In this document: one piece after another, positions 1 through 64,000 of the stretch
Numbering within the stretch: position 1 is the first letter of the stretch
Layout of the letters: each line of letters starts with the position of its first letter
From: an uncultured Planctomycetota bacterium
Lineage (GTDB): Bacteria; Planctomycetota; Planctomycetia; Isosphaerales; Isosphaeraceae
NCBI GenBank assembly: GCA_963823665.1
Contig: CAWGMQ010000005.1
Coordinates: 1,024,001 to 1,088,000, forward strand
Length of the DNA: 64,000 bases
Reading direction: 5' to 3'
The notes under the pieces: model-generated
The model's input: the letters and a program-made list of their open reading frames with translations, nothing else
What the model was told of the DNA's origin: nothing
Databases searched by the model: none
Made by a program: the position numbers and the translations under genes

Positions 1-849
1 CGAGTCGTGCAGAAGAGCCGCGAAGGCCAGTGTGAAGCTGGGCTCGCTCGGGAGCAGGTCGAGTACGAGCATGGTGTGGTCCCAGAGGTCACCCTCCGGC
101 TGGGCCGGTTTGCCCTGGAACAACCCTTTCATGGGCAGGAGCGGCGGGAGCACCGCAGCGACCAAACCGGTCTGGAGCGCCAGGTTCATGGCACGCACCC
201 GGCTGGAATGGACGAGCATCCTGCGCAGCTCCTGGGCAATTCGCTCGGCGGAGACGGTCTTGACCTGGCGGGAAATGGCCCGGAGCGCCGCGCGGGTTGC
301 CGGCTCGATCTCGAGCCCGAACCGCGCCGCCAGGCGGATAGCGCGCAGGCAGCGCAGCTTGTCTTCGCGCAACCGCGCCGCCGGGTCGCCGATGGCGCGG
401 AGGATGTGCCTTTCCAGGTCAGCCCGGCCGCCGACGTAGTCGATCACCTCGCCGGAGACTGGATCCATGAACATGCCGTTGATTGTGAAGTCGCGGCGGG
501 CGGCATCGAGCTCAGGCGAGCCGAAGACGACCGATTGCGGACGGCGGCCGTCAACGTAGGCACCATCACTGCGGAAGGTCGCGACCTCGACTTCGACGCT
601 GCCGCCCGGGCGATGGTGGTCGTGAACGCGAACGACGCCGAATGAGAGCCCGACGGTGATTGCGCGAAACGGCAGCGTGGCCATGACCTGTTCGGGGGTT
701 GCCGAAGTAGCGACGTCATAGTCGGCGGGGGTTTCACCCAGGATCAAGTCGCGAACGCAGCCGCCGGCCCAGAGCGCGGTGTAACCGGCCTGCCGCAAGC
801 GGCAGACGATCTCCAGCGCAAACTCAGGGGATGGCGGCGTCTCACTCAT
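1..849 (-). CDS. cca: CCA tRNA nucleotidyltransferase / poly(A) polymerase family, runs off the window start
   Basis: Not in the ORF track. Hand translation from ATG 849 gives MSETPPSPEFALEIVCRLRQAGYTALWAGGCVRDLILGETPADYDVATSATPEQV, containing the class II NTase GGCVRD and DYDVAT motifs. Start overlaps the rsmD stop. Confidence 0.9.
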   Translation of the reverse strand, partial: MSETPPSPEFALEIVCRLRQAGYTALWAGGCVRDLILGETPADYDVATSATPEQVMATLPFRAITVGLSFGVVRVHDHHRPGGSVEVEVATFRSDGAYVDGRRPQSVVFGSPELDAARRDFTINGMFMDPVSGEVIDYVGGRADLERHILRAIGDPAARLREDKLRCLRAIRLAARFGLEIEPATRAALRAISRQVKTVSAERIAQELRRMLVHSSRVRAMNLALQTGLVAAVLPPLLPMKGLFQGKPAQPEGDLWDHTMLVLDLLPSEPSFTLAFAALLHDS

Positions 850-1570
850 TCGGGGTTTCCTCAGGGGGACCCTCACCCGGGCCCTCTCCCGGGGGGAGAG
901 GGAGCAGATCAGGGGAGCCCTCTCGCAGGGGGATAGCGTGGGGATCAGAGGGACCCTCACCCGGGCCCTCTCCCGGAGGGAGAGGGAGCGGAGCAGGTTC
1001 TGCGGGGCGGTCGGGGATCACCTTGATCGCGATGCGGGTATCGCCGTAGCGCCTGATATCCCAGCTCGGCAAATCGGGCAAAATGGTTTCGTCGAGAATG
1101 CGGCCGGCTTCGAGCGCGATCACCGAGGCGGACGGCAAATGATCGACAAGGTGGGCGATCATCTGGTTCAGGCGCGGGGCATGCATCTCATATTCACGAT
1201 AGGGAGGATCGATGAAAACGGCGACGGGCCGCTCGACGGGGGGCTGGAACGAGCGGACCCAGCGATAGACGTCCGACAGTTTGACCTGCGCGCGGTCCTC
1301 GTAGCGGAGAGTGGCGATGTTGCGAATGATGAGCGAGACATTTTCGCGATCGCGCTCGACGAAGATGGCGCGTTCCGCCCCGCGGCTGAGGGCTTCCAGA
1401 CCGATGGCTCCTGTGCCGGCGAAGAGGTCGATGACCAGGCGGTCGACGACGAGCTCGCGGACGATGTTGAACAGGGACTCACGGACCAGGTCGCTCGTCG
1501 GCCGCGTGGCGGCCGAGGCGCGAGGACCGTCGATCTTGTGACCGCGCCGCTGTCCGGCGATGATCCGCAT
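842..1570 (-). CDS. rsmD: 16S rRNA m2G966 methyltransferase RsmD with a repeat-derived C-terminal tail
   Basis: Motifs MRIIAG, TRPTSDLVRESLFN, DLFAGTGAIGLEALSRGA and FIDPPY. Confidence 0.93.
   Translation of the reverse strand: MRIIAGQRRGHKIDGPRASAATRPTSDLVRESLFNIVRELVVDRLVIDLFAGTGAIGLEALSRGAERAIFVERDRENVSLIIRNIATLRYEDRAQVKLSDVYRWVRSFQPPVERPVAVFIDPPYREYEMHAPRLNQMIAHLVDHLPSASVIALEAGRILDETILPDLPSWDIRRYGDTRIAIKVIPDRPAEPAPLPLPPGEGPGEGPSDPHAIPLREGSPDLLPLPPGEGPGEGPPEETPNE
870..986. repeat. Two REP-like palindromes CCCTCACCCGGGCCCTCTCCC-N3-GGGAGAGGG (870-902, 954-986) inside the rsmD 3' end
   Basis: CCCTCTCCC/GGGAGAGGG hairpin. Related copies at about 44446-44470 and 44712-44745. Confidence 0.85.
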
Positions 1571-1886
1571 GGATGGGAGGCTCCGTGATGGTCATAAGCT
1601 GGTCGCCTTACCGGCCGGCCAGGTTCCACTCGCGTCGCTCGTGACCGCCCTTCGATCTTACCAGGCCGGAACCCTCGGCGAAGCACCAGTTACCCGCGAG
1701 CGGTTTACACAGCGAGCCGGTTGTTCAACTCCTTTGGTAGAGCGATGATAGGGGCGTTCAGGGCGCAATCACGCCCCGCTCCTGATTCAATCAAGTCATA
1801 CGCCGCAAATTTGAGGTCGAGAAAATCGCTGTGGCGGCGCGCCCCGTAACAGGGCCGATGGTGGCTAGGCTGTGAGGAGGACTGTC

Positions 1887-2305
1887 GTGGCCCAAGCGAT
1901 CGATTCCGCAGCCCTTATGCCGGAACGATTTCGCAGCTATCTGCGGATGCTGGCCGAGCTTGAGCTTGGCCACAGCGGTCGGGCCAAGATCGACCCATCG
2001 GACATCGTGCAACAGACCTTGCTCGACGCCCACCGCGACCGAGGCCAGTTTCGGGGAAAAGCGAAGCCGAGATGGCAGCCTGGCTCCGTCGTCTTCTGGC
2101 CTGCAACCTGGCTGATGCCGTGCGGTTAATCGGTCGCGCCAAGCGCGATGCGGCACGGGAACGATCTCTTGAGGCGGCAATCGAAGCCTCATCGGCTCGG
2201 CTGGAGGCGTGGCTCGCGGCGGAGCAGTCTTCGCCATCGGAGCTAGCCGAGCGGAACGAGGCGATCCTAAGTCTGGTGGATGCCCTGGCCCGTCTACCCG
2301 AAGCC
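1887..2305 (+). pseudogene. Planctomycete-type ECF sigma-70 factor, frameshifted and lacking most of region 4
   Basis: [35 protein letters not shown], then a frame change near 2060 to [41 protein letters not shown], after which similarity ends. Confidence 0.8.
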
Positions 2306-2941
2306 AACTTGCTCTCGTCGATGCACGGGTCACACTCGGAACGATCGAGCGGCACGCCGGCAACGCTGCTGCCGCCCGCCGGACGTTCGCGGGCGGGTTC
2401 GACGACCTGCGCAAGCTCACGACTGATCCCGACGCAGATGCGCTGGTCTCACGCGCAAAGCTCCTACTCTCGCCCTATAATCCCGCTGTTGGGCCACCAC
2501 CTTCGTCAAACAATCGCCGCCTCGATCACTGATCGGGAGGCGACGGCTCGCGCGAGCGAAAAGCGACACCTGTGGGTGTGGATCGGAGATCCGACGTAGC
2601 CTTCCGTCGCCACGGAAAAACGCTCTTTCGCGGGGTGCAAGACGAAACTCGTGGCCGCGTCGAACCCGTGCTCGCCGGCGAGCGCTTCGACCAGGCCGAC
2701 CATAGCTAACTCGAAAGTTTATGTTTATCATGGCCGCGAGCCGACCGGTGACCGCTGTGAGAGCAGTCACTGGCTTCTTGCTGATCCCGGACAGAGATGA
2801 AGCACTGGCCACTGCCAAGCCAAGGCCAATCGTGCAAAACTGTGAGCGGTCGGCACACGGAGTGTGCCTGCTACACCGGAGCACATGCCACCCACGCAGA
2901 ATGTTTTGATCCACCACCAGACCTGATCGGGAAACAACGCG

Positions 2942-5202
2942 ATGAGATTGTGCAGCTTCCGATTCGTGCATCGATCCCTCGGCGCTTTTGGTGTGGCAGC
3001 CCTGGTGCTGGCGATCGGGGCGTTTTGCGGCACCGCGCCGGGACAGGACGGCGCCAGGCCGCCGGAGGGGAAAGCTCAGCCCGACGCGGCGCCGGCCAAG
3101 AGCAAGGACGGTGCGCCGAAGAAGGAAGACGCGAAATCCGCGCCAGTCAAGCTTGGATTGGTGATCAACGAACCGAAGGCATTGCAGGGGTACACGTTGA
3201 TTTCCCCGTTTGATTCATCGCAAGCTTTTCTTTTCGACATGGAAGGGAGAGTCGTGCGCTCGTGGGAGACCGGCTGCGGCCCGGCGCTCTCGGCGTTCCT
3301 CCTCGATAACGGCCACTTGATGCGTCCGGGCTCGATCGGCGGCGACGCCCGAGTCTTTGGACCCGGGCCTGGTGTCGGCGGGCGGATTCAAGAGTTCACG
3401 TGGGAAGGAGAGCTGGCCTGGGATTTCAAGTTTTACAACGCCAAGCAACTTCCTCACCACAACATAACGCTATTACCGAATGGGAACGTGCTCTTGATCG
3501 TGTGGGACCGCAAGACCGCCGAGGAGGCGATTGCCGCCGGCCGCCGGCCGGAGATGACCGGCGACCGTCACTTGCTGGTGGACTCGCTCGTCGAGATCAA
3601 GCCGACCGGAAAGACGAGCGGGGAAGTCGTATGGGAATGGCACCTCTGGGATCACCTGGTCCAGGACTTAGACCAGGGCAAGCCGAACTTTGGCAATGTC
3701 GCCGCGCATCCGGAGCTTGTGAACCTCAACTACGGGGAAGACGATCTTCCCTCCGTGATCGCCGCCCGGGAGGCGAAAGAAAAAGGTAAGATCAAAGCAG
3801 ATGGCAAGGCTGCTGCCAAGGCAGGCGCCAGCCCCACGGCAAACCGGCCGCCCCGAATCAATCCGGATTACACGCACTTCAACGGCGTGGCCTATAATCC
3901 GGATCTCGATCAAATCGCGGTGAGCGTCTGGACCTTCAGCGAGTTCTGGATCATCGATCACAGCACGACGACCGCCCTAGCCGCGGGGCATGCCGGCGGC
4001 CGCAGTGGAAAGGGGGGCGATGTTCTCTACCGATGGGGCAACCCGCGGACCTATCGCGCCGGCACGAAGGAGGACCGAAAGCTCTTTTCGCAGCATAACG
4101 CACACTGGATTCCCAACGGTTGTCCCGGCGCGGGCCACCTGCTCTTGTTCAACAACGGGCCCGAGCGGCCGGGTGGGGTTTATTCATCGGTCGACGAGCT
4201 GGTGCTCCCGGCGGATTCGCGGGGGCGATACACCCTCGAGCCCGGCAAGGGATACGGGCCGCCCGGGCCAGTGTGGAGCTACACCGCGCCGAACAAGCGA
4301 GACTTCTACTCGTCGTTCATTTCCGGGCGCAGCGGCTCTCGAACGGCAACACGCTCATCTGTTCGGGCGCGAACGGCACCATCTTCGAAGTGACACCGGA
4401 AAAGACGATCGTCTGGAAATATGTCAATCCCGTCAAGTTCGATAAGCCGATCGAGCCGCCGCCCAATCCGGGTGAGATCATGGCGCCCATCGCCGGCGAA
4501 ATGCTGGGGATCTCCGCCGTCCAGCGCAAGCAGCTCGACGAGATCCAGAAAGACATCGACGCCCACCTGGACAAGCTGCTGACAGCCGATCAAAAGAAGC
4601 AATCTGCTCAATGGCCGCAGGACCCAGGCGCCAATGGGTTTTATCCGTGGTCGCAGCCCGGCCAGGTGATGGCCAGCCCCGACCAGAGCCGCCTGAAGAT
4701 GACGGATCAGCAGAAGAAAGACGTGCTCGCGCTTCAGAAGGCGATTGACGTCCGTTTCGACAGAGTGCTGACCGCGGCACAAAAGAACCAGATCAAGAGC
4801 GTCTTCGCTCCACAGGGCGCCCCGCCGGGGGGCCCGGGGCCAGGCCAGGGCCCCGCTGATCCTCAGCAGCCGGGCAAGATCTTCTCCGCGGCGCAACAGA
4901 CCACGCTCAAGCTCACCGACGCGCAGAAGAAACGTCTGGAAGAGATTCAGAAAGAGGTCGACGCGCGGCTGGAGACGCTGCTCACGGAGGACCAGAAACA
5001 GCAGCTCGTTTCGATGCAGCGCGGGGCCGGGGGCGGCGGTCCGTTCCAGAACGGCCCGCAAGGGGGACGGCCGATTTTCCGCGCGGTGCGTTATGCAAAA
5101 GACTTCCCCGGATTCGCGGGCAAGGACCTGAAACCCGGGAAGTCGCTCGAGGAGATGTTCCGCGACGATCCGGCAAAGAAGCAGGCCTCAAAGAAACAGT
5201 AA
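2942..5202 (+). CDS. Secreted aryl-sulfate sulfotransferase (ASST) family protein, 1-nt frameshift near 4325
   Basis: Signal peptide and motifs PHH, THFNGV, YRWGNP, QHNAHW. YSSFISG continues as AQRLSNGNTLI in the next frame. Confidence 0.8.
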
Positions 5203-5478
5203 ACCGCCAAGGAACGGGTCGGAAACAAGCTCGGCCGATTTACGTCAAGCGCGCCGCGGAGCGGGACACCGTTCCGACGCGGAGCGCCCTGACGAGGGCT
5301 TTCCTTCGTGGTAGGGTTGATACCCAAATCGGGAAGTTAATGCCGACCTGTTCCATAATGTACCTCATGACTCCGAATTACCTCCTGAGCGCCTGGTTCC
5401 GCTCGAATCAGGCCCAATAACGGATCAATCTCTGGCCACGGTTACGCCCGGCCCGTTCGACTGCCGAGGAGCCACGCC

Positions 5479-7404
5479 ATGGCAGGTGCCGACCATGATC
5501 TTCTGTTCGGGTTGATCGCGCTGCAAGTCGGGCTGATCGATCAGGCTCAGCTCGTCGCAGCGTTCCAGGCCTGGGCGTGCGACAAGACCCGGCCGCTGGC
5601 CGACCACCTGCGCGACCGGGGTAGCCTGGACGCCGACGGCCGAGCGGCGGTCGAGGCGATGGCGGCCGTGCACGTCAAGAAGCACGGCGGTGACGCCGAG
5701 CGAGGCTTGGCCGCGATCCCCGCCAGTCGCGGCGCAGGCGAGCAACTCGCTTCCCTGGGCGACCCCGAGCTGACGGTCACCATCGCAAAATTCGCGTCCG
5801 GATCGTCCGAACGACGTGCCGACGAGAGCACGAGCGACCGAGTCGGCATCGCGAAATCCGACGGACATCGTTTCCGAATCGTGCGACCCCACGCCACGGG
5901 GGGCCTGGGGGCCGTCTTCGTGGCGCTCGACGCCGAGCTGCACCGCGAGGTTGCCTTGAAGCAGATTCACGACTCTCACGCCGATGACCCCGACAGCCGC
6001 CATCGGTTCGTCATGGAGGCGGAGATCACGGGCGGGCTCGAGCATCCCGGGATCGTGCCGGTCTATGGTATGGGGACTTACGCCGACGGACGCCCCTATT
6101 ACGCCATGCGGTTCATTCGAGGCGAATCTCTGAAGGAGGCCATTGACCGCTTCCACAGTGACCCGGGGCTGAAGAAGGATTCTGGCCGCCGAGCGCTGGA
6201 ACTGCGCAAGCTCTTGCGGCGGTTCGTCGACGTCTGCAATGCCGTCGACTACGCGCATTCGCGGGGCGTCTTGCACCGCGACCTGAAGCCGAGCAACGTC
6301 GTCCTGGGCACGCACGGTGAGACGCTGGTGGTCGACTGGGGGCTGGCCAAGCCGCTCAGCCGGGTGGACCCGGGCACCCGCCTCGACGAGCGAACACTGG
6401 TGCCGAGCTCAGCGAGCGGCAGTTCCGAGACGCTGCCGGGCAGCGCGCTGGGCACTCCCGGCTACATGTGCCCCGAGGCGGCGCGCGGCGACCTCGAGCG
6501 CCTGGCGCCGCGCAGTGACGTCTACTCGATGGGCTGCACTCTGTATTGCTTGCTAACCGGCCAGCCGCCGTTCGACGGGAGCGACGTCAACGAGGTTCTC
6601 CGCAAGGTGAAATGGGGCGAATACACTGGACCGCGGCAGCTCAATCGCTGGATCGACCCGGCACTGGAGGCCGTCTGCATGAAAGCGATGGCGTTCATGC
6701 CGGAGGACCGTTATCAGTCGAGCCGGGCCCTGGCCGATGACATCGAGCGCTGGACAGCCGGCCAACCCGTCACCGCGTGGGTGGAGCCGTTACCTCGGCG
6801 GGTGCGGCGCTGGGCGCGCCGAGCGGCCACGGCCACGACAGTGGTCATGCTCGCGGGCTTGATCGCCCTGGCTGTCATGGCGCGTGCGCAGGCGCGGCAG
6901 ATCAACCAGCTCAGAAAGGCGAGCGCCGAAATCGAGGTCGCGCTCGACGAGTCGCGCGCGGCCACGCATCAGACCAGACTCGCTCTGGGAGAGGCCGAAG
7001 AATCTCGCGCGCGGGCCGAATCCGTCGGCAGGTTTTTGACCGATCTCTTCCGGCGCTCAGACCCGAAGCAAGATGGCCGCGAGCTGAGTGCGGCGAATTT
7101 ACTTGATCACGCGGCGCGTGAGCTTGCGAAGGAGGGCGGGGGCTCGAGCGCCACTCGGGGAGCTCTTGTCCTTGCCCTCGGTGAGACCTACCTGGGCCTC
7201 GGCATGTATGAGAAGGCCGAACCGTTGTTGCTCAAGGCCTATGAGGACATGAAGGCCGGCGAGACGGAGATCGCGTCTTCTTCCCAGAAACCTTCGGCCG
7301 GTGCCGGCGCGCGGATCGTCGCCCTTTACGACGCCTGGGGCGAGAAAGACAAAGCGGACGAATGGCGAAAGCGGCTGGTGGAATCCGCCGAGCCGAAGCG
7401 ATGA
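5479..7404 (+). CDS. Hanks-type Ser/Thr protein kinase with a TM helix and short TPR-like tail
   Basis: GGLGAV, VALK, HRDLKPSN, DWGLAK, GTPGYM, DVYSMG. Confidence 0.93.
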   Translation: MAGADHDLLFGLIALQVGLIDQAQLVAAFQAWACDKTRPLADHLRDRGSLDADGRAAVEAMAAVHVKKHGGDAERGLAAIPASRGAGEQLASLGDPELTVTIAKFASGSSERRADESTSDRVGIAKSDGHRFRIVRPHATGGLGAVFVALDAELHREVALKQIHDSHADDPDSRHRFVMEAEITGGLEHPGIVPVYGMGTYADGRPYYAMRFIRGESLKEAIDRFHSDPGLKKDSGRRALELRKLLRRFVDVCNAVDYAHSRGVLHRDLKPSNVVLGTHGETLVVDWGLAKPLSRVDPGTRLDERTLVPSSASGSSETLPGSALGTPGYMCPEAARGDLERLAPRSDVYSMGCTLYCLLTGQPPFDGSDVNEVLRKVKWGEYTGPRQLNRWIDPALEAVCMKAMAFMPEDRYQSSRALADDIERWTAGQPVTAWVEPLPRRVRRWARRAATATTVVMLAGLIALAVMARAQARQINQLRKASAEIEVALDESRAATHQTRLALGEAEESRARAESVGRFLTDLFRRSDPKQDGRELSAANLLDHAARELAKEGGGSSATRGALVLALGETYLGLGMYEKAEPLLLKAYEDMKAGETEIASSSQKPSAGAGARIVALYDAWGEKDKADEWRKRLVESAEPKR

Positions 7405-7484
7405 TGGGAACGGTCGGACTTGAGGTGTTCGAGCCGGGCTTCGTGAGCGTCGTTGGAGTTTCGAGGTCGGCTCAGGAACCGAAC

Positions 7485-8042
7485 CTATTCGGAGATCGCT
7501 CGGATGACTCGGCAGGGATTGCCGGCCGCCAAGACGCTCTCGGGGATGTCGCGCGTGACCACGCTGCCGGCACCGATGACCGAACGCGAGCCGACCCGAA
7601 CGCCCGGACAGAGAATCGCCCCCCCGCCGACCCACACGTCGGAGCCAATCTCAATCGGCTTGGCGAACTCCTGGTGCCGCCGCAGCTCGGCGTTCATCGG
7701 ATGCGTTGCCGTGTAGATCTGGACCGCCGGGCCGAACTGGGTGTAATCGCCGATTCGCACCTGGCACACGTCGAGCACAACACAGTTGAAGTTGAAGAAC
7801 ACCCGCTCCCCGAGCAGGATGTTCGAGCCGTAGTCGCAGAAGAACGGCGGCTGCATCCAGACGCTCTCCCCCCCGGCTCCGAACAGCTCTCGCAAGATCC
7901 GTCGCCGCTCAGCTTGCTGCGCCTCGCGGGTCGCGTTCAGGTCCTGGCAGAGGTTCCGAGCCCGTTCACGGGCTGCGACGAGCTCCGGATCCATGGGGTC
8001 GTACAGCTCCCCGGCCAGCATCTTGTCTCGTTCGCTTCGCAT
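7485..8042 (-). CDS. maa: Sugar (maltose-type) O-acetyltransferase
   Basis: KMLAGELYDP, PPFFCDYGSNI, hexapeptide repeats, GNPCRVIR. Start taken as ATG 8042. Confidence 0.9.
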   Translation of the reverse strand: MRSERDKMLAGELYDPMDPELVAARERARNLCQDLNATREAQQAERRRILRELFGAGGESVWMQPPFFCDYGSNILLGERVFFNFNCVVLDVCQVRIGDYTQFGPAVQIYTATHPMNAELRRHQEFAKPIEIGSDVWVGGGAILCPGVRVGSRSVIGAGSVVTRDIPESVLAAGNPCRVIRAISE

Positions 8043-8079
8043 TGGATGTTCTCCCGAGTGGGCTGCGCTTGCCGCCTCG

Positions 8080-8880
8080 TCATTTTGAAGTCCCGATCGC
8101 CGCAGTCCAGTGCGCCACTTCTTCGGCAGACATCGGCCCCGTCGGTTTGAGCCGGGCGTCGTGGTAGCCCCAGATGCCAATGTCCGGCAGATATTGCTCA
8201 CGCGAGAGCAAAGTCCCGAAACATGTTTGCCCATCCGGCCACGGACTCTCGATCTCATCAACCAGGCGTCTCGAAAACTTCGCGACAACCCATCCCGGAA
8301 TCTTCGAACGCTCTGCGGGGTAGATAAACCCAAATGTCACAATGTGACAGAAGAGCACGCGCCAGTGATCTCCAAAACGGCGCAGCAGCCGCGGCCAGTC
8401 CATCGCCTCACCGCGGCAGCGGATCAAGTGCGCGATGTCCGCTCCGTCAAATCGCTCCCGCTCCTGCACGTAAGCCTTGGACCAGATCATCTCCTCGGCC
8501 GGGGATAGTTTGACCGGCACGCCCAGGATTTCGCCCTCCGAGGCATGCGCAAACCAGTCTTCATCAACTTCAACGACCCCATTCCCCGAACTGTAGATCA
8601 CGTCAACGAAAGCGTCGTCGCCGAACGCCTTCGCCAGCCAGTGCGGAAAAGTCACCTCTGTGCGATACCCCGCCTCCTGGAGAGTCGTCAAGATCGCATC
8701 GCGATCCCGGCGATGCACGAAGATGTCCAGATCCTTGGTGTGCCTCTCGATCGCCGCATGCTTCCCCAGCGCATAGGCGCCCCCGACAAGATACGGTACG
8801 CCCGCCTCGTTGAGCACCGCGAGCGTCCTCACGTAAAACACGCGCGTCTTCGGATCCGGCCTCACCGGTGCCAGTTCCAT
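8080..8880 (-). CDS. Nucleotidyltransferase-family protein of unknown function
   Basis: Pol-beta-like motif LVGGAYAL..HTKDLDIF; ERERFDGADIAHL. Confidence 0.8.
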   Translation of the reverse strand: MELAPVRPDPKTRVFYVRTLAVLNEAGVPYLVGGAYALGKHAAIERHTKDLDIFVHRRDRDAILTTLQEAGYRTEVTFPHWLAKAFGDDAFVDVIYSSGNGVVEVDEDWFAHASEGEILGVPVKLSPAEEMIWSKAYVQERERFDGADIAHLIRCRGEAMDWPRLLRRFGDHWRVLFCHIVTFGFIYPAERSKIPGWVVAKFSRRLVDEIESPWPDGQTCFGTLLSREQYLPDIGIWGYHDARLKPTGPMSAEEVAHWTAAIGTSK

Positions 8881-9024
8881 AATTACCCTCTCTTGATTTA
8901 CATTCACGTGCATGGCGTTAACAGTCGCAAAGCCGATGCCATTTCGGGCACGGAAATTGCGAACGAAATCAGAATCGGTGCTGGGGTGCGCGGGGCAGGG
9001 TCGACTGGCAAGCGGGGGAAGTTC

Positions 9025-9783
9025 ATGCCGGATCGCGAATCATTACTGAGAGTCGCCGCCTTGGGCGATCTCCATTGCAACAAGAACTCCCGAGGGACGA
9101 TCCGTCCGCTGTTCGAGAATTCCGACAGGTTTGCCGACGTTCTTGTTCTTTGCGGCGATCTTACCGACTATGGCCTGCCGGAGGAGGCGAGGCTGCTCGT
9201 CGACGAGCTTGCGATTGTGGCCAAGTTGCCAATCGTCGCGGTACTCGGAAACCATGACTTTGAATCCGGCCGCGAAGACGAGGTCAGCCGCATTCTGGTG
9301 GACTCCGGGATCACGTTGCTTGATGGTGACGCCGTCGAGATCCGGGGTGTCGGGTTCGCCGGCGCCCGGGGATTTGCGGGCGGCTTCGGCCGCGGCACGT
9401 TGGGCGCGTGGGGTGAGAAAACAGTCAAGGCGTTCGTCCAGGAGGCGATGGACGAATCACTCAAGCTCGAGTCTGCACTCGCGAGGTTGCGCACGCCGAG
9501 CCGAATCGCCGTGCTCCACTACGCCCCGATCCGCGCCACGGTCGAAAACGAGCCGCCAGAGATCTTTCCCTTTCTGGGCTGCGGCCGTCTCGAAGAACCT
9601 CTCAATCGTTATCCGGTCACGGCCGCTGTGCACGGTCATGCCCACAACGGCAGCCCGGAAGGCCGCACCTCCGCGGGCGTCCCCGTCTACAATGTCGCAC
9701 TCCCCCTCCTGCGCCGACTTCACCCTGATAAGCCGCCGTTCCTGGTGCTCGAGCTGCCCGTCGCGCCGGCGCACGATTCGTAG
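9025..9783 (+). CDS. Calcineurin-like metallophosphoesterase
   Basis: GDLH, GDLTD, GNHD, HGHAH motifs. Start taken as ATG 9025. Confidence 0.9.
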   Translation: MPDRESLLRVAALGDLHCNKNSRGTIRPLFENSDRFADVLVLCGDLTDYGLPEEARLLVDELAIVAKLPIVAVLGNHDFESGREDEVSRILVDSGITLLDGDAVEIRGVGFAGARGFAGGFGRGTLGAWGEKTVKAFVQEAMDESLKLESALARLRTPSRIAVLHYAPIRATVENEPPEIFPFLGCGRLEEPLNRYPVTAAVHGHAHNGSPEGRTSAGVPVYNVALPLLRRLHPDKPPFLVLELPVAPAHDS

Positions 9784-9873
9784 CCGTGACCCCGCTGACA
9801 CTTGAAGTATGAACGGTGGGGTGTCGTCTGGTAGAATACGACTGACGACCACGAATCTTCTGGAGCTTTGGGA

Positions 9874-10134
9874 ATGTCTTCGATCACTCTTCAGGAAGCG
9901 CAGAGTACGCTGGCGGAGCTGGTCCATCGACTGGCTCCGGGCGAAGGCGTAACGATCACCGAGAATGATCGGCCCGTCGCCCGTCTGATCGCGCCGCTGG
10001 TCGCGACCGCTCGTCCGCCCCGGCCGCGGCCGCCCGTGACCGGGGTACCGAAAGCGGGAAGTTGTGAGGGCCTGTTCGTCGTCCCGGATGACTTCAAGGA
10101 GCCGCTGGAGGAAATGCGGGAATACATGGAATGA
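9874..10134 (+). CDS. Phd/YefM-like antitoxin
   Basis: ITLQEAQSTLAELV..GEGVTITENDRPVARL..VPDDFKEPL. ATGA overlap with the PIN toxin gene. Confidence 0.85.
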   Translation: MSSITLQEAQSTLAELVHRLAPGEGVTITENDRPVARLIAPLVATARPPRPRPPVTGVPKAGSCEGLFVVPDDFKEPLEEMREYME

Positions 10135-10517
10135 GCCTGTTGCTCGACACTTGCGCGCTGCTGTGGTTCCTCTCCAACGACCGCAAATTGAGTGCGACGG
10201 CGCGTGCTGCAATCGAGCAGCCTTCCAACACCCGCTGGCTTTCGCCCGCCAGCCTTTTTGAAATCGCCATCAAGGTGCGGATCGGCAGACTATCGCTCGC
10301 GGCGCCGTTCGGCTCGCTGTTCCCTGCCAAGTTATCGGCGGCCGACATCCACTTGCTCCCGGTCGAACCGTCACACATCGAGCCATTGACGGTCCTGCCC
10401 CTTCACCACAAGGACCCATTCGACCGTCTGATTGCGGCAACGGCGCTGGTCGAAGGATTCACACTGGTCTCCGCGGACTCGGCATTTGACGCATACGGGG
10501 TGTCGCGGCTCTGGTGA
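10131..10517 (+). CDS. vapC: VapC PIN-domain toxin
   Basis: LLDTCALLW, SLFEIAIK, HKDPFDRLIAA, LVSAD. Confidence 0.92.
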   Translation: MSLLLDTCALLWFLSNDRKLSATARAAIEQPSNTRWLSPASLFEIAIKVRIGRLSLAAPFGSLFPAKLSAADIHLLPVEPSHIEPLTVLPLHHKDPFDRLIAATALVEGFTLVSADSAFDAYGVSRLW

Positions 10518-10557
10518 TCGCCGCGGGCCGATGCAAAAGCTCCGATCGTGGACATGT

Positions 10558-10605
10558 GACGCGGAGCGTCAGGGAGGACATTCCCACGCAGAGCGTGGGA
10601 ACGAG
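10558..10605. repeat. REP-like palindromic element (GACGCGGAGCGTC ... TTCCCACGCAGAGCGTGGGAACGAG)
   Basis: Two short hairpins. Partial relatives near 57306-57326 and 61472-61492. Confidence 0.6.
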
Positions 10606-10617
10606 GAAGAGCGGCTT

Positions 10618-10960
10618 TCAATAGCCCATGCCCAGCTCCTGGGCGTCTGCCGTCAGTTCGTCGGCGACCCGAAGGCGTTCTTCGTCATCCATGCGGTCAC
10701 GACGCGCTTCCAGGCCACGCTCGACCGCCTGTTTCAGCTCGGCCTCGGTGATTTGAAAGGCATCGACCTTTGCTTGCCGAGCGCGAGTAGAAAGCGCGTC
10801 CGTAAAGGCCGGCGATTTCCGCGGCTCGCCCTTGTGAGACAATTCCTTGGGAATACCACTGGACTGCCGCCGCCAGGCGCAGATCACGGGCGAGTTCTTC
10901 ATCCGAGCTGCCGCTGGGCCCGACCAGGTCGTCGGGAACTTTGAGGGCGATTGCCTTCAT
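10618..10960 (-). pseudogene. UPF0175-family antitoxin-like gene, frameshifted, no toxin partner
   Basis: LRLAAAVQWYSQGIVSQGRAAEIAGL resembles the protein at 33533-33799. Frame change near 10790. Confidence 0.7.
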
Positions 10961-11117
10961 GGAGAATCCTCCGGTCATTGACAAATCATCTCCACTGTAC
11001 GCGTATGCGCGACAGGAGGACGAGGGTAAATCGGTTTCTGTCGATCTGCCTCGGTGGATCGACTCAGATCGCGTAGAATGGACCCTCGGAGGCTACATCG
11101 GGACGAAACGATTCACC

Positions 11118-11360
11118 ATGATTGACGAGATGACGCAAAACCAGCTCCGGGTTTCGACTGACGGGGTTGCCGGCCCCTACCTGATGTTACCCTTGGGCCA
11201 GCTCCGGCGCATCCGTGAGTTGCTCGACCGTCACGCGATCCGCTACTGGGTCGATTCCCAGGCAATCTCGCTAGACGGCAAGCCGGCAATTGTTGTGATC
11301 AATTTCGGCCGTGCCGGCGATGCAAGCCAGATACAGACCCTCCTCGACGAGACCGGCTGA
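11118..11360 (+). CDS. Hypothetical protein (about 80 aa)
   Basis: Compact ORF with globular composition (MIDEMTQNQLRV..QTLLDETG). Confidence 0.55.
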   Translation: MIDEMTQNQLRVSTDGVAGPYLMLPLGQLRRIRELLDRHAIRYWVDSQAISLDGKPAIVVINFGRAGDASQIQTLLDETG

Positions 11361-11696
11361 AAGCCGGGCGCTTCATGCCCTTGCCCGGCGAGATCCGCGA
11401 CTTGGCTAACCGAATCCTGGTTCGCCTCGATGAAGCCCGTGATATTTGTTGAATTGCTTCGCGTTGGTGCGGGAAGTCGTCGAGGCGATGGCGGCGGCGG
11501 CGATTCGAAGAGCAAGTGGTCCATCATCCTCTGGAAATTGATCTGCCCGGGATCCGACCAGGCAGCCCGCCAGCCGCAGCAAAACTGTATGCCGGCAACT
11601 TTTCCAAAGGTGCTGCGCCAGGGTGCCTGGCCGCGGCGACTGTAACTTGGTTGTAGGTCAACGGCCGATGCAATAACGCTGTAACCAGTTTGTTGG

Positions 11697-12044
11697 TCAC
11701 GTGCTCCCGGCATGTATACGAAGGCCGGGATGGGGATGGGCCGCTCGGAGGGGGTGGAAACCTATGCTCCAGGCGTGGCCCAACTCGAAGAAGTAGCCGA
11801 GGCATCGCACGAATTGGTCGAGATCATCCTGTAGTTTGATGCTCTCTGCATGATGGCTGTTCATGACGCGGTACAGCGCGCCCTCGAAGACCAGGACCAG
11901 GGCGGCGTCTGCCAGGTATTCCTCCTTCCGTGCGCTCCATTCGTCGCGTGTGTAAAACCGCGTGTCTCTGTCCAGTTCATGGTCGACCAGCCAGTCGTGG
12001 AGGCAGCGTTTGAGCGTCTCGATGGTTTGCTTTACGCGACTCAT
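11697..12044 (-). CDS. Hypothetical protein (gene Y of the repeated X-Y unit)
   Basis: ATGA overlap with the upstream repeated fragment. A truncated paralog lies at 31686-31870. Confidence 0.65.
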   Translation of the reverse strand: MSRVKQTIETLKRCLHDWLVDHELDRDTRFYTRDEWSARKEEYLADAALVLVFEGALYRVMNSHHAESIKLQDDLDQFVRCLGYFFELGHAWSIGFHPLRAAHPHPGLRIHAGST

Positions 12045-12300
12045 ATCGTGGTGGCGCCGGTGGACTGGAGTTCCTGGAGCCATGCTTCGAGGTCTTCGTC
12101 GGTTCCCAGGTCATCGAGGATATCGAATGGGCCGTCCCACTCTTCGACTTCGACGTAGAAGTTTGGCTCGTCGCCTGGGACTTCGTGGTAGAAGTGGCAA
12201 TGCTCGGCGTTGTGGGCGGGGTGGATTCAGACGAGTCAAAGGCCTGTCACGTTTCCGCGGCGGTCGACGATCGCTTTTGAGGGGATGCCGAACTCGATTG
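12041..12300 (-). repeat. Copy A of a dispersed gene-3'-end fragment (gene X)
   Basis: Encodes IHPAHNAEHCHFYHEVPGDEPNFYVEVEEWDGPFDILDDLGTDEDLEAWLQELQSTGATTI*. Other copies start at 31867, 32807 and 33930. Confidence 0.9.
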
Positions 12301-12780
12301 TCTTGCTGCTGGGTGTTTTCGGCGGGGCTCGAGGCGGCTTCTGGCAATCGACGGTTCGTATTCACGAGCAAAGCCGGTTGTCACTGGGATCGCGTGCGGA
12401 TGAGCCGAGTTTACCATTGGATTGGCATACCAACATGACATCATTATCGGACGTGGCGGAAGGGTGAACTAAGTCCTTTCCGACCTTAATGTACGTGAGA
12501 GGCCGGCATGCAGACACCGCGAAGCGCTAGAAACCAAGCTTGACGCCGCGAAGCGCCGCGGTCCGGAATAACTCGAAGTAGAGTCGAGGTGTGACGCGGT
12601 GGTTTTAGGCTCGGCCTATCTGTGTCCGGCCCTTTCGTTTGCCGGTGCCTCACTAGCCTCGCCATGCTCCGTTTTCACACCCCGCTCATCAAACCGGGCG
12701 TGCAGTTTTCCCGCACCCGGCTTTCGGACAAGGCTGTACCCCATATACTGCTTCACACGTTCGCACACGAACGATTGCCG

Positions 12781-13758
12781 CTACGTTCTTTGGAGCTGAT
12801 AGAGTCTCAGCTTCTGGTGCAGATGTTGGTCATGGAAGCGTTTCTTGCCATCACCCTGTACCTTGAACTTCACGCACAACCACTGACGCACCCGATAGCG
12901 GACGTGGCTGTTGACGTTCCGGTAGGCTTTGCTGACCGTCCCGATGCGAAAGTAGTTGGACCAACCCTTTAACTTGCTGTTGATCCTCCCCACTTGCGCT
13001 TCGACGTCCCGCCCAGCCATCTTTCGCGTCGTCAGCTCACCAATCTCGCGGCAAATCCGCTCGATCTTCTTCCGCGACGGGCGAGGTCCCAGGTAGGAGT
13101 CGCCCGTCCGGCAGTCGTAGTTCCGGCTAAGGGTGTAACCCAGAAAATCGAACGACTCATCCGGCAGGCGGCACAATCGCGTTTTCGTCTCGTTCACCGT
13201 CAGCTTCAGCCTGGACATCATTCCCCGCATCGCGGTCATGGCCTCTTCGGCCGTGCCTCGGCAGCAGATGACGAAGTCGTCGGCGTAGTTAACGATTTTC
13301 GCGGCAAGACGCTGTTCATGCCCTCCCGTCTTCCACCCCTTCACAAATCGTCGCATGTAGATGTTGGACAACAACGGGGAAATTGGAGAGCCCTGCGGCG
13401 TTCCCATCTCCTGATCCCTATTCCGGGTCGTCCGATGGCGATTCCCATAGTCGTCTGTCTCTTCCACCGGTGTTTCCAGCCACATCTTGATCAGCCGCAG
13501 CATGCGGCTGTCGCTGATCCGACGGGACACCGATTTCATTAACTCCGCATGGGGAATGCTATCAAAGTACCCCGATAGGTCCGCGTCTACCACCTCGGTA
13601 TGCCCCGCTCTGAGCAGCCGTTCCACTTGGCGAACGGCGTCCAAGGCACTTCGTTCCGGGCGGTAGGCGTGTTGCTCCGGCTCCAAGTCGGCCTCGAAAA
13701 TCGGCTCCAAGACCAACACCGCAGCCATCTGTGCCACGCGATCTTTTATGCATGGGAT
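12781..13758 (-). pseudogene. ltrA: Group II intron RT/maturase, C-terminal part
   Basis: IPCIKDRVAQ, DADLSGYFDSIPH, GTPQGSPISPLLSNIY, YADD, FDFLGY, GWSNYF (domain X). Confidence 0.93.
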
Positions 13759-14105
13759 GCCCACAGCGCACTACCCCTTCATCCAGACCGCCTTCCGGAT
13801 TTGTTACCATCACCCATCCGCATCATCCGCTTCGGGGCCAGCGTGTTGAGATCATCCGAATTCGCCGAGGGAACGATCCTGACCTCATTGTCGTGACCCC
13901 TGACGGGCGTCACACCGCCATCGCCCTGAGCAGCACAGACTACTCTTCACCCGCCGAGCGTCCTCCCGCCGTGACGGCTGAGCACCTGCTCGACCTCGAT
14001 GGTTTGCGTCGCGTCGTCCAACTGCTCGATCGTCTAGCCCAACCGGAACTCGCGCCGTCAACCACTGGCGATCGCATCCAGACGAAATCGTCCGGACCGC
14101 GGTAG
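13752..14105 (+). CDS. DUF5372 (Y4bD/Y4pK)-like small protein whose 5' end spans the left junction
   Basis: FVTITHPHHPLRGQRVEII..PDGRHTAIALSSTDY..LLDLDGLRRVVQL; family recognised by eye. Confidence 0.7.
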   Translation: MGCPQRTTPSSRPPSGFVTITHPHHPLRGQRVEIIRIRRGNDPDLIVVTPDGRHTAIALSSTDYSSPAERPPAVTAEHLLDLDGLRRVVQLLDRLAQPELAPSTTGDRIQTKSSGPR

Positions 14106-14157
14106 CATCACCCCACCAGCCCCGCACGTCGGGTTTCTGGATTAAGGAGATGCTTCT

Positions 14158-14442
14158 ATGAGCGTACGGATTGCGCACAAAGGGACCTCCGTCCCGCCCA
14201 CTCAGGTCTGGTCCGGTCTCACCGCAGAACGCCAGGCCCTTGTCATTCAGTTCCTGGCGCGTCTCGCGTCCAACCTCGTTACTGAAGATTCAATTCCAAC
14301 CCCCCGGAGCTCTGCCGATGATTCAGTCTCTTGCCCCAAAGATTCGGTCGGATCATCTCGACCGTCTAGCGCAGATCTACGTCCGCCAATCCACCATGAT
14401 TCAGGTGCGCGAAAACACCGCCAGCGGCGCCCGGCAATATGA
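14158..14442 (+). CDS. Small hypothetical protein of the recombinase element
   Basis: AAGGAG SD upstream; VWSGLTAERQALVIQFLARL; overlaps the recombinase start. Confidence 0.5.
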   Translation: MSVRIAHKGTSVPPTQVWSGLTAERQALVIQFLARLASNLVTEDSIPTPRSSADDSVSCPKDSVGSSRPSSADLRPPIHHDSGARKHRQRRPAI

Positions 14443-16416
14443 CCTGGCCAATCGCGCGGCGAACTGGGATGGCCCCTGGAGCGAATCCAGGTTATCGATC
14501 AAGATCAGGGGCACTCGGGAACGTCGTCGGCCGATCGCGACGGTTTTCAGCACCTGGTCGCGCAAGTTGGCCTGGGCCGGACCGGGGCTGTCTTGAGCCT
14601 CGAAGCCTCCCGCCTGGCACGATCTTGCAGTGATTGGTATCGTCTCATCGAGATTTGTGCCCTAACTAACACATTGGTCATCGACGAGGACGGGGTTTAC
14701 GACCCCACTCAATACTCCGACCGGCTTCTCCTGGGATTCCTGGGAACCATGAGCGAGGCCGAACTCCACTTGCTCCGTTGCCGCCTTCTGGGCGGCAAAT
14801 TGAAGAAGGCATCCGATGGCCAACTTCGGTTCCGGCCGCCTACGGGGCTGGTCTACGATCTTGAGCGCCGGATCGTTTTCGATTCCGACGAACAGGTCCA
14901 GCTGGCAGTCCGGCTGGTCTTCGATCTGTTCGACCAGTCGCCTTCGGCTTTGGCCGTCGTCAAACACTTCGCTGATCATCACCTCCAGTGCCCCACGCGG
15001 CTCTGGGGTGGCAGCCGACACGGTGAAGTCATTTGGAGACCGCTGAGCAATGGCCGTGTCCTGGACATCCTGCATAACCCCGAGTACGCGGGCGCCTATG
15101 TCAATGGCCGCACAAAGACTCGCCTTGTGTGCCTGCCTGGTGAAGAGCCGAGGGTTAAGGGCCGAACACGTCGAGTCCGGCCCGAGGACTGGCCATTCCT
15201 CATCCCCGGGCACCATCCCGGGTACATCACCTGGGATCAGTTCCAGCGGAACCAACAGCGGCTTGACGACAACCGGACGTTACCCGATCAAGATCGCCGT
15301 GGAGCGCTGCGAGAAGGCCTCGCCTTGCTCCAGGGAATCGTTCGGTGTGGACGATGCGGACGGCGGATGTCCGTCCGTTACCTCAATAATGCTTCAGTAC
15401 CATCATACGAGTGTAACTCATACCACACTCATTTCGCGGGCAAAACCTGCCAGTCGATCCGCGGTGATGGGGTCGACGCAGCGGTTGCGCGTGCCCTCCT
15501 GGAAGCCATGCGGCCAGCGCAGCTCGAGGTTTCGATGGCGGCCTTCGATCAGGTTGCGGCACAGGCACGCCAGCTCGATCGTCAATGGCAATTGACCCTG
15601 GAACGCGCTCGCTACGAGGCCGAGCTGGCCCGGCGCCGGTTCGTCTCCGTGGAACCGGAGAACCGATTGGTGGCTCGGACGCTGGAACGGGAGTGGAACG
15701 AAAGGTTAGCCGAGATCGAACGTATGGAACGAGATCAAACGCTCCGCCCTCAATTAGCCAGTCGGCTGGTCGATCCAGAGGAGCGATGCCGGGTGCTGGC
15801 ATTAGCTCAAGATCTCTCGAAAGTCTGGCATGCCCCGACAACGCCTCAGACGGCCCGCAAACAATTACTGGGATATTTGATCAAGGATGTGACTCTCTCT
15901 CGAGGAGAGACGCTAGTCCAAGTAGCCATCCGGTGGCAGACTGAGGCTTGCACCGAGCTCGAGGTTCCTCGCCCCAAGCGATCTTACGAGATGCGTCGGA
16001 CTGACCCGGTGGTCGTTGATCGGATCAAGGCCCTAGCGATGGAACACACCGACCGCCAGATCGCCGCGCTGCTGGATCAGGAGGGTTTCCGATCAGGCAC
16101 TGGAAGTCGATTTACTCGACACATCGTTGCACAACTTCGATATAGTTATTCAATTATGAGCTTATGTCCCGAGGCACCGGCGGCGTGCGCCGAGGTTTAC
16201 CGGGCGGATGGACGACGTTCCGCGAAGACCGCCGCGGAATTGCTCAACGTGAATGTGTCCACAATTGCGGAATGGTGCCAGTCGGGCACTCTGGATGGGA
16301 TCCAGTCCGCCCCTTACGCTCCATGGTGGATCAAGCTCACGCCGGGGATCATCGCTGGCTTGCGTAAGCCAACCCGGCGCACTTGGTCTCGGCGATCGGT
16401 TTCGTCAGAGAAATAG
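14318..16416 (+). CDS. Large serine recombinase (resolvase, recombinase, Zn-ribbon, coiled coil), 1-nt frameshift near 14460
   Basis: IYVRQST (catalytic Ser), then in the next frame LGW..IDQDQGHSG, LEASRLAR, PPTGL, HNPEYAGAY, LLQGIVRCGRCGRRM. Confidence 0.9.
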
Positions 16417-16492
16417 GGCCCAGTATTGGGCGAGACCTTCTTCGATCAATCCCCAATGCCGTTGGAAAGAGGTGCAGTATGAACGACAGATC

Positions 16493-16818
16493 GGGATTCC
16501 GAGCGGCCTTTGCTTGCCATCCCCTTTCGGGATGAACACTCGCCGGACCGGCCGGGGACGATACGTTCCGTTCCTGAGTTCTTCCGTCAGTTCGTCCAAC
16601 CACTGGTCTCGTCCGTACTCCTCGATGTCCGCAAAGCTCTGGCGGTCGACCCCCGGAGCACCGCGATTATTGCGGCACCGGAAGAAGGCCCACTCCAAGA
16701 TGTCTCTGCGATGCACCTTGTCGTACAACGCGTAGAACCGATAGTCAGGCGAGTTCTTCGCTTTGGTGTGCAACGCCGTCTGTAACTTCCCAACCGTAAT
16801 TGGAGGTAATAGGCTCAC
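16493..16818 (-). pseudogene. ltrA: Group II intron RT/maturase, N-terminal part
   Basis: GTG start with GGAG SD; YRFYALYDKV, NRGAPGVD, YRPRPVRRVFIPKGDGKQRPLGIP. Confidence 0.92.
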
Positions 16819-17380
16819 GCCAATCTCCTGGATGTCAGTCGCGTATGACGTTGACCTTGAACCAAGGCCCCTTCCCTCCACCGACGTTACTCGGCTTCGC
16901 AGGTACTACGGACCTCTCCGCCACCCGATGCGGCCCGGCCTGTCCCTCACGGGCGTCCGGTTGAGGGTCACGCCCCTCACCGCATGGGTTTCCCGTGTTG
17001 CGTTAAAATCTCCGTTTACCGACATGCCGTCGTCATTACCCCGGTGGCCCGCTGGGCCTTGATCGCTCGTGGGACGGCCTATTCCAACCGTTTCCCTGTA
17101 CCCAGCGGCTGCGGCCTTCCCCATCCTATTGCAAGGTCGGCGTCCACATTGGTCGTTTCGAGGCCTGCTCAACGTTCACTGGCTATTACGGCCTGTCGGC
17201 TCGCCGAGTCGCCTAGAGCGACCCGTCTGTCTCGAAGGCTCCGACGGTTTCGTTTCCTCCCCTCGTCGCTTCGATAGCTACCGGCTGGAGCGACCCAGAT
17301 GCCGGGTGGGATTTGCACCCACTGAAGACCAACACCTTCAACACGGCGCACAATAGGTCTGACCCCGGACATTATGTCGC

Positions 17381-17434
17381 GCAAATCCGGATCTGTGGGG
17401 GACCTGGGTGGGCGACCACCCAGGTCTACCCGGC
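17381..17434 (+). other. Remnant of a second group II intron 3' end (half of DV plus DVI), opposite orientation
   Basis: TCCGGATCTGTGGGG, then the hairpin GACCTGGGTGG-GCGA-CCACCCAGGTC, then TACCCGGC. Confidence 0.6.
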
Positions 17435-17502
17435 CCGTGGACGAAGCCGCGGAGCGCGAAGCTTGACACCGCGAAGCGCCACGAATCCCACGGGATTTCC
17501 CT

Positions 17503-20500
17503 TTACGAATTGTTGGAAATGTATAGCGCAATGAAATCCTTGAGAATATCAGCCAGGTGACCAATATCTACTCCAAATTTCATGAGGGGGATTGTGACAG
17601 CGGTGAACGTTCCCTTCAGCTTCTGCGCGTCTCTGAACACAACTGCCACTTGCGCTTTCAGCGTGTCGATCTCCACAACTGCCACGCTGTTACTAAAGGT
17701 CATGCTTATGGTCCGATGGCCGGCAACCTCGGTTGCGCTCAGGAGAAGGTCTTGGGTAAGTCTTGCGAGATTCAGCCCGACGTCGGCGATAGTGACCAAG
17801 TCACTTGAGGTAGAGATCAGATTTAAACCCAGCTGAATCAAACGATTCCCCTTGTTGTAGAACTGAAATCCCTCGTCGTCACCCCGTGCGATCAAGTCGA
17901 GCCCGGTATAGCGCCATTTGAAGCCAGGAATGACCACATACTGGATCAACGTCTGAGCGATGGCGAGCGTGAGCAATTCTGGCCCAGCAGTTTGAGCGAC
18001 GCTGATGGTCGATTGGATCGTCAGCTCCACGGCGAGTTCGGCTAGGCTCGCCTGCCTCCCCGAGGGATCGACGAGATTGACGGGGTCGCCGTCCGCGTAG
18101 GCGTAGCTATTGGAGAAAATCCGGACTAGGCTGGCACCGTGGAGTGGGTCCACGCTCAAAAACCGCCCTGTTGCCGGGTCAAGGTAGCGAGCCCGTAAAT
18201 CGTCGAGGCCGGTCGTTTGGTCCTGGTACTCACCTTCGAACAAGTAACGTGTCACCGCGTTCCCCGAGTGCGCCAGGGTGTTACCGAACGCGTCATATAC
18301 ATAGCCGCCGATCACCTTCCCAGACGAATCGGTCAGCGCTCGTGTGCTGCCAAGTCCGTCGACTAAGAGGATCGTTCGCGCACCGCCCACTACCTGCGAA
18401 ATCGGTCCCGTGCCGATTCCGAAGACGGCCGAGGACGAGATCTGACCGCCGGGCGTGTACTCCTCGACGACCTGGGCGTAGGGAAGATTCGTATCGACGA
18501 GCTTGTTGGTCGTCTGGCCGTCGACTGTGGATTGAACGAGGTTACCATCGGCGTCGTAGCGATTGACCTCCTCTTGCGTCCCCGTGGAATTGGTGACCTT
18601 GGCGTCAATCAATTGGTTCTGAGAGTCCCATTCGTAGAGAACCTGATCGGTGGCGCTCGTGATCTGCGAGAGCGTGTTGCCGTTGTTGTCGTAGGTGTAC
18701 TTCGTGGTCTGGCTGCCGGTGGTCGAAGTTAGGAGGCGGTCGTTGGCGTCGTACGTGTAGTCCGTCGTGCCCTGGGTTGAGTCGACCATGGTCAGGCGGT
18801 TGCCGACGGGATCATAGGTATAGGATATGTCCTGGTTGCCGTTAACCGGGTCGGTGATGATCTCCTCGATTAAGCGGTCAAGGGCGTCGTAGTTGTACTG
18901 GTCGGTGCGGCCGTTGGCCTCGACGACGGAGTCGGTGCGGCCGTTGGCGGCTAGCGTGTACTTGTAACTGGCGATCACGCCGCTCGGGCCGTCGTCTTCG
19001 AGGTAGACCAAGCGGTTGAGCGAGTCGTACTGGCGGATCTCGGACGTATTGTTGGGGAACTGCGTCTTGACCAGGTTGCCGGCGGCATCATAGGTGTAGG
19101 TCGTCACTCCGCCCTGGGGGTCGGTCACGGTGGCCATCCGACCGAGGGCGTCGAAGGTGTAGGTCGTCGTGCCGGCCGGGATGGTGATGGAAGTGCGGTC
19201 GCCAGCGGCGTCGTAGGTGTACGTGATCGAGGTGCCGTCGGGGTCGGTCTTGGACAGGAGGCGGTCTAGGGCATCGTAGGTATAGGTTGTGGTTCCCCAG
19301 CCCGGCACCGTGTCGCTGGCTCGCTGGCCGGTCGCGGTGTAGGTGAAGGTCTCGGTGGTCCCGTCGGGCAGGTTCTCGGCGGTGAGCCGGCCGATCACGT
19401 CGTACTGGTAGGTGATCGTCGCCCCGTTGAAATCGGTCGTGCTCGCGACGTTGCCGTTGGCGTCGTACGTTGTCGTCGACTTCTGGCCCATTGGCAGGAT
19501 CGTGGCGATCTTCTGGCCCAGGCCGTCGTACTCATAGGTGGTCGTATGGCCGTTGGCGTCGGTCTGGGAGATCAGGTCGCCGGCCTCATCGTAGGCGTAC
19601 GAGGTCGTCTGGCCCAGGGCATCGACGACAGCCGTCAGATGGCCCAGTGCGTCGTACTGATCGTGCGTGGTCCGGCCAAGCTGGTCGGTCTCGGCAATCC
19701 CGCGGCCGACGGCGTCGTACGTGGTCGACGTGGTCGTGCCGTCGGCGTAGATCGTCTCGATGAGCTGCCCCGCGGCGTCGTAGACCGATTTTGTGGTGTG
19801 GCCCAACGGATCGGTGGTGGCGACGGCGTTCCCGGCGGCGTCGTACGCCGTGCTGGTCACATCGCCCAGGGCGTCGGTGACGGAGACCTGGCGTCCGTCG
19901 GCGTCATAGGCGAAGGTCGTCTTGTTGCCCAGCTCGTCGATCTGCGCGGTGACCTCGCCGTCGGCGTCGTAGACCGTGCTCGTGGACGTGCCGTCGGGGT
20001 TGATGGTCTTGACCAGTCGGCCCAGTGCATCGTACTGCATCGTTGTGACCCGACCCTCTTGATCGATCTGCGCGATCACGTTCCCGGCGGCGTCATATTC
20101 CGTCTTGGTCGAGGTTCCGTCAGGGTAGTCGGTCTCGATCAGCTCACCGCGCGCGTCATAGAGGTACTTCGTCACGTTTCCGAGCGCGTCAGTGTCGGAG
20201 ATCTTCAGGCCGTCGGCGTTAAACTGCGAGCTGGTGGTGTGCCCGTCGGCGTCGGTGACGGAAATCACGTTGCCATTGGCATCGTAGACCGTCTTTGTCA
20301 CCAGCGTCTGCACGCCGGAAGGAGTCGTGAGCAAGGAGGTCGAGGTGATCGGGTTGCCGCTGGAATCGTAGGTGGTCGTGGTGGTGTGGCCCAGGGCGTC
20401 GGTCGTGCTGATTACCTGGCCCTGGGAATCGTACTGAAACGCCGTGGTGTCGCCGATGGCGTCGGTGAGCGTGATCGGATTGCCCGAGATGTCGTAGGTC

Positions 20501-23500
20501 AGTTTGGTGACATCGCCGAGCGGGTCGGTGGTCGACAGCAGGTTGCCCTTGGCGTCGTAGGCGTTGGTCGTGGTGTTGCCCAGCGGATCGCTGGTGGTGA
20601 GGACATCGCCGTAGGCGCCATAGGTGCTTCGAGTGACGTTGCCCATCGGATCGGTGGTGGTCAAGGCGTTGCCCGAGGCGTCGTAGGTGTAGGTCGTCGT
20701 GCGGCCGAGCGGGTCGGTCTGGGAGAGCAGGTTGTTGTTGGCGTCATAGGTGCTCGTGGTCACGCCGCCGAGGGCATCGATCTCGGTGAGGATGTTGCCC
20801 TGCGCGTCATACTCGTACGTCGTCGGATTGCCCAGGGCGTCCGTGACCGTCTCGCTCGAGTCAGTCGGATCGTAAGCCATGTCGACGGTCTTGCCGGCGG
20901 CGTCGACGAGGCCGATCAGACGGCCTTGATCGTCGTAGAGAGTCTTGACTCCGGTGCGGCCCAGCGGGTCGATCACATCCTGAAGATAATGGGCGAAGTC
21001 CGTGCTGTAGTCGAACGTCGTCACGTTTCCAGCGAGATCCGTCACCGCAACGAGGTCGCCGGCGGCGTCGTAGGTGTAGTGGATCGTGTTGCCCGAGGGA
21101 TCGATGACGGATGTGATCCGGCCCTCGGGATCGCGCTCGAATGTGACCTTCTCGCCGGAGGTGCTGGTGATGCCGCTGGGAGAAAACGTCAGCGCGTCGC
21201 CGTTGCGATCGGCGACGGTATCCAGCATGCCCGTCTGCCCGTTAATCGTGTAGACGATGCCGTCTTTGGTGGTCAACGTGTAGGTCCCGCCGAAGGAGGG
21301 GCTGGCCGGGTTGTAGGGCAGGTCGCCGTTAAAGTCGGAATACGTGCCGTCGTCGTTCTGGCGCAGGTCGAACTGGGTGACGCTGAGGGTGTCGGTCACG
21401 CCTGGATCGGCGGTGAAGCTCGGATTCATGATGCCGAGGAAGCCCGACGCGAAGCCCGGCGAGAGTTGAGGAGTGAACGTGAACCCCTCGCGCTGGCCGC
21501 CCGGCAACGTCACGTAAACGCGCGTGCCGTTCTGGAACGCGCTAAAGATGCCCTCGGATTCCTGGCCGGTTGTGGGCACGCTCGTCTGGAGGTTGGTGTC
21601 GCCGAACTCGAGCTGCCAGCCGTAGCCGAAGTCCTCGCTCGTGCCGGCGTTCAGCGTGTCGTAGGTCCTTGTAACGGTGATCGGGATGCCCGAGACGGGG
21701 ACGGTCAGGTCGGTGAACGACAGGGTGAAGTTACCTAGCTTGAGATTGCCGGCAACGCTGATCTCTTGATCAACGGTCGACGTGTGGTTGCCCGTGTTCG
21801 TCGCGGTCAGGCGCAGGTCGTAAGTGTCGTTGGCCAGCAGGGTCGGGTCGAAGGTGCCGAGCAGGGCGTTGTTGACGGGCGTGGTGCCGCCGGCAATGTG
21901 CTTGACCTGGACGCCGTCGAGGGTGTAGACGTCGAGCGACCACGAGGCCAGGTGCTGGTCGGCGACTGTTCCGGTCACGTCGGTGAACGTCGTGACCGTC
22001 GCACCGTCGGTGGGCGAGGCGATCGCGACGTTGGGCGCACCGGTGACGCTAGGGTCGAACACCACGAGCGAGGCCGTCGCCTTGGCGGTGTTGCCGGCGA
22101 GGTCGGACGCGGTCGCCAGCACGTTGAGGCTTCCGGCCTGGGTGACCTTCAGTGTCGCCGTTCCGTTCGCATCCAGTACTCGGATCGTCCCGCCCACGGT
22201 CAGGACCTCGGACGTGACGCCGACATTGTCGGACGCCAGAACCTGGAAGGTGACCATGTCGCCCAGCTTGGCAGGGTTTTCGCTCATCTCAAGCTGGACG
22301 CGCGGCGCCTGGGTGTCGGCCGAGACCATGATGGCGTAGGTTTGGGTGACCGAGAGGCCAAGGCCGTCGTCCACCTCGACCTGGACGTGCGCCGAGCCGA
22401 CGTTGGACGGGGCCGTGGCCCAGGTGATTCGCCCCAGCGAGTCGACGGCCATGCCGCTCGGCCCGGCCACGATCTGGTAACTGAGCGGGGTGTTGTCCGG
22501 GTCGCTCGCCTGCACGTCGTAGTGATAGGTCAGCCCCGCGGTCACGGCGGTGACCGGGCTCGAGGTGATCAACGGCGGCGCGGGAACCGGCTCAACATCA
22601 ATGACGAACCGCTGCGAGGCGGTCGCGCCCGAGGGATCAGCGGCCGCGACCGTAACCGTCTGATCGCCAAGTTGCGCGGTGGTCGGTGTCCACGAGACCA
22701 GGCCGCTGGCGGCGACAATTGCCATTCCAGCGGGTGGAGCGAGCAGGGAATACGTCAGGGTCGCACCGGAGGGATCGGTGGCCGTGACGGCATAGCTGTA
22801 GCCCGTGCCCACGATCGCGCGGTCGGACGGGGTCGACGTGATCACCGGCGGCAGGCTGGACGTGGACGTGGAGGCGACGACGGTGAAGCTCTGGGACGTC
22901 GAACCACCCAGGCTGTCGGCCACCAGGACCGAGACGTTCTGCGGGCCGGCCTGGCCCGAAGTCGGGGTCCAGAGGATCAGGCCCGTTACCGGGTCGATGG
23001 TCATGCCGGAGGGCTTCGTGGGCAGGGTGAATGTGAGCGGATTGTTCAGGGTGTCGACGGTTTGCACCGCGTAGGCGTAGGACGAACCGACTGTCGCATC
23101 GGTGGGCGGCGTCGAGATGATCTGTGGTGGAATGTCCGCGGCGAAGATGGCGACGGAGAAGCTCTGGCTGTCGCTCCCTCCTTCCGCGTCGACCACGCGG
23201 ACGGTGACCGCCTGGGGACCGACCTGGGAGGCGACGGGAGTCCAGCGGATCGTCCCTAGCGCCTGGTCGATCGACATTCCGGCAGGTGCGGTATCCAGGA
23301 ACCAATAGAGCGGATCGCTCTGGGGATCAACGGCGGTCGCGTTGTAGCTAAACGGGCGGCCCACGACGTCGAAGAGCGGGGGCGAAGAGGTGATCGACGG
23401 CGGCTGGCTGGTGACGCTGGCCGAGACGGTGATCGCCACGTCCTGGGTTGCGACGCCGCCCCGGCCATCGTTCACCGAAATCGCGACGGCGTTTTGCCCG

Positions 23501-26500
23501 AGCTGGGCCTGCGTGGGGTTCCAGGTAACCAGGCCGCTGGCGCTTATGGTCATGCCCGCGGGCGCGGTGGTGAGCGAATAGGTGATGGGGTCGCCGTCGG
23601 GATCGGTGGCCTGGACGGCGTAGAGATAGGTGCGCCCCAGGCCGATCGTATCGCGGGGCGTGGAGCTGATGACGGGTGGTCGATTGGCGGAGGCGGCCAC
23701 GACGGGCAGGTTGAACGACTGGTCAGCGCCGCCGCCCTGACCGTCGGTGACCACGACATCAACCGGCGCGGTCCCGACCTGCGCCACCGTTGGGGTCCAG
23801 GTCACGAGGCCACTCGACGGGTCGATCGTCATGCCGACCGGGTTCGTGGCGAGTGAGTAGGTGAGCGGGTCGTCGTCGGCATCCTGGGCGAGCACCTGGT
23901 ACTGGTATGGGTACCCCGCCGTGGCGGGACCGAGCGGCGTGGAGGTGATCACGGGAGGGCGGTCTGCCGCGGCGACCGTCAGCGTGAAGGACTGGAGCGC
24001 CACGCCCCCGTTGCTGTCCCGGACGCGGAGAATGGCATCGGCCTGGCCTGTCTGCGAGTCGTCCGGGGTCCAGACGACCTCGCCGGTTGTGGGGTCGACG
24101 GCCATCCCCGCCGGCGCGACGGGCAGGTCGAAGGTAAGTGGGCTGCCCGTGGGGTCGACGGCTGTGGCGTTATACTCATATGTCGATTCGGCGACGGCCT
24201 GTGTGGAGGGCGTGCTCGTGAACCAGGGAGATGGGGGGCCCTGCGGCGTCGAAGTTGGCGTGACCGAGAAGTCGTTGTCCGTGGAGGACTGGCCGGCAGC
24301 GAGGGTGTCGGTAAAATACGGGGTTGTCGTCGTGCCTGGCAAGAGCGCCAGGTCGGCGTTGCCGCCAAATCCGCTCGGGAAGGCGATCGACCCGATCCAG
24401 GTGGCCGCGGCCGTTGTCTTGTTGACACGGTACAGGTCGGAGACACCGGAGCCGTCGATTCCCGAGGCAGCGTACAGGACGCCCTGTGAGTCGATCGCGA
24501 GATTTGCTCCGCTCGGGAACGTCGGGTACGACCCGCCATTGCCGGCGAGATGACCGATCACGGTCGTCGTAAGGTCAGTCAGATCGATCTTGAGTAGTGT
24601 TCCATCAAGGGAAGCGCCGTAGAGTGTGCCGTCGGTGTCGAACGCCAGGTCGGCCCCCAAGTGGCCGGTGTTGAGAACTAAGGTGGCTGCAGCGGTCTCG
24701 GGGTTCACACGCCACAAGTCCCCATTGACAAAGCCCCAGGAGTAAAGAAAGCCGTCCGGGCCAAAAGTCAGCGAGTTTTGGTCCGACGCACCGAAGAATC
24801 CGATGAACTGGGTCGAGCCCGTCGCCAGATCAATCGAGTAGAGCGATGTGGTGGAACCGATGGTGGTTCCGTAGCCCAGGCCGTTTTTGGGGTCGATGGC
24901 GATGCTCTCGATGGATCCGACGGTCCCGACTTCCTCCGCAACCGGGGATGTCTGAAAGTTGTTTATAGCGTAGAGCACGGTCGAGCCCGTCTGCTGGACG
25001 AGGGACACCCCGTAAAGAGCGTCCGGTGTCACCGCTGCCACCGGAGAAGCCTGCTGCCATCCCTGGGGCGGAACTTCGGCCACGGTATAGTTGCCCGGCG
25101 CCAGTCCGGTGAAGGCATAGTCTCCCTGGGGGTTGGTCGTTGCGGTCGGGTCGCCCGGGTCGAGCTTACCGTCGTGATTCTGGTCGAGGAACACGGTCCA
25201 GCCGGCCAGCGGCTCGTTGTCGGTCGAGCGCGTGACCGTGCCGGTGATCGAGCCGGGAAGCGGCTGGTCGGTGAAATTGTTTCCGGTGGAGGTCTGGCCG
25301 GCGGCGAGGGTGACGGTGTAGAAGGAGGTTGTTGTGCTTCCCGGCAAGAGCGCCAGGTCGCCAGTGCCGCCGAATCCGTTCGGGAAGGCGATCGAGCCGA
25401 TCCAGGTCGCCGCGGCGGTCGTCTTGTCAACCCGGTACAGATCCGCGAGTGGGGAGCCCTCAATGCTCGCGACGGCGTACATCACGCCCTGGGAGTCGAT
25501 GATGAGGCCCGGAGCGTAATACCCTTGGGCGAGCAGCCCTTGGTCACTGGTAAGCGTGCCAACCACCGTGCTCGTGAGGTTAGTCAGATCGAACCTCAGT
25601 AGCGACCCGTCGTACGAGATCCCATAGAGTGTCCCATCCGTGTCGAAGGCAAGGTCGGCCCCCCAGTGACCGGTGTCGAGAACGAAGGTGGCCGCACCGG
25701 TCACGGGGTTCACACGATACAAGTTGTCAAAAATGCCGTAGCCCCAGGAGTAAAGATAGCCGTCGGGGCCAAACGCGAGTGAGTTCTGGTCGGCGATGCC
25801 CGGCGTACCGATGAGCGTCGTCGCACCTGTCGCCGGGTCAATCGAGTAGACCGAGGTGGTTGGGGAATCGATGGTGGTCCCATAAAGCCCGCCGGTCGCG
25901 GGGTCGCCGGCGAGACTCCAGATCGATCCGACCGGGCCGATTTCCTCGGCGACGGGCGCCGTCTGGAAGTTGTCGATGGTGTAGAGCACGTGCGACGAGC
26001 CTTGTTGAAACTGCGACACCCCGTAGAGTGTATCCGGAGTCCGCCCCGCCACCGGAGAAGCCTGCTGCCAACCCTGGGGCGGGACCTCGGCCACGGGGTA
26101 GGTGCCCGGGGCCAGGCCCGTGAACGTGTAATCTCCCTGGGCGTTGGTGACGGTCGAGACTTCGCCAGGGTCGAGAATTCCGTTCTGGTTCGTGTCGAGG
26201 AAGACGGTCACGCCGGCCAGGCCGGTCGATGTGCCCGCCAGCGTGATCACTCCCTGGATCTCGCCGGGGGTGCCTTGCGCGGCGTTGATCGTGTAGCTCT
26301 GGGTGTCGAAACCGCCGCGGCCGTCGTCAACGCGGACGGTGATCGGGATCGCCAGGTGGCCAATCTCCAGGGTGGGAGGGTTCAAACCCTCCTTGCTCGA
26401 AAACCGGACCTGCTGATCGGTTGACTGGTACTGCGGCACGCTCTCATATGCCAGCGCAAGCGTGAGGTAACCGCTCGCGATGTCGGGCTGCAGGTCGTAG

Positions 26501-29500
26501 CCGCTGAAGTCGAAGACGACGTCCTGGCCTGCTTGCGTTGGGGTCGCCTGGGCCAGCAGGTCCTGGCTCTTGTTCAGATCCGCGAGGAACGCGTCGCCGA
26601 AATTGGCACCGGTGATTCCGGTCATGGGGTCGGGGCTCGGGTTGATCGTTCCGAACGGGCTGAAGACGCCGGTTCCCTGCGCCCAGTTGTTGTCGGCCAC
26701 GTGATAGAGGCCGATCGTGCTGGAGCCGCTCACGATCGTGGTGTGAATAACAAGCTGAAGTGACGTGACCGGCCAGGTCACACCGGAGAGATTGAAGCGG
26801 AGGAACGAAAAGTCGATCGCCGAATTGAGCGGGTCGTTTCCACCCGGCTCGTCGCCGGCGAACACCTCGAGAAAAGGCGAATCGCCGCCGTTTTCTTCGA
26901 GGCGACTGGCCGGCTCGGTCAGAACGATCGAATCGTCGGTTGGCTCCAGGTTCACTACGCTCTGTTCGCTCGCGGTCACCGTCCCCTGTACCAGGCCCGA
27001 GGATGGGTCGATGCTGAAGTTCGAGGGAGCGGTCACAAGAGAATAGGTCAGTGGGTCGTTGTCGGGGTCGAGTGCCTTGACTGCGTAATCGTACGGAGTC
27101 GATTGCGGCTGGAGGAGGAGCTGAGTCACCGGCGTGCTGATGATCGTCGGGGGATGATCTCCCAGCGCCGCTGTTGCGATTACCGCAAAAGATTGGGTTG
27201 CCGTACCTCCCTTCCCGTCCGTCACCGAGAGTTCGACGCCGGAAGAGCCGGTCTGGCTCGAGGATGGCGTCCAGGTCACCAGGCCTGTCGTGGGATCGAC
27301 GGCCATTCCCGAAGGGCCTGAAATCACCGCGAAGGTGAGCGGGTCGTCGTCGGGATCGGAAGCCGTGGCCTGATAGATGTACGGTGCGCTCACACTTGCC
27401 GAAACAATCGGCGTGGACGTGAAGACCGGGGGCCGGTCCGGCGGCGGGTTGATCACCGAGAGGGTGAAATCTTGCTCCGCTGAGCCTCCGTGCCCATCGT
27501 CGACGAGGAGGGCGATGGCGGCGTTGCCCACGTCGGCGCTAGCGGGCGACCATGTGACCGTTCCGCTGGCCGCGCCCACAGTCATGCCGGAGGGGCCGGA
27601 AAGCAGCGAGAACGTCAGGGGATCGTTGTCCGGGTCGGCGGCCGTTGCGTCGTAGACGTAAGCGCTGCCGGCGACCGCCTGCACCTTCGGGGTCGATGTG
27701 AACTGGGGCGGGCGGTTGAGCTCCGCGAGGAAGACCAGGTCGTAGGTGAACGGGATGCCGTTCGGGTCGTCGAACGCGACGGTCCGGGAATCGGTCGTTT
27801 CCCCCGCTCCGAGTTTTCCGCCCGGCACCAGGGCACTCAGGTCGAAGTAGGGCAAGCCGTCCGGCGTGGTTCCGTCGGCGCCAGCGACGCGCACCGAGGG
27901 ATCGCTGATATGGTCGATCGCCACGATCAGGGGGGCGTCCATAAAGTACTGGCCGGCATTCCGGGCCGCAACATCGGCATACAGCACGCTGTCTTGCTGG
28001 TCGAACGATGACCGTCCGTAGACGGGCTGGACACTGGCCGAGACGTCGCTCAGGGCGGCGAAGTCGATGGGCGCGCCAGGCTGCGCCGGGGACGCGGCGG
28101 GTTGGCCGCCCGGGTCGACCGGCTGACCCAAGAGTGGCGCCACTTGCACATCGCCGACATCAACCGATGTATTCACGTCGCCGTCGTTGTTCACCAGCCG
28201 GAAGACGAGCGAGGCGACCGTTCCTGGTGTGACGTTCGAGACATCGAGCGTAACCTTCTGCCCGTTCTGCGTGGCCCAGGCGCCAAGCTCCGCAGGCTGG
28301 CCTTCCGAGACGTTCAGGAAGGCGTCGCGGCTGGCGGCGAAGGTCGGTACGAGGGAGTTTCCCGAGGCGTCTACCAGGGCCACCTCGAAGGCGTCCTTTA
28401 CCCGACCCTGGCTGGTCGTGTCGAAATCCAGGTCACTGTAGTCGAAGCTCAGGGTCGACGCCTGCGGCGGGATGGTGATCGGCTGCGACAGGGTGACGTC
28501 GAACGAGTCTCCCTCGCGCAGCGTGGCGTCACAACCGCTGATCGTCACGCTCCCCATGCCGGTATTTGATCCGCCGCTTTGAGCGACAACGGCGTTGCCG
28601 AACCCCATGCAGGTGTCGAGGGTGAACGCGAAATCAGAGGGCGCCGAGACGTTGCCCGCGCGATCGGTGGCAAGGAAGTGGACGGTGTGCGGGCCGTCGT
28701 CCGTGCCGTCCAGCGCCAGGCTGCTCGTCAGGCTGAAGTTGCCGGCAGCGTCGAGTGACAGAGGAGCGAAAGCGCCGCCGTCGAGCGCCCATTCCGCACT
28801 AGCCACGCCCGAGAGCGCATCGGCCACGTGGCCCGTGATCGTGATGTTCTGGGTCGTGGTCAGTCCGGGCGGCGGGCTGGTCACGGTCACCGCCGGCGGG
28901 GTGGAATCCAGGGTGAAGGCGAAGTTGGTGACGGGCGAGACATTGCCCACGAAGTCGGTCGAGACCAGGTGGACGGTGTGGCTGCCGTCGGCGGAATGGT
29001 CGAGGGGCAGACTGGTCGTAAGGCTGAAATTGCCGGCGGTGTCGAACGATACCGGGGTGTAGGCACCGCCGTCGACCGCCTCCTGGAGCGATGCCACCCC
29101 GGTGAGATTGTCCAAAACGCGGCCGACGAGGGTGGGGTTGCTGTTCGTGATTAGCCCCTGGGCAGGGGACGTGATCGTCACGGACGGTGCCTGCGTGTCC
29201 AGAACGATTCCGATCGCGGCCGTCTGCTGCTGGCCGAACGAGTCGGTGGCCCTCACCTGGAGGTTGTTGGCGCCGGGCGTGAGCGCGACGCTGAACGAAA
29301 ACAACCCCGAGGAATTCGCGGTGGTCGAGCCCTCGTCGAACTGTCCATCGCTGCCGGTTCCGAGCGCCACGGCGGCGCCGGGGTTGGTCGTGCCGTTCAA
29401 GGTGATTGCGGCGGTCGCGGTGGCCAGGCTACCGGAGGGCAACGTCACCAGGCCCGGCGGCGTCTGCAAGGAGAGCGCCAGAGGAGTGACGCTCGTCGCA

Positions 29501-30102
29501 TCGTTCAGGTTGTAACGCCACTGGGTGTAGTCGAACGAGGAAATCATGCCATCGAGGTTGCTATCTGCCGCCACTATGTAGCGGCCGTCCCCGGCGACCG
29601 ACCCGATCAGCGAGCGGATCAAGGATCCATCCGCCAGGTTGATCTGGTGGTTGCCATCGGCGTCGCCCGCGAGGAATACATTGAGCTGGAAGGCCCCCGA
29701 AGTGCCCCGGTCTCCGCCCACGGCAAGGTTGTAGCTGCCGTAAGTCAGCGAGGCCAGGATCAAGCTCTGCGTGGTGCCGCCCAGGTTGGCGTTCACGTAG
29801 GTCGGCGTGACAGTCGCGCCCGAGGAGGTAGTGATCGTGACGGCGGCTGGATCGAGGGAACTCCCGGTCGGTGCCTGAACCTCGAAGCCGATCACGGCCT
29901 GGCTGCCAGGGAGGGTGAAGTTGGATTTAGAGATGGTTATGGGTATGCGCTGCACGCTGCCTGCGGCCGGGACCGCGCCTTCGAACTGCGCGAAGATGTT
30001 GGACGCATCCAGCAGCGTGCGGTCCTCGAGACGCTCGAAGGAAATGCGGGCCCTGCGGGCGGGATGGCGCAGGGGTCTGGCAGGGCGCTTGGGGTCTCGC
30101 AT
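17503..30102 (-). CDS. 4199-aa secreted Ig-repeat/RHS (YD-repeat) protein with an N-terminal dockerin and an unassigned C-terminal domain
   Basis: SFERLEDRTLL export motif; dockerin GDADGNHQINLAD..ADSNLDGMISSFD; many PxxTSTP..Y.Y...A.DPD Ig repeats; DNRLRE-like domain; two SdrD-B plus propeller modules; YD repeats; RHS core RARYLDPATGRFLSVDP..DPVNLVDPSG. Confidence 0.93.
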   Translation of the reverse strand: MRDPKRPARPLRHPARRARISFERLEDRTLLDASNIFAQFEGAVPAAGSVQRIPITISKSNFTLPGSQAVIGFEVQAPTGSSLDPAAVTITTSSGATVTPTYVNANLGGTTQSLILASLTYGSYNLAVGGDRGTSGAFQLNVFLAGDADGNHQINLADGSLIRSLIGSVAGDGRYIVAADSNLDGMISSFDYTQWRYNLNDATSVTPLALSLQTPPGLVTLPSGSLATATAAITLNGTTNPGAAVALGTGSDGQFDEGSTTANSSGLFSFSVALTPGANNLQVRATDSFGQQQTAAIGIVLDTQAPSVTITSPAQGLITNSNPTLVGRVLDNLTGVASLQEAVDGGAYTPVSFDTAGNFSLTTSLPLDHSADGSHTVHLVSTDFVGNVSPVTNFAFTLDSTPPAVTVTSPPPGLTTTQNITITGHVADALSGVASAEWALDGGAFAPLSLDAAGNFSLTSSLALDGTDDGPHTVHFLATDRAGNVSAPSDFAFTLDTCMGFGNAVVAQSGGSNTGMGSVTISGCDATLREGDSFDVTLSQPITIPPQASTLSFDYSDLDFDTTSQGRVKDAFEVALVDASGNSLVPTFAASRDAFLNVSEGQPAELGAWATQNGQKVTLDVSNVTPGTVASLVFRLVNNDGDVNTSVDVGDVQVAPLLGQPVDPGGQPAASPAQPGAPIDFAALSDVSASVQPVYGRSSFDQQDSVLYADVAARNAGQYFMDAPLIVAIDHISDPSVRVAGADGTTPDGLPYFDLSALVPGGKLGAGETTDSRTVAFDDPNGIPFTYDLVFLAELNRPPQFTSTPKVQAVAGSAYVYDATAADPDNDPLTFSLLSGPSGMTVGAASGTVTWSPASADVGNAAIALLVDDGHGGSAEQDFTLSVINPPPDRPPVFTSTPIVSASVSAPYIYQATASDPDDDPLTFAVISGPSGMAVDPTTGLVTWTPSSSQTGSSGVELSVTDGKGGTATQSFAVIATAALGDHPPTIISTPVTQLLLQPQSTPYDYAVKALDPDNDPLTYSLVTAPSNFSIDPSSGLVQGTVTASEQSVVNLEPTDDSIVLTEPASRLEENGGDSPFLEVFAGDEPGGNDPLNSAIDFSFLRFNLSGVTWPVTSLQLVIHTTIVSGSSTIGLYHVADNNWAQGTGVFSPFGTINPSPDPMTGITGANFGDAFLADLNKSQDLLAQATPTQAGQDVVFDFSGYDLQPDIASGYLTLALAYESVPQYQSTDQQVRFSSKEGLNPPTLEIGHLAIPITVRVDDGRGGFDTQSYTINAAQGTPGEIQGVITLAGTSTGLAGVTVFLDTNQNGILDPGEVSTVTNAQGDYTFTGLAPGTYPVAEVPPQGWQQASPVAGRTPDTLYGVSQFQQGSSHVLYTIDNFQTAPVAEEIGPVGSIWSLAGDPATGGLYGTTIDSPTTSVYSIDPATGATTLIGTPGIADQNSLAFGPDGYLYSWGYGIFDNLYRVNPVTGAATFVLDTGHWGADLAFDTDGTLYGISYDGSLLRFDLTNLTSTVVGTLTSDQGLLAQGYYAPGLIIDSQGVMYAVASIEGSPLADLYRVDKTTAAATWIGSIAFPNGFGGTGDLALLPGSTTTSFYTVTLAAGQTSTGNNFTDQPLPGSITGTVTRSTDNEPLAGWTVFLDQNHDGKLDPGDPTATTNPQGDYAFTGLAPGNYTVAEVPPQGWQQASPVAAVTPDALYGVSLVQQTGSTVLYAINNFQTSPVAEEVGTVGSIESIAIDPKNGLGYGTTIGSTTSLYSIDLATGSTQFIGFFGASDQNSLTFGPDGFLYSWGFVNGDLWRVNPETAAATLVLNTGHLGADLAFDTDGTLYGASLDGTLLKIDLTDLTTTVIGHLAGNGGSYPTFPSGANLAIDSQGVLYAASGIDGSGVSDLYRVNKTTAAATWIGSIAFPSGFGGNADLALLPGTTTTPYFTDTLAAGQSSTDNDFSVTPTSTPQGPPSPWFTSTPSTQAVAESTYEYNATAVDPTGSPLTFDLPVAPAGMAVDPTTGEVVWTPDDSQTGQADAILRVRDSNGGVALQSFTLTVAAADRPPVITSTPLGPATAGYPYQYQVLAQDADDDPLTYSLATNPVGMTIDPSSGLVTWTPTVAQVGTAPVDVVVTDGQGGGADQSFNLPVVAASANRPPVISSTPRDTIGLGRTYLYAVQATDPDGDPITYSLTTAPAGMTISASGLVTWNPTQAQLGQNAVAISVNDGRGGVATQDVAITVSASVTSQPPSITSSPPLFDVVGRPFSYNATAVDPQSDPLYWFLDTAPAGMSIDQALGTIRWTPVASQVGPQAVTVRVVDAEGGSDSQSFSVAIFAADIPPQIISTPPTDATVGSSYAYAVQTVDTLNNPLTFTLPTKPSGMTIDPVTGLILWTPTSGQAGPQNVSVLVADSLGGSTSQSFTVVASTSTSSLPPVITSTPSDRAIVGTGYSYAVTATDPSGATLTYSLLAPPAGMAIVAASGLVSWTPTTAQLGDQTVTVAAADPSGATASQRFVIDVEPVPAPPLITSSPVTAVTAGLTYHYDVQASDPDNTPLSYQIVAGPSGMAVDSLGRITWATAPSNVGSAHVQVEVDDGLGLSVTQTYAIMVSADTQAPRVQLEMSENPAKLGDMVTFQVLASDNVGVTSEVLTVGGTIRVLDANGTATLKVTQAGSLNVLATASDLAGNTAKATASLVVFDPSVTGAPNVAIASPTDGATVTTFTDVTGTVADQHLASWSLDVYTLDGVQVKHIAGGTTPVNNALLGTFDPTLLANDTYDLRLTATNTGNHTSTVDQEISVAGNLKLGNFTLSFTDLTVPVSGIPITVTRTYDTLNAGTSEDFGYGWQLEFGDTNLQTSVPTTGQESEGIFSAFQNGTRVYVTLPGGQREGFTFTPQLSPGFASGFLGIMNPSFTADPGVTDTLSVTQFDLRQNDDGTYSDFNGDLPYNPASPSFGGTYTLTTKDGIVYTINGQTGMLDTVADRNGDALTFSPSGITSTSGEKVTFERDPEGRITSVIDPSGNTIHYTYDAAGDLVAVTDLAGNVTTFDYSTDFAHYLQDVIDPLGRTGVKTLYDDQGRLIGLVDAAGKTVDMAYDPTDSSETVTDALGNPTTYEYDAQGNILTEIDALGGVTTSTYDANNNLLSQTDPLGRTTTYTYDASGNALTTTDPMGNVTRSTYGAYGDVLTTSDPLGNTTTNAYDAKGNLLSTTDPLGDVTKLTYDISGNPITLTDAIGDTTAFQYDSQGQVISTTDALGHTTTTTYDSSGNPITSTSLLTTPSGVQTLVTKTVYDANGNVISVTDADGHTTSSQFNADGLKISDTDALGNVTKYLYDARGELIETDYPDGTSTKTEYDAAGNVIAQIDQEGRVTTMQYDALGRLVKTINPDGTSTSTVYDADGEVTAQIDELGNKTTFAYDADGRQVSVTDALGDVTSTAYDAAGNAVATTDPLGHTTKSVYDAAGQLIETIYADGTTTSTTYDAVGRGIAETDQLGRTTHDQYDALGHLTAVVDALGQTTSYAYDEAGDLISQTDANGHTTTYEYDGLGQKIATILPMGQKSTTTYDANGNVASTTDFNGATITYQYDVIGRLTAENLPDGTTETFTYTATGQRASDTVPGWGTTTYTYDALDRLLSKTDPDGTSITYTYDAAGDRTSITIPAGTTTYTFDALGRMATVTDPQGGVTTYTYDAAGNLVKTQFPNNTSEIRQYDSLNRLVYLEDDGPSGVIASYKYTLAANGRTDSVVEANGRTDQYNYDALDRLIEEIITDPVNGNQDISYTYDPVGNRLTMVDSTQGTTDYTYDANDRLLTSTTGSQTTKYTYDNNGNTLSQITSATDQVLYEWDSQNQLIDAKVTNSTGTQEEVNRYDADGNLVQSTVDGQTTNKLVDTNLPYAQVVEEYTPGGQISSSAVFGIGTGPISQVVGGARTILLVDGLGSTRALTDSSGKVIGGYVYDAFGNTLAHSGNAVTRYLFEGEYQDQTTGLDDLRARYLDPATGRFLSVDPLHGASLVRIFSNSYAYADGDPVNLVDPSGRQASLAELAVELTIQSTISVAQTAGPELLTLAIAQTLIQYVVIPGFKWRYTGLDLIARGDDEGFQFYNKGNRLIQLGLNLISTSSDLVTIADVGLNLARLTQDLLLSATEVAGHRTISMTFSNSVAVVEIDTLKAQVAVVFRDAQKLKGTFTAVTIPLMKFGVDIGHLADILKDFIALYISNNS

Positions 30103-30232
30103 GGTGATGGCTCCTTCCTTGGAGATGCGGTCAGGGTGCGGTCATCTTCGAGACGCGAGCTGATCCGGCGCCGCTTTTCAAGGGTCGTGGTCGAGACGCG
30201 AGCGCAGCGGCGACCTGATCCGGCGCCGCCGG

Positions 30233-30892
30233 TCAAAACATGTGCGATCTCTCCGGAGATCGGCGCGGCTGCCGCCAGCGTCGCGTCAGCCGGCGCGAGA
30301 CCGCGGCGCCGCCGCAACAGCCGAGAGCGGCCACGGCCAGAACGAGCGAATTCGGCTCGGGCGCGGCGGACGCCCCGATGGTGAAGGGCAAGGGCGGGCC
30401 GGAGCCGAGCAAAACCGGTGTGTTGGTGCCGTCGCTTGCCGCCAGGCTCGTGGGGTCGAATGTGAGGCTGCCCGAGCCGGGTTGCTGCGCGACGACGTCG
30501 AAGGTGTAGAACGTGCCGTCGGTGCTGATCGGCGTGTTCGTTACCGAGAAGAAGACGGCGTCGTAGAATGCGTCGGCTTCACCCGCGAACCCTGCGGGGA
30601 CGAAACCGGTCGGGTCGGGAACGATTGCGCCGGCAGTGACATCAGTCGCGGACCCGAGCAGCGAGCTATCAAAGGTCACGGTGCCCGCGAGATAATCCAA
30701 CTGGTCGCCGGAGTTCAATCCGGAAAGCACAACGTCAAAGCGGACGGTCTGCCCCACGCTCAGATTGTTCAGATCGGCCGATTCCGCGACCACCGAGAGC
30801 GTCAGGCCGGCCTTCGCCGGCGGGGCGTCAAATAGAAGTAAGGTCGTAACGACCGCGCACATAAACAGATTGAGTCTGGGTTGCTGTTGCAT
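30233..30892 (-). CDS. Signal peptide + cohesin-like domain + PEP-CTERM sorting signal
   Basis: AKA|G cleavage site; VGQTVRFDV..GTVTFDSSLL..GTFYTFDVVAQQPGSGSLTF beta-sandwich pattern; APEPNSLVLAVAALG followed by an Arg-rich tail. Confidence 0.8.
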   Translation of the reverse strand: MQQQPRLNLFMCAVVTTLLLFDAPPAKAGLTLSVVAESADLNNLSVGQTVRFDVVLSGLNSGDQLDYLAGTVTFDSSLLGSATDVTAGAIVPDPTGFVPAGFAGEADAFYDAVFFSVTNTPISTDGTFYTFDVVAQQPGSGSLTFDPTSLAASDGTNTPVLLGSGPPLPFTIGASAAPEPNSLVLAVAALGCCGGAAVSRRLTRRWRQPRRSPERSHMF

Positions 30893-30914
30893 CGAGGTGA
30901 ACCTTATCTGGATG

Positions 30915-31290
30915 ACCGAAATGCTCCTGGACAATGAGCGGCACGTCGTTGATGTCAACTTGCTGAATCACCCTGGGCACGATCGTCGGCATGGGTTGCA
31001 AGTCATGTCCGCACGCGGGGCGGAGACCGAGGCGATGGTCGAGCGAGTTGTCGTTGATCAATTCAGGTGCGCAGGCGGCGGGTTCGGGCTTGGGGTGACG
31101 TGGCTGCCTGAAAGTGCGGCGTTTCTTCCGGCCCTTCGGCGATGCCGGTTCGAGAGGCTTGACGAAGCCGGAGGACGGCGGCTTGGACGAGGTCGAGGAA
31201 TGTTTCCTCGCAACGGCGAATTGTTCCTGGAGACGGGTGACGGTGGCCTCGAGCGCCAGCGCCCGCGACCGCGCGTCTTGGGAATCCAGC
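30915..31290 (-). pseudogene. IS66-family transposase N-terminal remnant
   Basis: Coiled coil, then KHSSTSSKPPSS, QPRHP, ACGHDL, VIQQVDI..VQEH. Confidence 0.7.
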
Positions 31291-31685
31291 TTCCCCTGCG
31301 AGTGTCGCATATTCGGCCAAGGCTTCCGTGCGTTGGGTTGCATGGGGCGGTATCGTACACGCGTCATCGAGAAAGCACAATACCGCAGATCCCTGGAAGC
31401 CATGAATGCGGCCGGCTCAGCTCGAGGTCTCGATGGCCAGAGATAACCGAGCTGCACGTAACAGTCACTGATCTTGACCAAGGACTGTGCCTTGTGGGGC
31501 CATGCGGCTTCCTGGTCTTGGAATCGAAGCAATTGGTAGTAGAGTGACTCGAAAATGAGAATCGCGTCGTGGAAGCGGAGTTGGCTCGCGTAGTCGTATG
31601 CGATGATGTTCCGTGCTCTCCGGGCACATTTTTGTTACTTGTTATATCGATGCATTTGCATTTACATGCAAACGTCGGGCAGATC

Positions 31686-31870
31686 TTCATGACGCGGAAT
31701 GGCTCGCCGTCGAAGACCAGGACCAAGGCGGCATCTGCCAGGTATTCCTCCTCCCGTGCACTCCATTCCTCGCGCGTGTAAAACCGCGTGTCTCTGGCCA
31801 GTTCATGATCGACCAGCCAGTTGTGGACGTTGCTTCTGAGCTTCTCAGTGGTTTGGTTTGCCTGACTCAG
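31686..31870 (-). pseudogene. Truncated paralog of gene Y (11697-12044)
   Basis: HNWLVDHELARDTRFYTREEWSAREEEYLADAALVLVFDG is nearly identical to gene Y. Start codon is CTG and the 3' half is missing. Confidence 0.8.
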
Positions 31871-32063
31871 AGTTTGGTGGCGCCGGTGGACTGGAGTTCC
31901 TGGAGCCATGCCTCGAGCTCGTCGTCGGTATTGAGGTCGTCGAGGATTTCGCTGGGGCCGTCCCACTCTTCGACTTCGACGTAGAAGTTTGGCTCGTCGC
32001 CTCGGACCTCGTGGTAGAAGTGGCAATGCTCGGCGTTGTGGGCTGGGTGGATCCAGACGATTC
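31867..32063 (-). repeat. Copy B of the gene X fragment
   Basis: IVWIHPAHNAEHCHFYHEVRGDEPNFYVEVEEWDGPSEILDDLNTDDELEAWLQELQSTGATKL*. Confidence 0.9.
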
Positions 32064-32147
32064 AGCGCAAGGCGCAGTCGATATTCGGTGCGCCGCGCGC
32101 GGTTATGGTTCTCGCCCAGGAACACTCGGCGGGCGTAATAGACTCGG

Positions 32148-32805
32148 TTAGCCTTTTTTGTTACGAGCTCTCGTGAGCTTTGAGCGTCTTGGTTGCTTGG
32201 GCGGGGACGGGAGAGCAACATTTTCGACTTTCGCCGGACTCACTTGCTTGGCTAGCGATAGGCGCTCGCGCGCTCTTCGGATCGAGTTTTCGTTGTCGAC
32301 GGTGATGCGCTTTTGTCGGGCGACGAAGGCGAAGTCGCTTCCGAGTTCGAGTATGAACGATTCAAGCTCGCGAAGAATCGCCTGTTCCACGTCCTTTTCG
32401 GCGTAGGGATCGGTCAATCCGAGAAACGTGAGAAAGTAGGGGTCGCGAAAGACGAGGTCGGGCGTCATCCTATCCTCGTCGCGGAGCGCGGCGAGGTCCC
32501 GGGCGATCAGCTCGTCCGGCTTCTTGCTGACCGCCGTGCGTTCATTGAGCAAGTGGCCGATTTTGTATCGGAGCGTGCGCACCGTCCATCGCTCGGCCCG
32601 ACATAGTTCTGCGTAGAAGTCTCGCTTGAGTGCGTCCTTGAGCGGGAGGATCTCGATGAAGTGGCTCCAGCTCAATTGTTTCGACAGCGCCGAAACTATT
32701 TCTGGATCTGGGAATGCCTCTGCCAACCACATCATTCGCGACAGACTCGGCTTTGAGTATCCACGCCCGTACTCACTCGTCAATTGTTTCGACAGCGCCG
32801 AAACA
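32148..32805 (-). pseudogene. YhcG/DUF1016 PDDEXK-nuclease family fragment
   Basis: YGRGYS, LSWSHF, FYAELC..WTVRTL, FRDPYFLTFLGL, FILELGSDFAFVARQKRI. N-terminus and catalytic core are missing. Confidence 0.85.
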
Positions 32806-32806
32806 G

Positions 32807-33030
32807 GCCTCGAGGTCGTCGTCGGTCTGAAGGTCGTCGAGGATTTCGGATGGGCCGTCCCATTCTTCGACTTCGACGTAGAAGTTCGGGAGGTCGCCTG
32901 GTTCGTCGTTGAAATGGTGGCAGTGCTCGGCTTCGTGGGCGGGATGAATCCAGACGATTCGGTGGGTGGTTGCGTTTTCCGCGACGGTGGACGATCACTT
33001 TTGAGGGGATGTCGACCTGCGTTGGCTTGC
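32807..33030 (-). repeat. Copy C of the gene X fragment (3'-truncated)
   Basis: DIPSKVIVHRRG..IVWIHPAHEAEHCHHFNDEPGDLPNFYVEVEEWDGPSEILDDLQTDDDLEA. Confidence 0.88.
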
Positions 33031-33057
33031 GAGGACCGTAGTGCGAGCGGGATTGTT

Positions 33058-33546
33058 TCACTCTGCCGCCTGTTCCAGGACCTCGTTCCACACAGCTTCC
33101 GATAGCCGCATGCCTCGGGCGCGAAGATGCTCGAGCAGTACGCGCACTGAGGGAATAAGCCCGCGTTGTTTGGCGTCGATGAGTAGCCGTAGAGTCCCGG
33201 TCTTGGGAATCCCAAGCCGATCGGCTTCCGCGCGGGCGGCTCGATCATCGAGAACAACAGACGCGCCGGGCATTTCGAGAGCCACCGATAGAACGGCGAT
33301 CTCCCCGGCGTCGATTCTTCTGGGATTGATGTTCGCGTTCGGCGCAGGTGTCGGGACCACTCTAAGCCACGCGCTGGCCGCCGTTTCCACCAGACTTGCA
33401 CTCGGATCGTGCCTCGCGCCGAACATTACTTCATCGAACACGGCCGAAGGGACAATGACTTCAGAACCCTGTCCGGATTCACGAAGTAATTCGAGCAGAG
33501 ACAGTCGCGAAAGGTGGATCAGGGGTGATGCGTTAACGACGCGCAT
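33058..33546 (-). CDS. DUF3368 PIN-like protein (putative toxin)
   Basis: VVNASPLIHL, IDAGEIAVL, LDDRAARAEA, GTLRLLIDAKQRGLI. Confidence 0.88.
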   Translation of the reverse strand: MRVVNASPLIHLSRLSLLELLRESGQGSEVIVPSAVFDEVMFGARHDPSASLVETAASAWLRVVPTPAPNANINPRRIDAGEIAVLSVALEMPGASVVLDDRAARAEADRLGIPKTGTLRLLIDAKQRGLIPSVRVLLEHLRARGMRLSEAVWNEVLEQAAE

Positions 33547-33799
33547 TCAGCGCCTGCATCGCTTCCGCCTTGAGCTCCTCGGCGGTTGTCTGAATTGCGC
33601 TGACGTTGGCTCGACCGAGCGCATCAATGAATTCCACGCGGCTCAGCCCAGCAATCTCAGCCCCCTTACCTTGGGAGATCAAGCCGCGATCGTACCAGAA
33701 GATTGCCGCGGCCAAGCGAAGCTGGGCCGGGAAGTCGTCTGGCGAGCACCAGCCGAGCTCCATGGCGGAGTCTGGCATCTCAAGAGTGATGGTTTTCAT
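33533..33799 (-). CDS. UPF0175-family protein (putative antitoxin)
   Basis: LRLAAAIFWYDRGLISQGKGAEIAGLSRVEFIDAL. Overlaps the DUF3368 start. Confidence 0.88.
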   Translation of the reverse strand: MKTITLEMPDSAMELGWCSPDDFPAQLRLAAAIFWYDRGLISQGKGAEIAGLSRVEFIDALGRANVSAIQTTAEELKAEAMQALNARR

Positions 33800-33929
33800 T
33801 TGGCCTGCTCGGTTGAACTCAATAGACTGGCCTGGGTTTCCGGCGAGAGCGTGATTGTAACCGTCCATGATTATAAGGCTTGGGCCATCAAGTGCGAAAG
33901 CTAGCCCACGATTGTTTGGTTTGCCTGAC

Positions 33930-34118
33930 TCATATTGTAGTGGCGCCGGTGGACTGGAGTTCCTGGAGCCATGCCTCGAGGTCGTCGTCGGTCTGGAGGT
34001 CATCGAGGATTTCGGATGGGCCGTCCCATTCTTCGACTTCGACGTAGAAGTTTGGCTCGTCGCCTGGGACTTGGTGAAAGAAGTGGCAATGCTCGGCGTT
34101 GTGAGCTGGGTGGATCCG
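33930..34118 (-). repeat. Copy D of the gene X fragment, followed by only the first codons of gene Y
   Basis: IHPAHNAEHCHFFHQVPGDEPNFYVEVEEWDGPSEILDDLQTDDDLEAWLQELQSTGATTI*, then an ATGA overlap and MSQANQTIVG*. Confidence 0.9.
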
Positions 34119-34672
34119 AAGAATCCGATGGAAGGTGGTCCGTCCCTCACCGTGCTACACGATCGAGGGAATTCTGAGTCGACGGTCTTTCCCTGTGCCG
34201 ATCTGTGAGCACCTCAAGGAAGCGTCGACGAGTTCCGCGCACTGTGAGTAACGGCGCTGAGGCTATCGCTTTCGCAGTCCAACTTGCGGGGTTGAGAATT
34301 CAGTTTCTGCGTGGCTCGTATCGTTCGCGATGGTCGGACGGTAAGATTTTGTTGGAGAATCGGCCCTTTGGGAACTGAGTCGCTGGGTGACGTCCTGCGA
34401 TCGCGTGGGGAGCGAGCAATTCGACCACGCATTTCGCGTGCGCTGGTACCGGCTGGCGTTGAAGGCCCCGCAGACCCTCGCGTGGTGGTTTCACACGACG
34501 GTCTGAATCCGGTCTCGGGTGCACCAGGAGCTCGGCGGCTTGCATTTGGCACAAAGACGGCGTCGCACGAGGAACGTACTTCCGATCAACGGTGATTTAG
34601 CTCGTTCGGCTGTTGTCGGCATCGTTTGGGTCACTGCGTCTCATTAATTCGCTCTGTTTGAGGTCGACACGC

Positions 34673-37600
34673 GTGTCTCAGAACTCAGCAAGTTCTACTA
34701 CTCAACCGCTGTCGCCTGGCCTATACGAGCAACTTGTCAATTCGATTCTCGATCACAAGTTGGCGCAGTTGCGCGAATCCGGCTTCCACGTAACCGATGG
34801 TAGTCTCGATGCGGGGGACAGCAGCGTCGCCTTAGCTGATTACGTCCGACAGGTTGTCCGCAGCGCTCTTGGTGAATTCACCGGCGATGATCGATTAGAG
34901 CGCCAGCTGGAGCTGGTTAACCGCATTGTCGGACAGTTGGAAGAGTCGGATCCGATGAATGAACAGCGGCTTGTAACGCCGGCACGGCTATTGATCGGTG
35001 TATGGCCACAGGACGAATTCGGGCGGAGGACGATCGAGCGGCCGGATACTCCGCTGGCGCTTGGATGCCTGCTCGCCGGAACGCGTCTTGACCCCACCCT
35101 GGTTTCGCAGATCCGGAAGGAGCTTTCTTCAGCGGACCGCGTCGATATCCTCTGCTCGTTCATTAAGTGGAGTGGCATCCGGATACTCGAGGATGACCTC
35201 CGTACTTTCACAGCGCGTTCTGCGGTTCGTCTGCGTGTTCTCACAACCAGCTATCTCGGCGCCACCGACTTAAAAGCAGTTGACCTTTTGGAATCGCTAC
35301 AGAACACCGAGGTGCGCGTTTCTTACGACACGCACCGAACACGGCTACATGCCAAGGCGTACCTTTTTCATCGCAACTCCACATTCGGTTGCGCTTATGT
35401 TGGTTCTGCGAATATATCGCATCCGGCTTTGACCGAGGGTCTCGAGTGGACGGTCAAGTTGAGCCAGTACGAGTCGCCAGGGTTGTGGCAGCGCGTCGTT
35501 GCAACGTTTGAGGCTTATTGGGAGGATCGGGAATTCGAGCCATATCACACCGCGGAACGGCCACGCTTGAAGCGCGCGCTCGAGGAGGAGCGGTCGGTCG
35601 GCACGTCCGGGCCGGAACCGTTCCCGTTCGAGCTGCGGCCATACGAGTTTCAGCAAGAGATTCTCGACCGACTCGACGCTGAGCGACGTATACAGGGGCG
35701 TGACCGCCACCTTGTCGTCGCAGCGACCGGAACCGGTAAGACGATGATCGCCGCGTTCGACTTTCGTCGGTGGGCTCGAGAGCAATCGATGGCAATCGGC
35801 CGGTTGCCTCGGCTTCTGTTTATCGCTCATCGCGAGGAGTTGCTGAAGCAGGCGTTGCAGACGTTCAGAGCGGTCCTCCGGGAACCAAATTTCGGGGACT
35901 TGATCGTTCGGGGGCACCAGCCGGAACAGCTCGATCACTTGTTCGTGTCGATACAGAGCTACAACAGCCGGGCGCTCACTGCCATGCCCGCTGATCATTA
36001 CGAGTATGTCGTAGTTGACGAATTCCACCATGCCGCCGCGTCGAGCTACAAGCTACTTCTCGAACACGTTCGGCCGCAGGTCCTCCTCGGACTGACCGCG
36101 ACGCCTGAGCGCGCCGATAATCTCGATATCCTTGCGTACTTCGATCGGCACCTCAGCGCGCAGATCCGACTGCCCGACGCGATTAATCGCAAGCTGCTCT
36201 CGCCGTTCCAGTACTTCGCGGTTAGTGACAGCGAAGATCTCAGTGGCCTGAAATGGCAGCGAGGCGGATATCGGCCCGATGAGCTCGACCGGATTTACAC
36301 CGGCAATGACCTCCGGGCGTCCTTGGTGATCGACAAAGTGCGCTCGATCGTGCTGGACGTACGAAGAGCCAGGGGTCTGGGTTTCTGTGTCAGCATCGCA
36401 CATGCCGAGTACATGGCACGAAAATTCCGCGAGGCCGGCGTTCCCGCCGAGGCTCTGTCGGCCGAAAGCGATCAGGCCGCTCGTCGAACGGCCCAATCTC
36501 GACTAAGTCGCTGCGAACTGAACTTCCTGTTCGTCGTGGACTTGTACAACGAGGGGATCGACATACCAGAGGTCGACACGGTGTTGTTCCTCCGACCGAC
36601 AGAAAGCCTCACCGTCTTTCTTCAGCAGCTCGGCCGAGGGCTGAGGTTGTGCGAGGGAAAGGAGTGCCTAACGGTCCTCGACTTTGTAGGACAGGCGCAC
36701 CGCAGTTTTCGGTTCGACCAGCGTTACAAAGCTCTCTTGACCGACCCTCGGGTGCGCCTCACCGAGCAGGTCGAGCACGGCTTCACTCACCTGCCAGCCG
36801 GCTGCGCGATTCTGATGGAGCGACTCGCGCGGCAGCACGTCCTTGAGAACATTCGGCAGACTTTGCGCCAGTTTCGTTCGACCCTGGAGGGTGCGTTGCG
36901 CGAGCTAGCTGCGGCGATGGATCGGCCCCCGTCGCTGTCCGAATTCCTAGAGTACACAGGGATCGAGTTGGACGACCTGTATCGCCGGAAGGTCTCTTGG
37001 TCGCGACTCGAGTCCACTGTTGAGCTACGACAACAGTTTGACGATCCGGATGAGGCACAACTCACCAAAGGTCTCCGGCGCGTTGCCCATATCGCGGACG
37101 CTGAGTGCATTCGGCAACTCCTCGTTCTACTTGATCCGGAGCTCTCGGAGCGATCGACCTTTACCCTCAACCCGCTCGACGAGCGCAGATTGTTAATGCT
37201 CGAAGTCGGTCTCTGGTCGCCACGGGGCCTGTCGGCTTCAGCGTCCGAGTGTCTCCAACGGCTCGACGCCAATCCAACGCTTCGCGGAGAACTCCGTACG
37301 CTGCTCGCGCTTCGGCTCGACTGCATTGATTCGGTTGCTCCGCCTATTCGTCTCCCGTTCCCTTGCCCGTTGACGTTGCACGCTCCCTACACCCGGGACG
37401 AGATTCTCGTCGCGCTGGGTCATTGGACTCGCAGCGAGCAGCCCGAGATGCGTGAGGGAGTCCTTCATCTGCCGCAATTACGAGCTGATGTATTCTTCGT
37501 TACGCTTCAGAAAACGGAGAAAGATTACTCGCCGACGACGATGTACCAGGACTACGCAATCAACGAGCAGTTGTTCCACTGGCAGTCGCAAAGTACAACC

Positions 37601-37840
37601 TCGGCCGAGTCGCCCACCGGGCGTCGTTACGTCGAGCACGTCGAGCGCGGCTACACCGTGCTGTTGTTCGGCCGAGAGCAAAGACAACGGCAAGGCAGCC
37701 TCGCGCTACCCTACTCTTTCCTCGGGCCGGCTCGCTATGTCGAACACAGTGGCAGCCGACCGATGACTATCACATGGCGCCTGGAATATCCGCTGCCAGC
37801 TCGGCTTTTCCGCTCGCTGGCCCGGCTCGCGGTGGCCTAG
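34673..37840 (+). CDS. PLD nuclease + SF2 helicase + DUF3427 protein (SauUSI-like type IV restriction architecture)
   Basis: LHAKAY..GSAN; ATGTGKT; DEFHH; LTATPER; QQLGRGLR; YQDYAIN..FHWQSQS. Confidence 0.88.
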   Translation: MSQNSASSTTQPLSPGLYEQLVNSILDHKLAQLRESGFHVTDGSLDAGDSSVALADYVRQVVRSALGEFTGDDRLERQLELVNRIVGQLEESDPMNEQRLVTPARLLIGVWPQDEFGRRTIERPDTPLALGCLLAGTRLDPTLVSQIRKELSSADRVDILCSFIKWSGIRILEDDLRTFTARSAVRLRVLTTSYLGATDLKAVDLLESLQNTEVRVSYDTHRTRLHAKAYLFHRNSTFGCAYVGSANISHPALTEGLEWTVKLSQYESPGLWQRVVATFEAYWEDREFEPYHTAERPRLKRALEEERSVGTSGPEPFPFELRPYEFQQEILDRLDAERRIQGRDRHLVVAATGTGKTMIAAFDFRRWAREQSMAIGRLPRLLFIAHREELLKQALQTFRAVLREPNFGDLIVRGHQPEQLDHLFVSIQSYNSRALTAMPADHYEYVVVDEFHHAAASSYKLLLEHVRPQVLLGLTATPERADNLDILAYFDRHLSAQIRLPDAINRKLLSPFQYFAVSDSEDLSGLKWQRGGYRPDELDRIYTGNDLRASLVIDKVRSIVLDVRRARGLGFCVSIAHAEYMARKFREAGVPAEALSAESDQAARRTAQSRLSRCELNFLFVVDLYNEGIDIPEVDTVLFLRPTESLTVFLQQLGRGLRLCEGKECLTVLDFVGQAHRSFRFDQRYKALLTDPRVRLTEQVEHGFTHLPAGCAILMERLARQHVLENIRQTLRQFRSTLEGALRELAAAMDRPPSLSEFLEYTGIELDDLYRRKVSWSRLESTVELRQQFDDPDEAQLTKGLRRVAHIADAECIRQLLVLLDPELSERSTFTLNPLDERRLLMLEVGLWSPRGLSASASECLQRLDANPTLRGELRTLLALRLDCIDSVAPPIRLPFPCPLTLHAPYTRDEILVALGHWTRSEQPEMREGVLHLPQLRADVFFVTLQKTEKDYSPTTMYQDYAINEQLFHWQSQSTTSAESPTGRRYVEHVERGYTVLLFGREQRQRQGSLALPYSFLGPARYVEHSGSRPMTITWRLEYPLPARLFRSLARLAVA

Positions 37841-38363
37841 AGCTCAGCGCTCGGAGCGCCATCGGACAGTGCGCGATTTCAGAGCCACTTCAGAGCTGGA
37901 GGAGAATGGTCGCAGGTGCGTGCTGCGCAGTGCACACACTCGATACGCGGTTGCGATCTGCACAAGGCAGAACACGGGTTGCACGTCCATGCCAGCGGGA
38001 CTGGGTGGTGTTCCCTTCCAAGGGATCGGGAATGATCTAATCTGCTACAAGGGTTCTGACTCCAGCGAAGTGAAGGCTTCGGAAGCCTAGGAGCGCGCAG
38101 CGGAGCACAAACTTCCTGCTCAACTGGCGACGCGCAATGGCGCATACGCGGGTGGGAGCGGATAAATAGGATCGCCTGAAACATTCGGCATCACTTGTCG
38201 CTGACGCCGAGTCGGTCGGAGGCGATATGGCGCGGCTCGCCTGCGGGACTTAGAAATTTGGCAACAACGTGACACGGCGATGAGAAAGTCGTAGTATTTC
38301 CGGACGGCGAAAGTCGCGAGGTCGGCTTACCTACGCAGTAGTGGGCGGGTCACGCAGCCAAGA

Positions 38364-38525
38364 CGCTACCCGGGTGACGAGCGCGAGCGGGCTCCAGAGG
38401 GTGTGACAATCCAGATTCACACGCTTCCGGTCCGCCAGCAAGAGCGCGGAGCTGTGATCGCAGAAAATGTTCCAACCTTAGCCGTGTGGATTCCTCAGTC
38501 AATGGCTGAGGGCTGGCTCGTTTAA
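38364..38525 (+). pseudogene. Probable C-terminal remnant of a Z1-domain protein
   Basis: Startless frame RYPGDE..VTIQIHTL..NVPTLAVWIPQSMAEGWLV* immediately upstream of the DUF4420 gene, the usual position of Z1 genes. Confidence 0.5.
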
Positions 38526-38545
38526 GAGCGGGCCCAGGGTGAGTT

Positions 38546-39559
38546 GTGACCGTGGATCTCTTCGCCTTGTTTGAATCGCTCGTGGTGCCGACCGAGTTGC
38601 CAACCGGGCGTAGCTTGTCGGCTGTGGAGATCCCAGGCTGGACAAGTCATCGACTGGCGAAGGATTCAGCCGGCTCACTGTGCCTGTTGGTGCGTGAGCG
38701 GACGTCAGCGCGCTCCGCAGCGCCGATTCGCCTGCAGAATCTCGTGGTGTCGTATCGCGTGCCGTGCGCAATTAGTCATCGCGACGGCACACAGGAAGAA
38801 GGAGTGTTCACGATCATTAAGTGCACCAGCAGCGACCCATCGCTGTTTCCACATTTTTTGCGGGTTCTCTCGCCTGTTATCGAGACGCTTGGTGCAACTC
38901 CAACGGCCGCGGCCCTGCGGCGGGCAATCTCGGGACTCGTAGATCTCTTTCAAGCACTCACGGCGCCAGCCAAGAAGGCTGTGCAGGGGCTTTGGGCTGA
39001 GTTGTTCGTAATCCGCTGTGCAAGCGATCCTGGCGCCTTAGTGGGGGCCTGGCATAACAATCCGTCGGAGCTCGTTGATTTTGTGAGCAGTCGTCAGCGG
39101 ATTGAAGTCAAAAGCAGTAGCAATCGAAGACGCGTTCATCATTTCTCCCTCGTCCAGCTAATGCCGCCGGCTAATTCAAGACTGCTTGTCGCGTCGGTCT
39201 TCGTCGAGCCGATAGGGGGTGGAGTGTCCCTTCGAGCGCTCTCGGACAACATTCGGCGTGTGCTCGCGAGCAAGCCTGCGTTGCTGACGCATTTCGACGA
39301 CGTTTTCTACTCGACCTTGGGAGCCAGTTGGAGCGACGTAATGGAGGACTGCTTTGACCTGGAACTCGCACGTGAATCTTTGGAATTCTTCGATTCTGTG
39401 AATCTTCCGAAGATCGACGCCACCGGGGTCCCGCGCACCGTGAGCGACGTTCGCTTCACTTCCGACATATCGGGAGCACCGGCTTTGACCTCAGCGACGT
39501 TGGGCGGAGCGGGTCCACTTTTTGCCGCCGCAATCCCCGGACAGCGAGAGCTTTTTTGA
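38546..39559 (+). CDS. PD-(D/E)XK motif protein (DUF4420)
   Basis: VQGLWAELF..AWH..VDF..IEVKSS..RVHHFSLVQL. Confidence 0.85.
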   Translation: MTVDLFALFESLVVPTELPTGRSLSAVEIPGWTSHRLAKDSAGSLCLLVRERTSARSAAPIRLQNLVVSYRVPCAISHRDGTQEEGVFTIIKCTSSDPSLFPHFLRVLSPVIETLGATPTAAALRRAISGLVDLFQALTAPAKKAVQGLWAELFVIRCASDPGALVGAWHNNPSELVDFVSSRQRIEVKSSSNRRRVHHFSLVQLMPPANSRLLVASVFVEPIGGGVSLRALSDNIRRVLASKPALLTHFDDVFYSTLGASWSDVMEDCFDLELARESLEFFDSVNLPKIDATGVPRTVSDVRFTSDISGAPALTSATLGGAGPLFAAAIPGQRELF

Positions 39560-39825
39560 GTAACATAACCGCAGCGCGACGGCTTAGAGGCGATCGAAAG
39601 GGTGCAAAGGCTTAGCGGGCCGTTATGCACGAACATCATGTTTACCAGACCACGGTAGCCGCTCCGAACGCAGAAGTTGTCAGACGCGTCCGCCGCTGAC
39701 GTGGTTGAAGTTTTTGCAGAGAACCTTCTTGAAACCGGGGCGGAGAAGAAGCCAAGCGGAAGGCTGGAAGAATCTCCCGTGCCTCGGATGCAGCCAATTG
39801 GCGAACCCTGTCGGAGGCGCACGCG

Positions 39826-40944
39826 ATGCCGGTCCATACTGCAATCCACACATGTCCGATCGAGCAGCTGCTCTTGGATGGGAGAAATCCTCGACTCGGT
39901 CGGCAAAACGTTCAAAGGAACCTGGGCCAGGACCAAATCCTCGAGCTCATGCAGAATTTCACGCTTGACGAACTTGCAGTGTCAATTCTCCGGAGCGGAT
40001 TCTGGCCGCAGGAGGCTCTGATTGCCGTTAAGGAAACACCTGCAGGCAATCTCACAGTCGTGGAGGGCAACCGGCGTTTGGCAGCATTGAAATTGCTCCA
40101 ACGGAGCGACGCCGGTGACGCGGTTCCGCCGCAATGGCGCGAGATGATTCAGCCCCATTCGAAAAAGGAAATAGGCGCCCTCCGTGTATTGCTTAAAAGC
40201 GTTCCGTATATCCCGGCTGATAGCCGAAAAGACGTTCAGAGTTATCTTGGATTCCGACATGTGACAGGCGTCAAGCAATGGGAACCGGCGGAGGAAGCAG
40301 AGTATATATCAAACCTAATTGAGTCTGGCTTAAATTACAAAGAAGTGACGGACGCCATCGGAAGTAAGGTGGAATCTGTTCGACGTAGCTACATTTCTTT
40401 TCGCATTCTGCTTCAAATGGAGGGGCAGAATGGAATTCACATTCCCTCGGTTGAGGAGAAATTTAGCGTTCTGACCTTGTCCCTCCGAACCGATGGGGTT
40501 CAGTCCTACCTCGGCGTTGACATCAGCGTCGATCCGGACAAAGCCGAACGTCCGGTACCTCCAAGCAAGCTTAACCATCTTGTGAAATTCGCTCTCTGGC
40601 TTTTTGGCAACGATGAAGAGGGCATACAGCCACTCGTCACCGATTCCCGGCAAATCGAAAATTTCGGAAAGATCCTTGAGAGCTCCAAAGGCGTCCAATA
40701 TCTCGAAAGCACGAATACTCCGCGACTCGAGACCGCTTACAGGATTGCTGGCGGTGCCGCCGCCGAGGTCGCTCAATTCCTGGAGCAAGCGTGGTTCCAG
40801 CTCGAAGAGGCTCTCGGTGTCATCCACCACGTTAAGCAATCGACACGGGTCAAGGAGGCGTCAGAGCGCATCGTGAGGGATGTCGAGCGACTCCTCACTG
40901 TTTATCCTGAATTCAAGTCCATCGTTTGCGGAAAAGTGAAGTGA
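39826..40944 (+). CDS. ParB/Srx-like N-terminal domain protein
   Basis: LLLDGRNPRL, SILRSGF, VVEGNRRLAALKLL, FRHVTGVKQW. Confidence 0.8.
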   Translation: MPVHTAIHTCPIEQLLLDGRNPRLGRQNVQRNLGQDQILELMQNFTLDELAVSILRSGFWPQEALIAVKETPAGNLTVVEGNRRLAALKLLQRSDAGDAVPPQWREMIQPHSKKEIGALRVLLKSVPYIPADSRKDVQSYLGFRHVTGVKQWEPAEEAEYISNLIESGLNYKEVTDAIGSKVESVRRSYISFRILLQMEGQNGIHIPSVEEKFSVLTLSLRTDGVQSYLGVDISVDPDKAERPVPPSKLNHLVKFALWLFGNDEEGIQPLVTDSRQIENFGKILESSKGVQYLESTNTPRLETAYRIAGGAAAEVAQFLEQAWFQLEEALGVIHHVKQSTRVKEASERIVRDVERLLTVYPEFKSIVCGKVK

Positions 40945-40947
40945 CAA

Positions 40948-41889
40948 ATGAGCGTGCTTGCGGTCCCTGGCGCTGGGTTTGTGGAGAACTCGGTCAAAGC
41001 GCATCGATCGGATCTTATAATTGTCGCAGACTGGGTCGAAGGTTCCGCGCTTTTCTTCCGACGGCCAATCTCGAAGATGGAGGTTCGAGATTTCTTATGC
41101 GACAATGGCTACTATCAGGACCAGATGTTCGCTATGGCATTTGTAGATTTGCTCTGGGCTGAACTCAGAAGGAGAACGCAATGGACCAGCGCGTTTCCCG
41201 TGTTTACTCTCGATCAGAACAAGATTGAGCCAGCTATGTCGTGGCAGGATGCCATAGGGTATTCCTTCTGTCTTATGCTCACGTTTCTTCAACGTTACTC
41301 GCGTAAGCAGCACAAGAAACTTCATGGCGCGAGCTACGTAAGACAGGGGGAACTCTTTGAGCGCTTTAGCGAAGAGAGCCTCAGCAGTTTGGGCTGGAAA
41401 AGTCTTCGCACGGGCTGGGCGAGTGGAATCAGCAATAGCCGATTCAAGAGCTTAATCGATCGGGTAAGCAAAGAGTTAAACGAGGACTGGGTGAACAAGC
41501 CCGCTATTGCCCTCTTCAAAAAGGCTAAAGACGAAGGGCTGGATCTCGTCGTTCATCGGCCGTTTACTGACGGCCGCTGGGGACGCCCGTACTTCCTCGT
41601 GCAATGCGCGAGCGGCGGGGATTGGGAGAATAAGCTCCACACTCCCGACCTCGACGTCTGGAAGGCTCTCGTCTCCTTCACGACAGGGCCAAAGCGAGGG
41701 TTCTGCTTTCCCCTGGCCTTGGGCGACGACGAATTCCGGATGAGTTGCGTGAAATGCTCCGGCATGCTCCTCGATCGCTATCGCCTCGTATCAAGCGGAA
41801 CTGGTGTGGCGAGCGGATTGTCGTCGGCACTCTTAAGTGACTTACAGTCGTGGCTTGATCCACGTGTTAAGGCCCTACCGTTAGCGTGA
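40948..41889 (+). CDS. Hypothetical protein, possible PD-(D/E)XK restriction endonuclease-like
   Basis: LFERFS..KDEGLDLV..FLVQCASG.DW..K resembles an E..D..QC nuclease core. Starts 3 nt after the upstream stop. Confidence 0.65.
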   Translation: MSVLAVPGAGFVENSVKAHRSDLIIVADWVEGSALFFRRPISKMEVRDFLCDNGYYQDQMFAMAFVDLLWAELRRRTQWTSAFPVFTLDQNKIEPAMSWQDAIGYSFCLMLTFLQRYSRKQHKKLHGASYVRQGELFERFSEESLSSLGWKSLRTGWASGISNSRFKSLIDRVSKELNEDWVNKPAIALFKKAKDEGLDLVVHRPFTDGRWGRPYFLVQCASGGDWENKLHTPDLDVWKALVSFTTGPKRGFCFPLALGDDEFRMSCVKCSGMLLDRYRLVSSGTGVASGLSSALLSDLQSWLDPRVKALPLA

Positions 41890-42074
41890 ACTATTACTCG
41901 GCTGCTTCCGTCAAATCGCTTCCTCTGCAGCAATAATCGCTTGCTCGACATCACGCGGTGCCTCTGTCTGCCAAAATGGAGCTCTCCGCCACAGAAGCCC
42001 ACACAGAATCGCGGGCGTGACCAGCCGGTCCAGCCCGAGCGCGTCGCGATCGCGTTCTCGCTCGGCAGCGACGA

Positions 42075-42947
42075 TGTTCCTCGATTCTTGCATGGATCGG
42101 CATGCCAACTGGGCTGTGATCGTGTGCCTTGTGGGCGGAGGTCAGGAGATTCGTACGGGTGAGGCTGGGATTGATGCTTGGATCGAGGCCGTGAATTCGA
42201 GTTTTCCGAACTGGACGATGCACATTTCGTCGAGGCTGACTGATAGCGAATACGCGGCCGGCAACGCGATCGAGGTGGCGGGTGAACAGGAACGTGCAAT
42301 CTTTGATGATCGTCTTCATCTCGCGGTTTTTATGCGATCGTTTCGGGCAAAGAATGTGTCTTCCTTGGTCAAAGCGATCCTTGATCGTGAACGAGACGTG
42401 GCACGCGAGACCTATCGACAAGTGGCGGGTCGGTATCCGATTGCCATTACTCGAGAACCTGCCCAGGACTAAGCAATGGGTACGCGAGCATGCGCGGGGG
42501 ACTGAGCGGTATGGGTTGGTCGCTTCGTCGAAGGCTCAGCGGTTGAAACCTGATGCCATCGATATACGCGTCGACGTTAACCCAGTGCATTGGTTTTTGA
42601 ACGACAGGGAAGACACACGCTCGAGCTATTATCTCGAGGATGCGGCGACGGAGTTTCAGGTTCAAGGGTTGGAACTGGATTGGGCGTGCGTTGCTTGGGA
42701 TGGGGACTTGCGGTTTTCTGAGGCGGGGTGGAGGCACCATTATTTTCGCGGGGATCGGTGGTGCGCGATCAAGAATGAGGATAACCAGCGGTATTTGTGT
42801 AATGCGTATCGAGTTTTGCTCACGCGGGCGCGGCAGGGGATGGTGATTTATGTGCCGCGGGGGGATGCAAGCGATCGGACTCGGGCGGGTGGGATTTATG
42901 ATTCTACGTATCGGTATTCGAGCGAAGTTGGGCTCACGCAACTCTAG
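42075..42947 (+). pseudogene. DUF2075 helicase-like protein, 3' remnant with a frameshift near 42460
   Basis: WAVIVCLVGGGQEI..GEAGI, MRSFRA, RYGLVASS, TEFQVQGLELDW, NAYRVLLTRARQGMVI. No N-terminus. Confidence 0.8.
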
Positions 42948-42948
42948 A

Positions 42949-43670
42949 GACGTCGATGAAGATGGGCTCACGCAAAGGCGCAACGGCGCAAAGAAGCTGA
43001 GCAGCAGGAGATGATGGCCGGCAGGATTTGGGGATTTTTCTTCGGAAGACGCTGGAGGGATGCAGGCGAGTGGGCGATCGCGATGGGTGGGGTACTATGA
43101 CCTCAATCAGGATGGGCTCACGCAAAGGCGCAAGGGCGCAAAGAAGCCGAGCCGCTAAAAAAGATGGCCGGCCGGATTTTTGGATTCTTGATCGGAAGGC
43201 GCTCGAGGTGTGCGGGCGAGTGGGCGGTCGCGATCGTTGGTGGAATATCACGTCGATGAAGATTGGCTCACGCAAAGGCGCAACGGCGCAAAGAAGACAA
43301 GCGGCAGAAAACGATCGCCAGCCGGATTTGTGGATCCCGATCGGAAAGCGCTGGAAGTTGGGCGATCGCGACCGCTCGGAGAATATCACGTCGACGAAGA
43401 TTCGGTCACGCAAAGGCGCCACGGCGCACAGAAGACAAGCCGAATAAGAAAATGGCGGGCCGGATTTGTGGATTCTTGATCGGAAGGCGCTGGAGATACG
43501 CAGACGAGTGGGCGGTCGCGATGGGTGGGGCACTGTGACGTCAATCAAGATGGGCTCACGCAAAGGCGCAAAGGCGCAAAGAAGTCGAGTAGCAGAAAAT
43601 GATGGTTAGCAGGATTTGGGGATTCTTCTTCGGAAGGCGCTGGAGGGATGCAGACGAGCGGGGGGTCGCG
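42949..43670. repeat. Five degenerate tandem units of about 150 bp
   Basis: Units start at 42949, 43099, 43249, 43387 and 43537. Shared core TCACGCAAAGGCGCAANGGCGCAAAGAAG. Confidence 0.9.
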
Positions 43671-43732
43671 AGGCCGGCGATGGTCCGCAATGGCGGACCC
43701 TACGTGGAGACGGGGGACTGATGGTCGAGGCT

Positions 43733-44110
43733 CTATAAACCTGAACCCTTTCGACGCACCCAACGTACGGTTGTCGCTGTCATCCGCCAGGCCAGGAAGA
43801 TCGCCGCGACGAGGACGGCCTGGGCGGCCAGGATTCGCATCAGGGATGTGAACGAGCTCGCGGGGAGCGGCAGCGGCGGGGCGGCCTCCATCGTTTTGTA
43901 CCCGAGGCTGTTCACGATCGCGGACGCGGGCGAAAGGTACACGACGAAGAGCATGAGCACGCCGTAACCGGCAGCGGGGGATATCAACATCAGGATCACG
44001 GCCGCCCCAGGGAACAGCACGACGGGGTAGACCGTGAAGAGCAACTCGATGCGCAGAAGCCTGCGCAGAAAAGGTGTTTTGCCGTCTTCGCGTGCGCGTT
44101 CGCGTTTCAT
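43733..44110 (-). CDS. Hypothetical membrane protein
   Basis: About three hydrophobic segments in 125 aa. Confidence 0.55.
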   Translation of the reverse strand: MKRERAREDGKTPFLRRLLRIELLFTVYPVVLFPGAAVILMLISPAAGYGVLMLFVVYLSPASAIVNSLGYKTMEAAPPLPLPASSFTSLMRILAAQAVLVAAIFLAWRMTATTVRWVRRKGSGL

Positions 44111-44445
44111 CGTCCACTCCGGATGGCACAGCGTCGGCCGGCCATGCTATCGGTTAATCCGCCGCGAAGCCATTGACAGCCGACACGGCTATCGCTGCGC
44201 CCGGGGCCGCCGGCGCCATAAGCCCGTCGCCGGCGAAACTACCGCGGCATTAGACCGCGGGATGGTCCGCAATAGCGGATCCTACGGGGAATCGAGGACG
44301 ATCCGCGGTGACGGACTTCGCGCTGCGAGGGGCAATCTTGTGACCGCGGGTCTGTCCAGGGATAATTCGTGCTGAGGTCGGGATTCATCGTGACGAGCGT
44401 CGCGTCTAAGAGCGTGTCTGCGAATTGCGGCCGCTTGCGGAAGGA

Positions 44446-44745
44446 CCCTCACCCCGGCCCTCTCCCGGAGGAGCCCTCACCCTGGGCGGATGAAAAGCGT
44501 GCCGTATTGGCGAATTTCGAGCTCGAAGATTCGGCTTTTTCTGTTGCGCGACGGTTTTGTGACGGCGGCCGCCGGGACGGACCCCCCCTGGCCCCCCCTT
44601 CTAAAGGGGGGGAAAAGGAAAGGGGAGCCCCTTCTAAAGGGGGGGGAAGCTCCGCGCAACATTCGCGACGGGAAATCTCCGCTCCTTATTCTGCAAGATT
44701 TCAACAGGCCACCCTCACCCTGGCCCTCTCCCACGGGGGAGAGGG
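44446..44745. repeat. Cluster of REP-like palindromes
   Basis: CCCTCACCC..CCCTCTCCC type at 44446 and 44712. CCCCCCTGGCCCCCCCTT-N-AAGGGGGG type at 44582, with further copies near 58505, 58628 and 61413. Confidence 0.75.
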
Positions 44746-44913
44746 GGCGGGAGCGATCAATCGGGGGGTTCCTCAACGGTCGTTGGATCGTGGCGCGCGT
44801 GGAATTCACAGACACGCTCTGAGAGGACATGACCCGCATCGAGTGATCAAACTGGATTTCGCGGCGTGGCTCGCGCGATCCGCCGGCAGTGGACCGATGG
44901 GGGAGAAATCATC

Positions 44914-47900
44914 ATGCCGGATTCGTGCGATGCGGGACGGTCTGACGTCGAGCGCCGGGTTCTGGAAGTGACGTCGACCTATGTTGCGCTCGAGAAGACC
45001 GGGGCAGCGCCCGACCGAGATGCCCTCCTGGCCGCGCATCCCGACCTGACGCAGGAATTGCTCGCGTTCCTTCAGGACCGCGACACAAGCCGTCAATCCG
45101 TTGCGGACAAGGGAACCGATCCCCCCACGGCAGGTGAGGTCACGGCCGGGATCGATTCGTCGTCGCAGGCCGACGTCACGACCGAAGGTGCGGGTGATGG
45201 CCGGGTTTTTCGCGCTACGAACGAAGATACAGCCGGAACCAAGACGTCGGGAGCTGAAAGCGGCTTGTCGACCGCGAATGACGACGACGGTGCGATCTCG
45301 CTCAAGGATGTGATGAAGCTCGAGGCGAGCGAGAGGCGATTCGGGGATTATGAGCTGCTCTGCGAGCTGGGGCGGGGCGGGATGGGGGTGGTTTACAAGG
45401 CGCGGCAAGTCAGTCTCAATCGGCTGGTTGCGGTCAAGATGCTGCAATCTCGGCTGCTGGCGACCGCGGACGACTTGAAGCGGTTTCAGAACGAGGCCGA
45501 GGCGATCGCGATGCTCGATCACCCACACATCGTGCCCATCCTCGAAGTGGGCCAGTGGCGCGACGGGCGATTCTACAGCATGAAGCTCATCGACGGCTCG
45601 AGCCTGGATAAACGCCTGGACGAATTCCGTTCTGATCCGACCGCTGTTGCCCGGCTGATGGCGACGATTGCCCGGGCTGTGCACCACGCCCATGAGCGCG
45701 GGGTGCTGCACCGCGATCTGAAGCCGGCGAACGTGCTGCTTGATGAAGACCGTCAGCCTTTTGTCACGGACTTCGGACTGGCCAAAAGAGTCGAGGCGGA
45801 CAGCGAGCTGACACAGTCGGGCGCGATCATGGGAACGCCGGCGTACATGGCGCCCGAGCAGGCGACGGGCCGGCGGCGAGAGGTGACGAGGGCGACGGAC
45901 GTGTATGGTCTTGGGGCAATCCTGTACGCGCTTCTGACCGGCAGGCCGCCGTTCCGGGCCGATTCCGTCATGGAGATTTTGCAAGCGGTGCGCGACCAGG
46001 CGCCGGAAGCCCCATCAAAGATGAACTCGCTGGTGCCGCGGGATCTGCAAGTCATCTGCTTGAAGTGTCTGGAAAAGGAGCCCTCGCGGCGCTACCAGGG
46101 AGCTGACGAGGTGGCGAATGACCTCGTGCTCTTTCTAGCCGGGGAATCGATCTCGGCGCGACCGGCCGGGAAGCTCGAGCGAAGCTGGCGATGGTGCCGC
46201 CGGAACGCGACGGTCGTCGGGTTTTCGGCGACGATCCTGTTGCTGTTGGTGGGTATCGGCATCGTGGCGGGTATTCTCGGCGGCCGTGTTGCGCGGAGAC
46301 CGAATGATTCACCCGGGCCGCTGAACTTGAAGTCGCGTGCTGAAGGGGCGGCACGCGAGGCTGCCGGCGCGGTCGCGAGGGGGCGAATTGTGGTGCAGGT
46401 GCCCGACGATGCTCGAAACACAACGATCAGCCGCGGTGGCGACGAGACGACGGTCGCTGGCCGGGGAGCTCATGAACTGTTGCGACCGGCGGGCAGGTAT
46501 CAGGTCAGGATGAGTGGAGGGGGCCCGGAGCGCACGGACGTTGTCGAAATTGTTGCGGAGAAGCGACTCGAGGTGGGAAACAGACCGAGGCAAGGGACGC
46601 TGAATGCGGCTCGAGACGAGCTGGAGACGTTGTTCTACCAGCCGCAGCTCGTGCTCACGACGGGTGGTCACGATGCGCCGGTGCGGGCCATGCTGTTCTC
46701 CGCGAACGGCGAGCACCTGTACTCGGCGGGGGACGACAAGGTCGTGAACGTGTGGCGCATGCGAGACAAAGTGCCCACAATCGAGCGGACGCTGCGGCCA
46801 CCGGTCTGGCGAGGCCCCAGAGGAAGGATCTTCGCCATGGCGCTCTCGCCGAAGCCGGATGCGGATGGCCAGTCGTTTCTGGCTGTGGCGGGGTACGGGA
46901 TCGAGAGCTCGGGAGGGGACATCACGATCTTTCGCGTACCGGGGCTCGGGCGCAACCTTGCGGGCGAAGTCGTGAAGCGGCTGGAGCGGCCAAGGGGGGT
47001 GGCGGCGGATTCTCGAGCGATCGCGCATACGAACACGATCCTCTGTATGGCGTTTGATCATGACGGCGGCGTGCTTGCCTCCGGAAGTAACGACGCGACG
47101 GTGATCTTGTGGGATACACGCGCCGGGTTTGAGCCGATCCGGCAATTGAAGCGCGGGAACGCCCGGATCCTCAGCCTCTCGTTCAGCCCGGACGGGAAGC
47201 ATCTGGCGACGGGAGACGCGACCGGCGACGTGGTCGTGTGGGATGTGGCGAAGGGTGAAGCCGTGGAAGCGATCGGATCACGGGTTTTGCTCAACGTGGT
47301 AACATATAGCCCAGACGGACGATTGATCGTTGCTGGATGCGAGAACGGCTCGCTCGTCCGCATGGACAGTGCGAAGCTCTCCGGCCCGGGGCTTTCTTCG
47401 ATGCGCCGTGCGGACGGCAGGCCGATTCTAGGAGCTGCATTCCATCCAGGAGGCCGGCTGCTCGCGGTAAGCGTCAAAAGCGATGCGTCTCCGATGCTGG
47501 ATCCAGCGACGATCTCGTTTGACATCGAGCTTCGAGAGCTGCCGAGCGGAGAGGTTGTGAAGCGATGGCCAAACGTCGCGGGGTTGGTTCGCGCGCTGGC
47601 ATTCAGTCCCGATGGAGAACGGCTCGCCTACTCGGGAGGCGTGGCTCAGGCCGTCATGATCCAGGACACGTCGAAGCGAGATGAACCGCCGGTTGAGCGA
47701 AAGGGGGCTGGAACCACGTTATTCGACCTGGGCTTCACGGAGGACAGCAGCACGATTGGATTCACGCGCGAACGACACCGGTCTGGTGAGGTCGCGCGGC
47801 TTTACGAAGGTTTTGACCTGGTGCGTCACCGCTCACGCTCCGTGCGGGGCGACAAGCTGCGCCACGCAGCCACAGCTTACCAAGGGTGGACGCTCGCGCT

Positions 47901-49593
47901 TGATCAAAAGACGGCCGGAATTGCGGCGGTGCACCGGGACGGCCGTATCCGCCAATTCAAGCTGCAGGCCGGCATGGACGGGCTGCCGTGGTCGTTCACC
48001 GTTGTTCCTCCGGCACCCGGGCACCTGTCGGCCACGGTGGCGGTCGGCGCGGACGCGGGCGTTGTTGTTTTCGATTTCGAGACGGGCCGGCGCACGCGAA
48101 TGTTTGCCGGACACAGCGGGCCGGTTGTCTCGGTGGTCTCGTCACCGGACGGCCGATGGCTGGCGAGCAGCTCATTCGATCAGGTCATCATGCTTTATGC
48201 GCTCGCGGGGTGTGATCGGCGACCTGCGCTGGGCGCGCGGCTGCGCCAGCAAGCCGATTCGAGCTGGGTGATCCACGAGATCGAACCCGCCAGTTTCGCG
48301 GAAGCGATCGGCTTGCAGGCCGGAGACGTTGTCCTGGAGGCGGCGATCGGGATGGAGATGTACGCCCGGACCGGGCGGATTGAGCGTTTCAGCGCGGACG
48401 CCGATGAAGTGGCACCGGGGCTCCAGATGATCGGGCTTCGGGTGCGCAGGCTGCTGATGTTGCCGATCCTGAACGCGATTCCGGTCACGAAGCTCATACC
48501 GTGCACGAAGCGCGATAATGCGCTTCTGACGCTGTTTCCGGGAATTGACAAGGAATGGGTTCTCTGGACGCGGCAGGGGTATTACGATTCTTCGGCCGTG
48601 GCCGATCAGAAGTATCTGGGGTGGCACCGCAATGGCGGCGCGGGTCATTCGTCGTCTGAGTTTTCTCCGGCCATCGCGTTCGAGGCGCAGTTTCGGCGGC
48701 CGGGGGTGCTGTCGGAGCTATGGAGCGCGGATGAACCGACCCGGTACTCGGCCATGCTCGAGCGAGTGGTACCCGGGGGCGAGCTTGAGCCACGCCGGCT
48801 GAGAGTGCTGACCGTTGGGCCGATCGAATCTGATGGCGCGGAGAGACTTCCGGCGCCGGAGAGCGCCCGGCGCGATGCGAGCGATGTTGCGGAGCGATTC
48901 GTCCGCCTCGGCCGCCGACTTGGGTTTGATCAGGTTGACGCGCGGTTTCTGGGCGGCGAGTCGGCGTCGGGCGCTCGAATCGATGGAGCGTTCACCGAGA
49001 TGGAGGCAGAGGGTTCGGGGCGACGGCCTCGCCCTGGCGATGCGGTGATCGTGTTTCTGGCGGCTCGGGTGGATGAGGGGAAGCGGGGGCTCAGGCTGGT
49101 GAGCGCGCGTTCGGAGGATCCGCGAGCGGGTGAGACTGGTGCTTCTGCCAGCGAGCTGGGAGGGCATTTGAAAGGGCTGGCGCAGCGTGGCTATCAGGTC
49201 GCGGTGTTTGTAAATCTCATTCCCGTGGCAACTGACGATCGGCTGGCTTCTGCGCTGACCGAATGGGAGCGCGACCTCTTTCTTGGCGGAGTGGTCGTAT
49301 TCGCGGCATCACGGGATCGAGCCGGTGCATGGGTCGACGGATCGGGTCGTGGCGCGTTGGCCGCGGCGCTGGGGAATGTTCTCGAGACGGCCGCCAAGGG
49401 CGGTGGGCACGAGGGGCCGTCGAGCGCTTCGTGGACAGTCGAGCGTTTCAGCGAGGGTCTTGAGAGAGAGGTGCATAGGCTTACGGGGGGTCTCGAGGGA
49501 GCGAAGGGGTATTTCGTTGAGTCGGCCTCCGCGGCGCCATTCCTGAACCCGAACGCCGTTGAGAAGCGTTTACCGCCGGATCGGTCGCGTTGA
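44914..49593 (+). CDS. Ser/Thr kinase - TM - WD40 repeats - PDZ-like - degenerate caspase-like domain fusion
   Basis: GRGGMG, HRDLKPAN, DFGLAK, GTPAYMAPE; hydrophobic helix; GH..WD repeats; GLQAGDVVL; C14-like C-terminus. Confidence 0.85.
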   Translation: MPDSCDAGRSDVERRVLEVTSTYVALEKTGAAPDRDALLAAHPDLTQELLAFLQDRDTSRQSVADKGTDPPTAGEVTAGIDSSSQADVTTEGAGDGRVFRATNEDTAGTKTSGAESGLSTANDDDGAISLKDVMKLEASERRFGDYELLCELGRGGMGVVYKARQVSLNRLVAVKMLQSRLLATADDLKRFQNEAEAIAMLDHPHIVPILEVGQWRDGRFYSMKLIDGSSLDKRLDEFRSDPTAVARLMATIARAVHHAHERGVLHRDLKPANVLLDEDRQPFVTDFGLAKRVEADSELTQSGAIMGTPAYMAPEQATGRRREVTRATDVYGLGAILYALLTGRPPFRADSVMEILQAVRDQAPEAPSKMNSLVPRDLQVICLKCLEKEPSRRYQGADEVANDLVLFLAGESISARPAGKLERSWRWCRRNATVVGFSATILLLLVGIGIVAGILGGRVARRPNDSPGPLNLKSRAEGAAREAAGAVARGRIVVQVPDDARNTTISRGGDETTVAGRGAHELLRPAGRYQVRMSGGGPERTDVVEIVAEKRLEVGNRPRQGTLNAARDELETLFYQPQLVLTTGGHDAPVRAMLFSANGEHLYSAGDDKVVNVWRMRDKVPTIERTLRPPVWRGPRGRIFAMALSPKPDADGQSFLAVAGYGIESSGGDITIFRVPGLGRNLAGEVVKRLERPRGVAADSRAIAHTNTILCMAFDHDGGVLASGSNDATVILWDTRAGFEPIRQLKRGNARILSLSFSPDGKHLATGDATGDVVVWDVAKGEAVEAIGSRVLLNVVTYSPDGRLIVAGCENGSLVRMDSAKLSGPGLSSMRRADGRPILGAAFHPGGRLLAVSVKSDASPMLDPATISFDIELRELPSGEVVKRWPNVAGLVRALAFSPDGERLAYSGGVAQAVMIQDTSKRDEPPVERKGAGTTLFDLGFTEDSSTIGFTRERHRSGEVARLYEGFDLVRHRSRSVRGDKLRHAATAYQGWTLALDQKTAGIAAVHRDGRIRQFKLQAGMDGLPWSFTVVPPAPGHLSATVAVGADAGVVVFDFETGRRTRMFAGHSGPVVSVVSSPDGRWLASSSFDQVIMLYALAGCDRRPALGARLRQQADSSWVIHEIEPASFAEAIGLQAGDVVLEAAIGMEMYARTGRIERFSADADEVAPGLQMIGLRVRRLLMLPILNAIPVTKLIPCTKRDNALLTLFPGIDKEWVLWTRQGYYDSSAVADQKYLGWHRNGGAGHSSSEFSPAIAFEAQFRRPGVLSELWSADEPTRYSAMLERVVPGGELEPRRLRVLTVGPIESDGAERLPAPESARRDASDVAERFVRLGRRLGFDQVDARFLGGESASGARIDGAFTEMEAEGSGRRPRPGDAVIVFLAARVDEGKRGLRLVSARSEDPRAGETGASASELGGHLKGLAQRGYQVAVFVNLIPVATDDRLASALTEWERDLFLGGVVVFAASRDRAGAWVDGSGRGALAAALGNVLETAAKGGGHEGPSSASWTVERFSEGLEREVHRLTGGLEGAKGYFVESASAAPFLNPNAVEKRLPPDRSR

Positions 49594-49798
49594 AATGGCG
49601 CGAGAGCGGCGCAGACAAATGGCACGTCGTGAAGGCTGGGGACGGTCCGCAGTGGCGGACCCTACGAGGAGCGGGGGGATGGTCTGCAATAGACTAACCG
49701 ACGTTGGCCACTTTCTTTTCTTGACTATTGACTGTTCGCGCGATCCTACTCAACAATGAGTACTCAGAAAAGAGTTGGATCGATCAGAGGGAGGCGTG

Positions 49799-50245
49799 AT
49801 GGCGGGGCGGAAGGTTTTGGCGATCACGGAGCGGCAGTTTGCGGTTCTGCGAGTGCTGTGGGAGCGCGGGCCGCTTTCGGCGCGGGGGCTGATGGCGTTT
49901 TTGCCGCGCGGCGACAGGCAGCCTTATACAACCGTGCTGGGGCTGCTGCAGGTCATGGAGAAGGCGGGGCTGGTTGACCATGAGAAACAAGGCGCGGTGC
50001 ATGTGTACCGGGCCGCTCGTTCGCGGCAGGAGGCCACGGGGAACTTGCTCTCCGACTTCCTGGCGAAGTTCTTTCACGGGTCGGCCGAGCAGTTGATCCT
50101 GGGGCTCGTCGATGCCAAGGCAATCGCGCCAGACAGGCTGCGGGCAATCGAGGAGAGGGTCGCGCAGGGTCGTCGCACGGCGAGTCCGAACGGAGACGAT
50201 CAGGGCACGGACGGCGGGCCCAAGAGACGGAGGAAGACGCCATGA
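49799..50245 (+). CDS. BlaI/MecI/CopY family repressor
   Basis: VLRVLWERGP, YTTVLGLLQVMEKAGLV, FFHGSAEQLILGLV. Confidence 0.9.
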   Translation: MAGRKVLAITERQFAVLRVLWERGPLSARGLMAFLPRGDRQPYTTVLGLLQVMEKAGLVDHEKQGAVHVYRAARSRQEATGNLLSDFLAKFFHGSAEQLILGLVDAKAIAPDRLRAIEERVAQGRRTASPNGDDQGTDGGPKRRRKTP

Positions 50246-53210
50246 TCGAACAGGCTTCGGGCTGGGCCGTCCCCTGGCTGATCTTCCTGGCCGAGTGGTC
50301 GATCCGGTGGGGAATCGTCATCGGCGTGCTGGCGGTCTGGCTCGCGGTGCGGCCGCCGCGGAGAACGGCGCTACGCCACCTGCTGTGCCTGGCGGCGCTG
50401 GCCGTCGGGTTCCTGCTGCCGGTCGGGCCTCGCTGGGGAGTTGGGTTCGTCGACACGTCGTCGGGGAGCAACGTGCCGGCCGGCTCGGCAGGAGCAGCCG
50501 CGCCTCGTTCGACCGCAGCCGGCAGCCCGAGGGAATCGCTCGCCGTTACTTCGCCAGGGGACAAGCGGGAGTCTCAGGAACTGGCGCGGGACACCGCCTC
50601 CAAGGTACGACCAGCACGCGAGGCCGGGGATCACGGGGCCATTCGAGCGAGGAGCAGCGCGCCGCTGGATTGGTGGCAGCTTGCGGCGATTTTGCTGTCG
50701 GGGGGGTGGGGGGCGGTTGTATTGATCATGGTCGTGAGGCTGGCGGGCGGCTGGGTGACGCTCTGGCGGCTGAGGCGCGAGGCCGTGGAGATTGTGGGCG
50801 AATCGGAACGATTGGTCGCTGAGTGTCGCGTGGCGCTGGGGTTGTCGCGGCCGGTGCGGGTGGCGGCGCACGCGGGGGTTTTATCGCCAGCGGTCGTGGC
50901 TGGGCGGCGGGCGGTCGTGCTCGTTCCGCCTGACTGGATGGAGTGGCCGGAGCCGGACCGCCGCGGCTGCCTGCTGCACGAGCTCGCGCATCTGGCGAGG
51001 TACGATGACTGGACCAAACTCGCGCAGGAAGTCGTGCGCATTCCTTTTTCTTCCACCCGCTGGTTCGCTGGCTGCTCGGCCGGCTCGACCTCGAGCGCGA
51101 GCTTCTGGGCGACGAGGCGGCCGTCGGGCTGGGTTTGTTTGATCCCGCGGCGTATGCGCGGCTGTTGCTCGAGCAGGCACGGCGGCCGGGGCGGCTGGTT
51201 CCCGTCGTGCGTTTGTCCCATCCTGGCGCGCTGCCGTTCCTTGACTGCCGGACCGTCGAGGTCCGAATCAAGAGACTTCTGGAGGAAGATATGGAAAGCA
51301 GTTTTGCCCGTCGGTCTGTCGTGGGGACCCTTTTGTTCGGCGGGGTGATCGTTGCCACAGCTCTGGTCATCGGCGGGATGCGCGTTCGAAAGAACGCACC
51401 GACTCCTGCGGTGCCACGGGCCATTGCCGGGCCCGTGCTGGTGCTTCATGGACGAATGGTAGACGCGACTGGTGCGCCGATCGCCGGCGCGACGCTCGTC
51501 GGCATCTACGAGTCGAGGATGCTCCGGCGTTTCGTGGGACCGGAAACGGCCACCGACGCGCGCGGCGAGTTTCGCGGCGAGTTTCAACTGCCGCCGTCGC
51601 TGAGCCCCGCGCCTGCGGCTGGCGACCGAGTACGGCTGATCGGACGGTTGCGCGATGGGGCCGAGTTTGAGACTGGCGTCGTTCTCACAACCGACGGCGC
51701 GGTCACTCTCAAGCTGCCGGTTGACGTCGAGGCGCCCGGCGGCGTGAGCGGGCCACGCGAGGCTGCTCGCGGGGAGCTGGCGGGACGGGTTGTTGACGCC
51801 CAGGGCAAGCCGATCGAGGGAGCCGAGGCCGATGCCTGGACCTTTTTCCCGGGTAATGAGGCCAAGACGGACAAGGAGGGGTTCTTCCGCCTCACGGGGC
51901 TCGACAAATCCGGACCGGATCCGAAGCTCGAGGTTGTCATTCGCAAGGCGGGGTACACGCCGCAATTCTTCCTGGCTCAGCCGACAGGGCGGCCGGGCTG
52001 GGTGATCGTGCTGAGGAACAAGACGTACTTTGAAGGGCGAGTTGTCGGGCCCGACGGCAAGCCCGTTGCGGGCGCCCGCGTGCGGGCCAATTGCGGACCG
52101 AAGCTGAGCGCGGGCCAGGTCTGGAACGAGGCGACGACAGGTGATGACGGGCGGTACCGGATGTATGCCCAGGCCGACGTGTACGACATCCAGGTGCGCG
52201 CTCCGGGGGTCGGGGTGGCGCGACTGCCCGAGAGAGTGCTCGGTTTCGACGAGGCCAAAGCGCTGGACATTCGTCTTGAGCCGGGCCTGATCTTCCGGGC
52301 GACGCTGGTGGACAGCCTCTCCGGAAAGCCCGTGCCGGGGGTGCGGCTGCGGGCGGTGGGCAACGATCCGGGCATCGAGGGCCGGTCAGGACCTGACGGG
52401 GGCTTGGTGATCCACGACATGATGCCCGGACGAATCGAGTTTCAGGTCGAGGCGCCCGAGTATGGTCGCTGGTGGTCGGACGACGCTCTGACCGTGTCGA
52501 ACCGCCGTACTGGCGGTGGGATGGAGAGCGGCTGGCGGCGAAACTTTGACTACCTCGACTTCGAAGTGACGTCCGGTATGCAGCAAGTGACCATCACGCT
52601 CGAACGCGCAGCGATGGTGACGGGCCGGGTCGTGGACCCGGATGGGAGGGCGGTTGCGGGGGCCACTGTCGACCCGGCCCTGACCGGAACAGGGAACTCG
52701 CTGACCGGCGATGCGCGGTTTGCCGTCCGGACAGGCGACGACGGTAAGTTCAAGCTGATGCTGCCTGCGAGCGGCCGCCACCTATTCAACCTGGTCGCGC
52801 ACGACGGCAAGTACCTCGAGTGGCGGAGGTGGGCCAACGGCGTGCTTCCGCCGATCCAAGCCGAGCCGGGCGAGGCGGTGCGTGACGTCGAGATCAAGCT
52901 GAGCCGGCCGGCGAGCGTGCGCGGGCGCGTGATCGGACCGGACGGACGGCCGGTTGCGAGGCGCGAAGTGCGCGCCAGCGCGGCCGACAAGCTCGAGAAC
53001 CGGTACTATGATCCGACCGTGACGACGGCGGACGATGGGAGTTATGAGCTGAAGTTCATCCGTGCCGGTGAACAGTTCATCCAGGTGGCCCCGTTCTGGA
53101 TTGATGGGCGACAGGCACCGGAGGGGACCAGCCGCACGGTGAACCTCACAGCGGGCGAAACGAAGGACGGGGTGGACTTCCGGCTTCCGAAGGCTGCGGG
53201 GGCGAATTGA
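50242..53210 (+). CDS. BlaR1-like M56 peptidase sensor with carboxypeptidase-regulatory-like repeats, 1-nt frameshift near 51048
   Basis: LLHELAHLARYD; FFHPLVRW..ERELLGD continues in the shifted frame; repeated GRVVD..GKPxxGA. ATGA-coupled to the repressor. Confidence 0.85.
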
Positions 53211-53363
53211 GGGCGATTCGCGGGGACGGACGCGAGATGCGCAGGCAGGCGAGGAAAAGATCAAGGGGTGTGACCGATTCGTAGCACGCACACGCCGTGT
53301 GCCGTGGCTCTTTCGTAGCAGGAACAACCTGTGTGCAGTGGCTCGTTTTCCTGGACTGGGCCA

Positions 53364-55292
53364 TCAGTCGAGGATCAGCTTGGCGTAGGCGTACATGCCG
53401 GGCTTGAGCTTGCCGTCGAGGTTGGGCAAGTCGATTTCGACGCGGAGCGCGCGGGGCTTGACCGTTTGCGTCCAAGAGGTGCGCGTGATGCTGGCGGGAA
53501 TCGGTTCGTCGCGATAGGCTTTGACGAGCACGGTTGCTTTCGTGCCGATGTGCACGTCATTTGCGTCGTGCTCCCGGATCTCGGCAAACACCCGGACCGT
53601 GTCGATGCGATCGATGATGTAAACTGGGGCCGTGGTGCGCGGCGACGTGCGGGGAACGCCGATGACGGCTGGAGGAACGCCCGACTTGGGGTGGACGAAC
53701 TCGCCGGTCGCGGCCTTGCGAGCGACGATCAGGCCGTCGCAGGGGGCGGTGATGGTGAAGCAGCTCGCCCAGGCCGAGATCCGCTTCTGCTCGCTCTCCG
53801 CGACGGCCAAGGCGGCGGCGGCGACCGCGACGTCGACCCTGGATCTTGCGAGTGTTGCCCGATACGCGAGCAGCTCGCCTTCCGCCTTGTGAATGGCCGC
53901 TCTGGCCACGTCGGTCGCGGCCGCGCACTCGTCGATTGCCACCCTGGCCGCTGCTTGGGCGGGGGCGTCTGCCTTCAATCGCTTGATCGAATCCAGGAAG
54001 CGCTTGGGGTCGACGACGCGCTCGAGCTGCTCGAGCTCCGATTTCCAGCGGCTCAAGCCGGTTTCGTCTGTGGTGAGGCTCGCCTGGGCCTGGTCAAGGC
54101 GCGCCCGGGCGGCCTTGACGCGGGCATCGGCGGCTTCCACCGTGATACCGGCCGGGCCGATGCGTTCCGATGCGGGCGTCGCAGGCGCGGTCCTCGTCGC
54201 GTGATCGAGAGCCAACGCAGGCGGGAGGAGGGTGCAGAGCACGTCACCCTTCTTCACCTTGGTGCCGATGTCGACCTTCATATTCTCGATATATCCAGTG
54301 ACCGTGGGATAGATCGGGATGCGCTCGAAGCTTTCGATGAAGCAAGGCTGACCGACCTCGCGGACGACGTTCTGGACCGGGGGGTGGATGAGCTTCACGG
54401 TGGGGACGCTGTCGCCAGGATGGGGCTTGGGTTTTTTCTGGACCGCCGCGGCTCCGGCGTGCCAGGCGCAATAGCTGCCGCCGAGGCTGATGCACAACAG
54501 GACCGCTGCGGTTCTGAGCTTGGCGAATAGCATGGAATTCAATACTCCTTGCGCGAGGACGGCGGCGGTCTTGTCGGTCACGAAACCGAGAGCGATGCGG
54601 GTGGTGGACTGGGCAAGCGCGGATGGGACCGCCGCCTGGGCCTGCCCGGCTGCTCCGGCGACAAGGACGGCGGCCGGTGCCGTCACGCCGCGGCGGGTGA
54701 GCCGCTGGCGCAAGTGCTGTCGCGCTCGGGCGAGCCGGCCGCGGATCGCCGCGGGCGAGAGCCCGAGCTCTAATGCGACCGCGTCGCAGGTGAGGCCTTG
54801 CAGGTAGCAGAGCACGATGGGGGCGCACAATCGTTCGGGGAGTCCGTGGATTTCCTCGCGGAGGATCTCGCAATCGGGATCGTACTGATCCTGGAGGTAG
54901 CTTTCGGGGCTCCGCTGCGCGGCACGCTGTTCGAGCGAGTGCCGGCGCGCGGCGCTGCGCCTGGCACGAGTCGCCACGCGATGCGCGACGCCGAAGAGCC
55001 AGCATGCGACGGATGCATGCCTGCGAAGGGACCCGGCCCGGTTGGCCAGGATGAGGAAGACGGCCTGGAAGGCGTCCTCCGCGGCGTGCGCGTCGTGAAG
55101 AACGCTCTGGCAGACGCGGAGCACAATCGGCCCGTGCCGGACCACCAGCTCTTCGAAGGCCGCGTCCGCGGCGTCATCGCGCTGGGTGATGAATCGGTCC
55201 ATGAGCTGCGCATCGGACAGCATTCCGACTGCTCCGAAGTTGAACAGCCGGAAGACGTGCCGGTGCGGTCGGTCGGATGGGTTGGCCGCCAT
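53364..55292 (-). CDS. ECF sigma-70 factor fused via a TM helix to an RND periplasmic adaptor (HlyD-like) domain
   Basis: AFEELVVRHGP, AEDAFQAVFL, LCYLQGL, RGRLARAR; then VDIGTKVKKGDVL, coiled coil, ITAPCDG, LKPGMYA. Confidence 0.85.
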   Translation of the reverse strand: MAANPSDRPHRHVFRLFNFGAVGMLSDAQLMDRFITQRDDAADAAFEELVVRHGPIVLRVCQSVLHDAHAAEDAFQAVFLILANRAGSLRRHASVACWLFGVAHRVATRARRSAARRHSLEQRAAQRSPESYLQDQYDPDCEILREEIHGLPERLCAPIVLCYLQGLTCDAVALELGLSPAAIRGRLARARQHLRQRLTRRGVTAPAAVLVAGAAGQAQAAVPSALAQSTTRIALGFVTDKTAAVLAQGVLNSMLFAKLRTAAVLLCISLGGSYCAWHAGAAAVQKKPKPHPGDSVPTVKLIHPPVQNVVREVGQPCFIESFERIPIYPTVTGYIENMKVDIGTKVKKGDVLCTLLPPALALDHATRTAPATPASERIGPAGITVEAADARVKAARARLDQAQASLTTDETGLSRWKSELEQLERVVDPKRFLDSIKRLKADAPAQAAARVAIDECAAATDVARAAIHKAEGELLAYRATLARSRVDVAVAAAALAVAESEQKRISAWASCFTITAPCDGLIVARKAATGEFVHPKSGVPPAVIGVPRTSPRTTAPVYIIDRIDTVRVFAEIREHDANDVHIGTKATVLVKAYRDEPIPASITRTSWTQTVKPRALRVEIDLPNLDGKLKPGMYAYAKLILD

Positions 55293-55364
55293 TTCTTTCG
55301 ATCTCCCGGATTGCTGGTCTCCTTATAGTAGTACCCGCTGAGCAGAGGTTGCTCACGAAGGTTT

Positions 55365-55545
55365 TTTGAGAAGCAGCGGGTCGCCTCAGGGGGATTCCAG
55401 GAATTCCAGGGGCTGGAAGAATTCCTGGGGCCGGAAGATTTGCAGGGGCTGGAAGCCCCGGGGTATTGACCTTCGCCCACTTCGGGGCGAGTGGAGTTCT
55501 TGGGAGGAGGCTATCCCAGGGGCTCGAAGCCCCTGGCTATTGACC
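55365..55545. repeat. Degenerate palindromic CCAGGGGCT..AAGCCCCTGG repeats
   Basis: Three related units; the best hairpin is CCAGGGGCT-CGA-AGCCCCTGG near 55516-55536. Confidence 0.55.
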
Positions 55546-55574
55546 GGTGCCCCGGTTGGGGCGAGTCAGTAAGC

Positions 55575-56165
55575 TTATGGTTTGGTCCGCGTGTACTTTG
55601 TTTCGACGGCTTTTGCTTCCTGGCCGCTCGGCAGCACGTTGTAGGCTGTGATCGTGAGATGATCTTCGTCGATGAGCTCAAGTACGGTGTTCCAACCCCA
55701 GGGTGGAGTGTTCGGGGCGGTCGCGTATTTTCCTTTCACCACGAAACCCCGCGGTGTTGCCTCGCCCTCCGAGAACAAGATCGCAGTATCCATGTGAAAG
55801 TCGTCCATCCACGAGACCTGGTAACGCTTCGTGATCGAATTGAATGCGATCGTCTCCTCTCCGTGGCGCGGTTTGCCCTGCATCGAACCCTCGTACTCGT
55901 GACGGAAAAGCCTCGCGCCCAAGAGTGCGTGAAACTTGCCTTTCACCTTTGACTCATCAGCCAGCTTGCCGGGTTCAAACCATGTCTGGCACGTGCCCTC
56001 CCATGAACCGACCAGTGAATTCAGGAGCTGTCTTGGCGTGGTTTTCTTGCCTTGAGCTGGGATGGGGGAGGCCTTGTCTTTGGAGGGGGAATCTTGCGCC
56101 GGGGTCGCCGCTGGCGGCGCAACGAGCAACGACATCATGAACAGAGGCACGTGAATCGGCTTCAT
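55575..56165 (-). CDS. DUF1579-family secreted protein
   Basis: Signal peptide; LVGSWEG..WFEPG, SWMDDFHM, WGWNT. Confidence 0.8.
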   Translation of the reverse strand: MKPIHVPLFMMSLLVAPPAATPAQDSPSKDKASPIPAQGKKTTPRQLLNSLVGSWEGTCQTWFEPGKLADESKVKGKFHALLGARLFRHEYEGSMQGKPRHGEETIAFNSITKRYQVSWMDDFHMDTAILFSEGEATPRGFVVKGKYATAPNTPPWGWNTVLELIDEDHLTITAYNVLPSGQEAKAVETKYTRTKP

Positions 56166-57412
56166 GGGTTGTTCCTTATCCTCAGATTGATCCCAAGACG
56201 CATTTCAGTAGACGCGAGCCGAGGATGACGCTCAAGCACCATTTTGGCTTTTGGATTGATGCTCTGGGCGGCGCGGTCGACGATTGCGAGGAGGCACGCG
56301 ACACACTCGTGAAGGCATGTGCGGACGGGGTCGCGCGGACCTCGTGCGGAGGTATGCTCAGGGCGCGCGCATACAGAATGAATATTCTTCGCTAATCGAA
56401 CTCATCGCTGTAAGCCGGAATCTTTCTGGAAATTTCCCGGTCGATAGCCAGTCGAATCGGCAAAGTCGTCGCATATTCTACATGAGGGAGTGCGCGGCGT
56501 GGTCGCGTCTTGCAGGCGGCGGGAACCGGCTCATGGCACCACACGCGTTTTGGAGGCAGATCCGAAGCCTGGAGGAATTCATTCATGACCGACGGAAGTT
56601 TTCCAGGGGCTCGAACGAGTTCTCAGAGCGGCGTGTTTACACTGGTGTACAAATGCTGGAAGAGCTCGAGGATGCGCCACTTTGCGCCACTTTGCGCCAC
56701 TCTTTCGAGGGGTGCGGCGGTGGAGTTGTTGCGACGCAAGTTCAATGGAAATCATCGAATAGGAGGACGGTCTGGCGATCTTCGGCGATGGAAAAACCTC
56801 GTGGCGCGGGTGCCCCACGAGCGCCACGACAAATCGCTGGTGTTGTTCACTAAGCTTTGGCCGTTTTTTTCAGGGCACTGGAAGCGAGATCTGCGCTGCC
56901 TGGGCGTGCGGTGGGCTGATGAAAAGCGGACCGTACTGGAGTGCTCAGCCGCGCTCGGGTTGCGCGGACTCCTCTTCGCGACGTCGGGTTCATTGGTGAA
57001 CCCGCGGACCGGCCCGATTGATCGCCGGCGAGAGCGAGCGACTTGAATGGCTGCCTTTGATCGCAACGGTTCTCTTTACCACATCAAAGTTACATATCGT
57101 GCGCCATTGCTGTGTTCAATCTGGTAACGCTTTTACACATGTTCGCGATGCGTCGCCATTTTTCGGGTCGGGGAGGGTTCTTCCTAGCGGTGCCGCGGGA
57201 ACGAGAAAGACCCTTCGCGGAGCGAAGGGCGACCATTCGAAACGTGGGGATGGAGATTTTCCCGTGCGTGTTCACGGTTGGGAAATGCCTCGTTCGTGTT
57301 TCGACGACGCGAAGCGTGGGAACGAGACGGCGTTGGTGCGGGCTGAGCGGCATCATCGGGGGGGAGGGGAGATTTTTTTTGAAAATGTGATCACTGAGGC
57401 TGAAAGCCTGAC

Positions 57413-58495
57413 CTACGTGAAGTCACCGTATCCGGAGTCTTTCAGGCTTTCGACCAGGGACTTGAGTTTGTCGAGTTGGTCTTTTCTGGCGACGAGTGTG
57501 GCCTTGCCGGAGTGGACGATGACCAGGTTGTCGACGCCCAGGGTGGCTATCAGGCCGCCGTCATCGGAGATGATGATCGAGCCTGTGGTGTCGCGCGTGA
57601 GGACCGAGCCCTGGGTGGCGTTGCCGGAGGGGTCTGGCTCGAGGAGGGTGGCGACGGCACGCCAGTCGCCGACGTCGTTCCAGCGATATGGGACCTCGAG
57701 CACGCGCACGCGCAGGGCGTGTTCCATCACGGCCTTGTCGATCGGTACTCGTTCGAGAGATGGGAAATGGCGTGCGAGGACTTCGGCCTCTTGCGAGGTG
57801 CCCAGCGCTTGAAAGATCGGCTCAAGAGCCAGAGCGAGGTTGGGGCGGTGGGTTTTCAGCTCGTCGAGGATGGTTTGCGCGCGCCAGACGAAGATGCCGG
57901 CGTTCCAGGCGAAGGTGCCAGCGGCGAGGAATGCTTCGGCGGTGGCACGGTCGGGTTTTTCGCGGAATTGAATTACTTCGTAGACGGGGATTCCGCCGCG
58001 GGTTGTTTCCAGCAACGCACCGCGCTCGATGTAGCCGTAACCGGTCTCGGGGTGAGTGGGTTTGATGCCGAAGGTGATGAGGGCGGCGGGATCTTGATCG
58101 ATGACCGAGACTGCGGCCTCGACGGTTGCGCGGAAGGCTTCAGGAGGTTCGATCACGTGATCGGCGGGCATGACGATCATCGTGGCTTTTTCGTCGCGGC
58201 CGCGGATGATGCCGGCGGCCAGGGCGACGCAGGGGGCGGTGTCGCGCGGGGCGGGCTCGGCGATGATGTTTTGTGCGGGCAGGCCCGGGAGCTGCGATCG
58301 CGTTGCGTCGGCCTGGTCGGCACCGGTGACGATCAGGGTGCGCTCCGGGGGCACGAGGGGCTCGATGCGCGCGACGGTCTGCTGAATCATCGTGGCGTCG
58401 CCGTAGAGGCGCAGAAGCTGCTTGGGGCGGTCGCGGCGGCTCTTGGGCCAGAAGCGTGTGCCGCTGCCGCCAGCCATGATCACTGCGTATAACAC
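57413..58495 (-). CDS. manC: Mannose-1-phosphate guanylyltransferase
   Basis: IMAGGSGTRFWPKSR..PKQ, PADH, ETGYGYI, FREKP, WNAG, WNDVG. Confidence 0.93.
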   Translation of the reverse strand: MLYAVIMAGGSGTRFWPKSRRDRPKQLLRLYGDATMIQQTVARIEPLVPPERTLIVTGADQADATRSQLPGLPAQNIIAEPAPRDTAPCVALAAGIIRGRDEKATMIVMPADHVIEPPEAFRATVEAAVSVIDQDPAALITFGIKPTHPETGYGYIERGALLETTRGGIPVYEVIQFREKPDRATAEAFLAAGTFAWNAGIFVWRAQTILDELKTHRPNLALALEPIFQALGTSQEAEVLARHFPSLERVPIDKAVMEHALRVRVLEVPYRWNDVGDWRAVATLLEPDPSGNATQGSVLTRDTTGSIIISDDGGLIATLGVDNLVIVHSGKATLVARKDQLDKLKSLVESLKDSGYGDFT

Positions 58496-58722
58496 TCGAA
58501 TGCACCCCCCCTGGCCCCCCCTTCTCAAGGGGGGGAAATTGGAATGGCTATGACGTCAACGGAGAAAGATCGGGCGCTTGATGACCATGCCGGGTTCGAT
58601 GATCACTGCGTGCAACACTCGAATGCACCCCCCTGGCCCCCCCTTCTCAAGGGGGGGAGATTGGAATGGCTATCACGTCAACGGAGAAAGATCGGGCGCT
58701 CGATGACCATGCCGGGTTCGAT
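58476..58722. repeat. Tandem duplication of about 122 bp covering the gene junction
   Basis: 58476-58600 and 58599-58722 are near-identical. Confidence 0.9.
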
Positions 58723-60117
58723 TTTCGATTTGAGCTCGTTGGCGTCGAGGGCGAAGAGCGGGCTGATCTCGATGCCGAAGGGGACGGAGCCGTCGGGGCG
58801 GCGTGGGACGACGGCGCCGGCCTGCTCGAGCCAGTTGCCGAACTGGTCGCTCATGCGCTGGTGGACGGTGGCGGGCGAGTCGGGGCCGACGGCGTTCTTG
58901 AGGGGCTCGAATTCGCCGGAGCGATCGGTCTCGACTATCGTCCAACGGCTGGCCAGAGGGAGTGCATCGAAGATGAACTGCTCGAGCTTGACGGCGTTGG
59001 GCTCGTCCGGTTTTTTGAGCACACCGTCTTCGCCCAGGTAAGGGACCTTCTTCACGGCACGATGGAAGGGGAGCTGGTGATCGGTGGCGAGGCGCTCGAT
59101 GAACGAACGGTCAAGAATATGAACCGCGATGCTGCCGGCCCAGAGCTCGAGTGCACCTTCGGGCACACGGCGGCTGGCGAGCTCGGGCGGGAGGTCGGAG
59201 TATTCGATAACCTGCGGGCGGCCATTGACCGAGACGACCGCGCCCAGCTTTTCATCGGGCGTGAGGCGCTCGACGACCTTGAACGAGATATCGGCGGCGG
59301 CTTCAAGGTGCAAGCCGATGAACGCCGGTTCGGCGATACGGACCAAAGGATTATCGACTTGAAAATAATAGAGTGTTTTTACACGCTGGTCGCGCATTTC
59401 TTCCAGAGGGCTCGGGTGGCCGGGCTCGGTGCGGGCGGCCAGCGCGGTGATGGTGCCTCCATGCCCGTCGGGGGAAAGGGCGATCCGGTCCTTGCCGGCG
59501 AGGAGGATCTTGCCGGTGGATCGATCGAGGGCGGGCATCTGGCCCTGGGTGAAGAAGCGGAGCTTCTCGAGGCCGAAGCGATCGTGTTGGTCGAAGAAGG
59601 CGATGGTGGCCGCGTGGTTTTCGGGGCTGGTCATGATGAAGAGGGGAATGGCTCTTCCGAAGCGTTTGCCCAGGGCGACGATCTTCTCGGCGTGAATCTG
59701 GAACAGGCTGGCGGAGGAGACGGGACCGATGGGAAAGGTTCCCTTGGGGCCTTCGAAGCCGAGGCGCGTGCCCGAGCCGCCGGCGACCAGGATGACCCCG
59801 ACCTCGCCGGCGGCCAGGGCGTCGGCACCGGTTCCGGCGGAGCGGAGCCGGAGCATGCGCTCGCCATCGGTCTGGGGAAGGCGCATGACCTCCACGGGCG
59901 CGACCTGGTCGGGCGTGGCGGCGGCGGCGGCTGTGGCCGCGACGGGGTTCTTGAGCACGAGCTCGGCGATCAAGCGGTCGAGGCGATCGAAATCGATCGC
60001 GGCGATCTCGGCCGCCAGATGGGCACGACAGGGGGCATCGAGCTCAGGCCACCAGCGCAGAAGGTGGGTCTGTCCATGACGCTCGAGGCGCTCGAGCAAG
60101 ACCGGGTCGGGAGACAT
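58678..60117 (-). CDS. UDPGP type 1 family uridylyltransferase (UDP-GlcNAc/UDP-Glc pyrophosphorylase)
   Basis: VAGGSGTRLGFEGPKG, PDGHGG, QVDNPL, VIEYSDL, KLEQFIFD, EFEPLKN. Confidence 0.9.
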   Translation of the reverse strand: MSPDPVLLERLERHGQTHLLRWWPELDAPCRAHLAAEIAAIDFDRLDRLIAELVLKNPVAATAAAAATPDQVAPVEVMRLPQTDGERMLRLRSAGTGADALAAGEVGVILVAGGSGTRLGFEGPKGTFPIGPVSSASLFQIHAEKIVALGKRFGRAIPLFIMTSPENHAATIAFFDQHDRFGLEKLRFFTQGQMPALDRSTGKILLAGKDRIALSPDGHGGTITALAARTEPGHPSPLEEMRDQRVKTLYYFQVDNPLVRIAEPAFIGLHLEAAADISFKVVERLTPDEKLGAVVSVNGRPQVIEYSDLPPELASRRVPEGALELWAGSIAVHILDRSFIERLATDHQLPFHRAVKKVPYLGEDGVLKKPDEPNAVKLEQFIFDALPLASRWTIVETDRSGEFEPLKNAVGPDSPATVHQRMSDQFGNWLEQAGAVVPRRPDGSVPFGIEISPLFALDANELKSKIEPGMVIERPIFLR

Positions 60118-60192
60118 CGCGTACCATACTCCTCGCAAGAAAAGCAACTCGTGGGGATTGATTGCCCGAAGTCCTCCGTCTCGGTGACGGGT

Positions 60193-61008
60193 TCAGAAAG
60201 TCAGTTGCAGCCCATCATAGGCGAGGGCTACCTGCGGCGGCAGGGCAGCCTGAGTGGGCCCGTGATCGAAGCTGTGCGAAAGGTGGGTCAAGTAGGTGCG
60301 ACCCGGCTGCAGCGATTCGATGAGCGCGAGTGCCTGGCTCAAGGACATGTGGGTCGGATGCGGCTCGTAGCGCAATGCGTCCAGGATCAGCACGTCGAGG
60401 CCCTCGAGATGCGGCAGGCTCTCGTCGGGAACGCGGCTGACGTCCGTGCAGTAGGCCAACGAGCCGATGCGAAAGCCCAGCACCGGGGATGGTCCATGTT
60501 CGAGGCGGAGCGGCACGACTTGCTCGCCCAGGACTTCGAACGGCTTGCCCGGCTCGATCGTGACGAACGTGAGCCGTGGGACGAAACCCGGCGGGTCGTT
60601 TTCGGTGCCGGGGCGAAATGCGTAACTAAAGACGCGCCGGATCGTCTGCTCGGTGTCGAGTTCGCAATAGATGGGAACGGGGCCGCCAATCCAGCGCGGA
60701 AAGAGCCTGGCGTCATCGAGCCCGAAGAGGTGGTCGGCATGCGAGTGCGTGAAGGCGATGGCATGGACCAGGCGCACGCGTTCGCGCAGAAGCTGGACGC
60801 GCATTTCGGGAGTGGTGTCGACGAGCAGGTTGCCGCCGGGGAAGGACAAGAGCACGCTGGGCCGAGTGCGCTGGTTCCGGGGGTCGCTCGAGGTGCATAC
60901 GTGGCAATCGCAGCCGATCATGGGTACGCCGGTCGAGGTGCCGGTGCCCAGGAAGGTCAATCGCCGGGTCCCTGGCGGTTCGGTCTCAGTCAAACGTTTC
61001 GCCCTCAA
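60193..61008 (-). CDS. MBL-fold hydrolase (PhnP/YycJ-like)
   Basis: FLGTGTSTGVPMIGCDCHVC, THSHADH, THLSH. Start uncertain. Confidence 0.9.
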   Translation of the reverse strand: MRAKRLTETEPPGTRRLTFLGTGTSTGVPMIGCDCHVCTSSDPRNQRTRPSVLLSFPGGNLLVDTTPEMRVQLLRERVRLVHAIAFTHSHADHLFGLDDARLFPRWIGGPVPIYCELDTEQTIRRVFSYAFRPGTENDPPGFVPRLTFVTIEPGKPFEVLGEQVVPLRLEHGPSPVLGFRIGSLAYCTDVSRVPDESLPHLEGLDVLILDALRYEPHPTHMSLSQALALIESLQPGRTYLTHLSHSFDHGPTQAALPPQVALAYDGLQLTF

Positions 61009-61557
61009 CTGGTCGTCGTCGTCGTGATCTCATGTTTGCGGCTGCTGGGATCCGGCAGATGGCGCCTGGGAGAAGGCGATTTTCGCGTATATCTCCCGCA
61101 GCGGGACGTTGCAGTCGATCGATGCGAGCTGCAGGGTGTCGTCGATGTTTCGCAAGCTAGTCGAGTGCCAATTGTCGCCTTCGCGGAGAAATCGTTCCAC
61201 GAGAACTTTGTCCTGGGCGACCGATTTTGTACTCAGCGAGGCGCTCGAGCGCGAGATATTCTTCGGGGGTGTAGCGCAGTTTCAGCGCGGGCGATGCCAT
61301 GCTGGGCTCCGCAGTGTTCGTTGTCGCAGTCATCTCATTATCTTACGACATTGTCGCGGGCCAATGCGAATGGGATTTGGTCTTTCATGGTGATGACAGC
61401 AGACGGAATGCACCCCCCCTGGCCCCCCCTTCTTACGGGGGGGAAAGGGAGCGCGGCGAACGCTGGGGGAAGACGCGGAGCGTCGGAACGAGGAAACATT
61501 GTGGCTCAGCGGGAGCTTCGCCATTTCTGTGTCGGGCGCGGGGAATTCAATTGCTTT

Positions 61558-64000
61558 TCAAGGCGCCTTGTTCGCGCCGGTCTCGGCGGCGGGGAGCGGG
61601 ACCTGTGCAGGGCTGGCGAGATAAGATACGAGCGCGCGAATCTCGAACTCGGAGAGGGGTTTCCAGAGGTCCTCGGGCATCATCGACTGTTCGCTGGTGC
61701 GTCTGGCCTCGATCTCGTTTTTGGGGAGAGTGATGGTTTCGTTGGCGGTGGCGAGGGTGATCGAATCTTTGTCTTCGGCGCGGACGATTCCCGTGAGCAC
61801 GCGGCCGTCGGTGGTGGCGATCACGTGCGCTTGATAGTCCTTGCCGATCAAGGCACTCGGGTCGAGGACGTTGGAGAGCAGATAGTCGAGGTCTGCCCGG
61901 TTCGAGCCGGTCAAATCTGGTCCAACCTGGCCGCCGGTGCCAAAGAGGGTGTGGCACTGCTGACAGATCCTGGCGTAGACGGCACGGCCGAAGAATCGGT
62001 CTGGAGGCTGGCGATGCTTTGCGGTGAGCATCGCCTTGGCCTGGGCGATCGCCAGGGCGCGGTCGCCGGACGTTTCGCGGACGGTGCCCCAAACGCGGGC
62101 GAGCTGTGCGGTCAAGCCGGCGTCCTTGAGGTTGCGAATCTGTCGTGCGAACTCGGCCGTCAGGTCTGCTCGCGGGATTTTTCCGGTCTCGACGGCGGCG
62201 AGCAGGGCTCGACACGAGGTTTTGCGGCCGGCGAGGGTGCTCAGGACGTCGCGGCGTTCGGGTGGTCCAAGCGAGCGATAGGCCTCGATCAGGATCTCGG
62301 GCGTGGCCGGGTCGTCATAAGCGGCAAGCCCGCGCACGGCCGGGCCGCCGAGCTGGGGGTGACGAATGAGGCTATGTAGAACACCGACCAAGCCAGGGTC
62401 TTTCACCTTGAGCAGGGCCGTCAGGGCCTGGCGGCGAGCGTCGGGACCGGCGGTCGAGTCGACGAGCAGGCGTTTCAGTGAGTCTCGCGCGGCTGCGTCG
62501 CCGAAGTTCACGCCGAGGGCGACTGCTCGCGAGCGAACGTTTGCGTCGGGGTCGGAGGCGAGGGTGCTGAACACGGCGGGCCATGCGGCGGGCATCGCCA
62601 CCTGGCGGCGACCGCGGAGCGCTTCCTCGATTCCAGTCAAGAGGGTGAGCCGACGGGCCGAGCCGGCGGCGCGGCCAAGCTCGCCCACGAGGAGCGCGAG
62701 CGACTCGGGCGTTCCGAGCGCGGCGATGCGGCGAGCCATGAATTCCTGGATCCGTGAAAGCGGCGAGCTTGCCGCCAGGGCGGCGGCTCGCGGCGCATCG
62801 ACGGCCGCCAGAGGCTCGGCGGCATACCAGTACATGAGCGGTAAATTGTGATCAGAGGCATCTTCACCGTGAGCGACCAGAGCAGTCAGCGTATCCCAGC
62901 GCTTTTCGGGCGGCAGACGAAGGAGCGCCGAAGCCAGGTAGAGACGGACCATCGGCGAAGGATCTGTGCGCGCAAATCGGTAAACCTCGCCAGGATGGGA
63001 TCTGGCGGAGTCCCCTGCTCCGTCGCGAACTGGATGGTCCAGGCGCGGATCACGGGGTCCGGGTCAGTGAGAGCTTGCTCGATCGCGGCGGGATCACTCA
63101 AGCCGTTAACGGCACGCTGAGCGAGCAGGGCGCGGAGTGCGATGGAGGTGTTCGCACCGTTCTTCTTCCTCAGATCGAGGAGCAACTCCGCCGCCTCGGC
63201 GTTTGGTCCGCGCTCCTGGAGAATCCGGCGGGCGTGGCGGGCATACCATTCGTTGGGCGAGGTCTGGAGTGCGACGAGCGTCCGGGACTGTTCGCCGGCG
63301 AGATTCACGGGTACGTGCCTGGGCTGGCCGAAGCTGACCTTGAAGATGCGGCCGTTGGTGCGATCGTGGCCGTTCACATCGTTGTGGTGGCACTGGTTCT
63401 TGTCGTACCAGTCGATCATGAAGAGGCTGCCGTCGGGCCCGGTCTTCAAGCTGATGATCTGCGACCAGAGGTCGTTTGCCAGCAGGAAGTCGGGGGCGTG
63501 CGAGCCGACGAAGCCCGAGCCGCTCGGGGCCAGGAGATCGCGATTGAGCCGGGCGCCGTGGATGTTGTTCATGAACAGCGAGCCGTTGTACTCATCGGGC
63601 CAGGCGCCGCCCAGATAGATCATCGCGCCGGAGTGGGCATGGCCGCCGCCGGCGGAATCGGACCGGCCGTTGCCGCCGTGCGGGTTGGCCCCGAGGTAAT
63701 GGCGGTGGTCGGCAATCGTTTTGATATTGCCATAAGTATAAGGATTGAAATGCTGGCCAGCCTGGCGCTCGTAGCGGCCGCCCTGGATCATGTGGTAAAG
63801 ATGGGGGATGACGCAGGCGGTGATGAACATCTGACCGCGCGCGTCGAAGTCGATGCCCCAGGGGTTGCTGGTGCCAAATGCGAAGACCTCGAACTCATGG
63901 CGCACTGGGATGGAAGCGCCAGATGCCGGCGTTAAGCGGAATGCGGTCAGCGGCTTTGGTACCGGGTTTTCCGACCCGGGAGTGGGTGAAGACGCCGTGG
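61558..64000 (-). CDS. PVC-type heme-binding CxxCH protein (propeller, HEAT repeats, cytochrome c); 5' end outside the window; frameshifts near 62975 and 63905
   Basis: GTSNPWGIDFD, GGGHAHSG, IDWYD, HEAT-like helices, CQQCH, GPDLTG, SMMPE. Confidence 0.88.

Follow-up and report, generated by a model that had tools for sequence, protein, structure and literature searches.

A large-serine-recombinase element in a group II intron reverse transcriptase gene, with its attachment site inside its own DUF5372 coding sequence

The element and its group II intron host

A large-serine-recombinase element of 2,739 bp was located at 13754-16492 (plus strand) of the window, that is, of the whole 64,000-nucleotide stretch of DNA that was analysed. 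It interrupts the reverse transcriptase (RT)/maturase gene of a minus-strand group II intron, in which ribozyme domains I-VI and the RT/maturase ORF are all present. Domains V-VI were matched at 12578-12725 (minus strand; Rfam RF00029, 42.7 bits, gathering 40) and a domain I-IV segment at 17181-17324 (minus strand; Rfam RF02003, 86.8 bits). The RT/maturase gene is cut at the motif RPLGIP into a 3' part at 12781-13758 (minus strand; PF00078, PF08388, TIGR04416 positions 68-351) and a 5' part at 16492-16818 (minus strand; TIGR04416 positions 2-73). Its reading frame was restored at RPLGIP once the 2,739 bp were removed, and contigs of related introns from two soil runs (X1, X2) skipped exactly 2,739 bases at the insertion point. 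The pentamer GGGAT was present at both ends of the insert (13754-13758 and 16493-16497, plus strand), and the crossover dinucleotide would be 13754-13755. Insertion was precise at this short core, without target duplication, and the central dinucleotide is surrounded by palindromic arms.

The element carries a DUF5372 ORF, a small ORF2 and the recombinase gene; neither a replication nor a transfer gene was found in it with the ORF list and a profile search. The DUF5372 gene body (named Y4bD/Y4pK; PF17342, E 8e-10) occupies 13755-14105 (plus strand) and has no start of its own. ORF2 (14158-14442, plus strand) is conserved and helical, and returned no family in the profile search and only unnamed clusters under 0.9 in the Atlas. 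Its homologues overlap the recombinase start in many clades, as it does here, and share a conserved W..L motif; it is a candidate for a second cofactor, perhaps one acting in excision. The recombinase gene (14318-16416, plus strand) encodes resolvase, recombinase and zinc-ribbon domains and a C-terminal HTH (PF00239, PF07508, PF13408). Compared with relatives from runs X3 and X4, it has a one-base deletion near 14458, possibly a real lesion and possibly an assembly error, and this copy of the element may be inert owing to the frameshift. Frameshifts were also seen in several long-read MAG copies, which is why an assembly error is considered.

Other features of the surroundings were recorded. 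Short GC-rich repeat copies flank the intron on both sides (12513-12560 and 17459-17483), as if it had been inserted into a repeated element. No intact copy of the interrupted intron ORF was found in the same genome with the query used. Eight or more stretches that match the intron's 5' RNA part at 83-94%, but lack an ORF match, were present on contigs C5, C6, C7 and C8 (L003-L010), three of them clustered within 7 kb on C5. A second recombinase of the family, with an ORF2-like frame, was found in this genome (L232; G000:C3, about 126650-129000, minus strand), and no DUF5372 match was found within 7.5 kb of it. Within the window, a minus-strand ORF of 4,199 aa (17503-30102) with Ig-like and YD/RHS-type repeats by eye resembles what we take to be a polymorphic toxin/adhesin carrier, and a small overlapping gene pair (9868-10517) presumably encodes an antitoxin and a PIN-domain toxin.

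The split DUF5372 gene and its conservation

An earlier sequence-only reading of this locus had proposed that joining the element ends at GGGAT supplies the DUF5372-like ORF with a Shine-Dalgarno (SD) sequence and a start codon. The components of that proposal were all found in place. The right end carries the SD-like AAAGAGGTG at 16466-16474 (plus strand), which overlaps the outer right arm and is followed by ATG at 16479. In the integrated state this ATG opens 18 codons only, ending at the stop 16533-16535 (ORF 16383-16535). When the ends were joined, the ATG and first five codons (16479-16493, plus strand) fused in frame with 116 DUF5372 codons to give 121 aa, and the start stood just behind the recombinase gene, 62 nt after 16416. 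The left attachment-site arm (13755-13780, plus strand), a conserved motif palindromic with the right arm, would then form codons 6-14 of the gene on the circle. Near the left end, the integrated ORF has a single in-frame ATG, a chance one from the target DNA (13752-13754, plus strand), upstream of which no SD-like, purine-rich stretch was seen. The attachment site lies inside the DUF5372 coding sequence, and the recombinase gene lies wholly between the ends. No sigma-70-like promoter was found in the integrated sequence from 13600 to 16700 (0 sites).

Homologous loci were gathered from genomes, plasmids, metagenomes and viral contigs, and 142 pairs of DUF5372 and recombinase were parsed; 72 loci with a recombinase but without a DUF5372 match in reach were left out. 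By database record labels the family spans five phyla (Planctomycetota, Pseudomonadota, Actinomycetota, Chloroflexota and Acidobacteriota). Carriers include the cultured Singulisphaera sp. GP187 (L031) and rhizobial plasmids (L097, L102). The recombinase stop was in view for 123 pairs. Eight of these 123 were dropped because an end was truncated, present twice or missing, and 17 left and 6 right ends were anchored manually. The elements formed 63 clusters at 90% recombinase identity and 25 at 70%; all counts are over related elements, and kin are not independent. Crossovers were placed by fixed arm geometry and checked against target-gene continuity; a rule based on the longest shared core had put them at the wrong spot in several elements and was replaced.

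Retention of the in-frame junction in homologues had been set beforehand as the test of the proposal, and an in-frame ATG or GTG was found in the right end in 62 of the 63 clusters. The start was ATG in 50, GTG in 6, ATG displaced by +3 bases in 4 and by -36 bases in 2, and missing in 1. A 6-nt SD match stands in front of the ATG in the two clusters where it lies 36 bases earlier. Two right ends (L131, L132) have GTA at the usual start position and carry, 36 bases before it, an in-frame ATG accompanied by GGAGGAG, an apparent compensation. The SD-led start was reached without a stop in 60/63 clusters, against 5-8/63 when the join was shifted by 1 or 2 bases; SD matches were scored here and below against an SD consensus that may not be the host's. 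Stop codons in the joined heads numbered 0 in 63 clusters, and the start overlaps the recombinase stop as ATGA in 7/63. Element length taken from target-gene continuity, which is independent of any motif, agreed modulo 3 in 78/81 elements (37/37 clusters).

Two matrix searches were also made. The left-arm matrix, applied with the frame ignored, scored at least 7 in 115/142 elements, and the arm was in the DUF5372 frame in all 115; the distance from arm to DUF5372 domain ranged from 6 to 17 codons and varied by whole codons only. The right-arm matrix with the start positions masked scored at least 7 in 111 elements, which carried ATG (88), GTG (7), AAG (7) or others (nine) at those positions, a test that is only partly blind, the matrix seeds having been chosen with the start codon in the pattern. 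Those of the AAG right ends that were listed have ATG next.

In database records, the N-termini of 120 homologues differ from one another and come from target DNA, and the annotation of six plasmid regions (one of them unannotated) contains no DUF5372 gene. An SD and start were supplied by target DNA in 3/63 clusters.

The same right-end bases have a second candidate role. ATG 16479 mirrors three bases of the other arm and so falls also within the likely recombinase-binding motif, and the arms of the family are palindromic at positions -5 to +2 around the central dinucleotide. The arms are read as binding sites because recombinase binding is described as modular in the available portions of PMC11722253 and PMC12286644. 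Part of the ATG motif is therefore probably a recombinase-binding site, and binding explains part of its conservation. In the extreme case, the SD-like motif and ATG would be kept solely as a recombinase arm, DUF5372 would be translated weakly, whether or not the element is integrated, from internal GTG/TTG codons or from starts in target DNA, and the in-frame fusion would be incidental. The palindrome speaks for this, as do an internal GTG, TTG or ATG of some kind in the left end of 33/63 clusters, the internal valine at which gene callers started many homologues, and the absence of a codon-position signal in the 8-codon linker before the domain (entropy 1.44/1.48/1.45). The two arms, however, differ. 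Although 27/63 clusters show ATG or GTG at the mirror-arm positions of the start when the other strand is read, A occupies the first start position in 86% of right arms and 38% of mirror arms, and an SD match of at least 5 nt was found in 46/63 right arms and 5/63 mirror arms. In six elements the start is shifted off the arm motif with the frame kept, and the spacing from arm to domain changes, as above, in whole codons. Internal starts preceded by an SD match (at least 4 nt) occur in just 4/63 clusters and an internal ATG in 2/63; the sequence-only reading had named a conserved internal start in homologues as grounds for rejecting its proposal, and none was found. The asymmetry of the arms favours a translation start over binding alone, and conservation purely as a recombinase arm is considered highly improbable.

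From these comparisons the DUF5372 gene is very probably split by integration, and its product would appear only once the element has been excised as a circle. The circle itself was sought. Its junction was found in 0/121 family genomes, 0/5 multi-copy genomes and 0/142 parsed elements, and a circle-derived N-terminus in 0/120 homologue proteins; these searches rest largely on assemblies, from which rare circles are dropped. No joint running from right end to left end was seen among the 15 joints listed, beside which there were 23 more. No RNA data set was among the holders listed. Three viral contigs matching a gapped junction pattern were rejected as chance matches; neither DUF5372 nor the recombinase is on them.

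Targets and the predicted recombinase complex

Close relatives of the element sit at this motif in a variety of intron RT genes, in one case in reverse orientation. For other clades, 21 hand-picked flank frames were examined, of which 14 matched mobile-element genes (IstB, 4; IS21 transposase, 4; and one each for IS66, IS91, an integron integrase, another tyrosine recombinase, a serine recombinase and an RT), 1 gave a weak Hint match and 6 had no match. The targets are conserved protein motifs whose DNA varies. Scans of the target half-sites at shifts between -8 and +12 did not reveal the arm motif, and integration is therefore plausibly the step that needs help. Central bases shared between junction and target suggest that the recombinase itself reads DNA there. 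Several genomes hold many copies of the element.

Some members depart from the common form. In one clade (L087-L095, about 2760-5340) the insertion lies in the recombinase gene of the element's own family, at L.LKG[TAS]MSE, with at least eight copies in two genomes, an instance of element-on-element parasitism. Four loci (L019, L020, L034 and L035, first 2500 bases) hold two different family members in one intron RT gene, about 220 bp apart, at RPLGIP and at a YFD motif. Longer members of about 3.3 kb (L138, L151, L157, L168, L170) have some 700 extra bases between DUF5372 and the recombinase and lie mostly in IS21 transposase genes. The recombinase gene of another relative is split by about 2 kb of other DNA (L026, 4538-6570).

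The DUF5372 protein was modelled with AlphaFold2 as a four-stranded barrel with a C-terminal helix (pLDDT 84). Fold matches were to generic SH3/KOW barrels (Z up to 5.8; Foldseek E above 0.01); no specific structural relative was found in the fold searches, and the Atlas returned DUF5372 clusters only. DUF5372 was likewise the only Pfam family among its relatives, in 43/56 members. Comparison with known recombination directionality factors (RDFs) gave no match in sequence or fold. RDF folds vary, according to the available portion of PMC12286644.

A complex of DUF5372 with recombinase residues 95-600 of the main segment was predicted with a score of 0.73; the best of three controls scored 0.00. 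The score mark was reached by 116/157 solved complexes and 2/215 mismatched pairs, a rough calibration only, for which own alignments were used. Model runs agreed in at least 71% of contacts, with a partner pLDDT of at least 68. The predicted interface comprises segment residues 251-257, 305-321 and 391-454, and takes in the zinc motif, the coiled-coil base on either side and the latter half of the zinc domain. DUF5372 contacts it mainly through the C-terminal helix, which has conserved leucines near 74-81 of the modelled segment, and the HP.HP segment, and most of the barrel is free. On the strength of the model, DUF5372 probably binds the recombinase. RDFs are described as binding the junction of zinc domain and coiled coil in the available text of PMC11722253 and PMC12286644; in the latter, false positives among such complex predictions are also reported, and the proteins tested that bind there all promote excision rather than integration. 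The suggestion in the sequence-only reading that the protein is a directionality factor gains support from the placing of the model at the known RDF site.

Literature searches returned no paper on DUF5372 and, within the literature searched (subscription journals and ISfinder lay outside its scope), no description of the element or its layout; the names Y4bA/Y4pH and Y4bD/Y4pK gave irrelevant matches only. Neither 'group II intron' nor 'reverse transcriptase' occurs in the main text of PMC10083194, and its supplements (recombinase and target lists) may hold family members. No arm distances for comparison were present in the accessible part of PMC5499577.

Proposed role and relation to known systems

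We propose, with a probability of roughly 0.55, that DUF5372 is made only from the circle, is seated as predicted on the zinc domain and coiled-coil base and switches the recombinase towards inserting the circle. The attachment site lies five codons into the DUF5372 gene, which would be split when integrated, and whole and translated on the circle only. The recombinase would excise the element as a circle, on which DUF5372 would be the last cistron of the ORF2-recombinase transcript, behind the recombinase stop. The protein would accumulate and redirect the coiled coil, so that the circle junction pairs with loosely specified targets, which would be conserved motifs of the genes of other mobile elements. 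Integration would split the gene again and end DUF5372 synthesis.

A role in integration rather than excision is, by a slight balance, favoured, because the circle is the substrate of integration, the element has no replication gene and the targets are poor binding sites. More tentatively, at somewhat under even odds, the family may be pictured as unnamed, widespread, IS-sized elements that parasitise the core genes of mobile elements by means of an inverted directionality factor. Excision would build DUF5372 and the recombinase would become an integrase, and integration would destroy the gene, a self-resetting switch situated in the attachment site.

Two other roles were considered for a gene that is truly split. 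The protein could be a classical RDF: synthesised when a circle occasionally forms by itself, it would prevent re-integration and set off the excision of other copies in positive feedback, insertion resuming upon its dilution. The predicted binding at the zinc-domain/coiled-coil junction, where verified RDFs bind in the available text of PMC11722253 and PMC12286644, agrees with this, and genomes with many copies would allow action in trans. Against it, an excision factor would be absent precisely at the stage where the element has to be excised, its expression would coincide with that of the recombinase on the substrate of integration, and a circle without replication or transfer genes that was unable to re-insert would presumably be lost; we consider a classical RDF rather unlikely. 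Alternatively, DUF5372 could be a targeting adaptor, with the helix holding the recombinase and the SH3/KOW-like barrel recognising the DNA of the target, RNA or a host-element protein. This would explain the clade-specific choice of degenerate coding motifs and suits targets that are protein motifs with variable DNA; in the model, too, most contacts are made by the helix and HP.HP and the barrel is mostly free, and its best fold matches are KOW/SH3 barrels. These fold matches are, however, the generic ones given above, the shared central bases suggest that the recombinase itself reads the DNA, and such an adaptor overlaps with the proposed helper of integration. As a separate explanation it is judged improbable.

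In serine integrase systems the integrase alone inserts and the RDF excises. If DUF5372 favours integration, as preferred here, this textbook logic is reversed, and the protein would be an obligatory cofactor, one that is missed when recombinase-mining screens assay the enzyme by itself. The analysis gives DUF5372 a testable function and experiments a true N-terminus, and the split layout accounts for annotation that gives the gene a wrong start or overlooks it. Group II introns, IS21, IS66, IS91 and integrase genes are inactivated by the family, which therefore bears on conflict among mobile elements.

The layout is related to attP-split integrases, the BPs repressor and circle-junction promoters, yet is a member of none of these groups, because here integration splits an accessory gene and takes away its translation start. 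Lyras and Rood (2000) reportedly described a circle-junction promoter for tnpX of Tn4451/Tn4453. Tn4451, like the present element, has a large serine recombinase.

In the archaeal 'suicidal' integrases of SSV1, pTN3 and pT26-2, as described in the available portion of PMC8371274, the attachment site also lies in a gene of the element that is intact in the circular form and broken up by integration. There the integrase gene is itself split, whereas in the present element the recombinase gene remains intact and only the SD, start and five codons are removed, from an accessory gene. The archaeal enzymes are tyrosine recombinases, in contrast to the bacterial large serine recombinase of this element, and split integrases are called exclusive to archaea in that text. 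Mycobacteriophage BPs similarly has attP within a regulatory gene, so that the product depends on the integration state (available portion of PMC4557955). In BPs what is removed is a C-terminal degradation tag, and the product is active in the integrated state; in the present element it is the N-terminal start, and product is expected only after excision. In the circle-junction promoters of ICEclc (Pcirc) and ICEKp1, as given in the accessible text of PMC13023037, the joined ends likewise switch on a gene at the other end. Those promoters act on transcription of the recombinase gene, whereas in the present element a separate gene would have its coding sequence and translation start put together. 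Integrase-RDF pairs such as those of SPbeta (PMC11722253 and PMC12286644, in part) and the C. difficile skin element (PMC5025042, in part) resemble the predicted complex in having a small partner at the junction of zinc domain and coiled coil. Known RDFs, in the available text of PMC11722253 and PMC12286644, are unlike DUF5372 in being whole genes that are expressed from the integrated element and drive excision.
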